64,000 bases of DNA from assembly GCA_963702475.1 (NCBI GenBank), contig CAVPCT010000004.1:32001-96000 (forward strand). Reading direction: 5' to 3'. Under the pieces are notes generated by a model. That model had not been told where the DNA came from, did not search any database, and saw nothing but the letters and a program-made list of their open reading frames with translations. Position 1 is the first letter of the stretch; each line of letters begins with the position of its first letter. Of this stretch, positions 1 to 64,000 are shown one piece after another. The position numbers were made by a program, and so were the translations under genes. The DNA comes from an uncultured Thermoleophilia bacterium (GTDB lineage: Bacteria > Actinomycetota > Thermoleophilia > UBA2241).

Positions 1-936
1 GCCGAACTGCCAGTCCGTGTCCGTGGTCCCGATGATCCAGTGCTCGCCCCAGGGCAGCACGAACAGCACGCTCTTCTCCGTGTGGAGGATGAGTGCGCAC
101 GACGAGTCGATGCGCGCCTTGGGGACGACGATGTGCACGCCTTTCGACGGCCGCACCCTGAGAGGGTCGGGAACGCCGGCGAGGCGCTCCATCTCCGTGG
201 TCCACACCCCCGTGGCGTTGATCACAGCGCGAGCAGTGACATCGAGTTCGTCGCCGCGCTCGAGGTCGCGTAAGCGCGCTCCGGCGATGCGCCCTTTCTC
301 CCGACGGAAGGAGACGACCTCCATCGCGGAGACGCAGGCCGCGCCGTGGCTGAAGGCGGTGCCCGCCAGGGTGACCGCGAAGCGCGCATCGTCCACTTGG
401 GCGTCGTAGTACTGGATGCCGCCGGTCAGCGCGTCGTAGCGCAGCGATGGCACGGCTCGCAGGCACCCGTCGTGCGACAGGTGCCGGTGCCGCGGCATGG
501 CGAGCCGCGCCCCGGCCAGGGCGTCGTAGAGCATGAGGCCGGCGCCCATGTAGGCGCGGTCGCGGAGACCGTGCTGCAGCGGCAACAGGAACGGCGTGGG
601 GTGGACGAGGTGGGGCGCGATGGTCTGGACCAGCAGCCGGCGCTCGTGCAACGCCTCGCGGACGAGGCCGAGGTCGAAGTGCTCGAGGTAGCGCAGACCG
701 CCGTGGATGAGCTTGCTCGACCTGCTCGAGGTGCCGGCGGCGAAGTCGCGCTTCTCCACGAGCGCTACGGAGAGGCCGCGGCTAGCCGCGTCGAGGGCCA
801 CCCCGCAGCCGGTGACTCCGCCCCCGATGACGAGCACGTCGAAGTACTCGGTGGCGAGTCGCTGCAGCTGACGCTTCCGCGTGTCGCGCGCCGCCGACCG
901 GCGGCTCACCTTGTAGCCGGGACCGATCACGGACAT
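1..936 (-). CDS. glpD: FAD-dependent glycerol-3-phosphate dehydrogenase/oxidase, N-terminal part (runs off the window start)
   Basis: Manual minus-strand translation from ATG 936 gives DVLVIGGGVTGCGVALDAASRGL, DFAAGTSSRSSKLIHGGLRYLE, YYDAQVDDAR and VINATGVW. Not in the ORF track because its stop lies outside the window. Confidence 0.9.
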   Translation of the reverse strand, partial: MSVIGPGYKVSRRSAARDTRKRQLQRLATEYFDVLVIGGGVTGCGVALDAASRGLSVALVEKRDFAAGTSSRSSKLIHGGLRYLEHFDLGLVREALHERRLLVQTIAPHLVHPTPFLLPLQHGLRDRAYMGAGLMLYDALAGARLAMPRHRHLSHDGCLRAVPSLRYDALTGGIQYYDAQVDDARFAVTLAGTAFSHGAACVSAMEVVSFRREKGRIAGARLRDLERGDELDVTARAVINATGVWTTEMERLAGVPDPLRVRPSKGVHIVVPKARIDSSCALILHTEKSVLFVLPWGEHWIIGTTDTDWQFG

Positions 937-956
937 GCGGACCCACCTCCCCGCTG

Positions 957-989
957 ACTGGTATGTACCATACTACTGGTATGTACCAT
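957..989. promoter_or_regulatory. Tandem pair of GntR/HutC (DasR/NagR-like) operators
   Basis: ACTGGTATGTACCAT occurs at 957-971 and 975-989. Its core TGGTA-TG-TACCA is palindromic. It lies between divergent genes next to a GntR-UTRA regulator. Confidence 0.75.
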
Positions 990-1119
990 GACCGCTGTGC
1001 GATACTGTTGTCAAGTTCCCGCGGAGCGGCCGGCGACCCAGGCGGGTCGCCGGTTCCCGCCTCGAGCATCGTCATCGCGGCACGCCTGGCATGCGGCACG
1101 CCGCGCCACAGGAGAATCC

Positions 1120-2478
1120 ATGAAGCACATCGTCGAGACCGCCCGGCAGACGCCGGTGCTCCTGGAGACGGAGGTCCTCGTCGTGGGCGGCGGGCCGGGC
1201 GGCCTGGCGGCCGCCGTCGCCGCCGCCCGCACCGGCGCCCGCACCACCCTGGTGGACCGCTACGGCTGCTTTGGCGGGGTCATCACCCAGGTGGGCGTCG
1301 ACAGCCTGGCCTGGTACCGGCACGAAGGCACCACCGACCTTGAGGGCATCGGCATCGAGTTCGAGCAGCGTGCCGCGGCTGCGGGCGGCACGATGCGCGA
1401 GTCCCAGTCGCTGAGCGAGGCCCTGGACCCGGAACTGTTCAAAGTGATCGCCGATACGCTCGTCGTTGAAGCCGGCGTGCAGCCACTGCTGCACTCGCTC
1501 GCCGTGGACGCCGTCGTGGAGGACGGTCTCGTCAGGGGGGTGATCACCGAAGGAAAGTCAGGACGGCACGCCATCGTGGCGGATCGCGTCGTGGACGCGA
1601 CCGGCGACGCCGACATCGCCTACCACGCCGGGGCGGCCTGTCGCGCCACGCCGGTCGGGGAGATGATGGGCGTCACCGTCATGTTCTCCTGCTCGGGCGT
1701 GGACAAGCAGCGTTTTCTGACACATGTTGCCGCCACCGGCCCGACCTACGGCGACTGGGGCGTGTGCTGGGAAGTCGAGACCACGGGCAAGGAGGACCAC
1801 CTCTTCAGCCCGTACCTTCAGGAGCCGTTCGAGCAGGCTCGTCGCGACGGCGTCATCCCGCCCGAGATCCGCAGCATCGGGGGCACGTGGGGCCGCATCA
1901 CCGACTCCGGCGAGGCGAGCTCCCTGAACATGGTGGTGATGCCGGGCTACGACTGCACCGACGTGCGTGACCTCACGCGCGCGGAGATGGAAGGCCGCCG
2001 GCAGGCGCTCTACGCCATCGAGGCGTTGCGACGCTACACGCCCGGCTTCGAGGACGCGCGTCTGCGCACGTTCGGCATGACGCTCGGCACGCGCGACTCG
2101 CGCAAGGTCGTCGGCCGCTACGAACTGACCGCGGCCGATGTGCGCGGCGAGGCTCGCTTCGAAGACACAGTCGGGATCTTCCCTGAGTTCCTCGACGGCT
2201 ACGGCGTCCTCGTCCTGCCCACCACTGGGCGCTACTTCCAGGTGCCCTACGGGATCCTCGTCCCGCAGGGCGTGGACAACCTTCTGGTCGCCGGGCGCTG
2301 CGTGGCCGGCGACCGGGTGTCACACGCCGCCACCCGGAACCAGATGTGCTGCGCCGTCACCGGCCAGGCCGCCGGAGCGGCCGCCGCCGTTTCGCTGCGG
2401 GACGGCCGCTCCACAGGCGAGGTCGACGTGCGTCACGTGCAGGCGGAGCTCAGAAGACAGGGCGTGAGGCTGCACTGA
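1120..2478 (+). CDS. FAD-dependent oxidoreductase (FAD_oxidored-type family)
   Basis: VLVVGGGPGGLAAA, VDATGDAD and NLLVAGRC motifs; AGGAGA RBS before ATG 1120. Confidence 0.85.
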   Translation: MKHIVETARQTPVLLETEVLVVGGGPGGLAAAVAAARTGARTTLVDRYGCFGGVITQVGVDSLAWYRHEGTTDLEGIGIEFEQRAAAAGGTMRESQSLSEALDPELFKVIADTLVVEAGVQPLLHSLAVDAVVEDGLVRGVITEGKSGRHAIVADRVVDATGDADIAYHAGAACRATPVGEMMGVTVMFSCSGVDKQRFLTHVAATGPTYGDWGVCWEVETTGKEDHLFSPYLQEPFEQARRDGVIPPEIRSIGGTWGRITDSGEASSLNMVVMPGYDCTDVRDLTRAEMEGRRQALYAIEALRRYTPGFEDARLRTFGMTLGTRDSRKVVGRYELTAADVRGEARFEDTVGIFPEFLDGYGVLVLPTTGRYFQVPYGILVPQGVDNLLVAGRCVAGDRVSHAATRNQMCCAVTGQAAGAAAAVSLRDGRSTGEVDVRHVQAELRRQGVRLH

Positions 2479-2507
2479 CCGACGCCTGCGCGACGCACGG
2501 CGGCGGC

Positions 2508-3266
2508 TCAGGCGCCGCTCGTACCCGGGCTGGCCACATCCTCGACGGGCGCCGTCACCGAGAACTCCGTACGGTCGCCTCGATACACGTCCCGCGCGAG
2601 TTCTACGATCGTTTCCGTATCGTCGAACACGGTGCGGGTGAGCACGATCGCAGGGCTCCCGAGCCCGGCGCCGAGGGCCTCCGCCTCGTAGCGGTCGAGC
2701 GCGACCGCCACGACCCTTGCGTCGGCCTTCGTGGGGTTCACGCCGTAGTGCGACCGCAGCAGCGCCCACAGGGAGCCGGTGAGGTCGTGCTCCAGCAGGT
2801 CGGGGAACCGCACCGCCGACAATTGGATGTTCTCGATGGCGATCGGTTCACCCATGGCCGTGCGCAGTCGCTGCACGACGTAGACGCGGGCGCCGGACGG
2901 GATGCGGAGCAGGTGGGCGGCAACGGGGTCCGGATCCAGCGCGGCGGCGGCCAGCACCTCGGTGCCCGGCTCCCGTGACGCGTCGGTCATGGACCGCGTG
3001 AAGCTGCCCACGCTGAACCTCAGGCGTGGCTCTGCCACGAAGGTGCCCCGACGGGGATTGCGGTAGAGATAGCCCTCCAGGGTGAGGATCTCGAGAGCGT
3101 GCCGTGCAGTCATGCGACTGACCTGGTAGCGCTCACTCAGGATGCGTTCGGACGGTACAGGGGCGTGGGCGTCCAGCTGACCTGCGGCGATCTGGTCGCG
3201 CAGGAGCGCTGCGAGCCAAAGATACAGGGGACTCGACCGCTCGGGCATGCGGCGCGTGCTCGCCAC
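2508..3266 (-). CDS. GntR family (HutC/UTRA) transcriptional regulator
   Basis: PSERILSERYQVSRMTARHAL winged HTH, GTFV, C-terminal UTRA with YRGDR. Confidence 0.9.
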   Translation of the reverse strand: MASTRRMPERSSPLYLWLAALLRDQIAAGQLDAHAPVPSERILSERYQVSRMTARHALEILTLEGYLYRNPRRGTFVAEPRLRFSVGSFTRSMTDASREPGTEVLAAAALDPDPVAAHLLRIPSGARVYVVQRLRTAMGEPIAIENIQLSAVRFPDLLEHDLTGSLWALLRSHYGVNPTKADARVVAVALDRYEAEALGAGLGSPAIVLTRTVFDDTETIVELARDVYRGDRTEFSVTAPVEDVASPGTSGA

Positions 3267-3337
3267 CTCGACTTCCTCCGTGTCTGGAGACCGGACCCGC
3301 CCGGAGGTCAGCGCGCTGGCCGACGACCCGGGCAGTC

Positions 3338-3352
3338 AGTAGCCTAGACCAT
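3338..3352. promoter_or_regulatory. Possible dre-like GntR operator upstream of the GntR gene (autoregulation)
   Basis: AGTAGCCTAGACCAT resembles the sites at 957/975 and the HutC-family GGTCTAGACC core. Confidence 0.45.
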
Positions 3353-3482
3353 CTGAGACGACCCGTCGCCCCGGCGCCCGACCCCGGAGAGGCCGTCGCC
3401 GGACTCCTCGTCGGCGGACCTGCAGGACCACGGTCGCCGGCCGTGCGCCGCCGGGAGGCCGGGCACTCCAGTACCGCGGCGT

Positions 3483-3545
3483 TTGACAGCCGGTCCGGAG
3501 ATGCTATGGTGCGTCCAACGACTGGTGGCCACCAATCGGATGGTG
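3483..3545 (+). promoter_or_regulatory. Sigma70-type promoter of the prpE-mttB operon plus TetR-type operator
   Basis: TTGACA (3483-3488), 16-nt spacer ending TGC, TATGGT (3505-3510); palindrome CACCAATCGGATGGTG at 3530-3545. Confidence 0.7.
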
Positions 3546-3603
3546 GCAGAAGTCATGACGCGTTCCCCGTCGCACGTGCGCCCCGGAACAGAAGGAGTGG
3601 AGC

Positions 3604-5520
3604 GTGGAGGGACCATACGAGGCCGCGTACCGTGCGTCGATCCAGCGGCCTGACGAGTTCTGGGGCGCGGCAGCCGAGGCCGTCGAGTGGGCGAGCCGCT
3701 GGGACGCCGTCCTCGACCGCTCGGCGTCGCCCGCGCCACGCTGGTTCACCGGAGGAACGCTGAACACCTGTCACAACGCCCTGGATCGCCACGTTGCTGC
3801 CGGCCGCGGCGACACCCTCGCCGTCATCTTCGACAGTCCCGTCACCGGCACGACGACGCAGCTGACGTACCGGGAGCTGCTGGAGCGGGTCTCCCGGTTC
3901 GCCGGTGGCCTGCGTCGGTTGGGCGTGGAGCGGGGCGACCGGGTCGTCATCTACATGCCCATGGTCCCGGAGACGCTCATCGCGATGCTGGCCTGCGCAC
4001 GCATCGGCGCGGTCCACTCCGTCGTGTTCGGAGGGTTCGCGGCCGAGGAGCTCGCGGTCCGCATCGACGACGCCAAGCCGAAGCTCCTGGTCTGGGCCTC
4101 GTGCGGCATCGAGCCCGGCAGGATCGTCGCCTACGGTCCCCTGGTCGAAGGGGCGCTCGAACTGGCCCGCTGGCCGGTGGCATCGACCGTGGTCCTGCAG
4201 CGGGAGCAGCTCGAGGCCGGCGTCTCCGCCGCGCGCGACCACGACTGGCTCGAGCTCGAGCGGTCCTCCGAGCCGGCCGGCTGCGTGGAGGTGGAAGCCA
4301 CGGACCCGCTCTACATCCTCTACACCTCCGGGACCACGGGCAAGCCCAAGGGTGTGGTCCGGGACAGCGGCGGTCACGCCGTGGCTCTGCTGTGGTCGAT
4401 GAAGAACCTGTACGGGGTGGGCCCCGGCGACGTCTTCTGGGCGGCCTCCGACATGGGCTGGGTGGTCGGCCACTCCTACATCGTCTACGGGCCGCTGCTG
4501 GCGGGTGCCACGACGGTCATCTACGAGGGCAAGCCCGTGGGGACGCCGGACGCCGGAGCGTTCTGGCGCGTCGCCGAACAGCACCGCGTCAAGGTCCTCT
4601 TCACGGCGCCCACGGCCATCCGCGCGATCCGCCGGGACGACCCCGAGGGAGGCCTCGTCGGCGCCTACGACCTCAGCTCGCTCGAGGCGCTCTTCCTCGC
4701 CGGCGAACGCCTCGACCCGGACACGTACCACTGGGCGACCGACGTTCTCGGGATCCCGGTCATCGACCACTGGTGGCAGACCGAGACGGGCTGGGCGATC
4801 TGCGCGGACTGCCGCGGGCTGGAGGACCTGCCCCTCAAGCCGGGGTCCCCGACCAGGCCTGTCCCGGGCTTCGACCTCGCCGTGCTGGACGCACACGGCC
4901 ACGCCCTGGAGCCTCCGGCCGAGGGCGTGCTCGCCCTGCGGCTGCCTCTGCCGCCGGGCACGCTCCCGACGCTCTGGCAGAACGACGAGGGGTTCTTCAA
5001 CACCTATCTCGCGCCGTACCCGGGCTACTACTTCACCGGCGACAACGGCAGCGTCGACGAGGACGGCTACGTCTTCGTCATGGGGCGCGTGGACGACATC
5101 ATCAACGTCGCCGGGCACCGCCTGTCCACCGGCCGCATGGAGGAGGTGCTGGCCCAGCACGAGGACGTCGCCGAGTGCGCTGTGATCGGCGCGGCGGACG
5201 ACCTCAAGGGGCAGGTCCCGCTCGGGCTGGTGGTGCTCAAGGCCGGCGCCGACAGGGACCCGGACGAGGTCGGCGCCGAGCTGGTGCGCATGGTCAGGGA
5301 GCACGTCGGCCCGGTGGCGGCGTTCAAGCGCGCCGTTGTTGTGCGGCGCCTGCCCAAGACGCGTTCGGGCAAGATCCTCCGAGGCACGATCCGCAAGATC
5401 GCCGACGGCGCCGAGTTCAGCGTCCCCGCGACCATCGAGGACCCGACAGTCATTCCCGAGCTGATGGAGGTCATGGCGACTCCGCCCGGCACGGGGAGGA
5501 AGGCGGTGAGCGACCGCTGA
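3604..5520 (+). CDS. prpE: Propionate/acetate--CoA ligase
   Basis: YILYTSGTTGKPKG, DHWWQTE, GRVDDIINVAGHRLS and LPKTRSGKILR motifs. Confidence 0.85.
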   Translation: MEGPYEAAYRASIQRPDEFWGAAAEAVEWASRWDAVLDRSASPAPRWFTGGTLNTCHNALDRHVAAGRGDTLAVIFDSPVTGTTTQLTYRELLERVSRFAGGLRRLGVERGDRVVIYMPMVPETLIAMLACARIGAVHSVVFGGFAAEELAVRIDDAKPKLLVWASCGIEPGRIVAYGPLVEGALELARWPVASTVVLQREQLEAGVSAARDHDWLELERSSEPAGCVEVEATDPLYILYTSGTTGKPKGVVRDSGGHAVALLWSMKNLYGVGPGDVFWAASDMGWVVGHSYIVYGPLLAGATTVIYEGKPVGTPDAGAFWRVAEQHRVKVLFTAPTAIRAIRRDDPEGGLVGAYDLSSLEALFLAGERLDPDTYHWATDVLGIPVIDHWWQTETGWAICADCRGLEDLPLKPGSPTRPVPGFDLAVLDAHGHALEPPAEGVLALRLPLPPGTLPTLWQNDEGFFNTYLAPYPGYYFTGDNGSVDEDGYVFVMGRVDDIINVAGHRLSTGRMEEVLAQHEDVAECAVIGAADDLKGQVPLGLVVLKAGADRDPDEVGAELVRMVREHVGPVAAFKRAVVVRRLPKTRSGKILRGTIRKIADGAEFSVPATIEDPTVIPELMEVMATPPGTGRKAVSDR

Positions 5521-5630
5521 CGAGAGACGACGCGGCCGTTGCGACGCCCCCACCCGGGGCGATCGTCGCGGCCGGGACCTGACGGTGACCGACGGGCTCC
5601 CCCTCCGGGCGAGCCCGAGGAGGTGATGAG

Positions 5631-7130
5631 ATGAGACGGAACCTGCAGGCGGGCCACCGCCGCAGCGGAGGCCTGCACCTGGAGGTGTTCACGCCGGACG
5701 AGCTCACCGACATCCACATGGCGACACTGGATGTCTTCGAACGCACCGGCGTGTACGTCGGCAGCGCCGAGGCCCAGGAGCTCTTCCACGGCGCCGGCTG
5801 CAGGGTCGAGGCCGACGGCATCGTCAAGATCCCCGGGCACGTGGTCGAGGACGCGATCCGCTCGACGCCCTCGCGCCTCGCCATGTACGGCCGCGACCCC
5901 AAGCACGACATCGTCCTCGAGGACGGCCGCGTCGGTTTCACCAACTTCGGCGAGGGCATCAACGTCATCGACCCCTACACCGGCGAGTTGCGACAGACGA
6001 CGAAGAAGGACGTGGGCGACTGCTCGCGCATCATCGACGCCCTGCCCGAGATCGACGTCATCGAGCGGCCGCTGGGCGCACATGACGTGCCCGAGGACGC
6101 GGGGCCCCTGCACAACGCCGAGGCCATCTTCACCAACTGCTCCAAGCCGGCCTTCATCGGGCCGCTCACCGGCCACCTCGCACGGCACATGCGCAAGATG
6201 GCGGCCGCCATCGTCGGCGGCGCGGAGCGGCTGCGCGAGCATCCGTACCTCTCGTACGTCATCTGCCCCGTGGCGCCCCTGCGCCTCATCGAGGACGTCT
6301 GCGACATCGTCATCGAGGGCGCCCGCAACCGTGTGCCGGTCACGCCGGTCTCCATCGTCATGGCCGGCGGGTCGGCGCCGATGAGCTTGGCCGGCGCCGT
6401 GGTCACCACCAACGTCGAGATCCTGGGGTGTCTCACGCTCGGCCAGCTGGCGAGCAAGGGCGCGCCCTTCGTCTTCGGCAGCTCGTCGTCGTCGATGGAC
6501 CTCCGCTTCGCCTCCGCCTCCGTGGGCTCCCCCGAGTGCGCCCTCATCAACTCCGCCGTGGCCTGTCTGGCGCGCTACTACCTGCTGCCCAGCTGGGTCG
6601 CCGGGCAGTAGGGCGACTCCAAGCTGGTCGACGCCCAGTCCGGCCACGAGAAGACCCTCACCGGGCTCCTCCCAGCGTTGGCAGGTGCCAACCTGATCTA
6701 CGGGGCCGGGATGCTGGAGTCGGGCATGACCATCGACTACGCGCAGCTCGTCATGGACAACGAGTTCGCGCGCCTCATCAAGTTCTGCGTGAACGGCGTC
6801 CCCGTGAACGACGAGACCCTCTCGGTCGACGTGATCCACGACGTCGGCCCCTTCAGCGACTTCCTCGCCCACGAGGACACCTACCGCCACATGCGCGAGC
6901 AGAGCCAGCCGCGGCTCATCGACCGCCGCGTCCGCGAGGAGTGGACGGCAGCCGGTTCGACGAGCCTCTACGAGCGGGCCCGCGCCGAGGCGATGCGCAT
7001 CCTCGAGAGCCACGAGCCCACGCCCCTGCCCGAGGGTGCGGCCGCCGAGATGGCGGCCATCGTCGCCGAGGCGGAGCGGGAGCTGGGGGTCGAGGCAAGG
7101 CGACCGAAGGTGGCGGTCGTGCAGGCGTGA
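5631..7130 (+). CDS. mttB: Pyrrolysine-containing trimethylamine methyltransferase (MttB) family protein, copy A; in-frame TAG at 6609-6611
   Basis: The 326-aa ORF ends LPSWVAGQ-TAG and continues in frame GDSKLVDAQSGHEKT...GAGMLESGMTIDYAQL to TGA 7130, giving a full-length 499-aa MttB. Confidence 0.92.
6498..7090 (+). repeat. 593-bp segment identical to 19589-20181 in inverted orientation (3' part of the Pyl-mttB copies)
   Basis: Endpoints were compared by eye, and the alternative-frame translations in the ORF track are identical for both copies. Confidence 0.85.
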
Positions 7131-7205
7131 ATCCGATGCGATCATCGACGGCGTGGCCACACAGAAGAGGCGCCACGCCGCAGCCGAGCTGACGAAAGGG
7201 CACAC

Positions 7206-8562
7206 ATGCAGAACACGACGAGCGACACCACCCGGGGACAGCGGATCCGCGACCTCGACCACGAGCACGTGATCCACTCGTGGTCGGTGCAATCGAAGAT
7301 CAGCCCGCTGCCGGTCGCGCGCGCCGAAGGCCGCTACTTCTGGGACTACGACGGCAAGCGCTACCTCGACTTCTCGTCGCAGCTGGTCAACGTCAACATC
7401 GGCCACCAGCACCCCAAGCTGGTCGAGGCGATCGTCGAGCAGGCGCGCACGCTCTGTACGATCGCTCCCTCGGTCGCCAACGACAAGCGCTCCGAGCTCG
7501 CCCGCCTGCTCGCCGAGATCACGCCGGGCGACCTGTGCGCGGCCTTCTTCACCAACGGCGGCGCCGAGGCCAACGAGAACGCCATCAAGCTGGCGACGGT
7601 GGTACACGGGCCGCCCGAAGATCGTCGCCCGCTACCGCTCGTACCACGGGGCGACCGCCGGCGCCGTCGCGCTCACCGGCGACCCCCGGCGCTGGCCGGC
7701 GGAACCGGGCGTCCCCGGCGTGGTGCGCATGTTCGACCCGTACACGTACAGGTGCTCTGCCGGCCACCCCGACCCGTGCCCGGTGTGCTCGGGCGGCCCC
7801 CACCTGGAGGAGATCCTGCAGTACGAAGGGCCGCAGACGGTCGCCGCCGTCATCCTGGAGACGGTCACGGGCACGAACGGCATCATCGTGCCACCCGACG
7901 GCTACCTTCAGTCGATCCGCGAGGTCTGCGACCGCTACGGCGTGCTGCTCATCTGCGACGAGGTCATGGCCGGGTTCGGGCGTACCGGCAGATGGTTCGC
8001 CTGCGAGCACTGGGGTGTGACTCCCGACATCATGACGGTCGCGAAGGGCATCAACTCGGGGTACGTGCCGCTGGGCGCCATGATCGTGCGCGAGCCCATC
8101 AGGAGGTGGCTCGAAGACAGGTACTTCGCCGGCGGCCTCACCTACAGTGGTCACCCCCTCGCTTGCGCTTCCGGCGTCGCCTCGATCAACATCTTCCGGG
8201 AGGAGAAGATCGTCGAGAACGCCGCCGCCATGGGCGAGCTGGTGGGCACGCGCGTCGCCGTGATGCAGGAGCGGCACCCGTCGATCGGAGAGACGCGCGG
8301 CCTCGGCCTCTTCTGGGGTCTCGAGCTGGTGCGCGACCGCGAGACCCGCGAGCCGCTCGTCCCGTTCAACGCAGGCGGGGAGGCCGCGGCCCCCATGACG
8401 CGGCTCGTCAAGGAGGCCGCGGCCCGCGGCCTGCTCCTCATGACCCACTTCAACGTGGCGATGATCTGCCCGCCGCTGACCATCACCCGCGAGGAGCTCG
8501 AGGAAGGGCTCGCGATCCTCGACGAGATCCTCTGTCTCGCCGACGAGGAGGCCGGCGGCTGA
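7206..8562 (+). CDS. Class III PLP aminotransferase (omega-amino acid/beta-alanine/taurine type); apparent frameshift near 7596
   Basis: YLDFSSQLVNVNIGH and GGAEANENAIK, then in a second frame ICDEVMAGFGRTG, DIMTVAKG and GLTYSGHP. Removing one base restores KLARWYTGRPKI. Confidence 0.85.
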
Positions 8563-8624
8563 GGGCGGCAACCACGCCCAGCGCACCGGCCAGGCAGCTT
8601 ACCCACCCAGACGAAAGGACAGAC

Positions 8625-10125
<1,501 letters not shown>

Positions 10126-10167
10126 CGAGCGCCCCGCCGATGCCACACGAGCGCTGGAGGAGAGGAC

Positions 10168-10524
10168 ATGGAGAGAGCCGCGGCACTGGTCAAGTCCGGG
10201 GACATCGCCCCCATCGTGCCCGCCAAGCACGTCAACACCGACACGTGGGTGCTGGTCAAGCCGGCGACGACCGGCAACACGCAGTGCGAGTTCTACGTGA
10301 CCGAGATGAAGCAGGGCGGTGGAGCCGACTGGGACGAGCATCCGGGATGTGAGCACATCTACTACGTCCTGTCCGGGCGCGCCCACATGTGCGTCGAGGA
10401 CGAGGAGTTCGACCTCGAGCCGGGCGACTGCCTGCTCATGCGGGAGGGCGCGCGCCACAAGGTCGACGTGACGGGCAGCGAGACCTTCCGCATCGCGGTC
10501 GTCTTCGCCCCGGGACGCGTGTGA
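10168..10524 (+). CDS. Cupin domain protein
   Basis: EHPGCEHIYYVLSG...LEPGD...H cupin motifs; GGAGGAGAGG RBS. Confidence 0.8.
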   Translation: MERAAALVKSGDIAPIVPAKHVNTDTWVLVKPATTGNTQCEFYVTEMKQGGGADWDEHPGCEHIYYVLSGRAHMCVEDEEFDLEPGDCLLMREGARHKVDVTGSETFRIAVVFAPGRV

Positions 10525-11951
10525 TGGCGAGCGGCAGCCGGCCGCGCTTCGAGCTCCTCAGCGCTGCCGAGATCGAGCGCATCCACGCCGCGGCGCTGGA
10601 CGTCCTCGAGTCCACCGGGGTGTTCGTAGAATCCCCCGACGCGCTGGAGATCTTCGCCGCTGCCGGCTGCCGCATCGAGACCGCCCGGAGGATCGCGCAC
10701 CTCCCCCCCGCCGTCGTGGAGGCGGCCGTCCGCGAGGCTCCCGGCCGTGTGGTCGCACACGGTCGGGAGCGCGGACGCGACGTCGCCTTCGAAGAGTTCG
10801 GCGTGACGTTCACCTCGTTCGGCGAGGGCATCTACGTGGTCGACCCGTTCACGGGCGAACGGCGGGAGTCCTCCAAGGCCGACGTGGGTACGGCAGCGCT
10901 AGCGGTGGACGCGATCGACGACATCGCCATCTGCGAGCGAACGCTGGGCGCCCGGGACGTGCCCCAGCACGTGGCCGCCCTCCACAACGCCGACGCGATC
11001 CTCCGGAACACCACAAAGCACGTCTTCCTCGGCGCCCAGAACGGGTTCGTAGCCGAACGTATCGTGGCACTCCAGCGCGCCATCCTCGGCTCCCCTCAGG
11101 CCGTGCGCGAGCGTTCGCTGGTCACCTTCACGGCCTGCCCTGTGAGCCCTCTCAAGCTGGTCGCCGACTGCTGTGAGGTCATCATGACCGGCGCCCGCCA
11201 CGGCGTGCCGCTGAACATCGTGTCCATGGCGATGGCGGGCGCATCCGCGCCGGTCACCCTGGCCGGGACCCTCGTCACCCACAACGCCGAGGTCCTGGCC
11301 GGCATCACCCTGGCCCAGCTCGCGGCGCCGGGGACGCCGGTGGTGTACGGCAGCGCCTCTACGAGCATCGACCTGCGTCTGGGGTCCGCCGCCGTCGGCT
11401 CTCCCGAGCTGGGCCTGATCAACGCCGCCATCGCGCAACTCGCGCGGCGCTACGGGCTGCCGAGCTTCGTCGCCGGTGGTCTCGGCGACGGCAAGGTCTC
11501 GGACGCCCAGGCGGGTCACGAGAAGACGCTCACGGCGCTGCTCACGGCGCTGTCGGGCGCCAACATCATCTTCGGCCTCGGCATGATCGAGTCGGGGCTC
11601 ACCTTCGACTACGCCCAACTCGTGATGGACGCCGAGTTCGCACGCATGATCGCGCTGTGCCTCGGCGGCGTGCGGGTCGACGACGAGTCCCTGGCCGTCG
11701 CCGACATCCGCGCCGTGGGCCCGTTCGGCGACTTCCTGAGTCTCGACGCCACGCTGCGTCACATGCGTGAGCAGAGCCAGGCCCGCGTCATGGACCGGCG
11801 GGTGCGGGACGAGTGGCTGGCTCAGGGCGGGACGGACATCTACGCGCGCGCCACGCTGGAGGCGCGCCGCATCCTGCGCGACCACCGCCCTCACCCGCTG
11901 CCCGACGACGTGCAGGCGGAGATGACGCGCATCGTGGCCGAAGCGACGTAG
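10524..11951 (+). CDS. MttB-family methyltransferase without pyrrolysine (Leu at the Pyl site)
   Basis: LPSFVAGG-L-GDGKVSDAQAGHEKT aligns with SWVAGQ-TAG-GDSKLVDAQSGHEKT; its ATG overlaps the cupin TGA. Confidence 0.9.
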   Translation: MASGSRPRFELLSAAEIERIHAAALDVLESTGVFVESPDALEIFAAAGCRIETARRIAHLPPAVVEAAVREAPGRVVAHGRERGRDVAFEEFGVTFTSFGEGIYVVDPFTGERRESSKADVGTAALAVDAIDDIAICERTLGARDVPQHVAALHNADAILRNTTKHVFLGAQNGFVAERIVALQRAILGSPQAVRERSLVTFTACPVSPLKLVADCCEVIMTGARHGVPLNIVSMAMAGASAPVTLAGTLVTHNAEVLAGITLAQLAAPGTPVVYGSASTSIDLRLGSAAVGSPELGLINAAIAQLARRYGLPSFVAGGLGDGKVSDAQAGHEKTLTALLTALSGANIIFGLGMIESGLTFDYAQLVMDAEFARMIALCLGGVRVDDESLAVADIRAVGPFGDFLSLDATLRHMREQSQARVMDRRVRDEWLAQGGTDIYARATLEARRILRDHRPHPLPDDVQAEMTRIVAEAT

Positions 11952-12032
11952 CGCAGCGATGACCGAGCAGAGCGGGACGCAAGCGCCGTCAGGCGACGGC
12001 TCGCCGGTCTCCTGAGCGAAGGGCGCGAGACG

Positions 12033-13577
12033 ATGGGCAAGAGCATGTTCGACATCCTGCGGGAGCTGGACGCCAAGCGCGCCGCAGCCCGCGCCGGCGG
12101 CGGAGCAGAGCGCATAGCGGCGCAGCACGCCCACGGCAAGCTCACCGCCCGCGAGCGCCTGGAAGTGCTGCTCGATCCCAACTCCTTCGAGGAGTGGGAC
12201 ATGTTCGTCGAGCACCGCTGCGGCGACTTCGGGATGGACCAGCGCAAGATCCCGGGCGACGGCGTGGTGACCGGGTACGGCACCGTCAACGGACGGCTCG
12301 TGTTCGTGTTCAGCCAGGATTTCACGGTGTTCGGCGGCTCGCTCTCCGAGGCCCACGCCGAGAAGATCTGCAAGATCATGGATCACGCCATGAGGGTGGG
12401 CGCACCCGTCATCGGCCTGAACGACTCGGGCGGGGCACGCATCCAGGAAGGGGTGGCTTCTCTGGGCGGCTACGCCGAGGTCTTCCAGCGCAACATCCTC
12501 GCCTCCGGCGTCATCCCGCAGATCTCCCTCATCATGGGTCCGTGCGCAGGGGGTGCGGTGTACTCGCCGGCGATGACCGATTTCATCTTCATGGTCAGGG
12601 ACTCCTCGTACATGTTCGTCACCGGTCCCGACGTGGTCCGCGCGGTGACCCACGAGGAGGTGACGGCGGAACAGCTCGGCGGCGCCTTCACCCACACGAC
12701 GAAGTCGGGCGTGGCCGACCTCGCCTTCGAGAACGACGTCGACGCTCTGCTCATGATCCGCCGTTTCATGAACTACCTGCCGGCGAACAGCCGCGAGGCC
12801 CCGCCGACGCAGCCGACCAGCGACCCTGCCGACCGCCTCGAGCCGTCGCTCGACAGCCTCGTGCCGGACGACCCCAACCAGCCGTACGACATCAAGGAGC
12901 TCATCTTCAAGGTCGTCGACGACTGGGAGTTCTTCGAGCTGCAGCCCGACTACGCGCGCAACATCGTCATCGGCCTGGCTCGCATGGACGGGCGGCCGGT
13001 CGGCGTGGTCGCCAACCAGCCGCTCGTCCTGGCCGGGTGTCTCGACGTGCGCTCCGCCGTCAAGGCGGCGCGGTTCGTGCGCTTCTGCGACGCCTTCAAC
13101 CTCCCGCTCGTCACGTTCGTCGACGTGCCCGGGTTCCTCCCCGGCATCGAGCAGGAGCAGGGCGGCATCATCAAGGACGGCGCCAAGCTCCTCTTCGCCT
13201 ACGGCGAGTGTACCGTGCCCAAGGTCACGGTCATCACCCGCAAAGCCTACGGGGGCGCCTACGACGTCATGAGCTCGAAGCATCTGCGCGGGGACGTGAA
13301 CTTCGCCTGGCCCTCGGCGGAGATCGCCGTCATGGGGCCCAAGGGCGCCGTGGAGATCGTCTTCCGGGCCGATCTCGGCGACCAGGAGAAGATCGCCGCC
13401 CGTGCGGAGGAGTACGCGAGGAAGTTCGCCAACCCGTTCGTCGCCGGGCACCGCGGCTTCATCGACGACGTCATCATGCCGAGCGAGACGCGCAAGAGGA
13501 TCTGCCGCTCCCTCGCCATGCTTCGCGACAAGCGACTGGAGAACCCGTGGCGCAAGCACAACACGATGCCGCTGTGA
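12033..13577 (+). CDS. pccB: Propionyl-CoA carboxylase beta (carboxyltransferase) subunit
   Basis: [30 protein letters not shown] and RKAYGGAY motifs. Confidence 0.92.
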
Positions 13578-13658
13578 GCGACCCCCTTGCGCGGCCGGGC
13601 CGCCGCCTGCTCCGCCCGGCTGCCGCCGCGCAGTGCGGACCACGACGCCGGTGACGCC

Positions 13659-15643
13659 GTGTTCGACAAGATCCTGATTGCCAACCGCGGCGAGATCGCC
13701 TGCCGCGTCATCAGGACCGCGCGACGGCTCGGCATCGCCACGGTGGCCGTGTTCTCGGAGGCCGATCGCGACGCTCTGCACCTGCGCCTGGCCGACGAGG
13801 GCGTCCCCATCGGCCCCGCGCCGGCCGGGCTCTCGTACCTGGACGTCGACAGGATCGTCGAGGCGTGCAGGCTGACCGGCGCGACCGCGGTGCACCCCTG
13901 TTACGGCTTCCTCGCTGAGAACGCCAGCTTCTGCGAGCGCCTCGAGGCCGAGGGCATCACGTTCATCGGCCCGCCGGCGGCCTCCATCCGCGCCATGGGC
14001 GACAAGATCGCCGCGAAGCAGCTGGCCGAACGCGCGGGGCTCGCCGTGATCCCCGGCTCACAGCTCGTGGCCGGGGGCGACGAGCCGGCGCTGACCGCCG
14101 CCGAGCAGGTCGGCTACCCGGTGATGCTCAAGGCTGCGGCCGGGGGCGGCGGCAAGGGCATGCGCGTCGCCTGGAGCCCCGACCAGCTGCTCGAATCGCT
14201 CGGCCCCTGCCGGGCCGAAGCGCGCAACAGCTTCGGCGACGACCGCGTCTTCCTCGAGAGATACATCGTGGATCCGCGACACATCGAGTTCCAGGTGCTC
14301 GGGGACGCACACGGCGACGTCGTCCACCTCTGGGAGCGCGAGTGCTCCATCCAGCGCCGGCACCAGAAGGTCATCGAGGAGGCGCCGTCGCCGTTCCTCG
14401 ACCAGGCGACGCGCGAGAAGATGGGCTCGCAGGCGGTCGCGCTCGCGAAGGCCGCCGGGTACCGTTCGGCCGGTACGGTGGAGTTCGTCGTCGACGGGGA
14501 CGGCGCATTCTACTTCCTCGAGATGAACACGCGTATCCAGGTCGAGCATCCGGTCACGGAGATGATCACCGGCCTCGACCTGGTGGAGGCCATGATCCGC
14601 ATCGCGGCGGGAGAACAGCTCCCGGTCAGGCAGGAGGACGTGCGCAGCGACGGCTGGGCGCTCGAGTGCCGCATCAACGCGGAGGACCCGTTCCACAACT
14701 TCCTGCCGTCGGTCGGACGCCTCGTCCGCTACCTGCCGCCCGCCGAGGTCGACGGCCACGTGCGGGTGGACACGGGCGTGGAGGAGGGCGACACCGTCAC
14801 GCCCCACTACGACTCGCTCGTCGCCAAGCTCATCACGCACGAGGCGACGCGCGCGGATGCCGTCGCGAGCATGCGCGCAGCGCTCGACCGATTCGTCGTC
14901 CGCGGCGTGAGCACCAACATCGCCTTCCAGGCGGCCCTGCTGCGGCACCCCCGCTTCACGAGCGGCGACTTCCACACCGGCTTCATGGCCCAGGAGTATC
15001 CAGACGGCTTCGACGCCACCGACATGCCGCACGTCGACAAGGTCCTGCTCATTGCGGTCGCCGCCTTGGTCCACCGTACCCGCATCGACCGGCAGGCTTC
15101 GGTCTCCGGCCAGCTGCCGGGGCACGAGCTCAAGGTCGCCGAGGAGTGGACCGTCGTCCTGGACGGTGAACGACACCCCGTCGCCGTCGCGCCCGCGAGG
15201 GGCGGCTACATCGTGACGTACGAAGGTCAGGCGATGAAGATCGTCTCCGGATGGCGGCTCGGCCAGCCTCTCCTCTCCGGCACCCGTGACGGTACGCCGT
15301 TCTGCATCCAGGTCGAGCACGTGGGAATGAAGTACCGGCTCACGTACAGCGGCACCCAGGCCGATGTCCGCGTCATGTCGGCCCGCGCGACCGAGCTGCT
15401 GCTGCGCATGCCGGAGAAGCCGCCCCGCGACCTCGGCGGCGTTCTGCTCTCGCCCATGCCCGGCGTGCTCACCAGGCTCGACGTGGCGGAAGGGCAGCAG
15501 GTCCGGACCGGCGAACCTCTTGCTGTGGTAGAAGCCATGAAGATGGAGAACGTCCTGCGTGCAGAAAGCGACTGCCTGGTCTCCAGGCTGCTGCTGGAGC
15601 CCGGCGACAGCGTGACCGTCGGCCAGCCGATCATGGAGTTCGG

Positions 15644-15647
<4 letters not shown>
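13659..15647 (+). CDS. pccA: Propionyl-CoA carboxylase alpha subunit (biotin carboxylase + BCCP)
   Basis: [31 protein letters not shown] and the EAMKM biotinylation motif. Confidence 0.92.
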
Positions 15648-17826
<2,179 letters not shown>

Positions 17827-17830
<4 letters not shown>

Positions 17831-18867
17831 GTCGAGCGTCGTCATCCGGGCGGCCTCCCTCGCCCGAAGAGCTTGCGACGCAGGTCCGCCGCGGAGACCG
17901 GCGCGCACTGGCCAGGGCCATCACGCTCGTCGAGTCGACGCACCCGAGCGACCAGGCCAGAGCCCTGGCCCTGCTCGAGGCGCTCCATCCCCACGCCGGC
18001 GGCTCCCTGCGCATCGGCGTGTCCGGCGCCCCCGGCGTCGGGAAGTCCACCCTCGTCGAGGCGCTGGGGCTCAGGATCATCGAGGCCGGGCACCGGCCTG
18101 CCGTCCTCGCCGTGGACCCGTCGTCATCGCTCTCCGGCGGATCCGTGCTCGGAGACAAGACCCGTATGGAGCATCTGGCCCATCGTGAGGCGGCCTTCAT
18201 CCGCCCGTCCCCGGCGGCGGGCGCGCGCGGCGGCGTGGCCGCGCGCACGCCGGAGACCATCGAGGTGTGCGAGGCCGCCGGGTTCGACGTCGTGTTCGTC
18301 GAGACCGTCGGCGTCGGTCAAGCCGAGGCCGAAGTGGCCGGCATGACCGACGTGTTCGCCCTGCTGGACCTGCCGTTCGCCGGGGACGGGCTGCAGGCCA
18401 TCAAGCGAGGAGCCACGGAGCTGGCGGACGTGGTCGTGTACACCAAGGCGGACCTCGACGCCGCTGCTGCGGCCGTCGCCTGCGAGCGCATGAACGAGGC
18501 CTTCCAGCTGCTGCGCCCCGTGCGCGTCTCGTGGCGCCCCCGGGCACTCGCAGTGAGCGCCCTCACCGGAGCCGGCGTGGACGCACTGTGGGAGCACCTC
18601 GCAGAGTCGAGGGACCTCGCCGTCGCCAACGGGGAGACCGACGCCCGGCGCGCGCAGCAGGCGGTCGCTCGTCTGACGGCGCTCATCGACGCGGGGCTGC
18701 GTAGCACCCTGCTGCGCCAGGCGGGGCTGGACGAGCGCCTTGCTGCTCTCGAGAAGGCCGTGGCCCTCGGCCGGACATCCCCGCTGGCCGCGGCCGAGGT
18801 GTTCCTGGATGCGGCCGTCCGGCGCATGACAGCATCTGACCCGGCCGCGCGCCCGGCCGGCGCCTGA
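17827..18867 (+). CDS. meaB: Methylmalonyl-CoA mutase-associated GTPase
   Basis: [26 protein letters not shown] and VETVGVGQ motifs. Confidence 0.92.
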
Positions 18868-18887
18868 CGCGCCGGCCGGGCGCGCGG
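18845..18887. terminator. GC-rich hairpin at the meaB 3' end between convergent genes
   Basis: 19-bp perfect stem CCGCGCGCCCGGCCGGCGC with loop CTGAC. Confidence 0.6.
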
Positions 18888-18900
18888 GGCGCGCGAGACC

Positions 18901-19392
18901 TCACTCGTGCGCCGGCGCCTCGGCCTGGGGGGTCAGCGCTGCGATCACATCCGGGGGCGCCTGCACCAACTCGATGAGCACGCCCTCACCCCCTAGCGGC
19001 GATTCCTCGCTCCCCTTGGGGTGGATGAAGCACACGTCGTAGCCGGAAGCCCCTCTCCTGATGCCGCCCGCGGCGAAGCGCACACCCCGGGCGGCGAGCC
19101 AGTCACGAGCGGCCGCCAGGTCGTTCACCCAGAGGCCGATGTGATTGAGGGCCGGCTCGTCCACACGCGGGCGGGCATCCGGGTCGATCGGCTGCATCAG
19201 GTCGATCTCGCAGCGGTGAGCGCCGGTGCCCAGCGACAGGATGGCCTCATCCACGTTCTCCGCAGCCGACTGGTTGCTGCCCGACGGCGTGAGTCCGAGG
19301 TGGTCCACCCACAGGGTCGCGAGGCGGCGCCGGTCTCGCGCCCCGATGGCGATCTGCTGCACCCCAAGGACTCTGAAAGGGCGATCGCTCAC
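18901..19392 (-). CDS. VOC-family protein, probable methylmalonyl-CoA epimerase
   Basis: [21 protein letters not shown] and GVLIELVQ; adjacent to mutase and meaB; GTG start at 19392. Confidence 0.75.
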
Positions 19393-19578
19393 ACGCGGCT
19401 CCCATCCGTGCTTCCGGACCGTGACGGCCAGATCAGGCGCAGCAGGACTTCCTCGCCGCGCCCGGCTATCCTCTCCGACGCCACGGTCGAAGCCCAAGCC
19501 TCGGCTGCAGCGACCCATCCCCTGGGCCGGGCTCGCCCGCAGGCAGCTGCAGACGACAGGCGAGCCCGGCCCGGTCGC

Positions 19579-21048
19579 TTACCGGCTCACCCCCAGCTCC
19601 CGCTCCGCCTCGGCGACGATGGCCGCCATCTCGGCGGCCGCACCCTCGGGCAGGGGCGTGGGCTCGTGGCTCTCGAGGATGCGCATCGCCTCGGCGCGGG
19701 CCCGCTCGTAGAGGCTCGTCGAACCGGCTGCCGTCCACTCCTCGCGGACGCGGCGGTCGATGAGCCGCGGCTGGCTCTGCTCGCGCATGTGGCGGTAGGT
19801 GTCCTCGTGGGCGAGGAAGTCGCTGAAGGGGCCGACGTCGTGGATCACGTCGACCGAGAGGGTCTCGTCGTTCACGGGGACGCCGTTCACGCAGAACTTG
19901 ATGAGGCGCGCGAACTCGTTGTCCATGACGAGCTGCGCGTAGTCGATGGTCATGCCCGACTCCAGCATCCCGGCCCCGTAGATCAGGTTGGCACCTGCCA
20001 ACGCTGGGAGGAGCCCGGTGAGGGTCTTCTCGTGGCCGGACTGGGCGTCGACCAGCTTGGAGTCGCCCTACTGCCCGGCGACCCAGCTGGGCAGCAGGTA
20101 GTAGCGCGCCAGACAGGCCACGGCGGAGTTGATGAGGGCGCACTCGGGGGAGCCCACGGAGGCGGAGGCGAAGCGGAGGTCGATGGCCGTGGTCGACGAC
20201 CCGTACACCATCGGGGCGCCCTTGCGCACGAGCTGCGCGAGCGTGATGCTCGACAGCACCTCGGCGTTATGGGTGACCACCGTCCCCGCCAGGCTGGCCG
20301 GCGAGGACCCGCCCGCCATGGCCATGGAGACCACGTTGACCGGCACGCCCGAGCGTGCTCCGTCCATGACGATCTCGCACATGTCGCGGATCAGCTTGAG
20401 CGGGCTCACCGGACATGTCACGAACGACAGGATCGGATGCTCGCGCAGCCGCTCCGCGCCGCCGACGATGGCGGCCGCCATCTCGCGCATGCGGCCCGAC
20501 AGATAGCCGTTCATCGATCCGACGAAGGCGTGCTTGGAGCAGTTCGTCAGCATGGCCTCGGCGTTGTGCAGCGGCTGTGTCTCCGCCGGCACGTCGTGCG
20601 CCCCCAGCGGCCGCTCGATGACGTCGATCTCGGGCAGGGCGTCGATGATGCGCGAGCAGTCGCCGACGTCCTTCTTCGTCGTCGGCCGCAGTTCGCCGGT
20701 GTAGGGGTCGATGACGCTGATGCCCTCGCCGAAGTTGGTGAAGCCGACGCGGCCGTCCTCGAGGACGACGTCGTGCTTGGGGTCGCGGCCGTACAGGACG
20801 AGGCGCGAGGGCGTCGAGCGGATCGCGTCCTCGACCACGTGCCCGGGGATCTTGACGATGCCGTCGGCCTCGACCCTGCAGCCGGCGCCGTGGAAGAGCT
20901 CCTGGGCCTCCTCGTCCTCCACGAACACGCCGGTGCGCTCGAGCACATCCAGTGTCGCCATGTGGATGTCGGTGAGCTCGTCCGGCGTGAACACCTCCAG
21001 GTGCAGGCCTCCGCTGCGGCGGTGGCCCGCCTGCAGGTTCCGTCTCAT
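19579..21048 (-). CDS. mttB: Pyrrolysine-containing MttB family methyltransferase, copy B; in-frame TAG at 20070-20068
   Basis: The 326-aa ORF ends SWVAGQ-TAG and continues in frame to TAA 19579 (489 aa). Confidence 0.92.
19589..20181 (-). repeat. Inverted identical copy of 6498-7090
   Basis: Same length (593 bp) and identical translations in several frames. Confidence 0.85.
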
Positions 21049-21072
21049 CTCATCGCCTCCCTTCGCGAGCGC

Positions 21073-21399
21073 TCATGCGAACGCGCCCGCAAGCCGCTTC
21101 GATTGTCCCACTGCCGCCGCTGCGCCGGCGCCGCACGCGTCCGCACCGATCTCGTCGGCGAAGCCCTGCCTTGCTGGAGCGCCTCCGACCATCGCTCCGA
21201 CCTAGCCGCGCATGCCACCCGTTTCGAGGAGCGCGATGGTCTCGCTCTTCCGCGGGACCGCGCTCCTCTGGTCGGCGATGGCGGTCGTCGCGGCACCGCT
21301 ACCCCCCTCCGTGCCGTCTGCGCCATCCGGCGGCTTGGGAACAGGGGGGCTGGACCGGTGTCTCGCCGACACCTTGCGCTGCGCCGCCTTGGCCGTCAT
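21073..21399 (-). pseudogene. Degenerate corrinoid (B12-binding) protein remnant with in-frame TAG at 21204-21202
   Basis: Reading through the TAG gives ETIALLETGGMRG*VGAMVGGAPARQGFADEIGADACGAGAAAAVGQSKRLA, the typical C-terminus of MttC-like corrinoid proteins. There is no DxHxxG motif; a GGGAGG RBS is present. Confidence 0.75.
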
Positions 21400-21419
21400 G
21401 CGGCCTCCCCGCCCGACAC

Positions 21420-21461
21420 ACGTTACTCACCATCCGTCTGGTGTCCAACGAACGGATAGTG
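21420..21461 (-). promoter_or_regulatory. Promoter and TetR-type operators upstream of the corrinoid remnant and mttB copy B
   Basis: CACCATCCGTCTGGTG (21428-21443) and imperfect CAACGAACGGATAGTG (21446-21461); minus-strand TTGGAC-17-TAACGT. Confidence 0.65.
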
Positions 21462-21546
21462 TGCAATCTAGGCGCCAGGCCGCACGCTGTCAATGAGACG
21501 TCCCGGGCCGCGCCCGCAGACGCGCGGCGCTCGTCGAAACACGCCG

Positions 21547-22215
21547 TCAGGCGGAGGGCGAGGGGTCCGTGGTCGCGTCCTCACGACCGCGGACCCAGCT
21601 CGTGAGAGCGCCGGCGAAGACCTCGTAAGCTGCGTCGACCGGGAATCTCTCCGCGCTGATCACGTTCTGGACGGCGAGACCGTCGACCACAGCGATGATC
21701 AGTTGGGCGAACCCGCGCGCCTGGTGCTCGTCCAGGCTCTCGAGGCTCTCGGCGAACAGCCTCAGGTACAGATCGACCGCCCACTCGTACATGTTCTCGA
21801 TGCGCTCGCTGTGGCGCTCGTCCCGCAGGATCGCCGGCAGCAGCTCCAGGAACGCCAGATAGGCCTGCGTGTTCTCGCTCATCTCGCGCTTGGCCTGCAC
21901 GAAGGCAGCCATCCGCTCGTCGACCGAGAGTCCTTCCGCCGGCGGAAGGTCGAGCAGCGGAACGAGCAGAGCGATGTTGTCGTGCACCCAGCTGTCCACG
22001 ACGAGCTCCATGAGACCCGCCTTGTTGCGGAAGTAGTACCGCACCGCGGTCTTGTGCAGACCGCACTCCTCGGCGATGTTCTCCAGGCTGAGATAGCCGT
22101 AGCCCTTCTCGATCAGAAGCCGCCGCGTGATCTCCACGATGCGTCGCGCCGTCGGCGGCAGCTCGGCGAGTGGGTCCGGCACGGGATCACGCGGTGCGGG
22201 CGAGTCGACGGCCAC
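21547..22215 (-). CDS. TetR family transcriptional regulator (paralog 1)
   Basis: RRIVEITRRLLIEKGYGYLSLENIAEECGLHKTAVRYYFRNK HTH; GTG start after GAGGAGGAG. Confidence 0.9.
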   Translation of the reverse strand: MAVDSPAPRDPVPDPLAELPPTARRIVEITRRLLIEKGYGYLSLENIAEECGLHKTAVRYYFRNKAGLMELVVDSWVHDNIALLVPLLDLPPAEGLSVDERMAAFVQAKREMSENTQAYLAFLELLPAILRDERHSERIENMYEWAVDLYLRLFAESLESLDEHQARGFAQLIIAVVDGLAVQNVISAERFPVDAAYEVFAGALTSWVRGREDATTDPSPSA

Positions 22216-22306
22216 ATCTCCTCCTCGTTGAGCGGGTGGTGCACTGGAGACACCCCTGGCGCCGGCAGTGGCCGGCGCTTGCCCGGCAGGCGCAGCATAC
22301 CTCAAG

Positions 22307-22420
22307 CACCATCCGAATGGTGCGTTGGGTCCGTCGGCCCGCCGCGAGAATCCGCGTTGACAGCCACCGCCCGGATGCTATATTTGCGTCCACCATGTGG
22401 TGGCCACCAGCCGACTGGTG
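22307..22420. promoter_or_regulatory. Divergent promoter region with two TetR-type operators
   Basis: CACCATCCGAATGGTG (22307-22322), TTGACA (22357)-16-TATATT (22379) and CACCAGCCGACTGGTG (22405-22420). Confidence 0.7.
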
Positions 22421-22536
22421 CAACCTTACTCCTCACGCCGAAAGCGAGTGCAGCCGTGACAGTCGTAGACGACGTCGTGCAGAGGCAGACCAGGGTGGAC
22501 CCGGCCCGCTTCGATCTGGCCGGGTGCGACGCGACG

Positions 22537-23674
22537 ATGAAGGCCGTCGTGACCACCGGCAACGGCGGCTTCGACCAGCTCGACTACCGTGACGTGCCGA
22601 TACCTGTGCCGGCGTCGGGCGAGGTCCTGCTCCAGGTCCTCGCGGCGGGAGTGAACAACACGGAGATCAACACGCGGCTGGGCTGGTACTCCTCCTCAGT
22701 GACGGACAGCACCGAGAGCTTCGCCGAGACCCAGGCCGAAGCGGCCGAGGCCAAGGCCGACGGCGGCTGGGACCAGCCGACTCCGTTCCCCTTCATCCAG
22801 GGCACCGACTGCTGTGGCCGTATCGTCGAAGTCGGGCCGGGTGGAGACGAGAGCGTCCTTGGTAGCCGGGTCCTCGGTACGAGCCTGCATGCGACCGCTC
22901 GGGTACGGCTCGCTCGAGAACATCTGGATGGCCTCGGACTTCGACGGCGCGTTCGCGCAGTACGTGAAGGTCCCCGCCTCGGAGGTCTTCACCATCGAGT
23001 CCGATTGGAGCGACGTCGAGCTGGCAACGATCCCGTGCTCCTACGGCACAGCCGAGACCATGCTGCATCGCGCCGAGGTCGGCGAGGGCGACCGCGTCCT
23101 CGTCACCGGCGCGTCCGGTGGGGTGGGCTCGGCTGCGGTGCAGCTCGCCAAGCGGCGCGGCGCCCACGTCATCGCCGAGGACATCTACCACTTCAGGCAC
23201 GTGCGAGACCTGCCAGAGCCCGACGCGTCGCGCGTGCGCAGCGAGTGGCTGGAGCAGCTGCACGCCGCAGGCGCGGACCGCGTGGTGGACGAAGGCGACG
23301 ACATCGTCGCCGTGCTGGGGCACCAGTCCGTGGACGTCGTGGTGGACAACGTGGGGGGGCCGGCGTTCGCGAGCCTCGTAGAGGCGCTGGCCAGAGGCGG
23401 ACGGTACGCTTCATCCGGCGCGATCGCGGGTCCCATCGTGTCGTTCGACAAGCGCTCCTTCTACCTGAAGGACCTCACGTTCTTCGGCATCACGGCGTGG
23501 GACGAACCCGTGTTCCCGAACCTCGTGTCGTACATAGAGCGTCACGAGATCCGGCCGCTGGTGGCCAGGACCTACCCATTGGCGAAGATCGCCGACGCCC
23601 AGCGCGAGTTCCTCGAGAAGAAGCACCTGGGGAAGTTCGTCCTCGTTCCGCCTCAGGCAGAGCCCAGGGGCTGA
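22537..23674 (+). CDS. MDR-family (Zn-binding alcohol dehydrogenase-like/quinone reductase) oxidoreductase; apparent frameshift near 22877
   Basis: MKAVV...VLLQVLAAGVNNTE...QGTDCCG in one frame, then VLVTGASGGVGSAAVQLAK and HLGKFVL in another. Confidence 0.8.
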
Positions 23675-23946
23675 GACGCTGCCGGCCGAAGTGACCACTC
23701 CCGGCACACAGCCTCGGACACGTGAGTCCGCCGAGATCGAGAGCCGTCTGTGCGGGCATCCGCACAGCGCCTCCGGAAGTGTCCAGACCTGACGCCGGGG
23801 CAGGGTCGCCCTCGACCGCCGGGCCGCTGACAGCCGCCCGCGTGACGCGTGGAGTGTTGTAGGAGCACACGAGAGGAGAGTCCGGAGCCCGTGGGGAGGC
23901 GGGCTGCCAAGCCGATTCGCAAAGCGCAAGCAAGGGGGATTCAAGT

Positions 23947-25632
23947 ATGGCCAGTGAGAAGTACACGAAGGAATACGAGCACCAACTGGTGGACCTGGTC
24001 CGTCGGGGCAAGATGACGCGGCGCCAGATGCTCGTCAGGGCCTCCGTCTTCGGCCTCTCGGCGACGGTCGCCGGCCAGCTGCTGGCCGCCTGCGGCAGCG
24101 ACGAAGGCGGCGAGACCACGTCAGCCTCGCCGTCGGCTGCCGCCGGGCCCGAGCCCGTCATGGGCGGCACCCTCAAGGTCATCATCTCGCCGTCGATCAC
24201 CGACATCGACCCGGTCACGATCTACGACCAGGGCGGCATCACGCTCATCTCGCAGTTCTGCGAGTACCTCATCAACCTCAAGGACGACATGACGCTGGAG
24301 GGCCGGCTGGCGGAGAGCTGGACGCCGAACGACACGGGCGACGTCTGGACCTTCACGCTGCGCCAGGGCATCATGTTCAACGACGGCAGCCCCTTCGAGG
24401 CACCGGACGTCGTCTCCACGATGGACCGCCTCGTCGATCCCAAGAGCGGCTCGGCCGCCCAGGCCGCCCTGCTCGGTATCCTCTCCGTCGGCGGCACGCA
24501 GGCAGTCGACCAGTACACGGTCGCATTCAATCTCGACAAGCCGTTCGCGGACTTCCCGTACATGGTGTGCACCTCCTCGTACAACACCGTGATGCTGCCG
24601 CGAAACTACAAGGGCGATTGGGTCAAGAACCCCGTGGGCACCGGTCCCTGGCTGCTCGAGAAGTACGTGGCCAAGCAGTCGTGCACCGCCACCAAGAAGC
24701 CCGACTACTGGCGCAAGGACGAGCAGGGCCGGCAGCTGCCGTACATGGACCAGATCGACTGGATCATGATCGCGGACGAGTCGGCCTCCACGCTACAGCT
24801 CCAGTCGGGGACCGCGGACGTACAGGCCCAGACGGTCTTCCAGGGGGCGCAGCCCTTGTGGACCGACCCCGACATCCGGGTGGACATCTACCCGTCTCCG
24901 GGCATCCGCGAGCTCCAGATGAACACCCTGAAGGAGCCCTTCACGGACAAGAGGGTGCGCCAGGCAGTCGCCCTCAGCCTCGACCGCGTGGCGATCAACC
25001 AGGCGCTCTTCGACGGCAAGAGCATCATCGGCAACGACACCTTCTTCCAGACACCGCCGTACCCCGATCAGCCCCCGACTGTGGAACGCGTCCAGGATCA
25101 CGAGAAGGCCAAGGCGCTCCTGGCCGAGGCTGGGTACCCCGACGGTCTCGACGTCACGCTGACCGCTGAGGAGTACCTGGAAGTCCCCCAGTACGCACAG
25201 CTCATCCAGGCGCAGTGCAAGCCGGCCGGCATCAACGTCAAGATCCAGCCGATCCCGTACGAGCAGTGGTACGCCGGCGCCAACGACGTGACGCCGTGGC
25301 TCAACGTGCCGTTCGGCATCACCGAGTGGGGTCCGCGCCCGACCCCCGGCGTGTTCGTGCAGGCCATGCTCCTGCCCGAGAGCGCCTGGAGCTCCTCGCA
25401 CTGGAACAACCAGGAGTTCGCGGGCATCTTCGAGCAGTACATGTCCACCACCGACGAGGCCGCACGGCTCGATCTGGCCACGCAGCTCTCGACGATCCAG
25501 CAGGAGGACACACCCATCATCGTGGCCTTCTACATCACGCAGCTGCGTGCCCAGAAGAAGGCCGTGCATGGCATCACCGGTCCAGGCGCCTTCTACTGTG
25601 ACGTGTCCGGCGCATTCATCGCGAACGCGTGA
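23947..25632 (+). CDS. ABC transporter family-5 (peptide/nickel type) solute-binding lipoprotein with Tat signal
   Basis: MTRRQML twin-arginine motif, LLAAC lipobox, WTFTLRQG..FNDGSP and GTGPW. Confidence 0.9.
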   Translation: MASEKYTKEYEHQLVDLVRRGKMTRRQMLVRASVFGLSATVAGQLLAACGSDEGGETTSASPSAAAGPEPVMGGTLKVIISPSITDIDPVTIYDQGGITLISQFCEYLINLKDDMTLEGRLAESWTPNDTGDVWTFTLRQGIMFNDGSPFEAPDVVSTMDRLVDPKSGSAAQAALLGILSVGGTQAVDQYTVAFNLDKPFADFPYMVCTSSYNTVMLPRNYKGDWVKNPVGTGPWLLEKYVAKQSCTATKKPDYWRKDEQGRQLPYMDQIDWIMIADESASTLQLQSGTADVQAQTVFQGAQPLWTDPDIRVDIYPSPGIRELQMNTLKEPFTDKRVRQAVALSLDRVAINQALFDGKSIIGNDTFFQTPPYPDQPPTVERVQDHEKAKALLAEAGYPDGLDVTLTAEEYLEVPQYAQLIQAQCKPAGINVKIQPIPYEQWYAGANDVTPWLNVPFGITEWGPRPTPGVFVQAMLLPESAWSSSHWNNQEFAGIFEQYMSTTDEAARLDLATQLSTIQQEDTPIIVAFYITQLRAQKKAVHGITGPGAFYCDVSGAFIANA

Positions 25633-25999
25633 CGAGAGCGGCCTGAAGAGGAGCTCGACCAGACGCAGGATTCTCGGGACGGCGCACTCCACGAGTCGCC
25701 GGTCGCCGCATGCGGCCAGACACCGCTCCCCGTGTCGGCAAGCGTGTGCGCACTTGCCGAGGTGCCGGCCGGCGTGGACTTCGCGCCCACGCCGGGAGTC
25801 CTGCGCCGCGTAAGGCGGGCCCCGAACCCCGGCGCCGGCAGTCCCCCGCCGGCGCCGGGGTCGCCCCGCCCCAGAGCCACCGAAGTCGACGCACCGGGTC
25901 GCATATTAGTCGTAGGGAAGACGGTCCTCGGTAATCGTATGCTGTCGTCAGGCCGACTGACAGAACATCAGGCCAGCATGACGCGTCCTCGGCACTAAT

Positions 26000-26044
26000 T
26001 GACCGGTCAGTCCGTTTGCCATCAGGCGGCGCCGTGTGTATGGT
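26000..26044 (+). promoter_or_regulatory. Probable promoter of the second SBP gene with an upstream palindrome
   Basis: TGACCGGTCA palindrome (26000-26009) and TTGCCA-17-TATGGT; a similar TTGCCA...TGTGTATCGT occurs near 36226-36254. Confidence 0.5.
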
Positions 26045-26127
26045 GAGCAACGTGGGGGAATCCGGCGCGATTCGGCACCGCGCCGGCCCAGCTCCAGGAG
26101 ATATGAATGATGGGGAGGCGTGCTTCG

Positions 26128-27819
26128 ATGGCTAACGACAATCACGATAACAGCGTCGACTACATGGTGGACCAGGTGCGCAAGGGCAAGATGACGCGGC
26201 GGCAGCTCATCGCCGGCGCCGGCGCGCTCGGCCTGGGCGCCACCGCGATGGGCAGCTTGCTCGCCGCTTGCGGAGAGGAAGAGGGCGGCGGCACGACGGC
26301 CTCGCCGGCGCCGAGCGGCAGCGGCGCACCCGAGCCGGTCATGGGCGGCATGCTCACGGGTATCATCCCGCCGTCGATCACCGACATCGACCCGGTCACG
26401 ATCTACGACCAGGGCGGCATCGTCCTCGTCCAGCAGGTCTGCGAGTACCTCATCGCGCTGGACAACTCCAACGGCCTCAAGCCGGGCCTCGCCACCGAGT
26501 GGTCGGGCAACGAGGACGCCTCGGTGTGGACCTTCAAGCTCCGCGAGGGCGTCACGTTCAACGACGGCAGCCCGCTCGAGGCGGAGGACGTCGTGGCCAG
26601 CCTAGATCGGTGCGTGGACCCGGACAGCGGCTCCGGCGCCCTCGCCGCCCTGCAGGGCATCCTCTCCCCTGGGGGCACCAAGGCCGTCGACACCATGACG
26701 GTGGAGTTCGCCTTGGACAAGCCGTTCGCCGACTTCCCGTACCTGGTCTGCCAGTCGTCGTACAACACCTGCATCCTCAAGCGCGACTACGCCGGCGACT
26801 TCGCGAAGAACCCGATCGGCACCGGTCCCTTCATGGTCGAGTCGTACAACGCCAAGCAGAAGGCCGTGATGAAGAAGAACCCCACCTACTGGGGTACCGA
26901 CGCCAACGGCAACAAGCTTCCGTACCTCGACTCGGTCACCTGGGTCATGGTGCAGGACGAATCGGCCGCCAACCTGCAGCTGCAGTCCGGCGCCGTCGAC
27001 TTCCAGCCGCAGACGGTGTTCCAGGGCTCCCAGGCGCTGTTCGCCGACCCCAACCTGCGCGTGGACATCTACCCCGGCTCGGGCATCCGCGAGGTCGCCT
27101 TCAACCTCGAGAAGGAGCCGTGGAAGAGCGCGCCCAAGGAGCTCCGCCAGGCGGTGGCATGGTGCCTCGACCGCGAAGCCATCAACATGGCTCTTTACGA
27201 CGGCCGCAGCCTCCTCGGCCATGACACCTTCTGGGAGCCGACGGTGTTCCCCGGCAGCCCCGACGTCCCCGAGCCGCGTATGCAGGACTACGCCAAGGCC
27301 AAGGAGCTTCTGGCCACGGCGGGCTTCGCCGACGGCGTCGAGATCGAGCTGACGGTCGCCAAGTACCTCGAGAACCCGCAGCTGGCCCAGCTCATCCAGC
27401 AGCAGTGCAAAGAAGCCGGCATCACCGTCACGATCAACCAGATCAGCTACGACGCCTTCTACGCCGGTGGCGAGAACGACACGCCGTGGCTCAACGCCCC
27501 CATGGTCATCGTGGAGTGGGGCAGCCGGCCCACGCCGGGCGTGTTCGCCCAGGCCATGCTCATGCCGGGCGTCCCGTGGAGCTCGTCGCACTGGGACAAC
27601 GCCGAGTTCGCCAGCACGTTCGACCAGTACATGGCGACCACGGACGAGACCAAGCGCACGGAGCTGGCCACCCAGCTCTCCACCATCCAGCAGGACGACA
27701 CGCCCATCATGGTGCCGTTCTACATCACGCAGCTGCGCACGCAGAAGAAGAACGTGTTCGGCATCCAGGGACCCGGCAACTTCTACTGCATCATGTCCGA
27801 AGCCTTCATGGCGAGCTGA
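26128..27819 (+). CDS. ABC transporter family-5 solute-binding lipoprotein with Tat signal (paralog 2)
   Basis: MTRRQLI and LLAAC; clearly paralogous to 23947-25632. Confidence 0.9.
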   Translation: MANDNHDNSVDYMVDQVRKGKMTRRQLIAGAGALGLGATAMGSLLAACGEEEGGGTTASPAPSGSGAPEPVMGGMLTGIIPPSITDIDPVTIYDQGGIVLVQQVCEYLIALDNSNGLKPGLATEWSGNEDASVWTFKLREGVTFNDGSPLEAEDVVASLDRCVDPDSGSGALAALQGILSPGGTKAVDTMTVEFALDKPFADFPYLVCQSSYNTCILKRDYAGDFAKNPIGTGPFMVESYNAKQKAVMKKNPTYWGTDANGNKLPYLDSVTWVMVQDESAANLQLQSGAVDFQPQTVFQGSQALFADPNLRVDIYPGSGIREVAFNLEKEPWKSAPKELRQAVAWCLDREAINMALYDGRSLLGHDTFWEPTVFPGSPDVPEPRMQDYAKAKELLATAGFADGVEIELTVAKYLENPQLAQLIQQQCKEAGITVTINQISYDAFYAGGENDTPWLNAPMVIVEWGSRPTPGVFAQAMLMPGVPWSSSHWDNAEFASTFDQYMATTDETKRTELATQLSTIQQDDTPIMVPFYITQLRTQKKNVFGIQGPGNFYCIMSEAFMAS

Positions 27820-27849
27820 CCGGGCCAGGACTGATCCGCACCTTCTGAC

Positions 27850-27889
27850 CACGAGGCCCCCGGGACGCATGCGTCCCGGGGGCCTCGTG
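27850..27889. terminator. Perfect 40-bp palindrome between convergent genes, probable terminator
   Basis: CACGAGGCCCCCGGGACGCA|TGCGTCCCGGGGGCCTCGTG followed by CTTCTTCT. Confidence 0.8.
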
Positions 27890-27945
27890 CTTCTTCTCGG
27901 GTCCGGCCCTGCCGGGGTGTCGGTCTTGGCGCTCGGCCACCAAGC

Positions 27946-29394
27946 TCACACCCGTCCCAGAGCCTCAGCGTCGGCCACGATCCGTGACATGCCTGTCTCC
28001 ACATCGGCGGGCAGGGGCTCGGGGCGATGCTCTCTGAGCACACGCCGCGCCTCCTCAGACGCTCGCGCGTAGACGTCCGTCGCGCCGATGCTCACCCAAT
28101 CGTCGCGCACGCGGCGGTCGAGCAGAAGCGGCCGGCTCATCTCTCTCATATGGCGCAGTGTCGCGCCCAGGCTCAGGAAGTCGCCGAACGGACCGACGGC
28201 CTGGATGTCGGCCACGGCCAGCGCATCGTCGTCGGTGCGAACGCCGCCGAGGCAGTGGGAGATCATCCGCGCGAACTCCGCGTCCAGCATCAACTGCGCG
28301 AAATCGAAGGTGAGGCCAGCTTCGATCATGCCCATGCCGTAGATGACGTCGGCGCCGCTGAGAGCCGCCAGGAGAGCCGAAAGCGTCTTCTCGTGCCCGG
28401 TCTGCGCGTCCGACACCTTGCCGTCGCTGAGTCCGCCGGCGACCATGCTGGGCAGTCCGTGCCGCCGGGCAAGCTGTGCAACGGCGGCGCTGACGAGTGC
28501 GAGCTCAGGCGAACCCCCTGTCGCGGACCCGAACCGCAGGTCAAGTGCCGTGGAGGCGCTCCCGTACACCACAGGAGTGCCCGGCCCAGTGAGCTGCGCG
28601 AGCGTGACGCCGGCCAGCACCTCCGCCTCGTGCGTGACCAGGGTCCCGGCGAGGGTCACCGGGGTGGAGCCTCCGGCCATGGCCATTGAGACCACGTTGA
28701 CGCCGACACCATGGCGTGCGCCCGCCATGATGACCTCACAGCAGTCGGCGAGCAGCTTGAGCGGGCTCACCGGGCACACCAGGAACGACAGGAGTGAGCC
28801 TTCGCGTACGGCCTCCGGTGAGCCCAAGATGGCCCTCTGGAGTTCCACGATGCGCTCGGCAACGTAGCCGTTCTGCGCACCCAGGAACGCGTGCTTCGTG
28901 GTGTTGCGCAGAATGGCATCGGCGTTGTGCAGCGCCGCCACGTGCTGGGGCACGTCGTGGGGCACAAGAGCCCGCACGCACACGGCGGCCTCGTCGAGCG
29001 CGTCCACTGCACGCGCGGCCGTTCCGACGTCCGCCTTCGTGGATGGGCGGCGATCACCCGAGAACGGGTCCACAAGGCAGATGCCTTCGCCGAAGTTGGT
29101 GAACGTGACCGCGCCGTTCCCGAAGACGGCGTCGTGCGAACGCTCCCGACCATGGGCCACCACGCGCGAGGGAGCCGTCTGCAGCGCCTCGTCCACGACC
29201 GTCGCAGGGATGCGCACGATCCGCGTGCCTCGGTCCACGCGGCAGCCACGAGATGCGAAGATCTCGACAGCGTCCCAGGACTCCACGAACACGCCGGTGG
29301 CCTCGAGCACGTCGAGCGCAGCGGCCTGGATGCGACCGATGTCATCGCTGCCCAGCAGCTCGAAGAACGGACGGCGACCGCCCTCGCCACTCAT
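27946..29394 (-). CDS. MttB-family methyltransferase without pyrrolysine (Leu at the Pyl site)
   Basis: LPSMVAGG-L-SDGKVSDAQTGHEKT; close paralog of 10524-11951. Confidence 0.9.
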   Translation of the reverse strand: MSGEGGRRPFFELLGSDDIGRIQAAALDVLEATGVFVESWDAVEIFASRGCRVDRGTRIVRIPATVVDEALQTAPSRVVAHGRERSHDAVFGNGAVTFTNFGEGICLVDPFSGDRRPSTKADVGTAARAVDALDEAAVCVRALVPHDVPQHVAALHNADAILRNTTKHAFLGAQNGYVAERIVELQRAILGSPEAVREGSLLSFLVCPVSPLKLLADCCEVIMAGARHGVGVNVVSMAMAGGSTPVTLAGTLVTHEAEVLAGVTLAQLTGPGTPVVYGSASTALDLRFGSATGGSPELALVSAAVAQLARRHGLPSMVAGGLSDGKVSDAQTGHEKTLSALLAALSGADVIYGMGMIEAGLTFDFAQLMLDAEFARMISHCLGGVRTDDDALAVADIQAVGPFGDFLSLGATLRHMREMSRPLLLDRRVRDDWVSIGATDVYARASEEARRVLREHRPEPLPADVETGMSRIVADAEALGRV

Positions 29395-29503
29395 CACGAC
29401 GCGCGTTCGCCGCGCGGCCGGCCACCTCGCGATGACGAGGGACCATGCAGGCCGACCCGCACTATCCGCCGCAGCATAGCCGGTTCCGGTCTCCAGCTGC
29501 TGC

Positions 29504-30994
29504 TCACACCGCGCTTGCGGACAGAACGTCCGCGCACCCCAAGTCGCGTTCCGCCTTGCTGATGACGGCGCGCATCTCCTCGAGGGCGCCCTCGGGCAGC
29601 GGCGTTGGTACATGCGTATCGAGGATGCGCCTGGCGTGCTCGAGAGCACGATCGGCGACGTCTCTCGAGCCGTCGGCGACCCAGTCCTCGCGCACGCGGC
29701 GGTCCATCAGCGCCGGCCGGCTCTGCACACGCATGTGGCGCAGGGTGTCCTCGTGGCTGAGGAAATCGCTGAACGGGCCAACCTCGTGGATGACATCCAG
29801 GGCCATGGTCGCGTCGTTGACGGGCACGCCACCGACGCAGAACTTGACCAGGTCGGCGAACTCCGCGTCGATCACGAGCTGCGCGTAGTCGATGGTCATG
29901 GCGGTCTCGAGCATCCCCGCACCATAGATCAGGTTGGCGCCTGCCAACGCCGTCAACATGCCGGTGAGGGTCTTCTCGTGGCCGGACTGCTCATCCGTCA
30001 GCTTGGAGTCCGCCTACAACCCGGCGACCCAGCTCGGCAATCCGTAGTGCCGGGCGAGGCAGGCGATCGAAGCGTTGATGAGGGCGCACTCGGGACTGCC
30101 CACCGTCGCTGTTGCGGACCGGAGGTCCAGAGCCGTCGTCGAACTGCCGTAGATGAGAGAGGCTCCCCTGTGCGTCAACTGCGCCAGGGTGAGGGCCGAG
30201 AGCACCTCCGCGTTGTGCATGACGACCGCGCCCGCGAGGTTCACCGGCGACGAGCCCCCGGCCAGCGCCATCGAGACGACCGACGTCGGCACCCCCTCTC
30301 GTGCTCCCTCGATGAGAACGTCACACACGTCGCGCGGAAGCTTGAGCGGGCTTATCGGACAGACCACGTACGTGAGGATCGGACGCTCTCGCAGGCTCTC
30401 GGCGCCGCCCGCTATCGCTGCGGCCATCTCGCGCATGCGCGTGGCCAGATAGCCCGTGATCGGCCCGATGACGGCGTGCTTCGAGCAGTTGGCGAAGATG
30501 GCCTCCGCGTTGTGCAGGGGGCCCACCTGCTCGGGGACGTCGTGAGCACCGACGGGCCGCAGGATCGCGTCGATCTGAGGCAGCGCGTCGATGACCCGCG
30601 AGCAGTCGCCCACATCCCTCTTCATCGTCAACCGCCGCGCGCCGGTCTCGGGATCATTGACGAAGACGCCCTCACCGAAGTTGAGGAAGTTGACGCGGCC
30701 GTCCTCGAGCACCACGTCGTGCTTCGGGTCCCGGCCGTACATGATGAACTGTGACGGCGTCGAGCGTATGGCATCCTCGACCACGCAGCCGGGGATCTTC
30801 ACCACGCCGTCCGCCTCGACCCTGGCGCCCGCGCCGGCGAGGATCTCCTGGGCCTCCTCGGACTCGACGAAGACGCCCGTGCGCTCGAGCACCTCGAGTG
30901 TCCCGAGGTGGATATCCGCAAGCTCATCGGGCGTGAACACATCCAGACGCAGACCCCCGCTCGCGCGATGTCCCGCGTGAAGGCTGCGCTTCAC
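29504..30994 (-). CDS. mttB: Pyrrolysine-containing MttB family methyltransferase, copy C; in-frame TAG at 30016-30014
   Basis: GTG start at 30994 after AAAGGAGG. LPSWVAGL-TAG-ADSKLTDEQSGHEKT continues in frame to TGA 29504, and the TAG is again codon 327. Confidence 0.92.
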
Positions 30995-31072
30995 CGTGGC
31001 CACCTCCTTTCCAGGTGACTCCGCCTGCATCACGATGCCGAGCGCCCATCCTTCCGCCGACAACGAGTCCGC

Positions 31073-32440
31073 TCAAGTCAGGAGCCATGAAGGCACGCTC
31101 TCGCGAGCGAGCACGTCCGCGACGGTCTCTCTGCGGCGGACGACCGCCGCGCGCCCGTTCGACACCATCACGGTAGCCGAGCGGGGAATGGCGTTGGACT
31201 GGCAGGCGAATCCCTCGTTGTACGCCCCCATGTCCAGGAAGGCGAGCACATCGCCGATCCGCATCGCAGGCAGTTCGCGCTCTTTGACGAGCACATCCGC
31301 CGCGTTGCACGTCTGCCCGGCGATGTCGACGACCTCGGTGCCCTCACGGTTCGGGTCGTTGGCTATGACGACGTGGTGCACGCGGTTGTAGGGATCGAAG
31401 GGGTCGCCCATCTCGTTGGTGTTGCCGTCGACGTACACCCACTTCTTCTTGGCGAGGTTACGGTCGTCCTTGAGACTGCCGACCTTGACCACCCACATGC
31501 CGGCGCTGTCGACGCAGTAACGGCCGGGCTCGGCCAACAGGACAGGCACAGGGATGTCGTGCTCCTTGCACTTGGACACGATCGCGTCACTGATGACCGC
31601 GGCGTAGTCCTCGATGGAGGGGGGAGCCTCCTGCCCAACGCGCTCCGGGACGAAGCCGCCCCCGATGTTGAGGTACTGAGGAGCCCAGCCGAACCTCTTC
31701 TTGATGAGGCCGATCATGTCGATCAGTTCCTCGGTCTCCTCGCGGAAGTATCCCGCGCGACGTGGGATACCGCCGTGGTACATGACCCCTTCGAGCGAGA
31801 TGTTCTCCACCTCCAGGGCACGCTCGACCTCGGCGAAGTAGTTCTCGGGATCGAGCCCGAACTTGAAGGTCCGCTCCCAGTAGGTGGGGCTGATGCCCTC
31901 GGGATAACGCGGGTCCACGTACACGACTTCTTCAATGGCGTTCAGCGGCAAGCGGATCCGCAGGGACACACGCGCGGTCTTGCCCATGTCTCCCGCCAGC
32001 TCCACGACCTTCTCGAGCTCGTCCTCGTGGTCCACCTGGATCATGACGCCGGTGTCGATCGCGGCGCGCAGGGCATCCTCAGCCTTGTTGGCGCCGTTGA
32101 GCACGATCTTCTTCGGGTCGGAGCCGGCCATCATCGCCACCGTCAACTCACCCAGACCGAACGCGTCTCCGCCGGCACCCTCCTTGACGACGACCCGGCG
32201 CACGGCCAAGCCCCACTGGGCCTTCATGCCGACACACACGATCATCTCGTTGGGATAGTGGTCGGCGAACGCCTTCTGCATCCGCCGAACCCTGCTCCGG
32301 ATGGTGTTCTCGGAGATGACGAAGAGTGGGGTGCCGTACTGTTCTGCGAGGTCGACGACAGGGAACCCCTCGACCTCGAGCAGTTCGTCCTGGTTGACCC
32401 TGAGATACGGCCCGAGATCGGTCCACACGCTCGTTTCCAA
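31073..32440 (-). CDS. Fold-type III PLP decarboxylase (diaminopimelate/ornithine/arginine decarboxylase family), divergent
   Basis: YGTPLFV, GMKAQ (PLP Lys), KFG, LNIGGG, EPGRY, GQTCNAAD and MGAY motifs. Confidence 0.85.
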   Translation of the reverse strand: METSVWTDLGPYLRVNQDELLEVEGFPVVDLAEQYGTPLFVISENTIRSRVRRMQKAFADHYPNEMIVCVGMKAQWGLAVRRVVVKEGAGGDAFGLGELTVAMMAGSDPKKIVLNGANKAEDALRAAIDTGVMIQVDHEDELEKVVELAGDMGKTARVSLRIRLPLNAIEEVVYVDPRYPEGISPTYWERTFKFGLDPENYFAEVERALEVENISLEGVMYHGGIPRRAGYFREETEELIDMIGLIKKRFGWAPQYLNIGGGFVPERVGQEAPPSIEDYAAVISDAIVSKCKEHDIPVPVLLAEPGRYCVDSAGMWVVKVGSLKDDRNLAKKKWVYVDGNTNEMGDPFDPYNRVHHVVIANDPNREGTEVVDIAGQTCNAADVLVKERELPAMRIGDVLAFLDMGAYNEGFACQSNAIPRSATVMVSNGRAAVVRRRETVADVLARESVPSWLLT

Positions 32441-32507
32441 CGCTCTCGCCTCCTTCCAATCGCCGAAGCCGGCGCAACCAGGGCCGGTCGGCACGATCCC
32501 TCGCCGG

Positions 32508-33173
32508 TCAAGCGGCGTTTTCGGCCCTCTTCTCCGCGACAAGCTGCGCCGCGAGTGCGACGCCCTCTTCGGCCGTGCCGGCGTACCCGTCCGCACCGAT
32601 CTGCACGGCCCATTCCTGGGACACCGGCCCGCCGCCTACCATGACGATGTAGCGCTCTCGGACGCCCAGCTCCGAGAGGATCTCCACGACCTCCTTCTGG
32701 CTCGGCATCGTCGTCGTGAGGAGCGCCGACATGCCGATCAGGTCGGCGCCCACTGCTTCTGCTGCATCGAGATAGGCCCCGGCGGACACGTCCGCCCCGA
32801 GGTCGTGGACCTCGAAGCCGCGGACCTTGAGCAACATGGCGAAGATGTCCTTGCCGATGGTGTGCACGTCCCCGGCCACGGTGCCCACGACGGCGACCCC
32901 TGCGCGCTTCAGGCCTCCGCCCGCCTTCTCGATCTCCGGCTCCAGCACCTGCATGACGGCGTTGAAGGTGTCGGCGGCGGCGATGAGTTCGGGCAGGAAG
33001 CACTCGCCCCTCTGGAACCTGTCCCCGATGGCGGCCATCCCGGCGGACAGACCGTTCTCGACCGCATCCAGCGCGTCGTGGCCCTGAGCCACGACCTGTC
33101 GGGCGACGTCGACGGCGCGCTGCCCGTCCGCCTCGATGATCGCGAGTTTGAGATCCGCGTTGAGTTGGTCCAT
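32508..33173 (-). CDS. Methyltransferase cognate corrinoid protein (MttC/MtmC-like)
   Basis: GTVAGDVHTIGK (DxHxxG), MSALLTTTM, VMVGGGP and IGADGY motifs. Confidence 0.92.
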   Translation of the reverse strand: MDQLNADLKLAIIEADGQRAVDVARQVVAQGHDALDAVENGLSAGMAAIGDRFQRGECFLPELIAAADTFNAVMQVLEPEIEKAGGGLKRAGVAVVGTVAGDVHTIGKDIFAMLLKVRGFEVHDLGADVSAGAYLDAAEAVGADLIGMSALLTTTMPSQKEVVEILSELGVRERYIVMVGGGPVSQEWAVQIGADGYAGTAEEGVALAAQLVAEKRAENAA

Positions 33174-33300
33174 CTTCCTTCCTCTCAGGTGTCGGGCGCG
33201 GGTGCCGGCTCGGCGTCGGATCGGACGGCGACCAGGTGCGACTCGTCCCGCCCGCAGCCGGCACCCCTGGCCCGCACGACTCCGGGCTGTCGCTGCGTGA

Positions 33301-34674
33301 TCAGACCAGTCGGACTCCCACCTCAGCCAGCTCCCGTGAGACGGACTCGCGGAGACTGACGTACTCCGGGCTGGGCTGCTTGCGATGGATGTCCCAGCAC
33401 TCCTCGTATTTCTGGCCGATCGACGCGGTGGCCAGCGTGCCCTCGTAGCGGTCGAGCAGGCGCCGGACCACGTCGTTGGCCTCTTTGCGCGTCATCCCCA
33501 CCGCCCCGTGGGCCACGTCGCCTGAGAAACGGGGCTCGCTGGGCGTGAAGTGATCGACCTGGGTGCCCTTGGCGCTGCCCGTGGCGGTGACGTGGCCACC
33601 GGAGACGACCGTCGCCATCACGTCGGCAGCGTTCTCGTAGAAGAACATCTCCGTCATGGGACCGTGAGCGGTGTAGTGGTCGACGAAGACGGGGAAGTGG
33701 CTGTTGCGGGTCATGGCCTGCACGCTCACCGACTTGGCCCAGATGGTCTCTCGCGTGCTGGTGCACCCGAGGTTGAAGTGCGTGGGGAAGGTGAGGAGGG
33801 CGTCCGCCTGCAGTGCGATGATGCCGCTGAGGAGATAGGCGGCGTTCGCCACGGCGACGCCCTCCGGCCCGCCGCAGTAGCCGCCGAGGATGGGGGCGCA
33901 CTCCGCGACGAGTCCTCCTCCCGTGCCGATGACCCAGGCCGCCTCGTTCAGCCGCTCATAGCCGAGCTTGAACTCGGCGGTGTGCCCAACGACCCAGGTG
34001 TCGCGGGTCGTCAGGCCGAAGGAGCTGCCGGCGATCTTGGCGACGTCGGACCCGGCGGTCGCGATCGAGTTCATGATGGGCAGCCCGGAGCGGTTGCCGC
34101 GGCGCAGGGCGTCCTTGCCGAGGCCGGTGACCCGCATGGCTGCGATCACCTCGAGTGGAGTCCCGGTGCGGACAGCGCGTCCATTGAAGCTCGCCAGACT
34201 CGGAGCGGTGATCGAGTCGGCCAGCGGCAGATACAGGGCGTAGGCCTCCATGATGCTCGAGTAGAGCTCCTCAGTAGAGACCGGCGCCCCGAGAGCGCCC
34301 AGCCAGCACCACGGCCGGGTGTCCGAGTCCGGCTGCCGCGGCACGAGGGTGCGCTGCTCCTTGCCCTCGCCGAGGACGATCCGGGCCGGGGCATGGTCGA
34401 GCGCGTCCCTGAGCTCGTCGTCCGTGAACCTCATGATGCGCTGCGAATCCGGGCAGTACAGGCCCACGTCCCGGAACAGCTCGAAGCCCGCTTCGAACAC
34501 GCGATCGGCAAGATCGTCATCGTGCGGCACAGGAGTGGAGGGATCGTACCCGATGTCGTGCTCCGCCACGACTTCCTTGAGCTTCGGGACCAGGACCTTC
34601 ATGAAGAAGTCCATCTCTTTGCAGTACCGGCCGGTCATGGCGCGGTCGATGACCTCCAGATAGCTGATCATCAT
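33301..34674 (-). CDS. Monomethylamine methyltransferase MtmB-like protein lacking pyrrolysine
   Basis: 457 aa with DRAMTG, PILGGYCGGPEG, GCTSTRE, GPMTEM, GSAKG and GQKYEECWD matching MtmB. GNRSGLPI-M aligns to AGRPGMGV-O. Confidence 0.85.
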   Translation of the reverse strand: MMISYLEVIDRAMTGRYCKEMDFFMKVLVPKLKEVVAEHDIGYDPSTPVPHDDDLADRVFEAGFELFRDVGLYCPDSQRIMRFTDDELRDALDHAPARIVLGEGKEQRTLVPRQPDSDTRPWCWLGALGAPVSTEELYSSIMEAYALYLPLADSITAPSLASFNGRAVRTGTPLEVIAAMRVTGLGKDALRRGNRSGLPIMNSIATAGSDVAKIAGSSFGLTTRDTWVVGHTAEFKLGYERLNEAAWVIGTGGGLVAECAPILGGYCGGPEGVAVANAAYLLSGIIALQADALLTFPTHFNLGCTSTRETIWAKSVSVQAMTRNSHFPVFVDHYTAHGPMTEMFFYENAADVMATVVSGGHVTATGSAKGTQVDHFTPSEPRFSGDVAHGAVGMTRKEANDVVRRLLDRYEGTLATASIGQKYEECWDIHRKQPSPEYVSLRESVSRELAEVGVRLV

Positions 34675-34819
34675 GCCCCTCTCTCCTGGTCGGTCCTGGT
34701 CGCAGAGTGAACGTCTGTTCTCCCGAGGCCGGAGTGCTGAAGCTCCGGTCGCCTGGCCGCTACCCTGCTGGCTCCGTGCCATCGCAGCCTGCGTCTTCAG
34801 GGCCACCTTGGCGCCAGCG

Positions 34820-34848
34820 ATGCTATACACCAAACGGATGGTGGTCAA
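34820..34848 (-). promoter_or_regulatory. Promoter of the mtmB-like operon with a TetR operator in the spacer
   Basis: Minus-strand TTGACC-17-TAGCAT; CACCAAACGGATGGTG at 34828-34843. Confidence 0.75.
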
Positions 34849-35034
34849 GTGGGCGGGCCGGCAATTCCGCGCGGCGACCCCCGCGTCGTTCCGGCCGGGC
34901 CGCCCTCCCTCTGGGCGCTCTGAGGCGGGGAGCCTTGCTCGAGTGGCGACGGGGTTGGTACGCTGGCCAGGTCGTAGCCGGGTCCAACGTGCCGCTTGCA
35001 CGCCCGGGATCGCTCACGGAGGCAAGGAGGAGTT

Positions 35035-35670
35035 TTGGCAGTCGAGACACCGCCGGTGGATCCACTGGAGGACCTGCCGCCTACTGCCAGGCGAATCGTC
35101 GAGACGACCCGGCGCCTTCTGATCGAAAAAGGCTACGGCTACCTCAGCATCGAGAACATCGCCAACGAGTGCGAACTCAACAAGACGGCGATCCGCTACT
35201 ACTTCCGGAACAAGGCCGGGCTCATGGAGCTGGTCGTCGACGCCTGGATCTACGACAACATCCGGCATCTCGAATCCTTGTTCGCGATCCCTTCCGAACC
35301 TCTCCTGGGCAACGCTGACAGCGTGCACGCGTTCATGCTGGCCAAGCTGGAGATGATCAAGGACACGGAGACCTACCTGGCGTTTTTCGAACTCCTTCCG
35401 GCATCGCTACGGGATCGGCGGAACAGCGGCCGCATCGAGGATCTGTACGAATGGTCGGCGGAAGCCTATGTGCAGTTGTTCGCCTCGAGCCTTCCCGGCA
35501 TGGATGCGGCACAGATCAGGACCTTCTCCCGACTCCTCTTCGCGGTGGTCGACGGACTGGGTGCGCAGCTCGTGATCTCCTCGGAACGCTTTCCCCCGGA
35601 CCCGCCTCTCGACCTCTTCTCGGAGATCCTCATGGCGTGGGTGCGGTCTCGGCACACACAGAGCGCCTGA
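35035..35670 (+). CDS. TetR family transcriptional regulator (paralog 2)
   Basis: HTH nearly identical to 21547-22215 (LLIEKGYGYLSIENIANECELNKTAIRYYFRNK). Confidence 0.9.
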   Translation: MAVETPPVDPLEDLPPTARRIVETTRRLLIEKGYGYLSIENIANECELNKTAIRYYFRNKAGLMELVVDAWIYDNIRHLESLFAIPSEPLLGNADSVHAFMLAKLEMIKDTETYLAFFELLPASLRDRRNSGRIEDLYEWSAEAYVQLFASSLPGMDAAQIRTFSRLLFAVVDGLGAQLVISSERFPPDPPLDLFSEILMAWVRSRHTQSA

Positions 35671-35719
35671 TACGCGGGAGGGCTGCAGGGGACCCCGAAA
35701 CGAGTCCCTCCAGACCTGA

Positions 35720-35923
35720 ACGCCGGGCGTCCATGTGCAGGTCATGGTGCTTCCCTCGAGCACCTGCAACTCGGTCCACTGGGAGAACCCGCAGTTCGTC
35801 GACATCTTCGGCAAGTACATGTCGACGACAGACGAGGCCGCACGACTCCAACTGGCGACCCAGTTGTCGCAGATCCAACAGGATGACACTCCGATGATCG
35901 TCGCGTTCGTCGCCCAGTCCTGA
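35720..35923 (+). pseudogene. C-terminal fragment of a third solute-binding protein gene
   Basis: TPGVHVQVMVLP...HWENPQF..IFGKYMSTTDEAARLQLATQLSQIQQDDTP matches the C-termini of both SBPs. Confidence 0.85.
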
Positions 35924-36538
35924 CTCCTGCTGAAGTGACCGCCCGACCGGCGGAGGCAGGGGCGTAGAGAAGTGTGCCTCGCCCCGGACTCGGCCCCCAC
36001 GCCGGCGTCGTCGAGAACGCAGCTCACCGAGTCGAGGCGGGCGCGACGCACGCCCCTTCGTCCGCACGAGCAGTGGGACATCGAATCGGTGGGCAGCGCA
36101 ACGTAGAGAACAATCTTCGGAAGAATAGTCTCAGGACGAGTTGATATGCTGCACCTAGGTCGTCTTGAAGAACATCTGGAGTGCCTGATTGTGTCCAGCA
36201 ACTAACCACTCGTTCAACTCAGGAGTTGCCATCGGCGTTCGCGATGTGTATCGTGTCGCCGAGCGTCGCAGCGGCAACCCACGGTGGGCGACCGCGAGGC
36301 CGGCGACGTCCGCGGAATCCTGGCGATGTGGCGGGCACAGGGGTCTTGAGATTCATGCAGCACAGGGAGAGCAGGACCGACCGATGACCAGCGAGCGCGA
36401 TGCCTGCAGAACCGTCGCTCTCGTCACCCGACGGTGCGTGCGAAGCATGAAGGCGCACGCCACACGGCACTCCCGCCGTGAGTCGCCGTGGGTCACCAGG
36501 CCGATCGTCACTGAGCTGAGGGGCTGAGGGAGTCCGGG

Positions 36539-37486
36539 ATGCTCCGTCTCATCGGTCGCCGGCTGCTGCTCATAGTACCGACGCTGATCCTCGCGTCGAT
36601 ACTGATCTTCGCACTCGCGGAGGTGCTGCCCGGCGACGTGGGACGCTCCATCCTGGGGCCCTACGCCACCCAGGAGCAGGTCGAGATCCTCAACGAGCAG
36701 CTCGGGGCCGACAAGCCGCTCTACGAGCGCTACCTCACGTGGGCCGGCAACTTCGTCACCGGCGACTGGGGCGAGTCGCTCCTCCTCAGGGTACCGGTCT
36801 TCCCCACGGTGATGAAGGCCCTCGGCAACTCGCTCGTGCTCGCCGCCTTCGCCCTCATCATCATCGTGCCGACGTCCATCCTGCTGGGCGTGTGGGCCGG
36901 GCTCAGGCGAGACAGCGTCCTCGACCGCACCATCACCATCTCGACGCTCTCGATGACGGTGATCCCCGAGTTCGTGAGCGGCGTCATCCTCCTCTACGTC
37001 TTCGCGGTGTGGCTCAAGTGGCTGCCGGTCACCGCCATGCCGCCCGACGGCTCGCCCTTCTACGAGCGCCTCTACTACCTCATCCTCCCGGCCATCCCGC
37101 TGATGTTCCTCGAGCTGGGCTACATCGCCAGGATGGCGCGCGTCGGCACCGTGCAGGTGCTCGCCATGCCCTACATCCGCACCGCCGTGCTCAAGGGCCT
37201 GCCGCGGCGCCGGGTCGTCACCGGGCACGTGCTGCGCAACGCCATGGTGCCGACCGTCACCGTCATCGGCAGCCAGGTCGGCTGGCTGATCGGCGGCCTC
37301 GTGGTCATCGAGACGCTCTTCGTCTACCCCGGCATCGGCAAGCTCATGGTCGACGCCGCGCAGACGCACGACCTGCCCATGCTGGAGGCCGCCGTGCTCA
37401 TGGTCGCCATCATCTACATGGTCTCCAACCTCATCGCCGACATCGTCGTTGCCCTGCTCAACCCGCGCATCAGGATGGGCGCCTGA
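36539..37486 (+). CDS. Peptide-type ABC transporter permease (DppB/OppB-like)
   Basis: Hydrophobic helices, LPGD, GDWGES and the YIRTAVLKGL EAA loop. Confidence 0.9.
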   Translation: MLRLIGRRLLLIVPTLILASILIFALAEVLPGDVGRSILGPYATQEQVEILNEQLGADKPLYERYLTWAGNFVTGDWGESLLLRVPVFPTVMKALGNSLVLAAFALIIIVPTSILLGVWAGLRRDSVLDRTITISTLSMTVIPEFVSGVILLYVFAVWLKWLPVTAMPPDGSPFYERLYYLILPAIPLMFLELGYIARMARVGTVQVLAMPYIRTAVLKGLPRRRVVTGHVLRNAMVPTVTVIGSQVGWLIGGLVVIETLFVYPGIGKLMVDAAQTHDLPMLEAAVLMVAIIYMVSNLIADIVVALLNPRIRMGA

Positions 37487-37487
37487 C

Positions 37488-38508
37488 ATGGCTGACGAGC
37501 GCCCCACACCCTTCGGCCCCGAGCCGGACCTCGAAGGCCGCACCGGCCAGTTCGGCGACGACCCCGAGATGCTCGAGCTGCGCGCCGAGGCGGCCGCGGC
37601 CGGCCGCGAGGCCGTCCTGCCCGGCACCGGCGCGCGCCAGGAGAAGGTGCTCGAAGCCGACGCCGCGGCGGCGGCCGAGCAGAAGCGCCAGCGCCGCTAC
37701 CTGGTCCGCGCGCTGCTGCGCAGCCCCACCTTCATGACCGGCCTCGTCATCGTGCTCTTCTGGGTGTTCATGGCGGCCTTCTCCACGCTCATCACGCAGG
37801 ACCCCTACGCCCAGGACGCGCTGAACTCGCTGAAAGCGCCCGAGCCCCTCGCACTGGTTCGGCACCGACGACCTCGGGCGCGACGTCTTCGCGCGCGCCA
37901 TGGCGGGCGCGCGCACGGTGCTCATCATCGCGCCCCTGGCGACCGTCCTCGCGCTTCTCTGGGGCGCCGTCATCGGCCTCATCGCCGGCTTCTGGCGCGG
38001 CCTTACCGACGAGGTCATCATGCGTCTCGTCGACGTGCTCCTGGCGCTGCCGATCATCATCACGAGCATCCTCATCCTCTCGCTGCTCGGCACCGGCACG
38101 GCCATCATCATCGTCACCATCGGCGCCCTCTTCACGCCGGTCGTCAGCCGCACCGTGCGCGCCGCCGTGATCGGCGAGCGCGAGCGCGAGTACGTCATGG
38201 CGGCGCGCCTGCGCGGCGAGCGCTCGGCCTTCGTCATGGCCCGCGAGATCCTCCCCAACATCACCCAGCCCATCGTCGTGGAGGGCACCGTGCGCCTGGG
38301 CTACGCGGTGTTCACCGCCGCCACCCTCTCCTTCCTCGGCTTCGGCCTCGCCCCACCCAGCCCCGACTGGGGCCTCACCATCGCCAACCAGCGCGTCTTC
38401 CTGCAGATCGCCCCGTGGACGGTGCTCTTCCCGGCGGCAGCGCTGGCCTCCCTGGTGGTGGCCGTCAACCTCATCACCGACGGTCTCGGAAGGGTGTGGA
38501 GCAAGTGA
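37488..38508 (+). CDS. Peptide-type ABC transporter permease (DppC/OppC-like); apparent frameshift near 37845
   Basis: HWFGTDDLGRDVF, EYVMAARLRG, LPN and LSFLGFG..PP.PDWG motifs. Confidence 0.85.
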
Positions 38509-40762
38509 GCGCTGAAGAGACCGTCCACAGCAACAGCGCCGCACCGCAAGAGGAGCCCGCCGCCCTCGACGTCCGCGACCTCGAGGTCACGTTCCACCGC
38601 CGCGGACGCGACCTGCCGGTGCTCAAGGGCGTGACCTTGCAGATCGCCCGCGGCGAGGCCTACGGCCTCGTCGGCGAGTCCGGCTGCGGCAAGACGACGC
38701 TGGCCATGGCGGCGATGCGTTACCTGGCCGCCAACGGCACCCTGGACAACGGCCGCGTGCTCGTCGACGGCAAGGACGTCAGCACGCTGGACGACGAGTC
38801 GCTGCGCAAGTGGCGCGGCGGCAAGGTCTCGATGGTCTACCAGGACCCGACGCCAGGCGCTGACCCCGGCGATGCGCATCGGCGACCAGCTCGCCGAGGT
38901 CTACCACTTCCACGAAGGCCTCGACAAGAACGCGGCGATCGAGAAGGCCCGCGAGAGCCTGCGGCGCGTGGCAATCCCCGATCCGGAAGCCACCCTGCGC
39001 CGGTACCCCTTCGAGCTCTCCGGCGGGCAGCAGCAGCGCGTGGTCATCGCCATGGCGCTCTCCGTGAACCCGCGCCTGCTCATCCTCGACGAGCCCACCA
39101 CCGGCCTCGACGCCACCGTCGAGGCCGAGATCCTCGACCTCATCGATGAGCTGCGCGGGCGCATCAACGCCGCCATCCTGCTGATCACGCACAACCTCGG
39201 GCTCGTGGCCCGGCTCTGCGAGCGCGTCGGCGTGCTCTACGCCGGGCGCCTCGTCGAGGAGGGCCCGGCCCGCGACATCTTCACCGACCCGCGCCACCCC
39301 TACACCATGGGCCTCTTCCGCTGCGTGCCGCGCTTCGGCATGAACAAGACCGACGCCGCCCTGCAGACCATCCCCGGCACCCTGCCGGCCCTCGGCGAGC
39401 CGCTCGCCGGCTGCGTCTACTCGGCCCGCTGCCCCATGGCCAAGGACGTCTGCGTGCGCCGCGAGCCCGACCTCTACGCCTACCCCGGCGAGGCGGCACG
39501 CAGGGCTGCGAGACGGCCCTGGCCATGGACCCGGACCCGGCCGCCTACTCGCCGCACCACGCGAACCCTGTGGGCGAGGGCGCGCGCCACACGCGCTGCT
39601 ACTTCCCCGCCGAAGTCGCCGAGATGCCGCAGATGGTCCCCGTGCTGGCCGCCAGCCTCGAGGAGCGCGGCGCCCGCGAGGCAGACGTGCTCAAGATCGA
39701 CGCCGTCGAGCGCACCTTCAAGGACGGGCGCAAGAGGCTCACCGCCGTGCACCAGGTCTCGCTGGCCCTGCAGAAGGGCGAGACCTTCGGCCTCGTCGGC
39801 GAGTCGGGTTCGGGCAAGACCACCTTGGCCAAGTGCGTCACCGGCCTCCTCGCCCCCGACGCAGGCACGATCGAGTTCGAGGGTGGTGCGCTGCGGCCCA
39901 CGGCGGCGAAGCGCTCGCAGGACGCCCTCAGGGCCATCCAGATGGTGTTCCAGAACCCGGACTCCACACTCAACCCGGCGTGGACGACGCGCGCCATCCT
40001 CACGCGCGCCGTGCGCAAGCTGGGCGGCGCGCGGAGCGGCTCCGTGCGCGCCAAGGTCGACAACCTCTCAGCCGGGGTGCGCGTCGAGCCGCGCTTCCTC
40101 TTCCAGAAGCCGATGGAGCTCTCCGGCGGGCAGAAGCAGCGCGTCGCCATCGCCCGCGCCTTCGCCGGCGACCCCACGCTCGTCGTTTGCGACGAGCCCG
40201 CCAGCGCCCTCGACGTCTCCGTGCAGGCCAGCATCCTCAACCTGCTCGTCGAGCTGCAGACGAAGGAGAAGGTCTCCTACGTGTTCATCAGCCACGACCT
40301 CGCAGTGGTGCAGGTACATCTCAGACCGCATCGGCGTGATGTACCTCGCCGAGCTCATCGAGGTCGGCTCCTCGGAAGAGGTCTTCAGCGCCCCACACCA
40401 CCCCTACACCGAGGCCCTGCTCAGCTCCATCCCCAAGCTGGACTTCGAGAGCCCCAGCCAGCGCATCCCGCTGCGCGGGACGATGCCGAGCCTGAGCGAC
40501 CCGCCGAGCGGGCTGCCGCTTCCATACCCGCTGCCACCGCTACCTCGGCGACATCTGCGCGACCCAGGAGCCGCCCGAGCAGGAGACCGGGGACGGCCAC
40601 ATCTACGCCTGCCACATCCCGCCGGACGAGCTCCTGCGGCTGCAGACCGAGACCATGGCGAGCGGCGAGGGCGCGAAGCGCGTCGCCGACATGCAGGCGC
40701 GTCAGGCCGAGGAGATGGCGGCCGGCGAGGCCGCCCTCAGCGAAGGGCCAAGCGCCGGCTGA
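38505..40762 (+). CDS. Fused double ABC ATPase (DppD/F-like); several apparent frameshifts
   Basis: Two Walker A motifs (GESGCGKT, GESGSGKT), two LSGGQ signatures and two HPYT motifs spread over different frames. Confidence 0.8.
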
Positions 40763-41092
40763 AGGTGCGTTGCCGAGAACGGCCGCCCCTGCGGGTACCG
40801 TCCTGAGAACGGCCGCCGTCTCGCTCGCGGTCAGACGGAGGGCGTCGAGGTCTACCGACGGGTGCTCAAGTCGACTGAAATGGGACGCACCCCCCAAGGC
40901 GTACCGACAGGGTCCGGCGACAGCCGAGCTGCCGGCTTCCACCTTCGCCACGAGCCCAGTGTGGACAGACGTGGTCAGTTGCCGCCTCCTGCGATCCAAC
41001 AAACCCGGCACACACGCAACGGCGGGTGGTCGAGAAGACCTCACCCGCGGGCGGGCCTGGCTGGCCCCGAGACGAGCCGCGACCGCGGGCCG

Positions 41093-41980
41093 TCAGGCGG
41101 ACGGTGGATCCGCCGCGGAGGCGAACCCCAGGCGCCGCCAGACGTCGTCGGCCAGTCCTGCTGCGGCGCGGCACTTGTACCCGAGCGAGTAGCGGCCCGG
41201 GATCGAGCGGCACACGGCGGCCGCGCAGGCCTCGACGAACGCCATAGCGGTCGCCGCGTTCGTCCTGCGCCCGGCGAGCGCCTGCTCCACCAGAGGGTCG
41301 CGGAAGGCGGTCTCGCCGACCGCGCCCAGCGCGACGCGCACCTCCCCGAACGACTCGCCATCAGCAGCGACGTCGACGGCCACGGCGGCGCTGAGGCGCG
41401 CCACCGTCACCGCCGTGCGCGAGCCGATCTTGGCGAAGGCTGTGCGCCAGCGCTGTCCGAGCGCGCGGAAGACGAACGCGGCGATGACCTCGTCCGGGGC
41501 GAGCGAAGTGCGACCGGGTCCGGTGACGATCTCCGCGACCGGCCTGAGCGTGACGCCGCCGCGGCCGTCCCACAGCTCGGCGTCGGCGTCGAGAGCGAGC
41601 AAGGCCGGGATGCTGTCGCCGCACGGGGAAGCGTTCGCTACGTTGCCCCCGACCGTGGCGGCGTTCCTGATCTGCATCGAACCGACAGAGCCGGCAGCGT
41701 CGGCGAGGCACCGGGCATGCTGCAGGAGCACGGGGTCCTCCTGCAGCTGCGAGAACGTGCACGCGGCACCGACGCGCACCAGGCCATCGGCCAGCGCCAC
41801 GCCGCGCAGCTCGTCGACGCCGCCCAGGTCGACGAGCAGGTCCGGGCGCAGATGCTCTTTCGTCATCGCCCGGACCAGGTCGGTGCCGCCCGCGAGCAGG
41901 CGGCTCGCCGGGCCCATCTCGGCCAGCGCCGCGGTCAGCGCCGCGCGGTCGTGGGGAGCCAGGAGGCGCGTCTCGTTCAC
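41093..41980 (-). CDS. Molybdenum hydroxylase (xanthine dehydrogenase family) FAD subunit
   Basis: LAGGTDL and QIRNAATVGGNVANASP motifs. Confidence 0.9.
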   Translation of the reverse strand: MNETRLLAPHDRAALTAALAEMGPASRLLAGGTDLVRAMTKEHLRPDLLVDLGGVDELRGVALADGLVRVGAACTFSQLQEDPVLLQHARCLADAAGSVGSMQIRNAATVGGNVANASPCGDSIPALLALDADAELWDGRGGVTLRPVAEIVTGPGRTSLAPDEVIAAFVFRALGQRWRTAFAKIGSRTAVTVARLSAAVAVDVAADGESFGEVRVALGAVGETAFRDPLVEQALAGRRTNAATAMAFVEACAAAVCRSIPGRYSLGYKCRAAAGLADDVWRRLGFASAADPPSA

Positions 41981-42450
41981 CGCGCCTCCCCCCCAATCTC
42001 ACTCGCCGCGCGGACCGCGGCCACGATGGCCTCATACCCGGTGCACCGACAGAGGTTGCCGGCAAGTGCGAGGCGTATCTTCGCCTCGTCCGGATGCGGG
42101 CTCCTCAGCAGCAGCGCCCTGGCCGCCATGAGCATGCCCGGCGTGCAGAATCCACACTGGATGGCGCCGTGGGCGATGAACTGCCGCTGGAGCTCGTCCA
42201 GCTCTCCGTCGTGTGCGAGCCCTTCCACAGTCAGCACACGCCGACCGCGCACCTGCGCAGCGAGCATCAGACAGGAGTCCACTGCCCGGTCGTCGACAAG
42301 CACCGTGCAGGCGCCGCACTCGCCCTCACCGCAGCCCTCCTTGGTCCCGGTGAGGCCGAGGTCGCGACGCAGCACGTCGATGAGGCGCGCCGCCGGGTCC
42401 ACCTCCAGCCGCCGGGAGAGCCCGTTGACCTCGAACTCGAGCAGCATCAC
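41977..42450 (-). CDS. Molybdenum hydroxylase [2Fe-2S] subunit
   Basis: GTKEGCGEGECGAC, QCGFCTPG and GNLCRCTGY motifs. Confidence 0.93.
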   Translation of the reverse strand: MMLLEFEVNGLSRRLEVDPAARLIDVLRRDLGLTGTKEGCGEGECGACTVLVDDRAVDSCLMLAAQVRGRRVLTVEGLAHDGELDELQRQFIAHGAIQCGFCTPGMLMAARALLLRSPHPDEAKIRLALAGNLCRCTGYEAIVAAVRAASEIGGEAR

Positions 42451-44750
42451 GCCTCACCGCCCTTCGCGGCCACCACCGCGACGACCTTCTCGGGTGTCAC
42501 GGGGAGGTCAGTGAAGGTCACGTCCAAGGCGTGGTTCATGGCGTTCACGACGGCAGCGGCCGTCGGCACGGTGGCGATCTCGCCGATGCTCTTGGCACCG
42601 TAGGGCCCGTCATCGCCCTCGTGTTCGATGAAGAGCACGCGCACCTCGGGCATGTCGGGGGCGTTGACGAGGTGGTAGTTCTTGAACCCGCCGGACGCGG
42701 GCCGGCCGCGGTCGTCCAGCCGCACCTCTTCACACAGCGCATAGCCGATGCCCATCTGTACCCCGCCGAGATACTGGCCGCGCGCCATCAACGGGTTGAG
42801 TGCGCGGCCGACGTCCGCTGCCACCAGCAGGTCGGTGACCCGCGTGAGGCCGGTGGCGATGTCGACGGTGACCTCCGCGAACTGGACACAGTACGACCCG
42901 GGATTGCTGCGCGCCGTGTGCGTGTGGTGGACGAAGACGTCCTGTCCGAGCCGGGTCTTGGCCGCCATGACAACCTCGGCGTAGGCCAGGACGGCGGCGG
43001 CATCCGTGCGGCTGCGCACCTCGCCGGCGGCCGCCACCAGCTCCTGAGCGGGCCTGCCCAGCAGAACCGCGGCCAGCTCGACCAGCCGCGCACGCAGGGC
43101 GCCGGCGGTGGCCTGGGCGCCGGCGCCGCACACGTAGGTGACGCGGCTGCCGTAGCAGCCGAAGTCGTAGGGGGTCGCGTCGCTGTCGCCCTCGGTGACC
43201 AGCACGGCATCGGGGCTGATGCCCAGCTCCTCGGCGACGATGAGCTGCATCAGGGTGAGGCAGCCGGCGCCCATCTCGTGGAGCGAGGCCGAGAGCGCGA
43301 CGCTGCCGTCCTCGTTCATGCGCGCGGCCATGGTGCAGAAGTCGCTGAACGACTCGGAGAGGATGCCGTTCTTGTGGGCCGCACAGGCGAGGCCGACCCC
43401 GGTGCGATACCGTTCGGCGCGCGCCGGCGTCCGGCGCCGCTCGCGCCAGCCGAACGCCTCCGCACCACGCCTCAGACACTCGCGCACGCGGGCGTCGCCG
43501 AGCGCCATGCATGTGAGCGGTTCGACGTCGAAGGGCTCGACCAGGTTGCGCAGGCGCAGGTCGAGAGGGTCGATGCCCAGCCGGCGTGCGACCTGGTCCA
43601 TACCGATTTCGACCGCCGTGAGGATCTCCGGCGCCCCGTAGGCGCGGGCGCCGCCGGCCACCGGCGTCGTGGTGTACACCACCCGCCCGTGGTGGCGGTA
43701 GTGCGGCGTGCGGTAAAGCCGGCCGAACTTGTGCGACATCATCTCGGCGTAGTCGAGCGAACTGGTGGCGTAGGCGCCGGCGTCGAGGACGCAGTCCACG
43801 TCGACGCCGGCGAGGACGCCGTCGCCTTCCACCGTGAAAGACACCGTGGATTCCGTGGCGGGGCGCACCATCGTGGCGATGATGGCTTCCTCCCGGTCCA
43901 GCACCAGCTTGACCGGCCGGCCTGTGCGCAGCGCGAGGAACGCGGTGACCGGCTCGAGGATGAACTCCTGCTTGCCGCCGAAGGACCCGCCCATGGGGAT
44001 CTTCACGACCCGCACCTTGGTGTACGGCAGGCCGAACAGGTCGGCGACCACGGTCCTGGCTCCGAACACGCTCTGCGTAGGACTCCAGATCGTGAGCTTG
44101 CCGCTCCCGTCTGCGAGCGCAAGGCAGAGGTGCGCCTCCAGAGCTGCGTGGTGCACGCGCGGCGTACGCACCGTCGTGGTCACGGTGAGCGTGCCTGCAG
44201 ACGGCGGTGGCGCCTGCCCGGCCTCGTGCACGAACTCGTGTACCAGGTTGCCGCCGACGTGCACCGGCGGGGCACCGGCGGCCAGTCCCTGCTCCGGCGA
44301 CAGCACCGGTGGCAGCTCTTCGAACTCGAAGCGGATCAGGCGTGCCGCCTCGGCGGCGGCCCGCGGAGTGTCCGCCACAACCGCCGCCAGACGGTCGCCG
44401 ACGAAACGCGCGGTGTCTGTGAAGATCGGCTCATCCATGGGGCACTGCGCCTGACCGGGGAGGATGCGGTACCGGCTGTACAGGGCATCCGGCGCATCCC
44501 GGTGCGTGAACACGCCGGCCACGCCCGGGACCACTTCTGCGAGGGACGTGTCGACGGCGGTGACGCGTGCATGCGCCACGGGGCTCAGGACGAGCTTCGC
44601 GTGCAGCATGCCCGGGAGCACGAGGTCGTCGCCGTAGGCCAGGCCGCCGGTCGCCTTGAGCACGGCGTCGCTCACGGCGTGGTCTCTGCCGACGACGCGC
44701 AAGTGGCGCCGCCCTTGAGCTGTCGGCCTATCGGACGGTCGATCGGTCAA
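42447..44750 (-). CDS. Molybdenum hydroxylase molybdopterin-binding subunit
   Basis: GGSFGGKQ, RAYGAPE, YGSRVT and GAKSIGE motifs. Confidence 0.9.
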   Translation of the reverse strand: MTDRPSDRPTAQGRRHLRVVGRDHAVSDAVLKATGGLAYGDDLVLPGMLHAKLVLSPVAHARVTAVDTSLAEVVPGVAGVFTHRDAPDALYSRYRILPGQAQCPMDEPIFTDTARFVGDRLAAVVADTPRAAAEAARLIRFEFEELPPVLSPEQGLAAGAPPVHVGGNLVHEFVHEAGQAPPPSAGTLTVTTTVRTPRVHHAALEAHLCLALADGSGKLTIWSPTQSVFGARTVVADLFGLPYTKVRVVKIPMGGSFGGKQEFILEPVTAFLALRTGRPVKLVLDREEAIIATMVRPATESTVSFTVEGDGVLAGVDVDCVLDAGAYATSSLDYAEMMSHKFGRLYRTPHYRHHGRVVYTTTPVAGGARAYGAPEILTAVEIGMDQVARRLGIDPLDLRLRNLVEPFDVEPLTCMALGDARVRECLRRGAEAFGWRERRRTPARAERYRTGVGLACAAHKNGILSESFSDFCTMAARMNEDGSVALSASLHEMGAGCLTLMQLIVAEELGISPDAVLVTEGDSDATPYDFGCYGSRVTYVCGAGAQATAGALRARLVELAAVLLGRPAQELVAAAGEVRSRTDAAAVLAYAEVVMAAKTRLGQDVFVHHTHTARSNPGSYCVQFAEVTVDIATGLTRVTDLLVAADVGRALNPLMARGQYLGGVQMGIGYALCEEVRLDDRGRPASGGFKNYHLVNAPDMPEVRVLFIEHEGDDGPYGAKSIGEIATVPTAAAVVNAMNHALDVTFTDLPVTPEKVVAVVAAKGGEA

Positions 44751-44826
44751 ACGGTCTCCTTCGCAGGCGACGCTCGTACCCGCGGGGTGGTGACTCCGGG
44801 AGGGTGGCGCTCCGGGGCGTGGCCGC

Positions 44827-46485
44827 CTAGATGAGGTTGCCGGGCGGCCGGTCTTCGGGCCGGCTCTCGTTGAACCAGCGTTCGTAGTCTACACGGACCC
44901 GGCGCGCCGTTGGAGCCGCGCAGGCGCCGCCCTCGGAGGTGCACTTGAGCGCGGCCGGCAGGGCGCGGCCCACAGCGTCGGCGACGTCCATGGCCTCGTG
45001 CAACGGAAGCACCGCCTGGTGGCCGGCGAGCGCCATGTCGGCGAACACGTGCGCCGTGCACGTGGCCGCCATGATGCGGCTGCGGCACGGCTGGCTGAGG
45101 CCCCCGGGCATGGGGTCGCACGGCATGCCGGTGAAGGCCTGCAACGTGAGCGAGGCCGCGTCCTCGGCGGCCTGCGGCGGTCCACCGGCCATCTCCACGA
45201 TGCCGGCGGCCGCCATGGCGCCGCAGATGCCGGCCTCGCCGCTGCAGCCGAGCACCTCGCCGGTCGGCTCGGTGCGGGTGTAGGCGATGGCGCCGACGCC
45301 GGCGGCCACGAACAGGCCGTGAAGCAGGGCCTCGTCGTCGAAGCCGTGCGCCTCCTGCACGGCGCTGAGGGCGGCGTACACGTACCCGCCCCCGCCGCCC
45401 ATGGGCCCGGGCACGTTGACGACGCCGGGCACGCCGGCGCCCGCACCGTAGGCGAACCGGACCGTCTGCGCCGTGATGCCGTCGGTGAGCTGAGCGGGCG
45501 TGCCCTGGTGGCGCGCCCAGCGGCCGGCGAAGTCGGGCTTGAACGGACTGGACGGTACCGCGACGTCCTCCTCGTACACGGCGCGCGTCTGGCGGCGCAT
45601 CAGCGCCGCGAGCTCGCGCATACGGTCCACCACCCACGAGCGGGGCCAGCCGGAGGCGTCCATCTCGTACTGGACGGCGACCTCCCAGAGCGGGACGCCG
45701 CCCTCTGCCGCGAGCTCGCGCCAGCGCGTCATGCTGTCGAACAGCTGCGGCTTGCGGTCGCTCTGAGAGACTACCGGGAGGAGAGGCCGCAGGAGAGCCA
45801 CGCGCACGGCCGCGGCGGCGGCACCGAGCGCCCCGCGGACCGCCGACGCGTCAGGCTCGACGGACAGCTCGTGGACGTACATGACGCCGCGCCCCTCGGC
45901 GTGCACGGCCAGGGCCGAGAGCGCCTCCGGCAGCTCGGCCCGCACCCGCTCTACGTCTTCCGCCGTCAGCGTCTCGTGCGGGTCCTGCACGACGAGCACG
46001 AAGCTGTCGCCGATGGTCCGCACGGGGAAGCCGTCGAACGACACGGCCTCGACCATGCCGCCTCCCGTGGAGTTCCCCGCGAACGCGACCATGAGTCCGT
46101 CCCGGCCGGTGAGCACGAAGCGCACGGCGTTGGGGTGGTCGCTCTCTGCGACGTGGGTGAAGACGAACTCGACCTCGACGCCGGCCTCCTCAGCCAGCTC
46201 GAAGCTGCGGAAGAGGCGCGGGTCGTCGGGGAGCATGCCGAGGACGCCGGCCACCATGGCCCTGTCCTCGGCCATGATGCCGAACGTGCCGGCGAACGAG
46301 CCGTGCTCGTCCAGCTCGATGCGCGCCCTCTTCAGCGGCTCGCCCAGCAGGTCGCCGGCGAGCCGCCCCAGGCGGCAAGGCCCGGCGGTGTGCGAGCTCG
46401 AGCCCGGCTGCATCACCGGTCCGAACACGTCGTTGAAGAGCTCGGGGTAGGGCGCGACGATCACGGGATGGGCCTCCTCAGACAC
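44827..46485 (-). CDS. Fe-S L-serine dehydratase-like protein (fused beta-alpha), divergent
   Basis: FGPVMQPGSSSHTAG and Cys motifs GCSGEAG and CDPMPGGLSQPC. Confidence 0.75.
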   Translation of the reverse strand: MSEEAHPVIVAPYPELFNDVFGPVMQPGSSSHTAGPCRLGRLAGDLLGEPLKRARIELDEHGSFAGTFGIMAEDRAMVAGVLGMLPDDPRLFRSFELAEEAGVEVEFVFTHVAESDHPNAVRFVLTGRDGLMVAFAGNSTGGGMVEAVSFDGFPVRTIGDSFVLVVQDPHETLTAEDVERVRAELPEALSALAVHAEGRGVMYVHELSVEPDASAVRGALGAAAAAVRVALLRPLLPVVSQSDRKPQLFDSMTRWRELAAEGGVPLWEVAVQYEMDASGWPRSWVVDRMRELAALMRRQTRAVYEEDVAVPSSPFKPDFAGRWARHQGTPAQLTDGITAQTVRFAYGAGAGVPGVVNVPGPMGGGGGYVYAALSAVQEAHGFDDEALLHGLFVAAGVGAIAYTRTEPTGEVLGCSGEAGICGAMAAAGIVEMAGGPPQAAEDAASLTLQAFTGMPCDPMPGGLSQPCRSRIMAATCTAHVFADMALAGHQAVLPLHEAMDVADAVGRALPAALKCTSEGGACAAPTARRVRVDYERWFNESRPEDRPPGNLI

Positions 46486-46523
46486 GTGCGGTCACCTCAC
46501 AGGCCCGCGTTCGCGCGGACCGC

Positions 46524-47651
46524 TCACGAATGATGGTACCGTTCATCACTGCGGTACCGCTCCGCGGCGCGGGCCACGGCGTCGCGGTCCAGCTCGAAGC
46601 CCAGACCCGGCGCGTCGAGCAGGCCGAGCTTGCCTCTCACCGGCGTCAGGTCCGGTGCGCTCACCAGGTCCTCGGTGAGCAGCTGATGCATGATCTGGTT
46701 ACCCTCGGTGAGATTGGCGGTGCGCAGGCCGAGGTGGTGCTGGGCGGTGTCCGTGATGCCGCTCACGCCCTGGCCGTGCAGGCACACCGAGACGCCGGCG
46801 GCCTCGGCGACTGCGGCGGCCTTGCCGAAGGCGAGCAGGCCGCCGGCCTCGTGCGGCGACAGGACGATGATGTCGGCCGCGCGCTGGCGGCAGATGTCGT
46901 ACACGTCGGCGGGCGTGAACACCGCCTGGTCGGCGGCGATGGGCACGCCGACCGACTCCTTGACCTGCCGCAGGGCGGCGATGCTGTGCAGCGGCGTGGG
47001 CTGCTCGATCCAGTCCGGCTCGAAACGCTCCAGCTTGCGGATCATGCTGATGGCCTCACCCACGCTCCAGGCGCAGTTCGGATCGAGCCGCAGGCGGAGG
47101 TCGCCGATGGCCTCGCGCACGGCGGCGGTGTTGGCGAGGTCGGCCCGCTCGCCGCGCCCGACCTTCATGTAGATGACGCCGTAGCCGTCGGCCGCGAGCC
47201 GCTCCGCGTGCGCGGCCAGCTCGTCCGTCGTGTCGCCCTGCACGAAGCCGAAGTAGTCGACCTCGTCACGCACCGCGCCGCCGAGCAGGCGGTAGACGGG
47301 CTGGCCGACTGACTTGCCGAGCGCGTCCCACAGAGCCATCTCCACGCCGGCCAGGACGAAGTTGGCATGCCAGGGCGTGTGGTTGAAGCTCCCCAGGTAG
47401 CGGGCCCGCGTGACGAGGCGCTCCACGTCCCACGCCGGCTCGCCGACGAACAGTGGCGTGACGCCGGCGATCTCGCTTGCCACGCCCTCGGCAGGGAACG
47501 CGGCCACGGATTCGCCCACACCGGAGACGCCCTCGTCGGTCACGACCTCGACCAGGACGACGGCGCACCCGTGGTCGACGCGCCCGTGCCAGTGGTACGG
47601 CTCGAGGAACCCGAGGGCCAGGGGCGTGGCCGAGATACGTGCGATCCTCAT
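46524..47651 (-). CDS. Mandelate racemase/muconate lactonizing enzyme (enolase superfamily) protein
   Basis: EMALWDALGK..GQPVYRLLGG, DPN, EQP and PGLG motifs. Confidence 0.88.
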   Translation of the reverse strand: MRIARISATPLALGFLEPYHWHGRVDHGCAVVLVEVVTDEGVSGVGESVAAFPAEGVASEIAGVTPLFVGEPAWDVERLVTRARYLGSFNHTPWHANFVLAGVEMALWDALGKSVGQPVYRLLGGAVRDEVDYFGFVQGDTTDELAAHAERLAADGYGVIYMKVGRGERADLANTAAVREAIGDLRLRLDPNCAWSVGEAISMIRKLERFEPDWIEQPTPLHSIAALRQVKESVGVPIAADQAVFTPADVYDICRQRAADIIVLSPHEAGGLLAFGKAAAVAEAAGVSVCLHGQGVSGITDTAQHHLGLRTANLTEGNQIMHQLLTEDLVSAPDLTPVRGKLGLLDAPGLGFELDRDAVARAAERYRSDERYHHS

Positions 47652-47770
47652 GGCGGTCTCCGTTGCCGGCGTTCGCTGGCGCCGCGGGTCCGGAGCGCCG
47701 GTGAGCCCCGCGAGCGGGCACACACCAGTCTCTCGCCGGCCTCCGGCGGGCGCAATGTGATGGGCCACAC

Positions 47771-47840
47771 GTCCCGGATTCGGGACTGTGTTGACGGTCA
47801 CCCGCCCCTCGCGCCGCGAATGACGTTCCAGCGCGCTGGA
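47771..47840. promoter_or_regulatory. Palindromic operators in a divergent promoter region
   Basis: GTCCCG-GATT-CGGGAC (47771-47786) and TCCAGCGCGCTGGA (47827-47840). Confidence 0.45.
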
Positions 47841-47962
47841 CGGGCTGAGGCCGTCGTTGACCTGTTCCGACAGCGCCCGGCATCATGTGTCGCGGCCACG
47901 AACGTCACGGCGCCCCATCCGGCGGTGCCCGGAGCGACATCCGGAAAGGACCCTCCCACACC

Positions 47963-49093
47963 ATGGCGATCGACGACATCACCTGCTCCTTCAAGGCCTC
48001 TGTGCAGGGCCTCGACTACTACTGGCCCGGGACGAGCATCCAGGAGGCCTGCGAACGCTTCGGCCTCAGACCCGACCGGGTCCTTAAAATGGCGTCCAAC
48101 GAGTGCGCCTACGGCCCCTCGCCCAAGGCCTTGGAGGCCGCGCGAGAGGCCCTGCTCCAGAGCGCGATCTACCCGTCGTCCAAGTACGACTACTCCGCGC
48201 TCACGCACGCGTTCGCCGGGTACGCCGGCGTCGATGCGAGCATGATCGCGCCGGCGCCAGGCTCCGAGACCATGGTCCGGTACCTGTGCGAGGTCTTCCT
48301 GGGCCACGGCACCGAGGCCGTCGTCTCGTCGCAGAGCTACGACGGCCACCAGATCGCCTCGTGCATCGCCGGCGCCGAGGTCAAAGCCGTGCCGCCGTCC
48401 GGCTACCGCTACGACGTGGACGGCCTCATCGCCGCCGTGACCGACAAGACGCGGGTGATCTGGGTGTGCAACCCGGACAATCCGTCCGGGACGATGCTGA
48501 CCAAGGCCGAGGCGCGGCGTCTGGTCGAGGCCGTGCCTCCGACGGTGGCAGTGGTGTTCGACGAGGCGTACCACGAGTTCGTCGACGACCCCGACTACGG
48601 CGACGGCATGGACCTGCTGCGCGAGGGGCACAGCAATGTGGTCGTCCTGCGGACCCTCTCCAAGGCGTTCGGTCTCGCGGCGATGCGCCTGGGCTACGCC
48701 ATCGCCGACCCCGAGCTGTGCGCGGTCGTGGACAACATCCGCGAGCCGTTCTACATCGCCGGGCCGTCGTGCGCAGCCGGGATCGCCGCGGTGACCGAGG
48801 ACCTCGACTGGTCGCGGCGCGTCTGCGCAGAGACCGTGTCCGAGCGCCACCGCGTCGAGCAGGCGCTCGCGGAGCTCGGATTGGGCGTCGTGCCGAGCCA
48901 GGCCAACTTCGTCCTTGCGGACACGCACCGCGACGGCACCGAGCTGTACGAGCGCCTCATGCGGCACGGCATCATCGTGCGCCTCGGCTCCATCTGGGGC
49001 TGGGACACGCACGTGCGCATCACCATCGGCATGCCGGAACACAACGACCGCATGCTGGCGGCGATGCAGGAGGAGCTCCGCGCGGCGGACTGA
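47963..49093 (+). CDS. HisC-family (class I/II) aminotransferase
   Basis: KMASNE, CNPDNPSG, DEAY and RTLSKAFGLAAMRLGY motifs. Confidence 0.88.
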   Translation: MAIDDITCSFKASVQGLDYYWPGTSIQEACERFGLRPDRVLKMASNECAYGPSPKALEAAREALLQSAIYPSSKYDYSALTHAFAGYAGVDASMIAPAPGSETMVRYLCEVFLGHGTEAVVSSQSYDGHQIASCIAGAEVKAVPPSGYRYDVDGLIAAVTDKTRVIWVCNPDNPSGTMLTKAEARRLVEAVPPTVAVVFDEAYHEFVDDPDYGDGMDLLREGHSNVVVLRTLSKAFGLAAMRLGYAIADPELCAVVDNIREPFYIAGPSCAAGIAAVTEDLDWSRRVCAETVSERHRVEQALAELGLGVVPSQANFVLADTHRDGTELYERLMRHGIIVRLGSIWGWDTHVRITIGMPEHNDRMLAAMQEELRAAD

Positions 49094-49159
49094 GGACTTC
49101 GCGCAGGCGTACGCGCCGAACATCGCCCTTCGAACGCCGACGGACGGGGCCGCGTACGT

Positions 49160-49195
49160 GAAGAGGGCGGGGCGTCTTCACGCCCCGCCCTCTTC
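49160..49195 (+). terminator. Hairpin terminator after the HisC-like gene
   Basis: 16-bp stem GAAGAGGGCGGGGCGT with loop CTTC. Confidence 0.7.
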
Positions 49196-49538
49196 GGCGG
49201 GAAGTCCGCGGCCGCAAGGCCCCCGCACAAGCGACCGGGACCCCTCATTCGTCGCCCACCCTCCCGTCCCTTCATGCCGTCACCGTTTGGCGCGCCGTCC
49301 GCATCCAGGCCGGCCGCGGCCGACGTGAGCCGCGCCGCGATCGTGATCCCGTCGCCGTGCCAGTCGCTCGCCTGAGAGGGATCGACGGCGACGCGGTAGC
49401 CACTGGCTCCGGGGGCCTCGACGCCGCGCGGCTCCGCGCAGCCTGCGGCGGGAAGCGGCGTGACGCCCCGCTTTCCGAGGGCCCAAGCGGGGTAGGCTAC
49501 GGGGCGGCGGCGGCACCCGGAGCAGGAGGCGCCTTCTG

Positions 49539-50396
49539 ATGCTCGGTTTCATCTTCATCGGCGGCTGGGGCAACGTGAAGAAGCAGCTCGTCGGCAGTGT
49601 CGGGTTGCACACCTGTCCGGTCTGTCACCAGCTCGCTCGCTGGGACGTGTACCGGATCGACAAACGGGCCACCGTCTACTTCGTGCCCGTCTATACCTAC
49701 GCCTCGGAGAAGGTCGTACTGTGCTCCAACTGCCACAACGGAGCAGAGGTGAGCGACCTGGACATCGCGAATCTCCGGGCGCAGGGGCAGGCTGCCGCTC
49801 CGCGACCACCCGCGCCCGCAGGGCCGGTGCCTGCCGCGACGACGTCACCCCCGGCGGGATTCCGGCCGGCGCCGGCCGCCCCGACCGTGCAGCCGCGCCC
49901 CGCGTCCCGGCCGGCGCCTCCTCCCGCGGCGCCACCTGCGCAAGCGACGCCGGTCCAACAGGCGGTCCCCGCGGGTCCGTCTCTTGCGCCGGCGCCCATC
50001 CAGCCCGCCCGCATCGCGCCGGCACCGCCGGGCGCGGACCGCCACGTCGTCACGTGGCTGCGCAACGTCCGGGCGATGCTGCTCAAGTACGGCTACTTCG
50101 CCCAGGACGTGCGCTGGTACGAGAAGCCCTACGACATCCCGTGCGAGCTCAGCGCGACCTTTCTGCAGAACGGCGCCACCTACGTCGTCACCCTGCACCG
50201 CAAGGAGGAGTTCGCGCAGCGCTACGGCGCCGCTCTGCAGGCCGACCCCTCTGTGCAGCAGGCCACCGGGGCCGGCCTGCACCTGCTGCGGGTCGTCGAC
50301 AAGCGCGTGCTTCGCGTGCACGACGCTCGCGGCGTGAACGGCGGGCAGCTCGAGACGTGGGCCAAGACCGTCGGCTGGTACCCGCTGCCGAAGTAG
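49539..50396 (+). CDS. Zinc-ribbon protein with Pro/Ala-rich linker and unknown C-terminal domain
   Basis: CPVC...YFVPV...CSNC at the N-terminus, followed by a Pro/Ala-rich linker. Confidence 0.75.
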   Translation: MLGFIFIGGWGNVKKQLVGSVGLHTCPVCHQLARWDVYRIDKRATVYFVPVYTYASEKVVLCSNCHNGAEVSDLDIANLRAQGQAAAPRPPAPAGPVPAATTSPPAGFRPAPAAPTVQPRPASRPAPPPAAPPAQATPVQQAVPAGPSLAPAPIQPARIAPAPPGADRHVVTWLRNVRAMLLKYGYFAQDVRWYEKPYDIPCELSATFLQNGATYVVTLHRKEEFAQRYGAALQADPSVQQATGAGLHLLRVVDKRVLRVHDARGVNGGQLETWAKTVGWYPLPK

Positions 50397-50609
50397 ACGC
50401 ACCCGCCGGACGACGCCGGCCGAGAGCGCGCCGGCGGGCTGCGCACTGCGGCGCCTGACCCCCGGGGGCTGCAGCCGACGCCCGAACCTGCCGATGTGAC
50501 CCCGTGAGACCAGGGTCGCCACGCATTCCTGACACCGCAAGCCGCGGCCTTGGAGACAGCGGGCGCTGCGACCGATCGCGTCGCGGAGCCGCATACGGAG
50601 GGAGGTCCG

Positions 50610-51771
50610 GTGGATAGGACAGCAGGCAGGCCGCGCGCGAGGGCTGCGCTCATCGGTCGCGCTGGTCGTCGCCGTCACGCTGGCGCCGGTCTGGGCGATG
50701 GTGATGCTGACGACAGGACCGGCGGCGGCCTCACAGCAGGCAGCCGCCGCCGAGACCATCCTCACCCTGCGCATGCAGGGCGACCACGACACCATGTGGC
50801 TGGTGTCGAACGAGGGCACCGCCACGGCGGCCGGTGAGCTGCCGGGTACCGCAGAGATGGTGGCCGCCTCGCCGGACGGTTCGTCCGTTGCGTACATGCC
50901 GTTCGAAGGCAAACCGTTCGTGTGGATAGGCTACGGGCCGGCGGCACCCAAGACCATCCCGCTGGCCTCGGCCGGCATCAAGACCATCACGGGTCTCACG
51001 TGGATCAGCGAGACCCAGCTCGTCGTCTCCGGCTCAGCTAAGGCCCTGTCCGGCTACGGCTATTACGACAAGCTGTACACCGTCGACGTCGCGAGCGGCG
51101 CGGTGGCCCCGTTCCGCAGGCTGAGCGGTACGGATCCCTACGCCGCGCCCAGTGCCGGCAAGCTCATGTACGTGAACTTCAAGGTCGTGAAGAAGGGTAA
51201 GACGCAGCGCGTCACCGAGACGCTCATGCTGGCCGACATCAACGGCAGCGGCGCCGGCAGGCAGCTCGACTCCGATGTCTACACCCTGCCGGCGGCCTAC
51301 CGCGCCTTCGCCGCGCCGGAGCTCGCCCCGGGCGGCGACTGGTTCGCGTACGGCACCACCGGCAGCGACGTGAGCGTGCGCTACACCATCGACTTCGTCG
51401 ACAGCGAGACGTGGCAGCCGTGGCTCACGATGTGGATGCCCACGCCCCTGGCCATCGCCTGGGCACCCGCCAGTCCGCTGCTTGCGCTCGGCGGCAGCGC
51501 CGTCGGGCCCGACGACCACGGCAGCGTGTACATCTTCGACGTAGCTGGCGGCGACGTGGGCCGGACGTCAAGGGACCTTCTGTCGAAGGCCGGCATCGAG
51601 TGGATCATGGACATGGACTGGTCTGCCGACGGCCACATCGTGGCCGACGGGCTGACCAGGGACGACAGCGGGCCTGTCGCCGACGTGGAGCACGCACTGC
51701 TCCTCGACAGCGGCGACCTCACCACGCTGAAGGACCTCGGCGAGGGCCGTTTCTCCGTGTGGGTGCGGTGA
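50610..51771 (+). CDS. Secreted beta-propeller-like (TolB/WD40-like) hypothetical protein; probable frameshift in the signal region
   Basis: Hydrophobic signal-like N-terminus; SPDG, WAP and WSADG repeats; GTG 50610 after GGAGG is in a different frame from the main ORF 50698-51771. Confidence 0.6.
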
Positions 51772-52033
51772 GCGCGGGAGGCTGAGGGCCGCGGAGACTC
51801 GACGGGCTCGCACTGGGCGAGTGCGCGTCCACTCGCAGGCCCAGATCCGCTCGCCGTCAACGAACTCGCTCAAGCTGTCGAACTCGCGGCCAAGCTTGTC
51901 GGCGAAGACGAGGAAGCGCTGATCGGGCATGCCGGCCCGCTTGTTGACGAGCGCCGTGCTCCCAGACGATCCAGGGTCCCGAGCTGCTACGCTGGCCGAC
52001 AGCCCGATACGCAGGCCGACACGGAGCGTCACG

Positions 52034-52420
52034 ATGACCGCATGCATCTTCTGCCAGCCTGAACCCGGGCGCGTCTTCCTCGAGAACGAGCTCGCCTACG
52101 CCTTGTGGGACTCGTTCCCGGTCGCGGAGCTGCACGCGCTCGTGATCCCGCGGCGGCACGTGCCGGACTACTTCAGCCTCACCACCGACGAGGTGCTGGC
52201 CTGCGACGAGCTGCTGCGCCAGGCGCGCGACCTGATGTGCGGCCGCGACGGCACCGTCGAGGGCTTCAACATCGGCATGAACGTGGGCGCCACGGCCGGG
52301 CAGACCATCTTTCACTGTCACATCCACCTCATTCCGAGAAGGACGGGGGACGTGCAGAACCCGCGCGGCGGCGTGCGCCGGGTGATCCCGCGCAAGGGCT
52401 GGTACCCGGAGCCCGGGTGA
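52034..52420 (+). CDS. HIT family hydrolase
   Basis: CIFC and AGQTIFHCHIHLIPR motifs. Confidence 0.92.
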   Translation: MTACIFCQPEPGRVFLENELAYALWDSFPVAELHALVIPRRHVPDYFSLTTDEVLACDELLRQARDLMCGRDGTVEGFNIGMNVGATAGQTIFHCHIHLIPRRTGDVQNPRGGVRRVIPRKGWYPEPG

Positions 52421-52482
52421 GCGACCCCGGCGACGCCCTAGGGGGCGGCGGGCGCAGCCGGCCCGCCTGACCCGCCCGCCCG

Positions 52483-53925
52483 CTACTGCATCAGGGCGGC
52501 GTCCGCGCGCGCGACGACGTCGTTCAGCGCGCGGACCGTGTCCTCCGGCAGGTCGAGCGGAGCCAGACCCTGCCGCAGCTCACGGTATTTCTCGGCGGCG
52601 CGCTCGTAGAGGTCCGGCGCGCCTGCGTTCTGCCACGTGTCGAGCGGGTCGGCCACGAAGATGTCCGGACGCGCGGCTCCGCGGCAGTGCTTCAGCGTGT
52701 GCCGCGCCCGCAGGTAGTTGCCGCCGGCACCGGCGTCCAGGATCGCCTGCACGCCGAGCGTGTCGTCGTCCGCCGTCATCCCCGCGGTGTAGCCGCGCAC
52801 CAGCGCCGTCATGCGGTCGTCGATGATCAGCTGTGGCGGGCTGGCCAGCGTCGAACCACCCAGGCGACCGGCGCCGTACACCACGTCCGCGCCGGCCATC
52901 GCCGTGAACGCCGCGTTCATGCCCTTGGAGAACACCGTCTGGCCGTCCGACACGTACGAGTCGCTCCACAGCGACGCCGTCAGCACCGGCACCTTGAAGG
53001 CTTCGCGCATGAACTGCGCGGCGGCGGACTGCGCGAGCGCCGTCTGCACCGAGCCGAGGCTGGTGTTGCCGGTGCCCATGTCCATCGTCGAGTTGTACGC
53101 GCTCGCGAGGATGGGGTGCCCGGGCGCCAGGATCTGCGTCATCACGAGCATGGCCAACACCTCAACGCCAACCAGCAGGGCCGCGCCGGCCGGGGTGATG
53201 GGGCCGGTCCCTCCGCCCACGACCAGGCTGCACGGCGCCACAGGGATGCCGTACTTGCAGCACAGCTCGATGGTCAGCACGTCCATGTCCTTGAACACCA
53301 GCGGGCTGAGCGATGTCGGGTCGAACCAGGCCAGCGGACGCTCGCGCAGGGCCTCCTCGCTGCCCGCGCGCACGAGGAGCAGCTCGAACAGGTAGGGCAC
53401 GCTCTCCAGGCAGTAGGCGAGCAGGTTGAGGGGCTTGGACGTGTTCTGCAGCTGCACCGCCAGGGCGTGGATGTCGGCCGTCTCGGGCGGCACGTCCATG
53501 GGCGTCTGGATGGCGCACGCATCGATGTTGGGCAGCACCTCGATCAGCCGGCACCACTCGGCCCACGACTCGCACGTGACGTCCCGGAACTCCCCGGTCT
53601 CCGGGTCCAGGTACAGCATGGACTGGATGCAGCTGGAGGTGTAGAAGCCGCCGTCCGGATGCGGAAGCGTCAGGTCGTGGCGCTCGTCGCCGCCCTTCGC
53701 GACGAAGCTCGCCGGCACAGTCTTCAGCGCCGCCTCGATGACGTCACCCGGAATGCGGACCATGCGCGTCGCCTCGTCCACCTCGCAGCCGGCCTCGTGC
53801 AGCCACCCGAAGGCGCTCGGCTGGTCCACCTTCACCCCATGCCGGGAGAGGATCTCCACGCACTTCTCGTAGATGGTGGCGACTTCAGCGCCGGACAGCG
53901 GCTGGATGCTGAGGGGACCGGACAT
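52483..53925 (-). CDS. Divergent non-pyrrolysine MttB-family methyltransferase (Trp at the Pyl site)
   Basis: MttB fold motifs (SPL, GGTGPITPAG, YGAG, QLIIDD); VPVLTASL-W-SDSYVSDGQ. Confidence 0.85.
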   Translation of the reverse strand: MSGPLSIQPLSGAEVATIYEKCVEILSRHGVKVDQPSAFGWLHEAGCEVDEATRMVRIPGDVIEAALKTVPASFVAKGGDERHDLTLPHPDGGFYTSSCIQSMLYLDPETGEFRDVTCESWAEWCRLIEVLPNIDACAIQTPMDVPPETADIHALAVQLQNTSKPLNLLAYCLESVPYLFELLLVRAGSEEALRERPLAWFDPTSLSPLVFKDMDVLTIELCCKYGIPVAPCSLVVGGGTGPITPAGAALLVGVEVLAMLVMTQILAPGHPILASAYNSTMDMGTGNTSLGSVQTALAQSAAAQFMREAFKVPVLTASLWSDSYVSDGQTVFSKGMNAAFTAMAGADVVYGAGRLGGSTLASPPQLIIDDRMTALVRGYTAGMTADDDTLGVQAILDAGAGGNYLRARHTLKHCRGAARPDIFVADPLDTWQNAGAPDLYERAAEKYRELRQGLAPLDLPEDTVRALNDVVARADAALMQ

Positions 53926-54144
53926 GGGGACCTCCGGGAGAGCGTTGCCGGCGATGTGGCCGATGAAAAGGTGGCGGCGGCCGGAAGACCCGCTCGTGCC
54001 GACGTTGGGGGGCCGCACGGACTACGCCAGACCGGACCGCCGCGTGATCCCACCCTAGGCGCGGCCGCGCGGCGGTTCAACACCCCGGCCGCGCCCGTCT
54101 CACATGCTGGAGAGGAGAAGCACGGCGACTGACGTCCGGAGCGC

Positions 54145-54540
54145 TCAGGCGGAGTCGTCCGTAGCCAGCAGGCGTCCACGCAGTGCGTCGTCGCCGAGCT
54201 CCTCCGGCGCTTCCGTCAGCGCGGCGTGACTGGAGAGATCGACGCCGGCTGCCAGCGGCGGGCTCGTCCAGCGGTCGACCGGGTCGGCCGAGACGGCGTC
54301 GATGTGGCCGTTGAGGAGCAGGGAGCGGCCGGTGCCCGTCGGTTCGGGCTCCCAGAGATCCGTCTGCGCGCCGACAGCTTCGAGGCGGCGCTTGAGCAAC
54401 TCCTGCAGCTCCGCTCCCTGGCGCGGAGGGTCCCCCACGCTCCGCGCCGTGGTGTCCAGGAGGGCGACCAGCTCCTGCTCACCCTCGCACACGGCGGCCA
54501 CCACGCGCTCCTCGTGCGCCGCCCGCAGCTCCTCGCCCAT
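54145..54540 (-). pseudogene. Truncated, internally deleted M20 (ArgE/DapE-like) deacylase remnant
   Basis: GRSLLLNGHIDAV...WTSPP followed by a premature end; about 130 aa versus about 420 for the family. Confidence 0.7.
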
Positions 54541-54717
54541 GCGTGTCTCCTCCTCCTGGACGTGATGCGGCCGCGGCCCGGACGGGCTGTCATCGAAGCT
54601 CAACATATCTCAGGAAGTGTTCACCCCGGCCTCAGCTTGGGTTCACGAGAGTCTGAGAGGCTCTGCGCGCAGACCGGGCGCCGCGACCGGCGCCATCAGC
54701 GTGAGACGGAGGTCCCG

Positions 54718-55059
54718 ATGCTCACCACCTTCGAAGCACTCGGCAAGGACGGACTGGCTGTCAGCGTCTTCGGCGACCTGTCCCGAAAGGACACAGCCGC
54801 GCTGCAGGAGCGGCTCTTCACCTACGTGGACATGGGCTTCAGGCGCACCTTCGTGGACATGAGTCATTGCCGGCTGCTGGACTGGAGCGGCCTCGACGTG
54901 CTCATCGAGACGGCGCGGCGCGCCGACGGACGCGAGGTCGCGGTCCTCTCGCCCACGCGCGAGCTCCGCAGGATCCTCGAGGCCACAGGCCTCAGCGTCG
55001 CGCTGCCGATCTACACGTCGCGCGACGAGGCGCTGCGGCGCGACCTCGCGGTGGCGTGA
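54718..55059 (+). CDS. STAS-domain anti-sigma factor antagonist
   Basis: GDL, VDMSHCRLLDWSGL and RRILEATGL motifs. Confidence 0.8.
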   Translation: MLTTFEALGKDGLAVSVFGDLSRKDTAALQERLFTYVDMGFRRTFVDMSHCRLLDWSGLDVLIETARRADGREVAVLSPTRELRRILEATGLSVALPIYTSRDEALRRDLAVA

Positions 55060-55136
55060 CGCGAGCACACGGCCGCCGCGCGGAGGCGACGCGAAGCCTG
55101 CCGTGACGGTCCGGCCGGCCGGCCGCCGGAGAGAGC

Positions 55137-56651
55137 TCAGTCCGCGAGCGCCGTCAGCAGCGCGCCGCCCCTGACGAGCTCGAGGGCCGCGGCGATGTCG
55201 CCCTCGAGCGGACGGTCCTCGTCGAGGTGCGCGACGCAGCCGCGAAGCAGGCCGTAGGCCCTCGCCGTACGCGGCCCCGGCGCGCAGCCGCGCAGCTCGA
55301 TGCCCTGGCAGGCGCAGAGCAGCTCGATGGCGAGCACCGTCTGCGCGTTCTCGAGGATCTCCGCTGCGTGGCGCGCCGCTATGGTCCCCATGCTGACGTG
55401 ATCCTCCTGGTTGGCGGAGGTCGGGATGGAGTCGACACTGGCCGGGTGCGCCAGCACCTTGTTCTCACTCACGAGCGCGGCCGCCGTGTAGTGGGCGACC
55501 ATGAAGCCGTCGTTCAGGCCGCCGTCGCGGACGAGGAAGGCCGGCAGGCCGCCGCTCAGCGCCGGGTTCACGAGGCGCTCGACGCGGCGCTCCGAGATGC
55601 TCGCCAGCTCGGCGACGGCGATGCCCAGGAAGTCGAGCGCCAAGGCGAGTGGCTGGCCGTGGAAGTTGCCGCCGGAGAGGATGGCCGGAGCCGTCGGGTC
55701 GGGCGCGAAGACGAGCGGGTTGTCCGTGACCGAGTTCAGCTCGGTCTCAAGGACGCCGCGCACGTAGGCGACGGCGTCACGTGAGGCCCCGTGCACCTGC
55801 GGCATGCAGCGCAGGGCGTAGGCGTCCTGGACGCGGCCGTGGGAAGAAGCCAGCACGGCCGGGCTGTCTGCAAGCAGCCTGCGCAGGTTCGCGGCCGTCC
55901 GGATCTGCCCGGCGTGCGGCCGCGTCGCGTGCAGGCGCTCGTCGAACGCATCGGGGACGGCCTCAAGCGCCTCGGCCGTGAGCGCGCCGATCACGTCGGC
56001 GGTGTCGAGCAGGCGCGCCGCGTCGAAGACGGCCAGCGCGCCGAGCGCCGCCATGGCCTGCGTGCCGTTACAGAGCGACAGCCCCTCCTTGGCGGCCAGT
56101 CTGACCGGCGCAATGCCTGCCGCGAGCAGCGCCTCGTCGCCGGCCATCGTGCGGCCGGCGAAGCGCGCGCGGCCCTCGCCCATCAGCACGAGGGCGATGC
56201 GGGCGAGGGGGGCGAGATCGCCGGAGGCGCCCACCGAGCCCTTGCTCGGCACGACGGGCAGCACGCCGCGTTCGAGCATCGCCACCAGCGTCTCGGGGAT
56301 CACCGGACGCACGCCCGAGCACCCGGCGACGAGCGAGTTGGCGCGCAGCAGCAGCATCGCCCGCACGACCTCGTCGGGGAACGGCGGGCCGACGCCGGTA
56401 CAGCAGCTCGTCACCAGGTGACGCTGAAGCAGCTCCACGTCCTCGTCGCCGATGCGCACGCCGGCCAGGCTGCCGAAGCCCGTGTTGACGCCGTACACGG
56501 GCTCGCCGCGCCGCAGGCAGTCCTCGACCACGGCTCGGCTCGCCTCCATTCGCGGATAGCTCTCCGGCGCGATGGTCACCGGCTCGCCGCCGCGCGCCAC
56601 GCGCACGACGTCGTCGATCGACAGACTGCGGCCGTCGAGGCGGACCGTCAC
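55137..56651 (-). CDS. hutH: Histidine ammonia-lyase family (MIO) enzyme with Cys at the His83 position
   Basis: YGVNTGFG, GSVGASGDL, QDAYALRC, GGNFHG and SANQEDHVSMG motifs. Confidence 0.88.
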   Translation of the reverse strand: MTVRLDGRSLSIDDVVRVARGGEPVTIAPESYPRMEASRAVVEDCLRRGEPVYGVNTGFGSLAGVRIGDEDVELLQRHLVTSCCTGVGPPFPDEVVRAMLLLRANSLVAGCSGVRPVIPETLVAMLERGVLPVVPSKGSVGASGDLAPLARIALVLMGEGRARFAGRTMAGDEALLAAGIAPVRLAAKEGLSLCNGTQAMAALGALAVFDAARLLDTADVIGALTAEALEAVPDAFDERLHATRPHAGQIRTAANLRRLLADSPAVLASSHGRVQDAYALRCMPQVHGASRDAVAYVRGVLETELNSVTDNPLVFAPDPTAPAILSGGNFHGQPLALALDFLGIAVAELASISERRVERLVNPALSGGLPAFLVRDGGLNDGFMVAHYTAAALVSENKVLAHPASVDSIPTSANQEDHVSMGTIAARHAAEILENAQTVLAIELLCACQGIELRGCAPGPRTARAYGLLRGCVAHLDEDRPLEGDIAAALELVRGGALLTALAD

Positions 56652-56710
56652 CTCACGCTCCCGTTCGACGAGGCGGATGGCCCCCGCACCTGCGTCTCAG
56701 GCTCCCCTGT

Positions 56711-57595
56711 TCACACGTTCATCTCGATGGTCTGCGCCATCGAGAACTCGTGGATCTGCAGGTAGTAGCGCACGACCTCCTGGATGGCGCCGAGCGGCAC
56801 GGGGCCGACCAGCTCGGCGCTCGCCACGCTCACGCCGTACCGCCTGGCCTCGGCCCTGATGGCCTCCATCACGCGCGGGATCGGCGTCTGCGTGTAGTTC
56901 GTCAGGTTCATCGACACCTGGATCATTCCGGTGCCGGTGACCTCGAGGCCGATGGCGCGCACGAAGCGGAAGCCGCCGTTGAGGTGGCGTACGGCGTGGG
57001 CGATCTGCGTCGCGATCTGCAGGTCGTCGGTGCGCAGGTTCACGTTGAAGGCGACCAGGGGGAACCGCGCCGACACCTGCGTCGCCCCCGACTTCGGCAC
57101 GAACTCGGCGGGCCCCTCGTCCGGCTTCCAGAAGGGGTCCTTCATCTTCTCGGGGAGCGCCTCGTACTGACCCTCGCGCACGTCCACGAGGTTGCGGCGC
57201 TCGGGACGCGTGGCGGCGTCCTCGTAGTAGTAGACCGGTACGCCGCGGTCCCCCAGCCACTTGCCGAAGTCCTTGGCGACGGCCACGGCCTCTTCGGTCG
57301 TGGTGTCTCCCACCGGGATGAACGGCACGGTGTCGAGAGCTCCGTTGCGCGGGTGCCCGCCGGTGTGCTTCGTCATGTCCACGGCGTCGATGACCGCCGC
57401 GGCGAACACCTTGGTCGCGGCGAGCACAGCGTCGATCTCGCCCAGATACGAGTACACGGAGCGATTGTGGTCGCCGTCGGCGGAGAGGTCGATGAGCTTG
57501 ACTCCGGGCTGGCCGCGGATGACCTCGGCCAGACGGTCGACGGTCGCCTGGTCGCGGCCCTCGCTGACGTTGGGCACGCACATCAGGATCTTCAT
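56711..57595 (-). CDS. ftcD: Glutamate formimidoyltransferase
   Basis: CVPNVSEGR, DHNRS, HPR.GA.D.VPF and QVSMNL motifs. Confidence 0.9.
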   Translation of the reverse strand: MKILMCVPNVSEGRDQATVDRLAEVIRGQPGVKLIDLSADGDHNRSVYSYLGEIDAVLAATKVFAAAVIDAVDMTKHTGGHPRNGALDTVPFIPVGDTTTEEAVAVAKDFGKWLGDRGVPVYYYEDAATRPERRNLVDVREGQYEALPEKMKDPFWKPDEGPAEFVPKSGATQVSARFPLVAFNVNLRTDDLQIATQIAHAVRHLNGGFRFVRAIGLEVTGTGMIQVSMNLTNYTQTPIPRVMEAIRAEARRYGVSVASAELVGPVPLGAIQEVVRYYLQIHEFSMAQTIEMNV

Positions 57596-57622
57596 GCTGG
57601 ACTCCTTGAGGAGAGGGCTGAC

Positions 57623-58222
57623 TCAGCAGCGCCCGCGGAGCTCCTCGGCCTCCCGGAGCAGCGCCACGGCGCGCTCACCTTCCAGCATCGACACGTTGAC
57701 GTCAATATTGCCGGCGCACCCGACGACGCCGGCGCGAGCCAGCTCGAGGGCTACAGCCAGGTCGGAGGCGGCGGCCGCGTTGGACCTGCCGGCGAGCTCG
57801 CGACACAGGTCCAGGACCCGAGCGCAGGCGCCGGCGTTGTCGCGGGGGACCTCGGCGGCGGCGATGAGTGCGTCGTAGATCGCCGCACCGCGAACATCCT
57901 TCTCCTCGTCGGTGGCCTTGGGCAGGGCGTACGCCGACCTGATGAGGCCGTAGGCGGCCGCGTCCTCGGCCGCGCCGGCCGCGAGCTGCTCGCACAGCCG
58001 CGCGGCCTCCGCGGCAACCGACCCGTAGCGCTCGTCGCCGAGGTCGAGGTCCTTGCCGGCGGAGAGGCTGGCCACCATGCCGAGCAGGCCGGCCGCCATG
58101 GCTCCTGCGAAGGCGGCGGCGGAGCCGCCGCCCGTAGTGGCCTCGCCGGCGTCCAGGATGCGGGACAGGACGGGCTGGAGCGAGGCGATCAGTTCGCTGG
58201 GGTGGGTGCTGTCGTCTGGCAT
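57623..58222 (-). CDS. Formimidoyl-THF cyclodeaminase/methenyl-THF cyclohydrolase family protein
   Basis: GGGSAAA..GAMAAGL..MV, LPK, SD and N..VN motifs. Confidence 0.85.
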   Translation of the reverse strand: MPDDSTHPSELIASLQPVLSRILDAGEATTGGGSAAAFAGAMAAGLLGMVASLSAGKDLDLGDERYGSVAAEAARLCEQLAAGAAEDAAAYGLIRSAYALPKATDEEKDVRGAAIYDALIAAAEVPRDNAGACARVLDLCRELAGRSNAAAASDLAVALELARAGVVGCAGNIDVNVSMLEGERAVALLREAEELRGRC

Positions 58223-58265
58223 GAAGCCTCCGTTCGGGCCGTGACGGCCGCACGGCCGCGCCGGC

Positions 58266-59564
58266 TCACCGCGTCGTGGCGCGGCCGCGCTCCGCGACCA
58301 GCCGGCCGCGCTTGTAGACCTGCTCGACCACGCTGCTTCCAAGCCGGTACACAGCGTGTTCGTACTGCGGCACGTCCCAGACCTGCACGTCGGCGAGCCT
58401 GCCGGGCGCGAGCACGCCGCGGTCGTCGAGCGCCAAGGCGGCCGCGCCTCCGGCGGTCGCTGCCCACAGCGCTTCACCCGGGCTCATGCGGTACAGCCGG
58501 CAGGCCAAGGCCATCACGAACTGCTGAGACTCGGCCCAGCAGCCGGGGCACAGGTCGGTCGCCAGCGCCAGCGTCATGCCCGCGTCGATGAGAGCCCGGG
58601 CGTCGAACGGCCGCGGGTGGTGCACGGCGAAGTCCAGGGCCGGCATGATCACGCCGATCACGCCGACCTCGGCCATCTTGCGCATGACCTCCGGCGGGGT
58701 GAAGTTGAGGTGATCGGCCGAGACCATCTTCATCTCGGCTGCGAGATCGGTGCCGCCGATGTACGAGTAGGCGTCGGCGTGGATCTTGAGCTTCATGCCG
58801 TGGGCGCGGCCTGCTTCGAGCACGCGCCGCGACTGCTCCTTGTCGTAGTAGCCGTCGTCGGTCCACACGTCGCAGAAGGTCGCGAGGCCTTCGTCCGCGA
58901 CCAGCGGCGTCATCTCCTCGCAGACGATGTCGATGTAGCGCTCGCGCGACACCTCCGGGGCGAAGCCGTGAGCGCCGAGGAACGTCGAGAGCACGTCGAC
59001 GGGCGACTGCTCGTCGAGCGCCTTGTTCACGCGGAGCATGTCGAGCTCGGTGTGCGTGGCGAGGCCGTAGCCGCTCTTGCTCTCCACAGTGGTCGTACCG
59101 GCGGCGAGCATGCCGGTCAGACGCGCCGCCGACTCGCCCAGGAGCTGCTCGAAGGTCGCCGCGCGCGTGCGCTGCACCGTTTCCATCGGGCCGACGCCGA
59201 GGCCGCGGGCGCGAAGCCGCTCGCGGACCTTCTCGACGTCGGGCTCGGTCATCTTCGCCGCGTACTCGTCCACACGCGAGCCGGCGAAGACGAGGTGCGT
59301 GTGGCAATCGACGTAGCCGGGCGCCACGACCTTGCCGGCGCAGTCGACCACGTCGGCGGCGGAGCAGTCGCAGGCCGCCTCGACGGTCGCGCGGCCGCCG
59401 GCCGCCAGGATGGTCTCGCCGGCGACCGCGAGCCAGCCGCCGGCGACGACGTCGACGTCGTACACGTCGCCGGCACAGCGCACGAGCTGCGCCGCGTCCT
59501 TGAAGACGAGGCCGGCCTGCGGGCGGGGGGAAGCGCCCGCGGGCCGGCTGTGGTCAGCATCCAT
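58266..59564 (-). CDS. hutI: Imidazolonepropionase, divergent
   Basis: DCHTHLVFAG, ESKSGYGL, FLGAH, SADHL and ATD motifs. Confidence 0.88.
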   Translation of the reverse strand: MDADHSRPAGASPRPQAGLVFKDAAQLVRCAGDVYDVDVVAGGWLAVAGETILAAGGRATVEAACDCSAADVVDCAGKVVAPGYVDCHTHLVFAGSRVDEYAAKMTEPDVEKVRERLRARGLGVGPMETVQRTRAATFEQLLGESAARLTGMLAAGTTTVESKSGYGLATHTELDMLRVNKALDEQSPVDVLSTFLGAHGFAPEVSRERYIDIVCEEMTPLVADEGLATFCDVWTDDGYYDKEQSRRVLEAGRAHGMKLKIHADAYSYIGGTDLAAEMKMVSADHLNFTPPEVMRKMAEVGVIGVIMPALDFAVHHPRPFDARALIDAGMTLALATDLCPGCWAESQQFVMALACRLYRMSPGEALWAATAGGAAALALDDRGVLAPGRLADVQVWDVPQYEHAVYRLGSSVVEQVYKRGRLVAERGRATTR

Positions 59565-59629
59565 TGTCATCCTCAACGTTGACGTCCGCTAGGGACGGCG
59601 ACGGCCCGGGCCGCGCTCAACTACGTCGT

Positions 59630-61347
59630 TCATTCCTTCAGGTCCCGCGGCCCGAAGGTCGCTTTGGGCGTCCACCACAGCGGCACCTTGATGCCTTCGT
59701 CGGTCAGCGGGCCCTGGCCGTTGGCCACGTCCCTGGCCGCCTGGTAGCCGGCCTGCGCATGGCGGATGACGCCGATGCCGGAGTCCACCGTGAGCGACAC
59801 CGACAGACGCAGGTCGGCCTCGTCGGTGCCGTCCGCGATCATCGTGACGCCGGTATGGACGGCCTCGCCCATCGAGTAGTTGGCCTGGCCGGCGATGAGG
59901 TCGGCCATGCCGCAGGAGTTCAGCAGGCCGTTCAGCACCGGCCAGTCGCTGATGAGGTCGCCGCCGTCGGCCATGTTCTCGGACTCGAACGTCGGGTTCA
60001 CAATGCTGCCGGAGTCGAGATTGTCGCGCGAGAACGCGACCGGGCCCTTCACCTCGCCCTTGCGGATGAGGTCGTTCACGGCCAGACCGAACTTCTTGCG
60101 CTGGCCGAAGCCCAGATAGCAGATGCGCGCCGGCAGGGCCTCGATGGGGATGTGCTCGCGCGCCAGCGTGATCCAGCGCGTCACCAGCAGGTCGTCGGCG
60201 AACAGCTCGAGGCACAGGTCGTCGAGCCGTGCCAGGTCGCTCGCCTCGCCGCTCACGCAGGTCCAGCGGAACGGGCCACGGCCTTCGCAGAAGAGCGGCC
60301 GGATGTACTCGCTCACGAAGCCGGGGATCGTCATGGCCTCGGCCTCGGGCATGCCGGCGTCGCGGCACTCCTTGCGGATGCTGGTGCCGTACTCGAACGT
60401 CGGCACCCCGGCCGCGAAAAACCTGTTCATCACGCGAAGCTGGGCCGTCATCGTCTCCCGCGCGCGCCGCAGGTACTCCTCGCGGTGCTCCACGCGCAGC
60501 ACGTCGGCCTCCTGTGGCGTCAGGCCGGCCGGGATGTACGAGATGGGGTCGTGGCAGGGGCACATCTCGGTGACGATGTCCGGGCCGGAAGCCCTTGTCG
60601 TAGGCCTCGGAGAACAGCTCCGCTGCGTTGCCGACCACGGCGATGCCGAGCGGCTTGCTTTTCGGCGGCGGTCTTCCTCGCCAGTTCGATGGCCTCGTCC
60701 AGCGAGCCGACCTTGCAGTCGATGAATCTCTTCTCGATGCGACGGTCGATCACGCGCTCGTCTGCGTCCACCACGATGCCCACGCCGCCGTGCATCGTCA
60801 TGGCGCGCGTCTGGTTGCCGCCCATGCCGCCGGCGCCGGCCGTCAGCAGGATGCGCCCCACGAGCGAGTCGTCGTAGCACTTGCGAGCGATGGCGGAGAA
60901 CGTCTCGAACGTCCCCTGGATCACGCCCTGCGTGCCGATGTACTCCCACGGCCCGGCGGTGTATTGCGCGAACATCGTGAGGTTCTTGTCCTGCAGGTCG
61001 TAGAAGATCGGCCACGTCGCCTTCATGATGTTGGTGTTGGCCATCACCACGCGCGGGGCGAGCCTGTGCGTCTCGAAGACGGCCACCGGCATGCCCGACT
61101 GCACCACCAGGGTCTCGTCGTCCTCGAGCTCCTTGAGCGCGTTGACGATGGCCCAGTACGACTCCCAGTTGCGCGCGCACTTGCCGATACCGCCGTAGAT
61201 GACGAGCTCCTCCGGCTTCTCGGCGTTCTCCATGTTGTTCTCGAGCATGCGCAGGATGGTCTCCTGCTTCCAGCCCTTGCAGCGGAGCGTCGGACCGCGC
61301 TGGGCCTTCACGGAGTAGAGGATCTCGGGCTTGGAGGAGTCGGCCAT
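59630..61347 (-). CDS. hutU: Urocanate hydratase family protein, divergent; two apparent frameshifts near 60660 and 60590
   Basis: ELVIYGG, QSG.PV, GAGGMGG, GRGPFRW and LPARIC motifs spread over three frames. Confidence 0.85.
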
Positions 61348-61481
61348 GTGGGAGCCCCTTTCGTGGATGCGGCCTGGCGAGGGTCCGGGAACGAACGCGT
61401 CCGTGGCGCGGACGCGCGGGTGACGAAGCACGCACAAGACTGACGGGGGTCGAGTCACGGTTCAACGCGGCCGGGCCGTTC

Positions 61482-61495
61482 TCCCAAATGTGGGA
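61482..61495. promoter_or_regulatory. Probable IclR-type operator between hutU and the regulator
   Basis: TCCCA-AATG-TGGGA palindrome in the divergent intergenic region. Confidence 0.5.
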
Positions 61496-61647
61496 CCGGT
61501 TTTTGCGTCCGGCAGGGCGGACACGGGCCTCGCACAGCGCCGATGGGTCGCTTACAGTCCAGTATGATGGTCGCGGCGCCGGCGCGCGCAGCGCCGGACC
61601 CCGCGCAAAGCAAGGCGCGCCAATCGCGGTCAACCGACGAGGTGACG

Positions 61648-62529
61648 ATGCTCACGCACGACGACAGCGACGAGACGACCACGCCCGGTGGCGTGCCCGC
61701 GCGCTCGGCCGACCGCGCCTTCGACATCCTCGAGTACCTCAGCCGGCGCACGCAACCCGCCTCGTCCGGGACCATAGGCCTCGAGTGCGGCATCCCCAAG
61801 TCGAGCCTGCACAACCTCCTCAAGCTGATGAAGAAGCGGCGGCTCGTGACGCACCACCCGTACGACAAGACGTGGAGCCTGGGGCCGAGGGTATCGGAGC
61901 TCACCCCGGAGGCTCCTCTGCTCGTGCACGCGCTCGCCGTGCTGCGATCGTTCTCGGGCAGCGCCGGCGCGCTCACCGTCCGCGACATCTCCCAGCGCTC
62001 GGACCTGCCCCAGAACGTGGTGCAGCGCATCGTCCCCGTCATGCAGGAGGCCGATCTGCTGTGGGTCCAGCCCGACGGCAGCTACCGTCTCGGGCTGGAG
62101 CTCTTCAGCCTGGCGGCGCAGGTCGCCTGGGTGGACCGCCTGCGCGTGCTGTCGCGCCCCGTGCTCACGCAGTTGCGCGACTCCACCCGCGAGACCGCGA
62201 ACCTGGCCGTGATGGACGGCGACCAGGCCATCTACGTGGAGCAGGTCGAGAGCCGCCAGGCCCTGCGGTACGGCGGCTGGCTGGGGCGCCGCATCCCCAT
62301 CGAGGGCACCGCACTGGGCGCCGCCCTGCGCGACCCCGGCCGGGTCCACACCAAGGACGGCGCGGTCGAGGAGGGCGTCATGGCCATCGCCTGCGGCATC
62401 GAGGGCACCTTTCCGCCCGCCGCCGTGAGCCTGCTCGCCCCCAGCTGGCGCATCGAGCGCTGGGGCCTCGACTCCGCCGGCCGCCTCGTGGCCGCTTCGG
62501 CCCGGCAGCTCGCCGAGCTGCTGACCTGA
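61648..62529 (+). CDS. IclR family regulator with two tandem HTH domains
   Basis: SADRAFDIL...PKSSLHNLL...WSLG, then ALAVL...LTVRDIS...YRLG, then an ETANL/TALG effector domain. Confidence 0.85.
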   Translation: MLTHDDSDETTTPGGVPARSADRAFDILEYLSRRTQPASSGTIGLECGIPKSSLHNLLKLMKKRRLVTHHPYDKTWSLGPRVSELTPEAPLLVHALAVLRSFSGSAGALTVRDISQRSDLPQNVVQRIVPVMQEADLLWVQPDGSYRLGLELFSLAAQVAWVDRLRVLSRPVLTQLRDSTRETANLAVMDGDQAIYVEQVESRQALRYGGWLGRRIPIEGTALGAALRDPGRVHTKDGAVEEGVMAIACGIEGTFPPAAVSLLAPSWRIERWGLDSAGRLVAASARQLAELLT

Positions 62530-62592
62530 CGCCGGCGCCGGGCGTGAGCCGAGGGCCACGGACGAAGCAAGCCTTGCACGGCGGACCGCTCG

Positions 62593-63962
62593 CTAGGACG
62601 TGACGCGGACGGCGAGCCGCTCGAAGAACGCGGCCTGGAGCCGCAGGTCCTCGACGGCAATGCGCTCGTCCACCCCGTGCAGGCGCGGCGCCACATCACG
62701 GAAGTCCTCGCGCACGAACGGGCAGACGCCGTAGGCGACCGCGCCGGGCCACGCGGCGCGCACGTGCGCGGAGTCGGTGAACCAGGAGCCGAGCTCGGCG
62801 ACCATGCGCGCGCCCGGAACGACCTCGCCCAGCGCCGCGACGATGGCGTCGTACAGCTCACCGGCGGGCTCGGAGCGGTTGCCGGACGTGACCTCGCAAG
62901 AAAGCACCGACCAGTCGGCCGCGACGCCGTCGAGCGCGCGGCCGAGCTCGCGGCGGACGTCGTCCTCCGTCTGCCCCGGCAACACGCGGCAGTCCACGTG
63001 GATCTCGGCCGCCGGCGGGATCACGTTGACGGCGTCGCCCTCGGTGCGCACCACCGTCACGACGAAGGTCAGGCCGAGCAATGGCTCGATGATGGCGGCA
63101 AGCCGCTCGTCGGTGAGCGCCAGCTCGCGCACGGCGCGCTGCGCCGTGGCCGGATCCTTGAGACGCTCGCGAAGGCCCTCGTCCTGCACGGTCAGGTCGA
63201 TGAGCGCCGCGGGGATCGACTCCTCCCGCACCTCGGGCTCGTAGGCGTCGAGGGCGGTGAGGACCTCGGCGAGGCCGCTCACCGCGTTGCCCCGGCGCTG
63301 CGGCATGGAACCGTGCGCGGCGCGGCCGGACACGCGCACCCTGGTGTTCGCGTACCCCTTCTCACCGGCGTGGAGGACGTACAGGGGTCCGCCGGGGGCC
63401 TGGGGCATGCTCCAGCCGCCCTCGTTGACGGCGAAGTCGGCGCGAAGCAGGCTGGGGTGGCTGTCGGAGCAGCCAGCGGGCGCCACAACGCAGCGCCGGT
63501 CTCCTCGTCGGCGGTGGCCGCGAAGACGAGGTCGCCGCGCGGCGGCCGCGCGGCGGCGGCGCGAAGCGCCACGCGCGCGAAGGCGACCGCCTGCGCCGCC
63601 AGCTGGTGCTTCATGTCCAGGGCGCCGCGACCCCACACGTAGCCGTCACGGACGCGGCCGGCGAACGGCGCCTCCTGCCAGCCCTCAGGCGCCGCCGGGA
63701 CGACGTCCAGATGCCCGAGCAGGAGCAGAGAGCGCCCGCCCCCGCTGCCGTGCAGGCGGGCGACCAGGTTGCCGACCTCGGGCGCCTCGCCGACGACCTG
63801 TGCCTCGACGCCGTTGGCGGCGAAGAAGTCCGTGAGCACGGCGAGCGCCGGGCGCACGTCGCCCGGCGGGTTGCTCGTGTCGGCGCGGATCAGGCGCGCA
63901 AGCAGGCCGACGACAGCGTCGGGGTCGTCGGCCCGCAGAGGAAACCCGGTCGTCGCGTCCAC
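62593..63962 (-). CDS. M20/M25/M40 family metallopeptidase/deacylase; apparent frameshift near 63480
   Basis: LLLGHLDVV, GRGALDMK and ADEE, then NEGG, AHGSMP, TD and HGVDER. Confidence 0.85.
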
Positions 63963-64000
63963 GGCGTCTCCGTCGCTCAGCCGGCGCGCACCAGCTCCTG

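Follow-up and report, generated by a model that had tools for sequence, protein, structure and literature searches.

A 64-kb stretch of DNA (the window, whose genome is designated G000) carries a catabolic operon that would combine a beta-amino-acid core with an N-demethylation module, the latter added in this genome and two congeners. Comparison with relatives suggests that the MttB-family methyltransferases of the operon act on a methylated amino acid and not on trimethylamine (TMA). To its specific form, stepwise loss of all methyls from a betaine (beta-alanine betaine, for example) with subsequent transamination, we give an even chance. The further link to propionyl-CoA is weaker than this demethylation-then-transamination part.

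Organization of the operon and its surroundings

The source is an uncultured anaerobic actinobacterium, and the window holds an amine/beta-amino-acid operon (Table 1; coordinates are positions within the window). Pfam and NCBIfam profile searches confirmed the arrangement proposed in an earlier sequence-only reading: all co-oriented genes it had named, from the prpE-like gene to meaB, are tightly packed on the forward strand with intergenic distances of -4 to 110 nt, and a VOC gene converges on them. The cupin stop codon and the start codon of the following gene share bases (TGATG). We infer that these genes form one transcript. Both MttB genes placed in the operon were recovered as well, one with a pyrrolysine (Pyl) codon and one with leucine at the Pyl column (Leu-MttB). 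A second Pyl-mttB (b type), located just upstream of the VOC gene in the same direction, had been left out of the gene list, and the feature end set at 19392 falls within the VOC gene.

The genes named prpE and epimerase are present, but they do not reach the respective family cut-offs (propionate-CoA ligase of NCBIfam, 724 vs 955; TIGR03081, 46.1 vs 114.95). The only match of the VOC protein among solved structures is 6bu2 "Glyoxalase" (38.6 bits), and its gene start is probably internal to the given frame. The pccB/pccA pair encodes a propionyl-CoA carboxylase-type biotin carboxylase (NCBIfam mmdA subfamily, 777 vs cut-off 998.8). Short-read contigs span the prpE/MttB-a (X4, X11) and cupin/Leu-MttB/pccB (X1) junctions.

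Neither MtbB nor MtmB is encoded within the operon, and there is no corrinoid protein gene inside the operons of G000 and of its congener G020. The closest one (32511-33491) belongs to a second methyltransferase cluster, which comprises a Leu-MttB, a third Pyl-MttB (TAG 30014-30016), a LysA-like decarboxylase, the corrinoid protein and a non-Pyl MtmB-like protein. In G020, TetR/prpE is immediately preceded by MtmB-like, corrinoid protein, decarboxylase and third Pyl-MttB genes. Near the operon there is neither a methyl-THF methyltransferase nor an activase; Pterin_bind and RACo genes are present elsewhere in the genome.

Three promoter-like sites were detected in 2500-22400, compared with 0.8 expected from shuffles, and they are confined to the three expected intergenic places. 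The GntR/UTRA regulator has an orthologue (76% identity) in G020 (locus L003), upstream of the pcc-mcm genes, and relatives of the TetR/BetI-type regulator (50-55% identity) flank the operon in G064 and G020. The intact G064 orthologue of the MDR reductase follows Leu-MttB; its best NCBIfam scores are far under cut-off (PIG3 119/296.8, acryloyl-CoA reductase 101/500). After the reductase, G064 and G020 also carry orthologues (82-90% identity) of the SBP_bac_5 proteins, probable importer parts. This importer is of Opp/Nik type and not of a known betaine type, which counts against a betaine as substrate.

Table 1. Features of the operon and neighbouring genes
Feature	Position	Strand	Evidence
GntR/UTRA-family regulator, divergent from operon	2508-3266	-	Pfam GntR + UTRA
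Promoter-like site upstream of PrpE-like gene	3483-3510	+	TTGACA-16-TATGGT with TG; consensus match only
ACS/PrpE-like short-chain acyl-CoA synthetase	3604-5520	+	Pfam ACAS_N + AMP-binding + AMP-binding_C
Pyl-MttB, a type	5631-7130	+	TIGR02369 677 bits vs cut-off 525; in-frame TAG 6609-6611
Class III aminotransferase (AT), NF004718/PRK06062 subfamily	7206-8562	+	Pfam Aminotran_3 split over two frames
CoA-acylating (methyl)malonate-semialdehyde dehydrogenase (MMSDH) type	8625-10125	+	TIGR01722 298 + 158 bits, two pieces
Small cupin	10168-10524	+	Pfam Cupin_2
Non-Pyl MttB with Leu at Pyl column (Leu-MttB)	10524-11951	+	TIGR02369 636.6 bits vs cut-off 525
pccB	12033-13577	+	Pfam Carboxyl_trans
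pccA	13587-15647	+	Pfam Biotin_carb + PCC_BT + Biotin_lipoyl
Fused methylmalonyl-CoA mutase (mcm)	15644-17830	+	NF006944 1158.6 bits vs cut-off 876
MeaB GTPase (meaB)	17827-18867	+	NF006958 402.9 vs cut-off 329
VOC/Glyoxalase_4 protein, candidate methylmalonyl-CoA epimerase	18901-19518	-	Pfam Glyoxalase_4 95.5 bits
Pyl-MttB, b type	19579-21048	-	TIGR02369 729.7 bits vs cut-off 525; TAG 20068-20070
Promoter-like site upstream of b-type Pyl-MttB	21465-21493	-	TTGACA-17-TAGATT; consensus match only
TetR/BetI-type regulator, stop-to-stop frame	21550-22377	-	Pfam TetR_N + TetR_C_6
MDR-family (zinc-ADH-like) reductase, frame broken	22432-23694, approximate	+	ADH_N, ADH_zinc_N in different frames
Two SBP_bac_5 (Opp/Nik-type) solute-binding proteins	23947-27816	+	Pfam; NCBIfam matches weak only
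Second methyltransferase cluster	27949-35013	-	Pfam and NCBIfam
Opp-type permease + ATPase genes	36515-41189		

Pyrrolysine decoding and relationship of the MttB copies

Pyl decoding in this genome is real and the full machinery is present: tRNA-Pyl was found along with pylB (438 bits), pylC (322.7 vs cut-off 248), pylD (209 vs 150) and the C-terminal domain of PylS (314.6 vs 178). One TAG occurs in 13 of the 51 near-full-length MttB paralogues, always at the Pyl column, as is the case for both the a and b copies of the operon. Leu-MttB has Phe at the position of Tyr364, a residue retained in all seven Pyl copies compared and missing from all three non-Pyl copies compared; roles of MttB residues such as Tyr364 are taken from PMC9842639. 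At the position of the M. barkeri pocket residue Met249, the a type has Ile in all three genomes that possess it. The b copy keeps Met and matches M. barkeri MttB (7xcm) with 415 bits. TMA may be a substrate of the operon MttBs, because both Pyl copies and the Leu copy pass the NCBI equivalog model for TMA methyltransferase and b keeps Met249.

The a and b copies are homogenised at their ends. In G000 they do not differ over the first ~115 bp and the last ~590 bp; residues 296-485 are 100% identical between a and b within each of the three genomes, and 82-83% identical between G000 and the other two. In the central cassette (residues 151-295), a and b of one genome share 66-75% identity, and a-to-a and b-to-b comparisons of G000 with the others give 79-80%. 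The G000 a cassette shares 79-80% identity with those of the a copies in G064 and G020, and 66% with that of the G000 b copy. Central cassettes are kept distinct across species despite the homogenised flanks.

Phylogenetic analysis places the Pyl and Leu copies of the operon, together with an AT-adjacent non-Pyl MttB, in one subclade of 16 rows (support 97), with Leu-MttB nested within the Pyl clade. The canonical MtmB/MtbB/MttB cluster on contig C9 has an MttB that falls outside this subclade. In three other genomes (G006, G063, G053), a non-Pyl MttB of this subclade lies directly upstream of another NF004718-type AT.

Conservation of the operon in congeners

Gene neighbourhoods were compared in seven congeneric genomes, G000 included. 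The PrpE-like, MMSDH and cupin genes are located beside pcc-mcm-meaB/VOC in all of them (~19 kb apart on the same contig in G020), AT is also present in five, and the VOC gene is always convergent to meaB. Orthologues of the PrpE-like gene (79-81% identity) head the operon in the six relatives, all of which have a cupin orthologue (81-84% identity) after MMSDH. Two Pyl-MttBs and one Leu-MttB occur in the same order in three genomes (G000, G020, G064); the other four lack these MttB genes. The order Pyl-MttB, AT, MMSDH, cupin, Pyl-MttB, Leu-MttB is repeated in G064 and G020, where Leu-MttB is 68% identical, and G064 has a corrinoid protein gene between prpE and the first Pyl-MttB. Since all three MttB operons belong to one genus, shared ancestry accounts for part of this conservation.

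The sequence-only reading had proposed a full route from an N-methylated amino acid to succinyl-CoA, with gene-neighbourhood conservation as a check. The recurring gene order favours its first part, corrinoid demethylation followed by transamination. Its second part is not general: pcc-mcm-meaB is inside the operon in G000 only, being a separate neighbouring unit in five relatives and the distant one in G020.

Further support for demethylation and transamination comes from MttB-less orthologous operons, in which a pyrimidine-degradation module takes the place of the MttB genes. After the cupin, G015 and G046 have OTCase-like and carbamate-kinase-like genes, an ABC importer and a dihydropyrimidine-dehydrogenase-like gene (a DHO_dh fusion in G015, just the N-terminal part within the G046 locus), a pyrimidine route yielding beta-alanine or 3-aminoisobutyrate. 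AT orthologues from the two operon types are 82-94% identical. The presence of pyrimidine-breakdown genes in MttB-less operons suggests that AT uses beta-alanine or 3-aminoisobutyrate.

Proposed pathway and competing explanations

We infer all substrates and the order of demethylation as follows. Leu-MttB, which has no Pyl, would take the first methyl off an imported quaternary amine, beta-alanine betaine being the best guess. Pyl-MttBs a and b, isoforms differing in a central cassette that would line the pocket, would take off methyl two from the tertiary amine and then methyl three from the secondary amine; Pyl may be used here because neither amine is a charged leaving group to begin with. 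Methyls would pass via the corrinoid protein encoded nearby to tetrahydrofolate. The free primary amine, beta-alanine or 3-aminoisobutyrate, would then be transaminated by the Toa/PRK06062-type AT to malonate or methylmalonate semialdehyde, from which MMSDH would form acetyl- or propionyl-CoA, and PCC, the VOC-type epimerase and MCM/MeaB would convert propionyl-CoA to succinyl-CoA. Beta-alanine itself would lead to acetyl-CoA, not to propionyl-CoA. For this reason, pcc-mcm may be tied in only through an ancestral thymine/3-aminoisobutyrate branch.

The MttBs might merely be co-located with the other genes, using TMA or unrelated methylated amines as members of an expanded mobile family whose order was inherited in the genus. 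The genome contains 75 MttB-family matches, 36 of them within C4:2,366-234,911 (~235 kb), or about one per 6.5 kb, some matches being pieces of one gene; two or three MttB genes per 16 kb are roughly at chance level in G000. Because the family is so dense, the case for linkage rests on relatives and not on adjacency in G000. Consistent with mere co-location, the identical a/b ends show active recombination, the operon differs in arrangement between G000, G020 and G064, its MttBs are absent from most congeners, the G000 operon has no internal corrinoid gene, and all its MttB copies pass the TMA model. We nevertheless consider it unlikely, as the relative positions of the three MttB types are preserved between three species with only ~68-88% protein identity, the central cassettes stay distinct, a different kind of operon has MttBs of the same subclade adjoining an NF004718 AT, and Pyl methyltransferases are joined to a different omega-aminotransferase in Desulfobacterales.

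Alternatively, an imported trimethylammonium compound could be cleaved, perhaps by the cupin, to a C3 acid (e.g. acrylate) and TMA, the latter used by the Pyl-MttBs; the PrpE-like ligase and MDR reductase would then make propionyl-CoA for PCC/MCM. This would suit the PrpE/ACS-like ligase, the weak similarity of the reductase to acryloyl-CoA reductases, the cupin, the pcc-mcm genes in the G000 operon and the TMA-model scores of the Pyl copies. It is improbable, however, since it leaves AT and MMSDH without a role, a Leu-MttB plus two differentiated Pyl-MttBs would be needless for TMA use, and the operon is devoid of MtbB and MtmB. The cupin is weakly similar to ureidoglycine aminohydrolase cupin and 1sq4, gives no Pfam hit to DMSP lyases at E <= 0.001 and occurs equally in MttB-less pyrimidine operons; in another family, its relatives (52-53% identity) follow a 3-hydroxyisobutyrate-dehydrogenase-like gene.

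Methylated 2-aminoethyl compounds, for instance N-methylated taurine, are likewise improbable substrates. Methylated taurines are known natural osmolytes, and the closest solved relative of AT is taurine:2-oxoglutarate aminotransferase (6jix, 407.6 bits), which uses taurine, not beta-alanine, and counts against the beta-alanine reading. On the other hand, the intact G064 MMSDH orthologue passes the MMSDH model (TIGR01722, 494.7 vs cut-off 448.5) and scores lower with the sulfoacetaldehyde dehydrogenase model, orthologous AT-MMSDH pairs accompany pyrimidine-degradation genes, and genes for Xsc, isethionate lyase or sulfite metabolism are absent from the Pfam survey of the window.

The class III AT and MMSDH named in the sequence-only reading are present, but as assembled each is frame-broken by a single additional base that intact orthologues do not have. 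The AT pieces score 167 + 427 bits with NF004718 (intact G015 orthologue, 625 vs cut-off 472). The AT frame shifts near 7597, and the MMSDH frame near 9660 owing to an extra G that was placed by comparison with G064, G020 and G015 orthologues only. These extra bases look like assembly errors, since a short-read contig from run X1 does not have base 7597, and without this base AT reads in frame. That a decaying operon with real frame breaks no longer works is very improbable, given that at least seven genes of the window are split likewise, as is usual in assemblies with many indel errors, that the X1 contig differs from the window by four further 1-nt indels, that the frame of the G020 AT breaks at another position and that codon-position GC keeps a coding-like pattern before and after each break.

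Demethylation followed by transamination, the reading we prefer, has a parallel in a separate lineage. Of 79 loci retrieved with the MttB alignment, 21 have a class III AT within their flanks (12 labelled Desulfobacterales/Deltaproteobacteria, 9 Thermoleophilia/Actinomycetes), compared with ~8% expected by chance from ~19 AT genes in 4.3 Mb, the 79 loci not being mutually independent. Two Desulfobacterales loci (L095, L105) contain, in this order, a non-Pyl MttB, Pyl-MttB, GABA-type AT (TIGR00700, 556 vs cut-off 507), Pyl-MtbB and URO-D, with corrinoid proteins between them. Pyl-MttB and Pyl-MtbB are thus paired with a GABA-type AT there, independently of the Thermoleophilia operon and its different AT.

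Operon organization and enzyme assignments

All genes named in the sequence-only reading of this region were recovered with Pfam and NCBIfam models. Its gene list lacked a second TAG-containing MttB gene, located on the opposite strand. The two pyrrolysine (Pyl) copies are referred to as Pyl-MttB a and b, and the MttB with leucine at the Pyl column as Leu-MttB. Intergenic gaps among plus-strand operon genes range from -4 to 110 nt. In positions 2500-22400, three promoter-like sites (consensus matches only; 0.8 in shuffles) were detected 5' of prpE, Pyl-MttB b and the next plus-strand gene, and nowhere else, while terminator-like sites showed no excess (5 versus 3.4 in shuffles). The window corresponds to G000:C4:32001-96000 of the source genome bin and has a G+C content of 70%.

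Coordinates of the operon, its immediate surroundings and the parallel loci of Desulfobacterales
Feature	Coordinates	Strand	Basis or remark
ACS/PrpE-like ligase	3604-5520	+	Pfam/NCBIfam
Pyl-MttB a, in-frame TAG 6609-6611	5631-7130	+	Pfam/NCBIfam
Class III aminotransferase (AT)	7206-8562	+	Pfam/NCBIfam
MMSDH-type aldehyde dehydrogenase	8625-10125	+	Pfam/NCBIfam
Cupin	10168-10524	+	Pfam/NCBIfam
Leu-MttB; ATG overlaps cupin stop	10524-11951	+	Pfam/NCBIfam
pccB, pccA, fused methylmalonyl-CoA mutase, meaB	end 18867	+	Pfam/NCBIfam
VOC-family gene, convergent to operon	18901-19518	-	
Pyl-MttB b, TAG 20068-20070	19579-21048	-	co-directional with VOC gene, downstream of TetR gene
Desulfobacterales loci (incl. 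Desulfospira joergensenii)	L095:6235-16936, L105:5456-15764, L112:7983-16426		

The aminotransferase belongs to the NF004718 (PRK06062)/Toa-like subfamily: the orthologue in G015, a related genome, scores 625.4 (cut-off 472) and the two window pieces 167 and 427. The candidate (methyl)malonate-semialdehyde dehydrogenase (MMSDH) is split at about 9660 in the window, its two pieces scoring 298.4 and 157.7 with TIGR01722; the intact orthologue in G064 scores 494.7 against 448.5. Methylmalonyl-CoA mutase (1158.6 versus 876) and MeaB (402.9 versus 329) pass equivalog cut-offs, and PccA carries a PCC_BT domain. Two other names could not be retained as proposed. The gene called prpE falls under both propionate-CoA ligase equivalog cut-offs (NF007815, 724.1 versus 955; TIGR02316, 686.2 versus 827.4) and reaches 656.2 against 657 for the acetate-CoA ligase subfamily, so that by its scores it would best be filed as a short-chain acyl-CoA synthetase of the ACS family. 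The epimerase-like VOC gene scores 46.1 with TIGR03081 (cut-off 114.95); a putative role as methylmalonyl-CoA epimerase is assigned by position only, the gene being convergent to meaB in seven of seven genomes. The cupin has only weak matches (ureidoglycine aminohydrolase and 1sq4), and relatives of 42-50% identity occur in unrelated contexts.

Pyrrolysine decoding and MttB paralogues

The source genome contains tRNA-Pyl(CUA), pylB, pylC, pylD and a PylS catalytic domain, all scoring over curated cut-offs; judged by this gene complement, Pyl is genuinely decoded. Among its 75 MttB-family matches, 51 are near full length, and 13 of these contain a single TAG, which falls at the Pyl column in every case. 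There are further 16 MtbB-family matches (seven near full length with one TAG each) and five of the MtmB family, one with TAG. Both TAGs listed in the table align at the Pyl column with 11 other TAG paralogues and 7xcm, and Pyl-MttB a and b score 677 and 729.7 with TIGR02369 (cut-off 525). No B12-binding (MttC-like) gene was found in 3604-21048, the nearest being at 32511-33491; a corrinoid protein gene of cognate type is present inside the orthologous operon of G064.

MMSDH and Leu-MttB genes also terminate with TAG, and their frames run on without a stop codon into cupin and pccB, respectively (10123-10168, 11949-12033), so that reading TAG as Pyl would fuse the pairs. Since MMSDH and cupin are in different frames in G064, these junctions are probably coincidental.

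Several MttB genes of the source genome lie in other contexts. Locus L043 (G000:C9:298000-317900) contains Pyl-MtmB, corrinoid proteins, an ethanolamine-permease-like transporter, Pyl-MtbB, a sodium:solute symporter and Pyl-MttB, and is apparently a canonical methylamine cluster. On the same contig, another class III aminotransferase is directly upstream of a non-Pyl MttB with Tyr at the Pyl column (252155-254733), near an MtmB-like gene (248475-249818). In the window, a non-Pyl MttB with Trp at this column occurs beside histidine-utilisation genes (52486-61651, minus strand), namely aromatic amino-acid lyase, formiminotransferase-cyclodeaminase, amidohydrolase and urocanase.

Pyl-MttB a and b were compared within each of three genomes (G000, the source, and its relatives G020 and G064). 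Within a genome, a and b share 100% identity over residues 296-485 and 93-100% over residues 1-150; from G000 to G020/G064, identity in these two regions is only 82-84%. Central residues 151-295 display the opposite pattern: a and b share 66-75% within a genome, and a-to-a and b-to-b identity between G000 and G020/G064 is 79-80%. Identical ends combined with distinct centres indicate that gene conversion homogenises the ends while two central cassettes are kept, which suggests that the two proteins differ in function. At the position of the pocket residue Met249, b has Met and a has Ile in all three genomes. As to the key MttB residues named in the accessible part of PMC9842639, Gly110 is conserved in all copies compared (seven Pyl, three non-Pyl), Tyr364 is retained in all seven Pyl copies and absent from the three non-Pyl ones, and the Thr111 position is occupied by Glu in every copy. 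The a/b cassette pairs give a direct indication of which residues determine specificity.

Leu-MttB has Phe at the Tyr364 position and scores 637 bits with TIGR02369, over the Pyl-MttB cut-off. In the phylogenetic tree, all TAG copies, Leu copies and non-Pyl (Pro) MttBs linked to aminotransferases form one clade (support 99); the Pro copies are located directly upstream of another NF004718-type aminotransferase in G006, G063 and G053. Operon copies, Leu copies and these Pro copies constitute a 16-row subclade (support 97), outside of which lies the MttB of the MtmB-MtbB-MttB cluster on contig C9 (locus L043). In this tree, composed without characterised non-Pyl sequences, Leu-MttB sits inside the clade of the source genome's Pyl paralogues. 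From this position, it looks like a Pyl-type enzyme that has lost Pyl secondarily.

Gene neighbourhoods in related and distant genomes

Relatives' loci were anchored on mcm, then on the aminotransferase, then on the cupin. Sampling by mcm covered G015, G019 and G020 only and made the MttBs appear as insertions specific to the source genome; wider sampling anchored on the aminotransferase overturned this view.

Seven congeneric genomes have PrpE-like, MMSDH and cupin genes next to pccBA-mcm-meaB with its convergent VOC gene, except that about 19 kb of the same contig separate the two units in G020. The sequence-only reading, which took amine and pcc-mcm genes for one operon, thus describes the source genome, where they form a single string, but not the other congeners, where the units are separate. 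G046 and G055 have the core only, G015 and G019 the core with aminotransferase. In G000, G020 and G064, the core and aminotransferase are joined by two Pyl-MttBs and a Leu-MttB in the same relative order, as the proposed check of neighbourhood conservation had sought, and the MttB set is followed by an MDR reductase and two SBP_bac_5 genes. The G064 locus has in addition a corrinoid protein gene after prpE and an aldehyde:ferredoxin oxidoreductase.

G015 and G046 differ in what follows the cupin (L007:7927-9998 and L123:2-7861 in G015; L031:10493-19900 in G046). Here we find OTCase-like and carbamate-kinase-like genes and an ABC importer, together with a gene resembling dihydropyrimidine dehydrogenase, which is fused to a DHO_dh domain in G015 and represented only by its N-terminal part within the G046 locus. 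By gene content, this is a putative reductive pyrimidine route with beta-alanine and 3-aminoisobutyrate as predicted products; it looks as if N-carbamoyl-beta-alanine would undergo phosphorolysis, with a gain of ATP, instead of being hydrolysed. Aminotransferase orthologues are 82-94% identical across MttB-type and pyrimidine-type operons, so the substrate of the enzyme should be the same in both. One upstream module thus appears exchanged for another on a common core. Of all the arguments, this one speaks most strongly for a beta-amino acid as the output of the methyltransferase module as well. More distant aminotransferase relatives (63-71% identity) occur in 15 genomes, at the two annotated loci (L014 and L016) beside a BKACE enzyme and adenosine deaminase; tblastn with the methyltransferase and operon genes gave no match at any of these 15 loci.

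Outside the genus, 79 loci were fetched with the MttB alignment, labelled as Thermoleophilia/Actinomycetes, Desulfobacterales/Deltaproteobacteria, one Gemmatimonadaceae and one Gammaproteobacteria. A class III aminotransferase is found within flanks of 21 of them (9 actinobacterial, 12 deltaproteobacterial); about 8% would be expected (some 19 such genes in 4.3 Mb), a figure for orientation and no test, as the loci are mutually related. Deltaproteobacterial aminotransferases are 59-100% identical to that of L095 in 11 of 12 loci, and the L095 enzyme passes the GABA transaminase equivalog model (556 versus 507). L095 and L105 share the order non-Pyl MttB, Pyl-MttB, GABA-type aminotransferase, Pyl-MtbB, URO-D methyltransferase, with corrinoid proteins in between, followed in L105 by aldehyde:ferredoxin oxidoreductase; their non-Pyl MttB also passes the Pyl-MttB model. 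Desulfospira joergensenii DSM 10085 has Pyl-MttB, corrinoid protein, pterin-binding methyltransferase, Pyl-MtbB and aminotransferase. MtmB was not found within the fetched L095, L105 and L112 loci. In two lineages, Pyl methyltransferases are thus found together with omega-aminotransferases, of a different subfamily in each, which fits a lineage-specific carbon skeleton left after demethylation.

Two further clusters were noted. In G006, L028:5684-19900 comprises a corrinoid protein, MtmB-like protein, non-Pyl MttB (Pro), NF004718-type aminotransferase, D-glutamate-cyclase-like protein, aldehyde:ferredoxin oxidoreductase and DHDPS-family protein, then TetR and a glycyl-radical enzyme with activase; a baeRF-family release-factor-like gene is at L028:3374-4666. 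In the window, 27949-35013 (minus strand) encodes a Leu-MttB, a third Pyl-MttB (TAG 30014-30016), a LysA-like PLP decarboxylase (292.8 bits, cut-off 297.9), a corrinoid protein and an MtmB-family protein. Four genes of this type, without Leu-MttB, are directly upstream of TetR/prpE in G020, so they may share the catabolic island.

Proposed pathway and relation to known systems

We tentatively propose that enzymes of the Pyl-MttB subclade and the sister enzyme without Pyl that originated inside this subclade work as a relay of three, stripping all three N-methyls from a betaine and passing the primary amine to a dedicated omega-aminotransferase, so that Pyl enzymes would not be limited to tri-, di- and monomethylamine. 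The betaine would be beta-alanine betaine in these Thermoleophilia and, with Pyl-MtbB, a GABA-type betaine in Desulfobacterales. A quaternary N-methyl amino acid would enter through the Opp-type importer and lose its first methyl to Leu-MttB; Pyl-MttB a and b would demethylate the tertiary and secondary amines, for which Pyl activation would be needed. Methyls would pass to a corrinoid protein (nearest at 32511-33491) and tetrahydrofolate; pterin-binding and RACo-type genes are present elsewhere in the genome. The freed beta-amino acid would be converted to acyl-CoA by aminotransferase and MMSDH. Beta-alanine betaine is the simplest candidate, yet it would yield acetyl-CoA; the tie to pcc-mcm may stem from the ancestral thymine/3-aminoisobutyrate branch alone.

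Neutral co-location of the MttB genes with the operon is unlikely in our estimation. With 36 of the 75 MttB matches within 235 kb of contig C4, adjacency to any operon here is unremarkable, so the argument must rest on other genomes, and G020 and G064 keep the order. The gene context argues for a substrate other than trimethylamine for the operon Pyl-MttBs, and a lyase route releasing trimethylamine and a C3 acid is improbable. Methylated taurine would agree with the nearest solved aminotransferase, taurine:2-oxoglutarate aminotransferase 6jix; considering the aminotransferase common to both operon types, we give this substrate little chance.

Decay of the operon, to which one frame change each in the aminotransferase and MMSDH genes might point, is very improbable. 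Both carry one extra base relative to intact orthologues, at least seven genes are split in the 64-kb window (also MDR reductase, Opp permease, Opp ATPase, urocanase and M20 peptidase), and base 7597 is missing from a short-read contig (run X1), which restores the aminotransferase frame (KLARWYTGRPK). The breaks are therefore read as assembly errors, the X1 evidence concerning the aminotransferase site. X1 differs from the window by four further 1-nt indels. With at least seven genes split, the assembly (4.3 Mb in 9 contigs, completeness 93.8%, contamination 6.5%) looks rich in indel errors, so that pseudogene calls in this genome should be backed by reads. Short-read contigs span prpE/MttB (X4, X11) and cupin/Leu-MttB/pccB (X1), which shows that the gene order was not created by assembly. 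None of the runs listed for this DNA is registered as RNA, and X11 is an RNA run by guess only.

According to the accessible text of PMC9768040, methanogenesis from methylamines is the only process with which Pyl methyltransferases have been connected to date, all characterised Pyl enzymes act on tri-, di- or monomethylamine, and a new role for bacterial Pyl-MttB is an open question. Non-Pyl quaternary-amine enzymes are described in the accessible parts of PMC12155760, PMC13044021 and PMC8604678. In the literature on Pyl-MttB and betaine demethylation, supplements aside, we found no report of Pyl-MttB acting on a substrate other than trimethylamine or of an MttB-aminotransferase operon; the word "aminotransferase" is absent from PMC8318568. 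If true, the proposed relay would mean that a Pyl enzyme acts for the first time on something other than a methylamine, and that quaternary amines can be converted fully to primary amines under anaerobic conditions, also a first. If Pyl paralogues take substituted tertiary and secondary amines, this would explain the dozen or more Pyl genes of some anaerobes, full betaine mineralisation without trimethylamine release, and the chemical problem that Pyl solves outside methanogens. Since Desulfospira joergensenii DSM 10085 is cultured and has a parallel locus, the idea is testable at the bench.

Catabolism of beta-alanine and 3-aminoisobutyrate employs an omega-aminotransferase and CoA-acylating MMSDH, e.g. 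Pseudomonas bauABCD and mmsA. The present operon resembles it in that a class III aminotransferase adjoins an MMSDH-family dehydrogenase and, in relatives, these two accompany genes for reductive pyrimidine degradation. It differs by the NF004718/Toa-like branch of the aminotransferase, the conserved small cupin and PrpE-like ligase, and the inserted corrinoid methyltransferases. The propionyl-CoA carboxylase/epimerase/mutase-MeaB pathway is matched by mutase, MeaB and the PCC_BT domain; unlike in that pathway, the "epimerase" is far below TIGR03081, and the genes lie inside an amine operon, in the source genome only.

Methanosarcina barkeri MttB/MttC (7XCL/7XCM; accessible part of PMC9842639) shares with the Pyl-MttBs the TAG at the Pyl334 column and the Gly110 and Tyr364 equivalents; Pyl-MttB b scores 415 bits to 7xcm, the copies pass TIGR02369 and the genome has pylTSBCD. 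In contrast to the archaeal system, the host is bacterial (Thermoleophilia is the label of its closest named records), two isoforms with swapped central cassette occur, Met249 is replaced by Ile in a and Thr111 by Glu in all copies, and the genes are grouped with the aminotransferase/MMSDH pair, not with MttC/MtbA; the substrate here is only predicted. MtqB of Methanococcoides methylutens Q3c is a non-Pyl MtmB homologue and tetramethylammonium/choline methyltransferase (PMC13044021, in part). In gene content, it is resembled by the full-length, TAG-free MtmB-family gene 33304-35013 beside the corrinoid protein gene 32511-33491; this gene differs in being bacterial, adjacent to the LysA-like decarboxylase and without NCBIfam match.

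Non-Pyl enzymes of the MttB superfamily (MtgB, MtpB, MtcB, MtyB, MthB) act on quaternary amines (PMC8604678, PMC12155760, accessible parts). Like the MtgB type, Leu-MttB lacks both Pyl and a counterpart of Tyr364, which agrees with expectation for an enzyme of charged quaternary amines; unlike it, Leu-MttB is nested among Pyl enzymes in the tree and scores over the cut-off of the Pyl-MttB equivalog model. With the b copy as query, solved MtgB is far more distant than M. barkeri MttB (249.5 versus 415 bits). MthB removes a single methyl, converting choline to dimethylaminoethanol (abstracts of PMC8604678 and PMC12155760), whereas Leu-MttB is accompanied here by two further methyltransferases and an aminotransferase.

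Follow-up and report, generated by a model that had tools for sequence, protein, structure and literature searches.

The window, that is, the whole 64,000-nucleotide stretch of DNA analysed here, contains five co-oriented minus-strand genes (27946-34674) separated by intergenic gaps of 127, 67, 78 and 109 nt. Gene-by-gene identification confirmed the set and order given by the initial annotation: an MtmB homologue, a corrinoid protein, a decarboxylase, a pyrrolysine (Pyl)-type MttB and a non-Pyl MttB. Ribosome-binding sites and the lengths of homologues served to infer the gene starts, and all five genes are intact and full length compared to solved homologues. The operon and its borders comprise the following features:

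27850-27889, no strand: hairpin with a perfect 18-bp stem, after the last operon gene and between convergent genes
27946-29394, minus strand: MttB with Leu (CTC) at the Pyl site (Leu-MttB; TIGR02369, 611.2 bits)
29504-30994, minus strand: pyrrolysine-type MttB (Pyl-MttB), 496 residues including Pyl (TIGR02369, 673.4 bits against a cut-off of 525)
30014-30016, minus strand: in-frame TAG (Pyl codon), aligned exactly with the Pyl 'X' of 7XCL
31073-32440, minus strand: fold-III PLP decarboxylase, 455 aa, of a DAPDC-derived subfamily (Orn_Arg_deC_N and Orn_DAP_Arg_deC domains; DPFDP and CNA motifs)
32508-33173, minus strand: cognate corrinoid protein MtxC (PF02310 and PF02607; B12-binding, B12-binding_2)
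33301-34674, minus strand: Pyl-free MtmB-family methyltransferase (MT1), 457 aa (PF05369, 286.8 bits, E = 4e-85)
34820-34848, minus strand: promoter-like site TTGACC-17-TAGCAT
34828-34843, no strand: candidate TetR operator, palindrome CACCA-N6-TGGTG, overlapping the promoter and conserved with genome G020
34996-35670, plus strand: TetR-family regulator with a BetI-type C-terminal domain (PF00440, 1.3e-10; PF13977), divergent from the operon

The MtmB homologue lacks an in-frame stop and places Met at the position of Pyl202 ('X') of 1L2Q, and its earlier designation as Pyl-free thus holds. Its 120 closest clusters carry Met (105 clusters), Leu (14) or Phe (one) here. The protein, being without Pyl, therefore lacks the known means to activate a secondary amine. 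A search of 400 other genomes sampled from the phylum gave no member of the subfamily at E <= 1e-120. The corrinoid protein scores 195.6 bits against TIGR02370, under the cut-off of 215.3, and tblastn detected no second copy in C4:32001-96000, the whole window. With a single corrinoid gene to serve seven MT1 genes, the window supports the earlier suggestion of a single shared corrinoid protein.

The Pyl-MttB starts at a GTG codon 8 nt after AGGAGG, and its TAG is retained in the G020 orthologue. Alignment against 7XCL/7XCM revealed that it keeps Gly110, Met249, Pyl334 and Tyr364; it also passes the TMA-methyltransferase equivalog cut-off, and by its sequence looks like a normal TMA enzyme. The Leu-MttB scores 349.7 bits to 7XCL, compared to 239.7 bits to MtgB (2QNE), and is nested inside the Pyl-MttB clade in the tree; given the sense codon at its Pyl position, a quaternary amine is the expected substrate. 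The genome encodes a PylS C-terminal domain (314.6 bits), PylB (438.1 bits) and tRNA-Pyl(CUA), and pyrrolysine decoding in this host is plausible. Two Pyl-MtbB genes and one Pyl-MtmB gene elsewhere in the genome give a complete route from TMA to ammonia, and RamA-type genes lie at three loci, one of them beside a Pterin_bind gene. With some 60 genes of the MttB family and numerous corrinoid genes in the genome, mixed clusters could in part stem from local amplification of genes.

The decarboxylase starts at a TTG codon 8 nt after GGAAGGAGG, and its best PDB match is the M. jannaschii DAPDC (197.7 bits). Against the lysA profile it scores 292.9 bits, below the cut-off of 297.9, and the true lysA (479 bits) sits elsewhere, at C3:685819-687192, in addition to two DokD-like paralogues. 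Asp stands in place of the distal-carboxylate Arg (R285 of the Tm enzyme), and Asn in place of the distal-amine Glu (Tm E315), the roles of these residues being those given for TmDAPDC in PMC8277567. We rejected a housekeeping LysA on the score, the separate lysA and the two replaced DAP-recognition residues. The motif DPFD[PAS] occurs in 75 and CN[AGS] in 72 of the 84 full-length homologues with at least 45% identity.

The promoter is the sole sigma-70-like site in 27700-35100 (one found, 0.3 +/- 0.6 expected); its -10 element and spacer are conserved in G020, whereas the -35 element is not. The hairpin at 27850-27889, the only terminator-like one in the same interval, is likely a two-way terminator. 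Comparison with the orthologous intergenic region of the second species shows a conserved 28-nt block within the promoter, with the palindrome in it and flanks that are not conserved; the TetR orthologue of G020 (69% identity) is likewise divergent to the operon. In total, the palindrome has 11 strand-matches in the window, where 0.54 +/- 0.77 would be expected; these fall on six sites, and the palindrome recurs at four more promoter regions (3530, 21428, 22307 and 22405). With a CCG/CGG core it has only one further site in the 4.3-Mb genome, and the same palindrome precedes the equivalent ABC operon in G020. Cross-species conservation and repetition thus support the claimed operator as a candidate site and, together with the single promoter, the view of the cluster as one regulated unit. 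Both TetR regulators of the window carry BetI-type ligand domains. The palindrome appears to define a regulon of ~35 kb, which includes these further units:

3530-18867, plus strand: co-regulated unit beginning with operator 3530-3545
18901-22377, minus strand: TetR paralogue, operator 21428-21443, third Pyl-MttB (19579-21072) and methylmalonyl-CoA epimerase
22703-27819, plus strand: MDR-family reductase and two SBP_bac_5 solute-binding proteins, downstream of operator sites 22307 and 22405
36515-40806, plus strand: permeases and ATPase of a Dpp/Opp-type ABC system, following downstream of the TetR gene

The first unit runs in the order PrpE-like ligase, Pyl-MttB (5589-7130), omega-transaminase, methylmalonate-semialdehyde dehydrogenase (MMSDH), cupin, second Leu-MttB (to 11951), propionyl-CoA carboxylase beta and alpha, methylmalonyl-CoA mutase and MeaB. 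Overall, the regulon combines ABC uptake, three Pyl-MttB and two Leu-MttB proteins, the transaminase, MMSDH and ligase, and the enzymes from propionyl-CoA to succinyl-CoA. The transaminase and MMSDH genes are both frameshifted in the present assembly and could be pseudogenes; assembly error is plausible, because Illumina contigs of four runs carry 1-nt indels relative to the window.

Conservation is narrow. The operon occurs in two of 54 genomes of the genus, and G020 retains four of the five genes in the same order (MtmB-like 83%, corrinoid 74%, decarboxylase 88% and Pyl-MttB 81% identity); the Leu-MttB is absent from its operon, and PrpE, Pyl-MttB, transaminase and MMSDH, in that order, directly adjoin it. 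Orthologues of the decarboxylase with 63-68% identity were found at nine alphaproteobacterial loci, accompanied by MttB-family genes (8/9), dimethylglycine-dehydrogenase-like genes (6/9) and a Dpp-type ABC system (9/9), whose binding proteins share only 22-30% identity with those of the window over long alignments. Two of these loci, L003 and L011, have an MttB-family gene in pieces (weak fragments only in L011) and two dimethylglycine-dehydrogenase-like genes. A corrinoid protein, a Pyl enzyme and an MtmB homologue were not found in the alphaproteobacterial loci. Four metagenome loci encode decarboxylases of 51-54% identity with no transferase, corrinoid or binding-protein genes of the window's type nearby by tblastn; three of them (L040-L042) show other gene contexts by Pfam on picked genes, so that the link between decarboxylase and N-demethylase is confined to the clade sharing at least 63% identity. 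A transaminase gene is the neighbour of an MtmB-like/MttB pair in G006 and, at L043, of a decarboxylase with 52% identity. These gene neighbourhoods support a genetic tie of the decarboxylase to N-demethylation, with an independent link in Alphaproteobacteria.

Altogether, the best explanation, to which we give roughly even confidence, is that the five genes form one operon controlled by a TetR/BetI-type repressor, and that the ~35-kb regulon serves to take up and, by corrinoid-dependent steps, anaerobically degrade a methylated ammonium compound that has or yields an alpha-amino-acid group. We infer the chemistry as follows. The Dpp-type ABC system would import the substrate, and the two Pyl-free MT1 enzymes, the Met-bearing MtmB homologue and the Leu-MttB, would take a methyl group from quaternary nitrogen, perhaps on two substrate forms, e.g. 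before and after decarboxylation. The Pyl-MttB would then demethylate the resulting tertiary amine, either TMA itself or a substituted dimethylamine. All three would load the single corrinoid protein, which an MT2 enzyme and a RamA-type activase encoded elsewhere would unload and keep active. The altered DAPDC-like decarboxylase, with its acidic distal pocket, may convert the alpha-amino-acid group to a primary amine, and the omega-transaminase, MMSDH-type aldehyde dehydrogenase, PrpE-like ligase, propionyl-CoA carboxylase, epimerase and mutase may carry the carbon to propionyl-CoA and succinyl-CoA. The operon, joining three B12-dependent demethylases, one with the rare amino acid pyrrolysine, to an altered amino-acid decarboxylase, thus points to an undescribed route for breakdown of a methylated nitrogen compound.

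A rival but improbable reading is an ordinary operon for methylotrophy on quaternary amines and TMA, in which an MtqB-like enzyme, perhaps with the Leu-MttB, acts on tetramethylammonium, choline or one of the common betaines, the Pyl-MttB consumes the TMA produced, and the decarboxylase is a passenger whose role is unrelated, e.g. in polyamine or D-amino-acid metabolism. MtqB, as described in PMC13044021, provides a precedent, the Pyl-MttB keeps all reportedly invariant residues besides passing the TMA cut-off, and the Pyl-MtbB and Pyl-MtmB enzymes elsewhere would finish the conversion to ammonia; MT1-corrinoid modules are also very abundant in this genome, and the 51-54% relatives of the decarboxylase sit in unrelated contexts. 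A passenger, however, would hardly lie mid-operon with gaps of 67 and 78 nt, hold the same position at 88% identity in G020, and have orthologues that independently accompany MttB-family and dimethylglycine-dehydrogenase-like genes in another phylum; moreover, the common operator links the operon to carbon-skeleton catabolism that is superfluous for TMA.

The initial annotation had proposed a stepwise route for N-epsilon-methyl-lysines (or methyl-ornithine, methyl-arginine or methylated diamines), with the non-Pyl MttB for the trimethyl form, the Pyl-MttB for the dimethyl form and the MtmB homologue for the monomethyl form. Its core, the coupling of decarboxylation to N-demethylation, is supported, given the G020 synteny, the alphaproteobacterial loci and the non-LysA decarboxylase; the substrate and the enzyme assignment are not, a non-TMA role for the Pyl-MttB is hypothetical, and the route as a whole is quite unlikely. 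The loss of the DAP distal-carboxylate Arg and the gain of Asp residues (DPFDP) fit a cationic side chain, the operon has three MT1 enzymes to one corrinoid protein, and the MttB-family gene plus two dimethylglycine-dehydrogenase-like genes of L003/L011 would also amount to three demethylations. Nevertheless, the tri/di/mono mapping is not supported because the two Pyl-free enzymes should act on quaternary nitrogen, with the MtmB homologue lacking the known means for a secondary amine. Methyl-lysines, like methyl-ornithine and methyl-arginine, are likewise not favoured as substrates because the downstream genes, ending in propionyl-CoA/methylmalonyl-CoA enzymes, suggest a carbon skeleton of C3/C4 size; none of the genes seen in the regulon belongs to a lysine, cadaverine, 5-aminovalerate or glutarate route, and none of the papers searched links MttB with trimethyllysine. 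Very unlikely is a mosaic, partly decayed accessory island built by duplication and transfer, whose five genes form no single pathway: the sporadic distribution, frameshifted neighbours, heavy paralogy and the 6.49% contamination of this metagenome-assembled genome would suit it, but none of the five genes is broken, the same operator persists at several sites and in a second species, G020 is syntenic, and the frameshifts may be assembly indels.

The preferred reading, a regulon that couples decarboxylation to corrinoid-dependent demethylation, can be compared with several known systems. Aerobic betaine demethylation clusters of Alphaproteobacteria use enzymes of the dimethylglycine- or sarcosine-dehydrogenase type. 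Similarly, the decarboxylase orthologues there occur with an MttB-family gene, one or two DAO+GCV_T demethylase genes, an amidase and a Dpp-type ABC system, and this cassette is the oxidative counterpart of the window's corrinoid route. Non-Pyl MttB systems include MtgB, MtcB, MtpB, MtyB and MthB (with MthK). The Leu-MttB shares with them the sense codon at the Pyl site, yet is 50-56% identical to three Pyl-MttBs of the window (tblastn) and falls in their clade rather than with MtgB. The MthB/MthK cluster, in the account of PMC12155760, offers a precedent for an enzyme that tailors the substrate within an MttB-family cluster; MthK is a kinase, whereas the accessory enzyme here is a PLP decarboxylase. 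The latter shares with LysA and DokD (D-ornithine/D-lysine decarboxylase) fold III, the PLP Lys, the His, the EPGR motif and the catalytic Cys, but carries a subfamily-specific insert, RYPEGISPxYWERTFKFG, in addition to the sub-cut-off score and the two substitutions that set it apart from LysA.

MttB/MttC of Methanosarcina barkeri (PDB 7XCL/7XCM; PMC9842639) is the Pyl-dependent TMA methyltransferase. The window's Pyl-MttB has TAG at the Pyl334 column and scores 396.9 bits to 7XCM, but differs in having Glu rather than Thr at residue 111, in being one of 15 TAG-bearing MttB loci in one bacterial genome, in sharing its corrinoid protein with two Pyl-free MT1 enzymes, and in having a nearest sister group that includes Leu-for-Pyl copies. 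The closest parallel for the MtmB homologue, compared by description, is MtqB/MtqC of Methanococcoides methylutens Q3c, a Pyl-free MtmB-family protein adjoining its corrinoid gene, in a host that also has a Pyl-MttB for the tertiary amine produced. MtqB, the only Pyl-free MtmB known to be characterised, uses the quaternary amines tetramethylammonium and choline as substrates (PMC13044021); the paper describes most such proteins as of unknown function. Compared to MtqB, the MtmB homologue belongs to a bacterial host and is co-operonic with a decarboxylase and two MttB-type genes.

Domain searches and alignments confirmed all five co-oriented minus-strand genes listed in the initial annotation, with gene starts placed from ribosome-binding sites and the lengths of homologues.

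Genes of the operon, in gene order (window positions)
33301-34674, minus strand: MtmB-family protein (PF05369, 286.8 bits; end-to-end alignment with M. barkeri MtmB, 1L2Q)
32508-33173, minus strand: corrinoid protein
31073-32440, minus strand: fold-III PLP decarboxylase
29504-30994, minus strand: Pyl-MttB, with a single in-frame TAG at 30014-30016
27946-29394, minus strand: MttB with Leu (CTC) at the Pyl column, termed Leu-MttB (PF06253, 299.9 bits)

The genes are separated by 127, 67, 78 and 109 nt, the corrinoid gene starting 127 nt downstream of the MtmB homologue. A single sigma-70-like site (34848-34820) was found in 27700-35100, compared to 0.3 +/- 0.6 expected, and the sole terminator-like hairpin of this region (27850-27889) lies past the final gene. 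The window has a single corrinoid gene, compared to one MtmB-like and six MttB-family genes. The metagenome-assembled genome (G000) comprises 4.3 Mb in 9 contigs at ~70% G+C, with a completeness of 93.78% and a contamination of 6.49%, and the window spans C4:32001-96000. Searches of the genome gave no hit to WhiB, and none to Spo0A that passed the cut-off. DNA near-identical to the window occurs in contigs from sediment, freshwater-sediment and wastewater metagenome runs of 8 studies. At three places (about 31019-31021, 33245-33246 and 34932), all of them non-coding under the proposed gene starts, contigs from as many as four public runs have one base more than the window. A class-III transaminase and an MMSDH-type aldehyde dehydrogenase (window 7131-10125) are each split across two frames, changing frame near 7600 and near 9655, respectively; these frameshifts may be assembly errors, because short-read contigs reveal 1-nt indels at other places of the assembly. 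The aldehyde dehydrogenase seemed at first to have an in-frame TAG, which was rejected as an artefact of frame choice at the frameshift near 9655.

The TAG of the operon Pyl-MttB aligns with Pyl334 ("X") of the Pyl-MttB structure 7XCL. The same alignment revealed that Gly110, Met249 and Tyr364 are kept, within FGEG, VVSMALAGG and NLIYGAGM; PMC9842639 describes residue roles, including that of Met249, and reports Gly110 and Tyr364 as invariant across 66 Pyl-MttBs. The protein scores 673.4 bits against the equivalog TIGR02369 (cut-off 525), which is no proof of function, because Leu-MttB passes as well with 611.2 bits. The Pyl-MttB may act on TMA or on a substituted amine. The host encodes the Pyl machinery, namely the C-terminal domain of PylS (314.6 bits; cut-off 178.15), PylB (438.1 bits; cut-off 348.2) and a tRNA-Pyl(CUA) adjoining pylB, in addition to a tRNA-Sec. 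Among the 60 MttB-family loci of the genome that cover the Pyl column, 15 have TAG there, two of which look frameshifted (examples are C3:301192, C3:382927, C3:1125989, C6:6, C6:108122, C6:373699, C7:35707 and C9:316268). With two Pyl-MtbB genes (C2, ~39.9-41.4 kb; C3, ~655.7-657.4 kb) and one Pyl-MtmB gene (C9, ~301.3-302.8 kb) elsewhere, the Pyl proteome of this genome is unusually large for a bacterium.

Leu-MttB has the MTTB fold and a sense codon in place of Pyl; its score is 349.7 bits against 7XCL and 239.7 bits against MtgB (PDB 2QNE), which puts it nearer to the former. Rather than grouping with characterised non-Pyl MttBs, it is nested in the Pyl clade (supports 99 and 100). In a quick IQ-TREE tree of the 53 MttB matches from this genome with an aligned length of 400 residues or more, shorter matches being excluded, the 13 Pyl rows and two Leu rows form a single clade (support 99), within which the two Leu rows pair up (support 100) and have as their sister group (support 99) five Pyl-MttBs, among them that of the operon. 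The two Leu copies, at 10524-11951 and 27946-29394 of the window, are 73% identical to each other. Their nested position therefore indicates, on the basis of this tree, that the pair arose by secondary and recent loss of Pyl, beside Pyl-bearing sisters. Separately, window 52483-57622 has an MttB-family gene with Trp at the Pyl column near histidine ammonia-lyase and formiminotransferase genes, a neighbourhood that hints at a histidine-derived betaine.

On the LysA model TIGR01048 the decarboxylase scores 292.9 bits, under the cut-off of 297.9, and the genome has a true lysA elsewhere (C3:685819-687192, 479 bits), besides two DokD-like paralogues. The fold-III catalytic core is intact, with K83, H232, E314-R317 (EPGR) and C388 invariant in the decarboxylase alignment. 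The enzyme and its orthologues carry DPFDP and CNA, whereas the LysA of the same genome has RP..Y and CES and lacks an insert of the sequence RYPEGISPxYWERTFKFG. T. maritima DAPDC uses Arg285 to hold the distal carboxylate and Glu315 to hold the distal amine (PMC8277567); motif alignment to the LysA of this genome placed Asp and Asn at these two positions, in place of the LysA residues. The full-length homologue clusters at 45% identity or more have DPFD[PAS] in 75 of 84 cases and CN[AGS] in 72 of 84, and identity to the operon decarboxylase falls from 48% straight to 39%. Since the altered distal motifs are kept across homologues, the decarboxylase belongs, as judged by these motifs, to a distinct conserved subfamily with a predicted acidic distal pocket. 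A normal DAP decarboxylase would have told against the coupling of demethylation to decarboxylation proposed in the initial annotation; with its sub-cut-off score, its replaced residues and a separate lysA in the genome, the enzyme is not one.

Two further observations concern decarboxylases of this fold. A predicted protein of 741 aa (P0090) has GCV_T domains together with a decarboxylase domain that shares 63% identity with the query. It is either a genuine fusion or the product of a gene call that merged neighbouring dimethylglycine-dehydrogenase-like (DMGDH-like) and decarboxylase genes. Another locus of the genome (L014, G000:C2:120000-131000) has a DokD-like fold-III decarboxylase paralogue (L014:7944-9362) adjoining two non-Pyl MttBs (C2:123602-126514), and is thus a second decarboxylase-MttB neighbourhood within G000.

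Within the genus, decarboxylase orthologues (E <= 1e-60) are present in two of 54 genomes, G000 and a second species, G020. There, a divergent TetR gene (69% identity) is followed by the MtmB-like gene (83%, Met kept), the corrinoid gene (74%), the decarboxylase (88%) and the Pyl-MttB (81%, TAG kept), and then by a TetR paralogue, PrpE, a Pyl-MttB, a transaminase and MMSDH. The conservation of gene order in other genomes, named as a check in the initial annotation, is therefore borne out for the four genes syntenic in G020, but does not extend to Leu-MttB, which is missing from that operon, or to the other genomes of the genus; the distribution of the locus is sporadic.

Outside the phylum, decarboxylases 63-68% identical were found at nine alphaproteobacterial loci (L003-L011), whose neighbourhoods were inspected within 10 kb of the decarboxylase, some stopping at contig ends. 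An MttB-family gene is nearby in eight of the nine, and in five it is an MttB orthologue whose Pyl column holds Met. One or two DAO+GCV_T (DMGDH-like) genes are present in 6/9, an amidase in 7/9 and Dpp-type ABC components in all nine. The cassette of these loci consists of amidase, GntR/FCD regulator, decarboxylase, one or two DAO+GCV_T genes, MttB with Met and Dpp-type ABC genes, and no corrinoid gene was found near it. The pairing of decarboxylase and DMGDH-like gene recurs on two short metagenome contigs. Four metagenome loci (L040-L043) have decarboxylases that are 51-54% identical, and tblastn revealed none of the transferase, corrinoid or binding-protein genes of the window there. Pfam searches on ten picked genes placed three of them (L040-L042) in other contexts (carboxyl transferase with OAD-beta, thiolase, MFS transporter), and in L043 an omega-transaminase adjoins the decarboxylase.

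Comparison of the intergenic region between G000 and G020 revealed that conservation is confined to a 28-nt block that spans the -10 element and the spacer of the promoter and holds the palindrome CACCA-N6-TGGTG. The CCG-core form of the palindrome has 11 strand-matches in the window, compared to 0.54 +/- 0.77 expected; these fall at six sites, five of which lie in promoter regions (3530, 21428, 22307, 22405 and 34828). A single further site exists genome-wide outside the window (G000:C7:49482), beside which no clearly related gene was seen. In G020, palindromes lie ahead of the MtmB-like gene and of the adjacent ABC operon. Both TetR genes of the window encode a BetI-type C-terminal domain, and the combination of TetR HTH, BetI-type domain and candidate palindromic operator overlapping the promoter predicts a repressor of the TetR/BetI type. 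The sites assemble the following genes into one regulon.

Genes behind operator-like sites in the window
PrpE-like ligase
two further Pyl-MttBs and the second Leu-MttB
class-III omega-transaminase
CoA-acylating methylmalonate-semialdehyde dehydrogenase, MMSDH (TIGR01722, 300.1 and 157.7 bits on two pieces)
cupin
propionyl-CoA carboxylase, methylmalonyl-CoA mutase, MeaB and epimerase
MDR-family reductase and two SBP_bac_5 binding proteins (23947-25632 and 26107-27819)
ABC permeases and ATPase, downstream of the second TetR gene

RamA-type activase genes are located at three other loci of the genome, one of them adjoined by a Pterin_bind gene, and no match to an MtrH-type MT2 was found in this 93.78% complete assembly.

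The MtmB homologue has Met aligned to Pyl202 of 1L2Q and no internal stop. Its subfamily gave no match (E <= 1e-120) in a sample of 400 other genomes of the phylum, and in public data comprises at least 120 clusters at 48% identity or more, with few organism labels from several phyla. Two other species of the genus have an MtmB-like gene 47-48% identical, with Gln at the Pyl site and a corrinoid gene; in one of them (G006) the pair is followed by a non-Pyl MttB and a transaminase, and no decarboxylase is present. Pyl-free MttBs so far characterised act on quaternary amines. PMC13044021 presents MtqB as the only characterised Pyl-free MtmB, demethylating tetramethylammonium and choline, in a clade with conserved Met, Cys and aromatic pocket residues. 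Similar to MtqB, the operon protein shows an MtmB fold without pyrrolysine and an adjacent corrinoid gene, a likeness drawn from fold and neighbour.

With gene identities, regulon and synteny established, and given these precedents, we read the two Pyl-free substrate:corrinoid methyltransferases (MT1s) of the operon, the MtmB homologue and Leu-MttB, as probable quaternary-amine demethylases. The Pyl-MttB would then take the tertiary-amine step, the decarboxylase would convert the alpha-amino-acid group to a primary amine, and the transaminase and MMSDH would lead this amine to propionyl-CoA and succinyl-CoA. This inferred pathway supports the proposed coupling of demethylation to decarboxylation. 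By contrast, assigning the tri-, di- and monomethylated steps to the three methyltransferases fits poorly with two probable quaternary-amine demethylases, and a methyl-lysine substrate is not favoured by a route ending in propionyl-CoA and succinyl-CoA.

A broader joint reading, which we consider rather unlikely as a whole, would have the island encode an entire anaerobic pathway for a methylated ammonium compound of the amino-acid type, with a new DAPDC-derived decarboxylase family for a cationic or methylated side chain, Pyl-MttB paralogues acting on substituted tertiary amines beyond TMA, and Leu copies as recent tertiary-to-quaternary switches. Candidate substrates would include a trimethylated diaminobutyrate or ornithine-like compound, homoserine betaine or a beta-alanine-betaine precursor. 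If true, the expanded Pyl-MttB paralogues would provide the first non-TMA substrates for a Pyl enzyme, and the Leu-for-Pyl copies, ~50% identical to the Pyl-MttBs and in the same operons, would record recent switches from tertiary to quaternary amines.

Corrinoid-dependent demethylation of methylated amines governs the release of TMA and methane precursors in sediments, wastewater and guts, and the substrate of most MttB- and MtmB-family proteins is not known. The operon offers a compact test case, in which a Pyl enzyme, its ~50%-identical Leu-for-Pyl sister and a Pyl-free MtmB homologue sit beside one corrinoid protein; the Leu-for-Pyl replacement permits a direct test of whether a quaternary substrate mimics the Pyl-amine adduct. 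Inexpensive ligand screens that use the operator palindrome, both BetI-type regulators and both solute-binding proteins could help to find the substrate. Moreover, a conserved unnamed decarboxylase subfamily, labelled "diaminopimelate decarboxylase" in databases, is tied to N-demethylation in at least two phyla.

Within the literature collection searched, no paper was found joining MttB with trimethyllysine or with diaminopimelate decarboxylase, and no such operon in the broader Pyl, MttB and MAG literature, judging from titles and abstract openings. Among known systems, MthK illustrates that a substrate-tailoring enzyme can form part of an MttB cluster, as described in PMC12155760.
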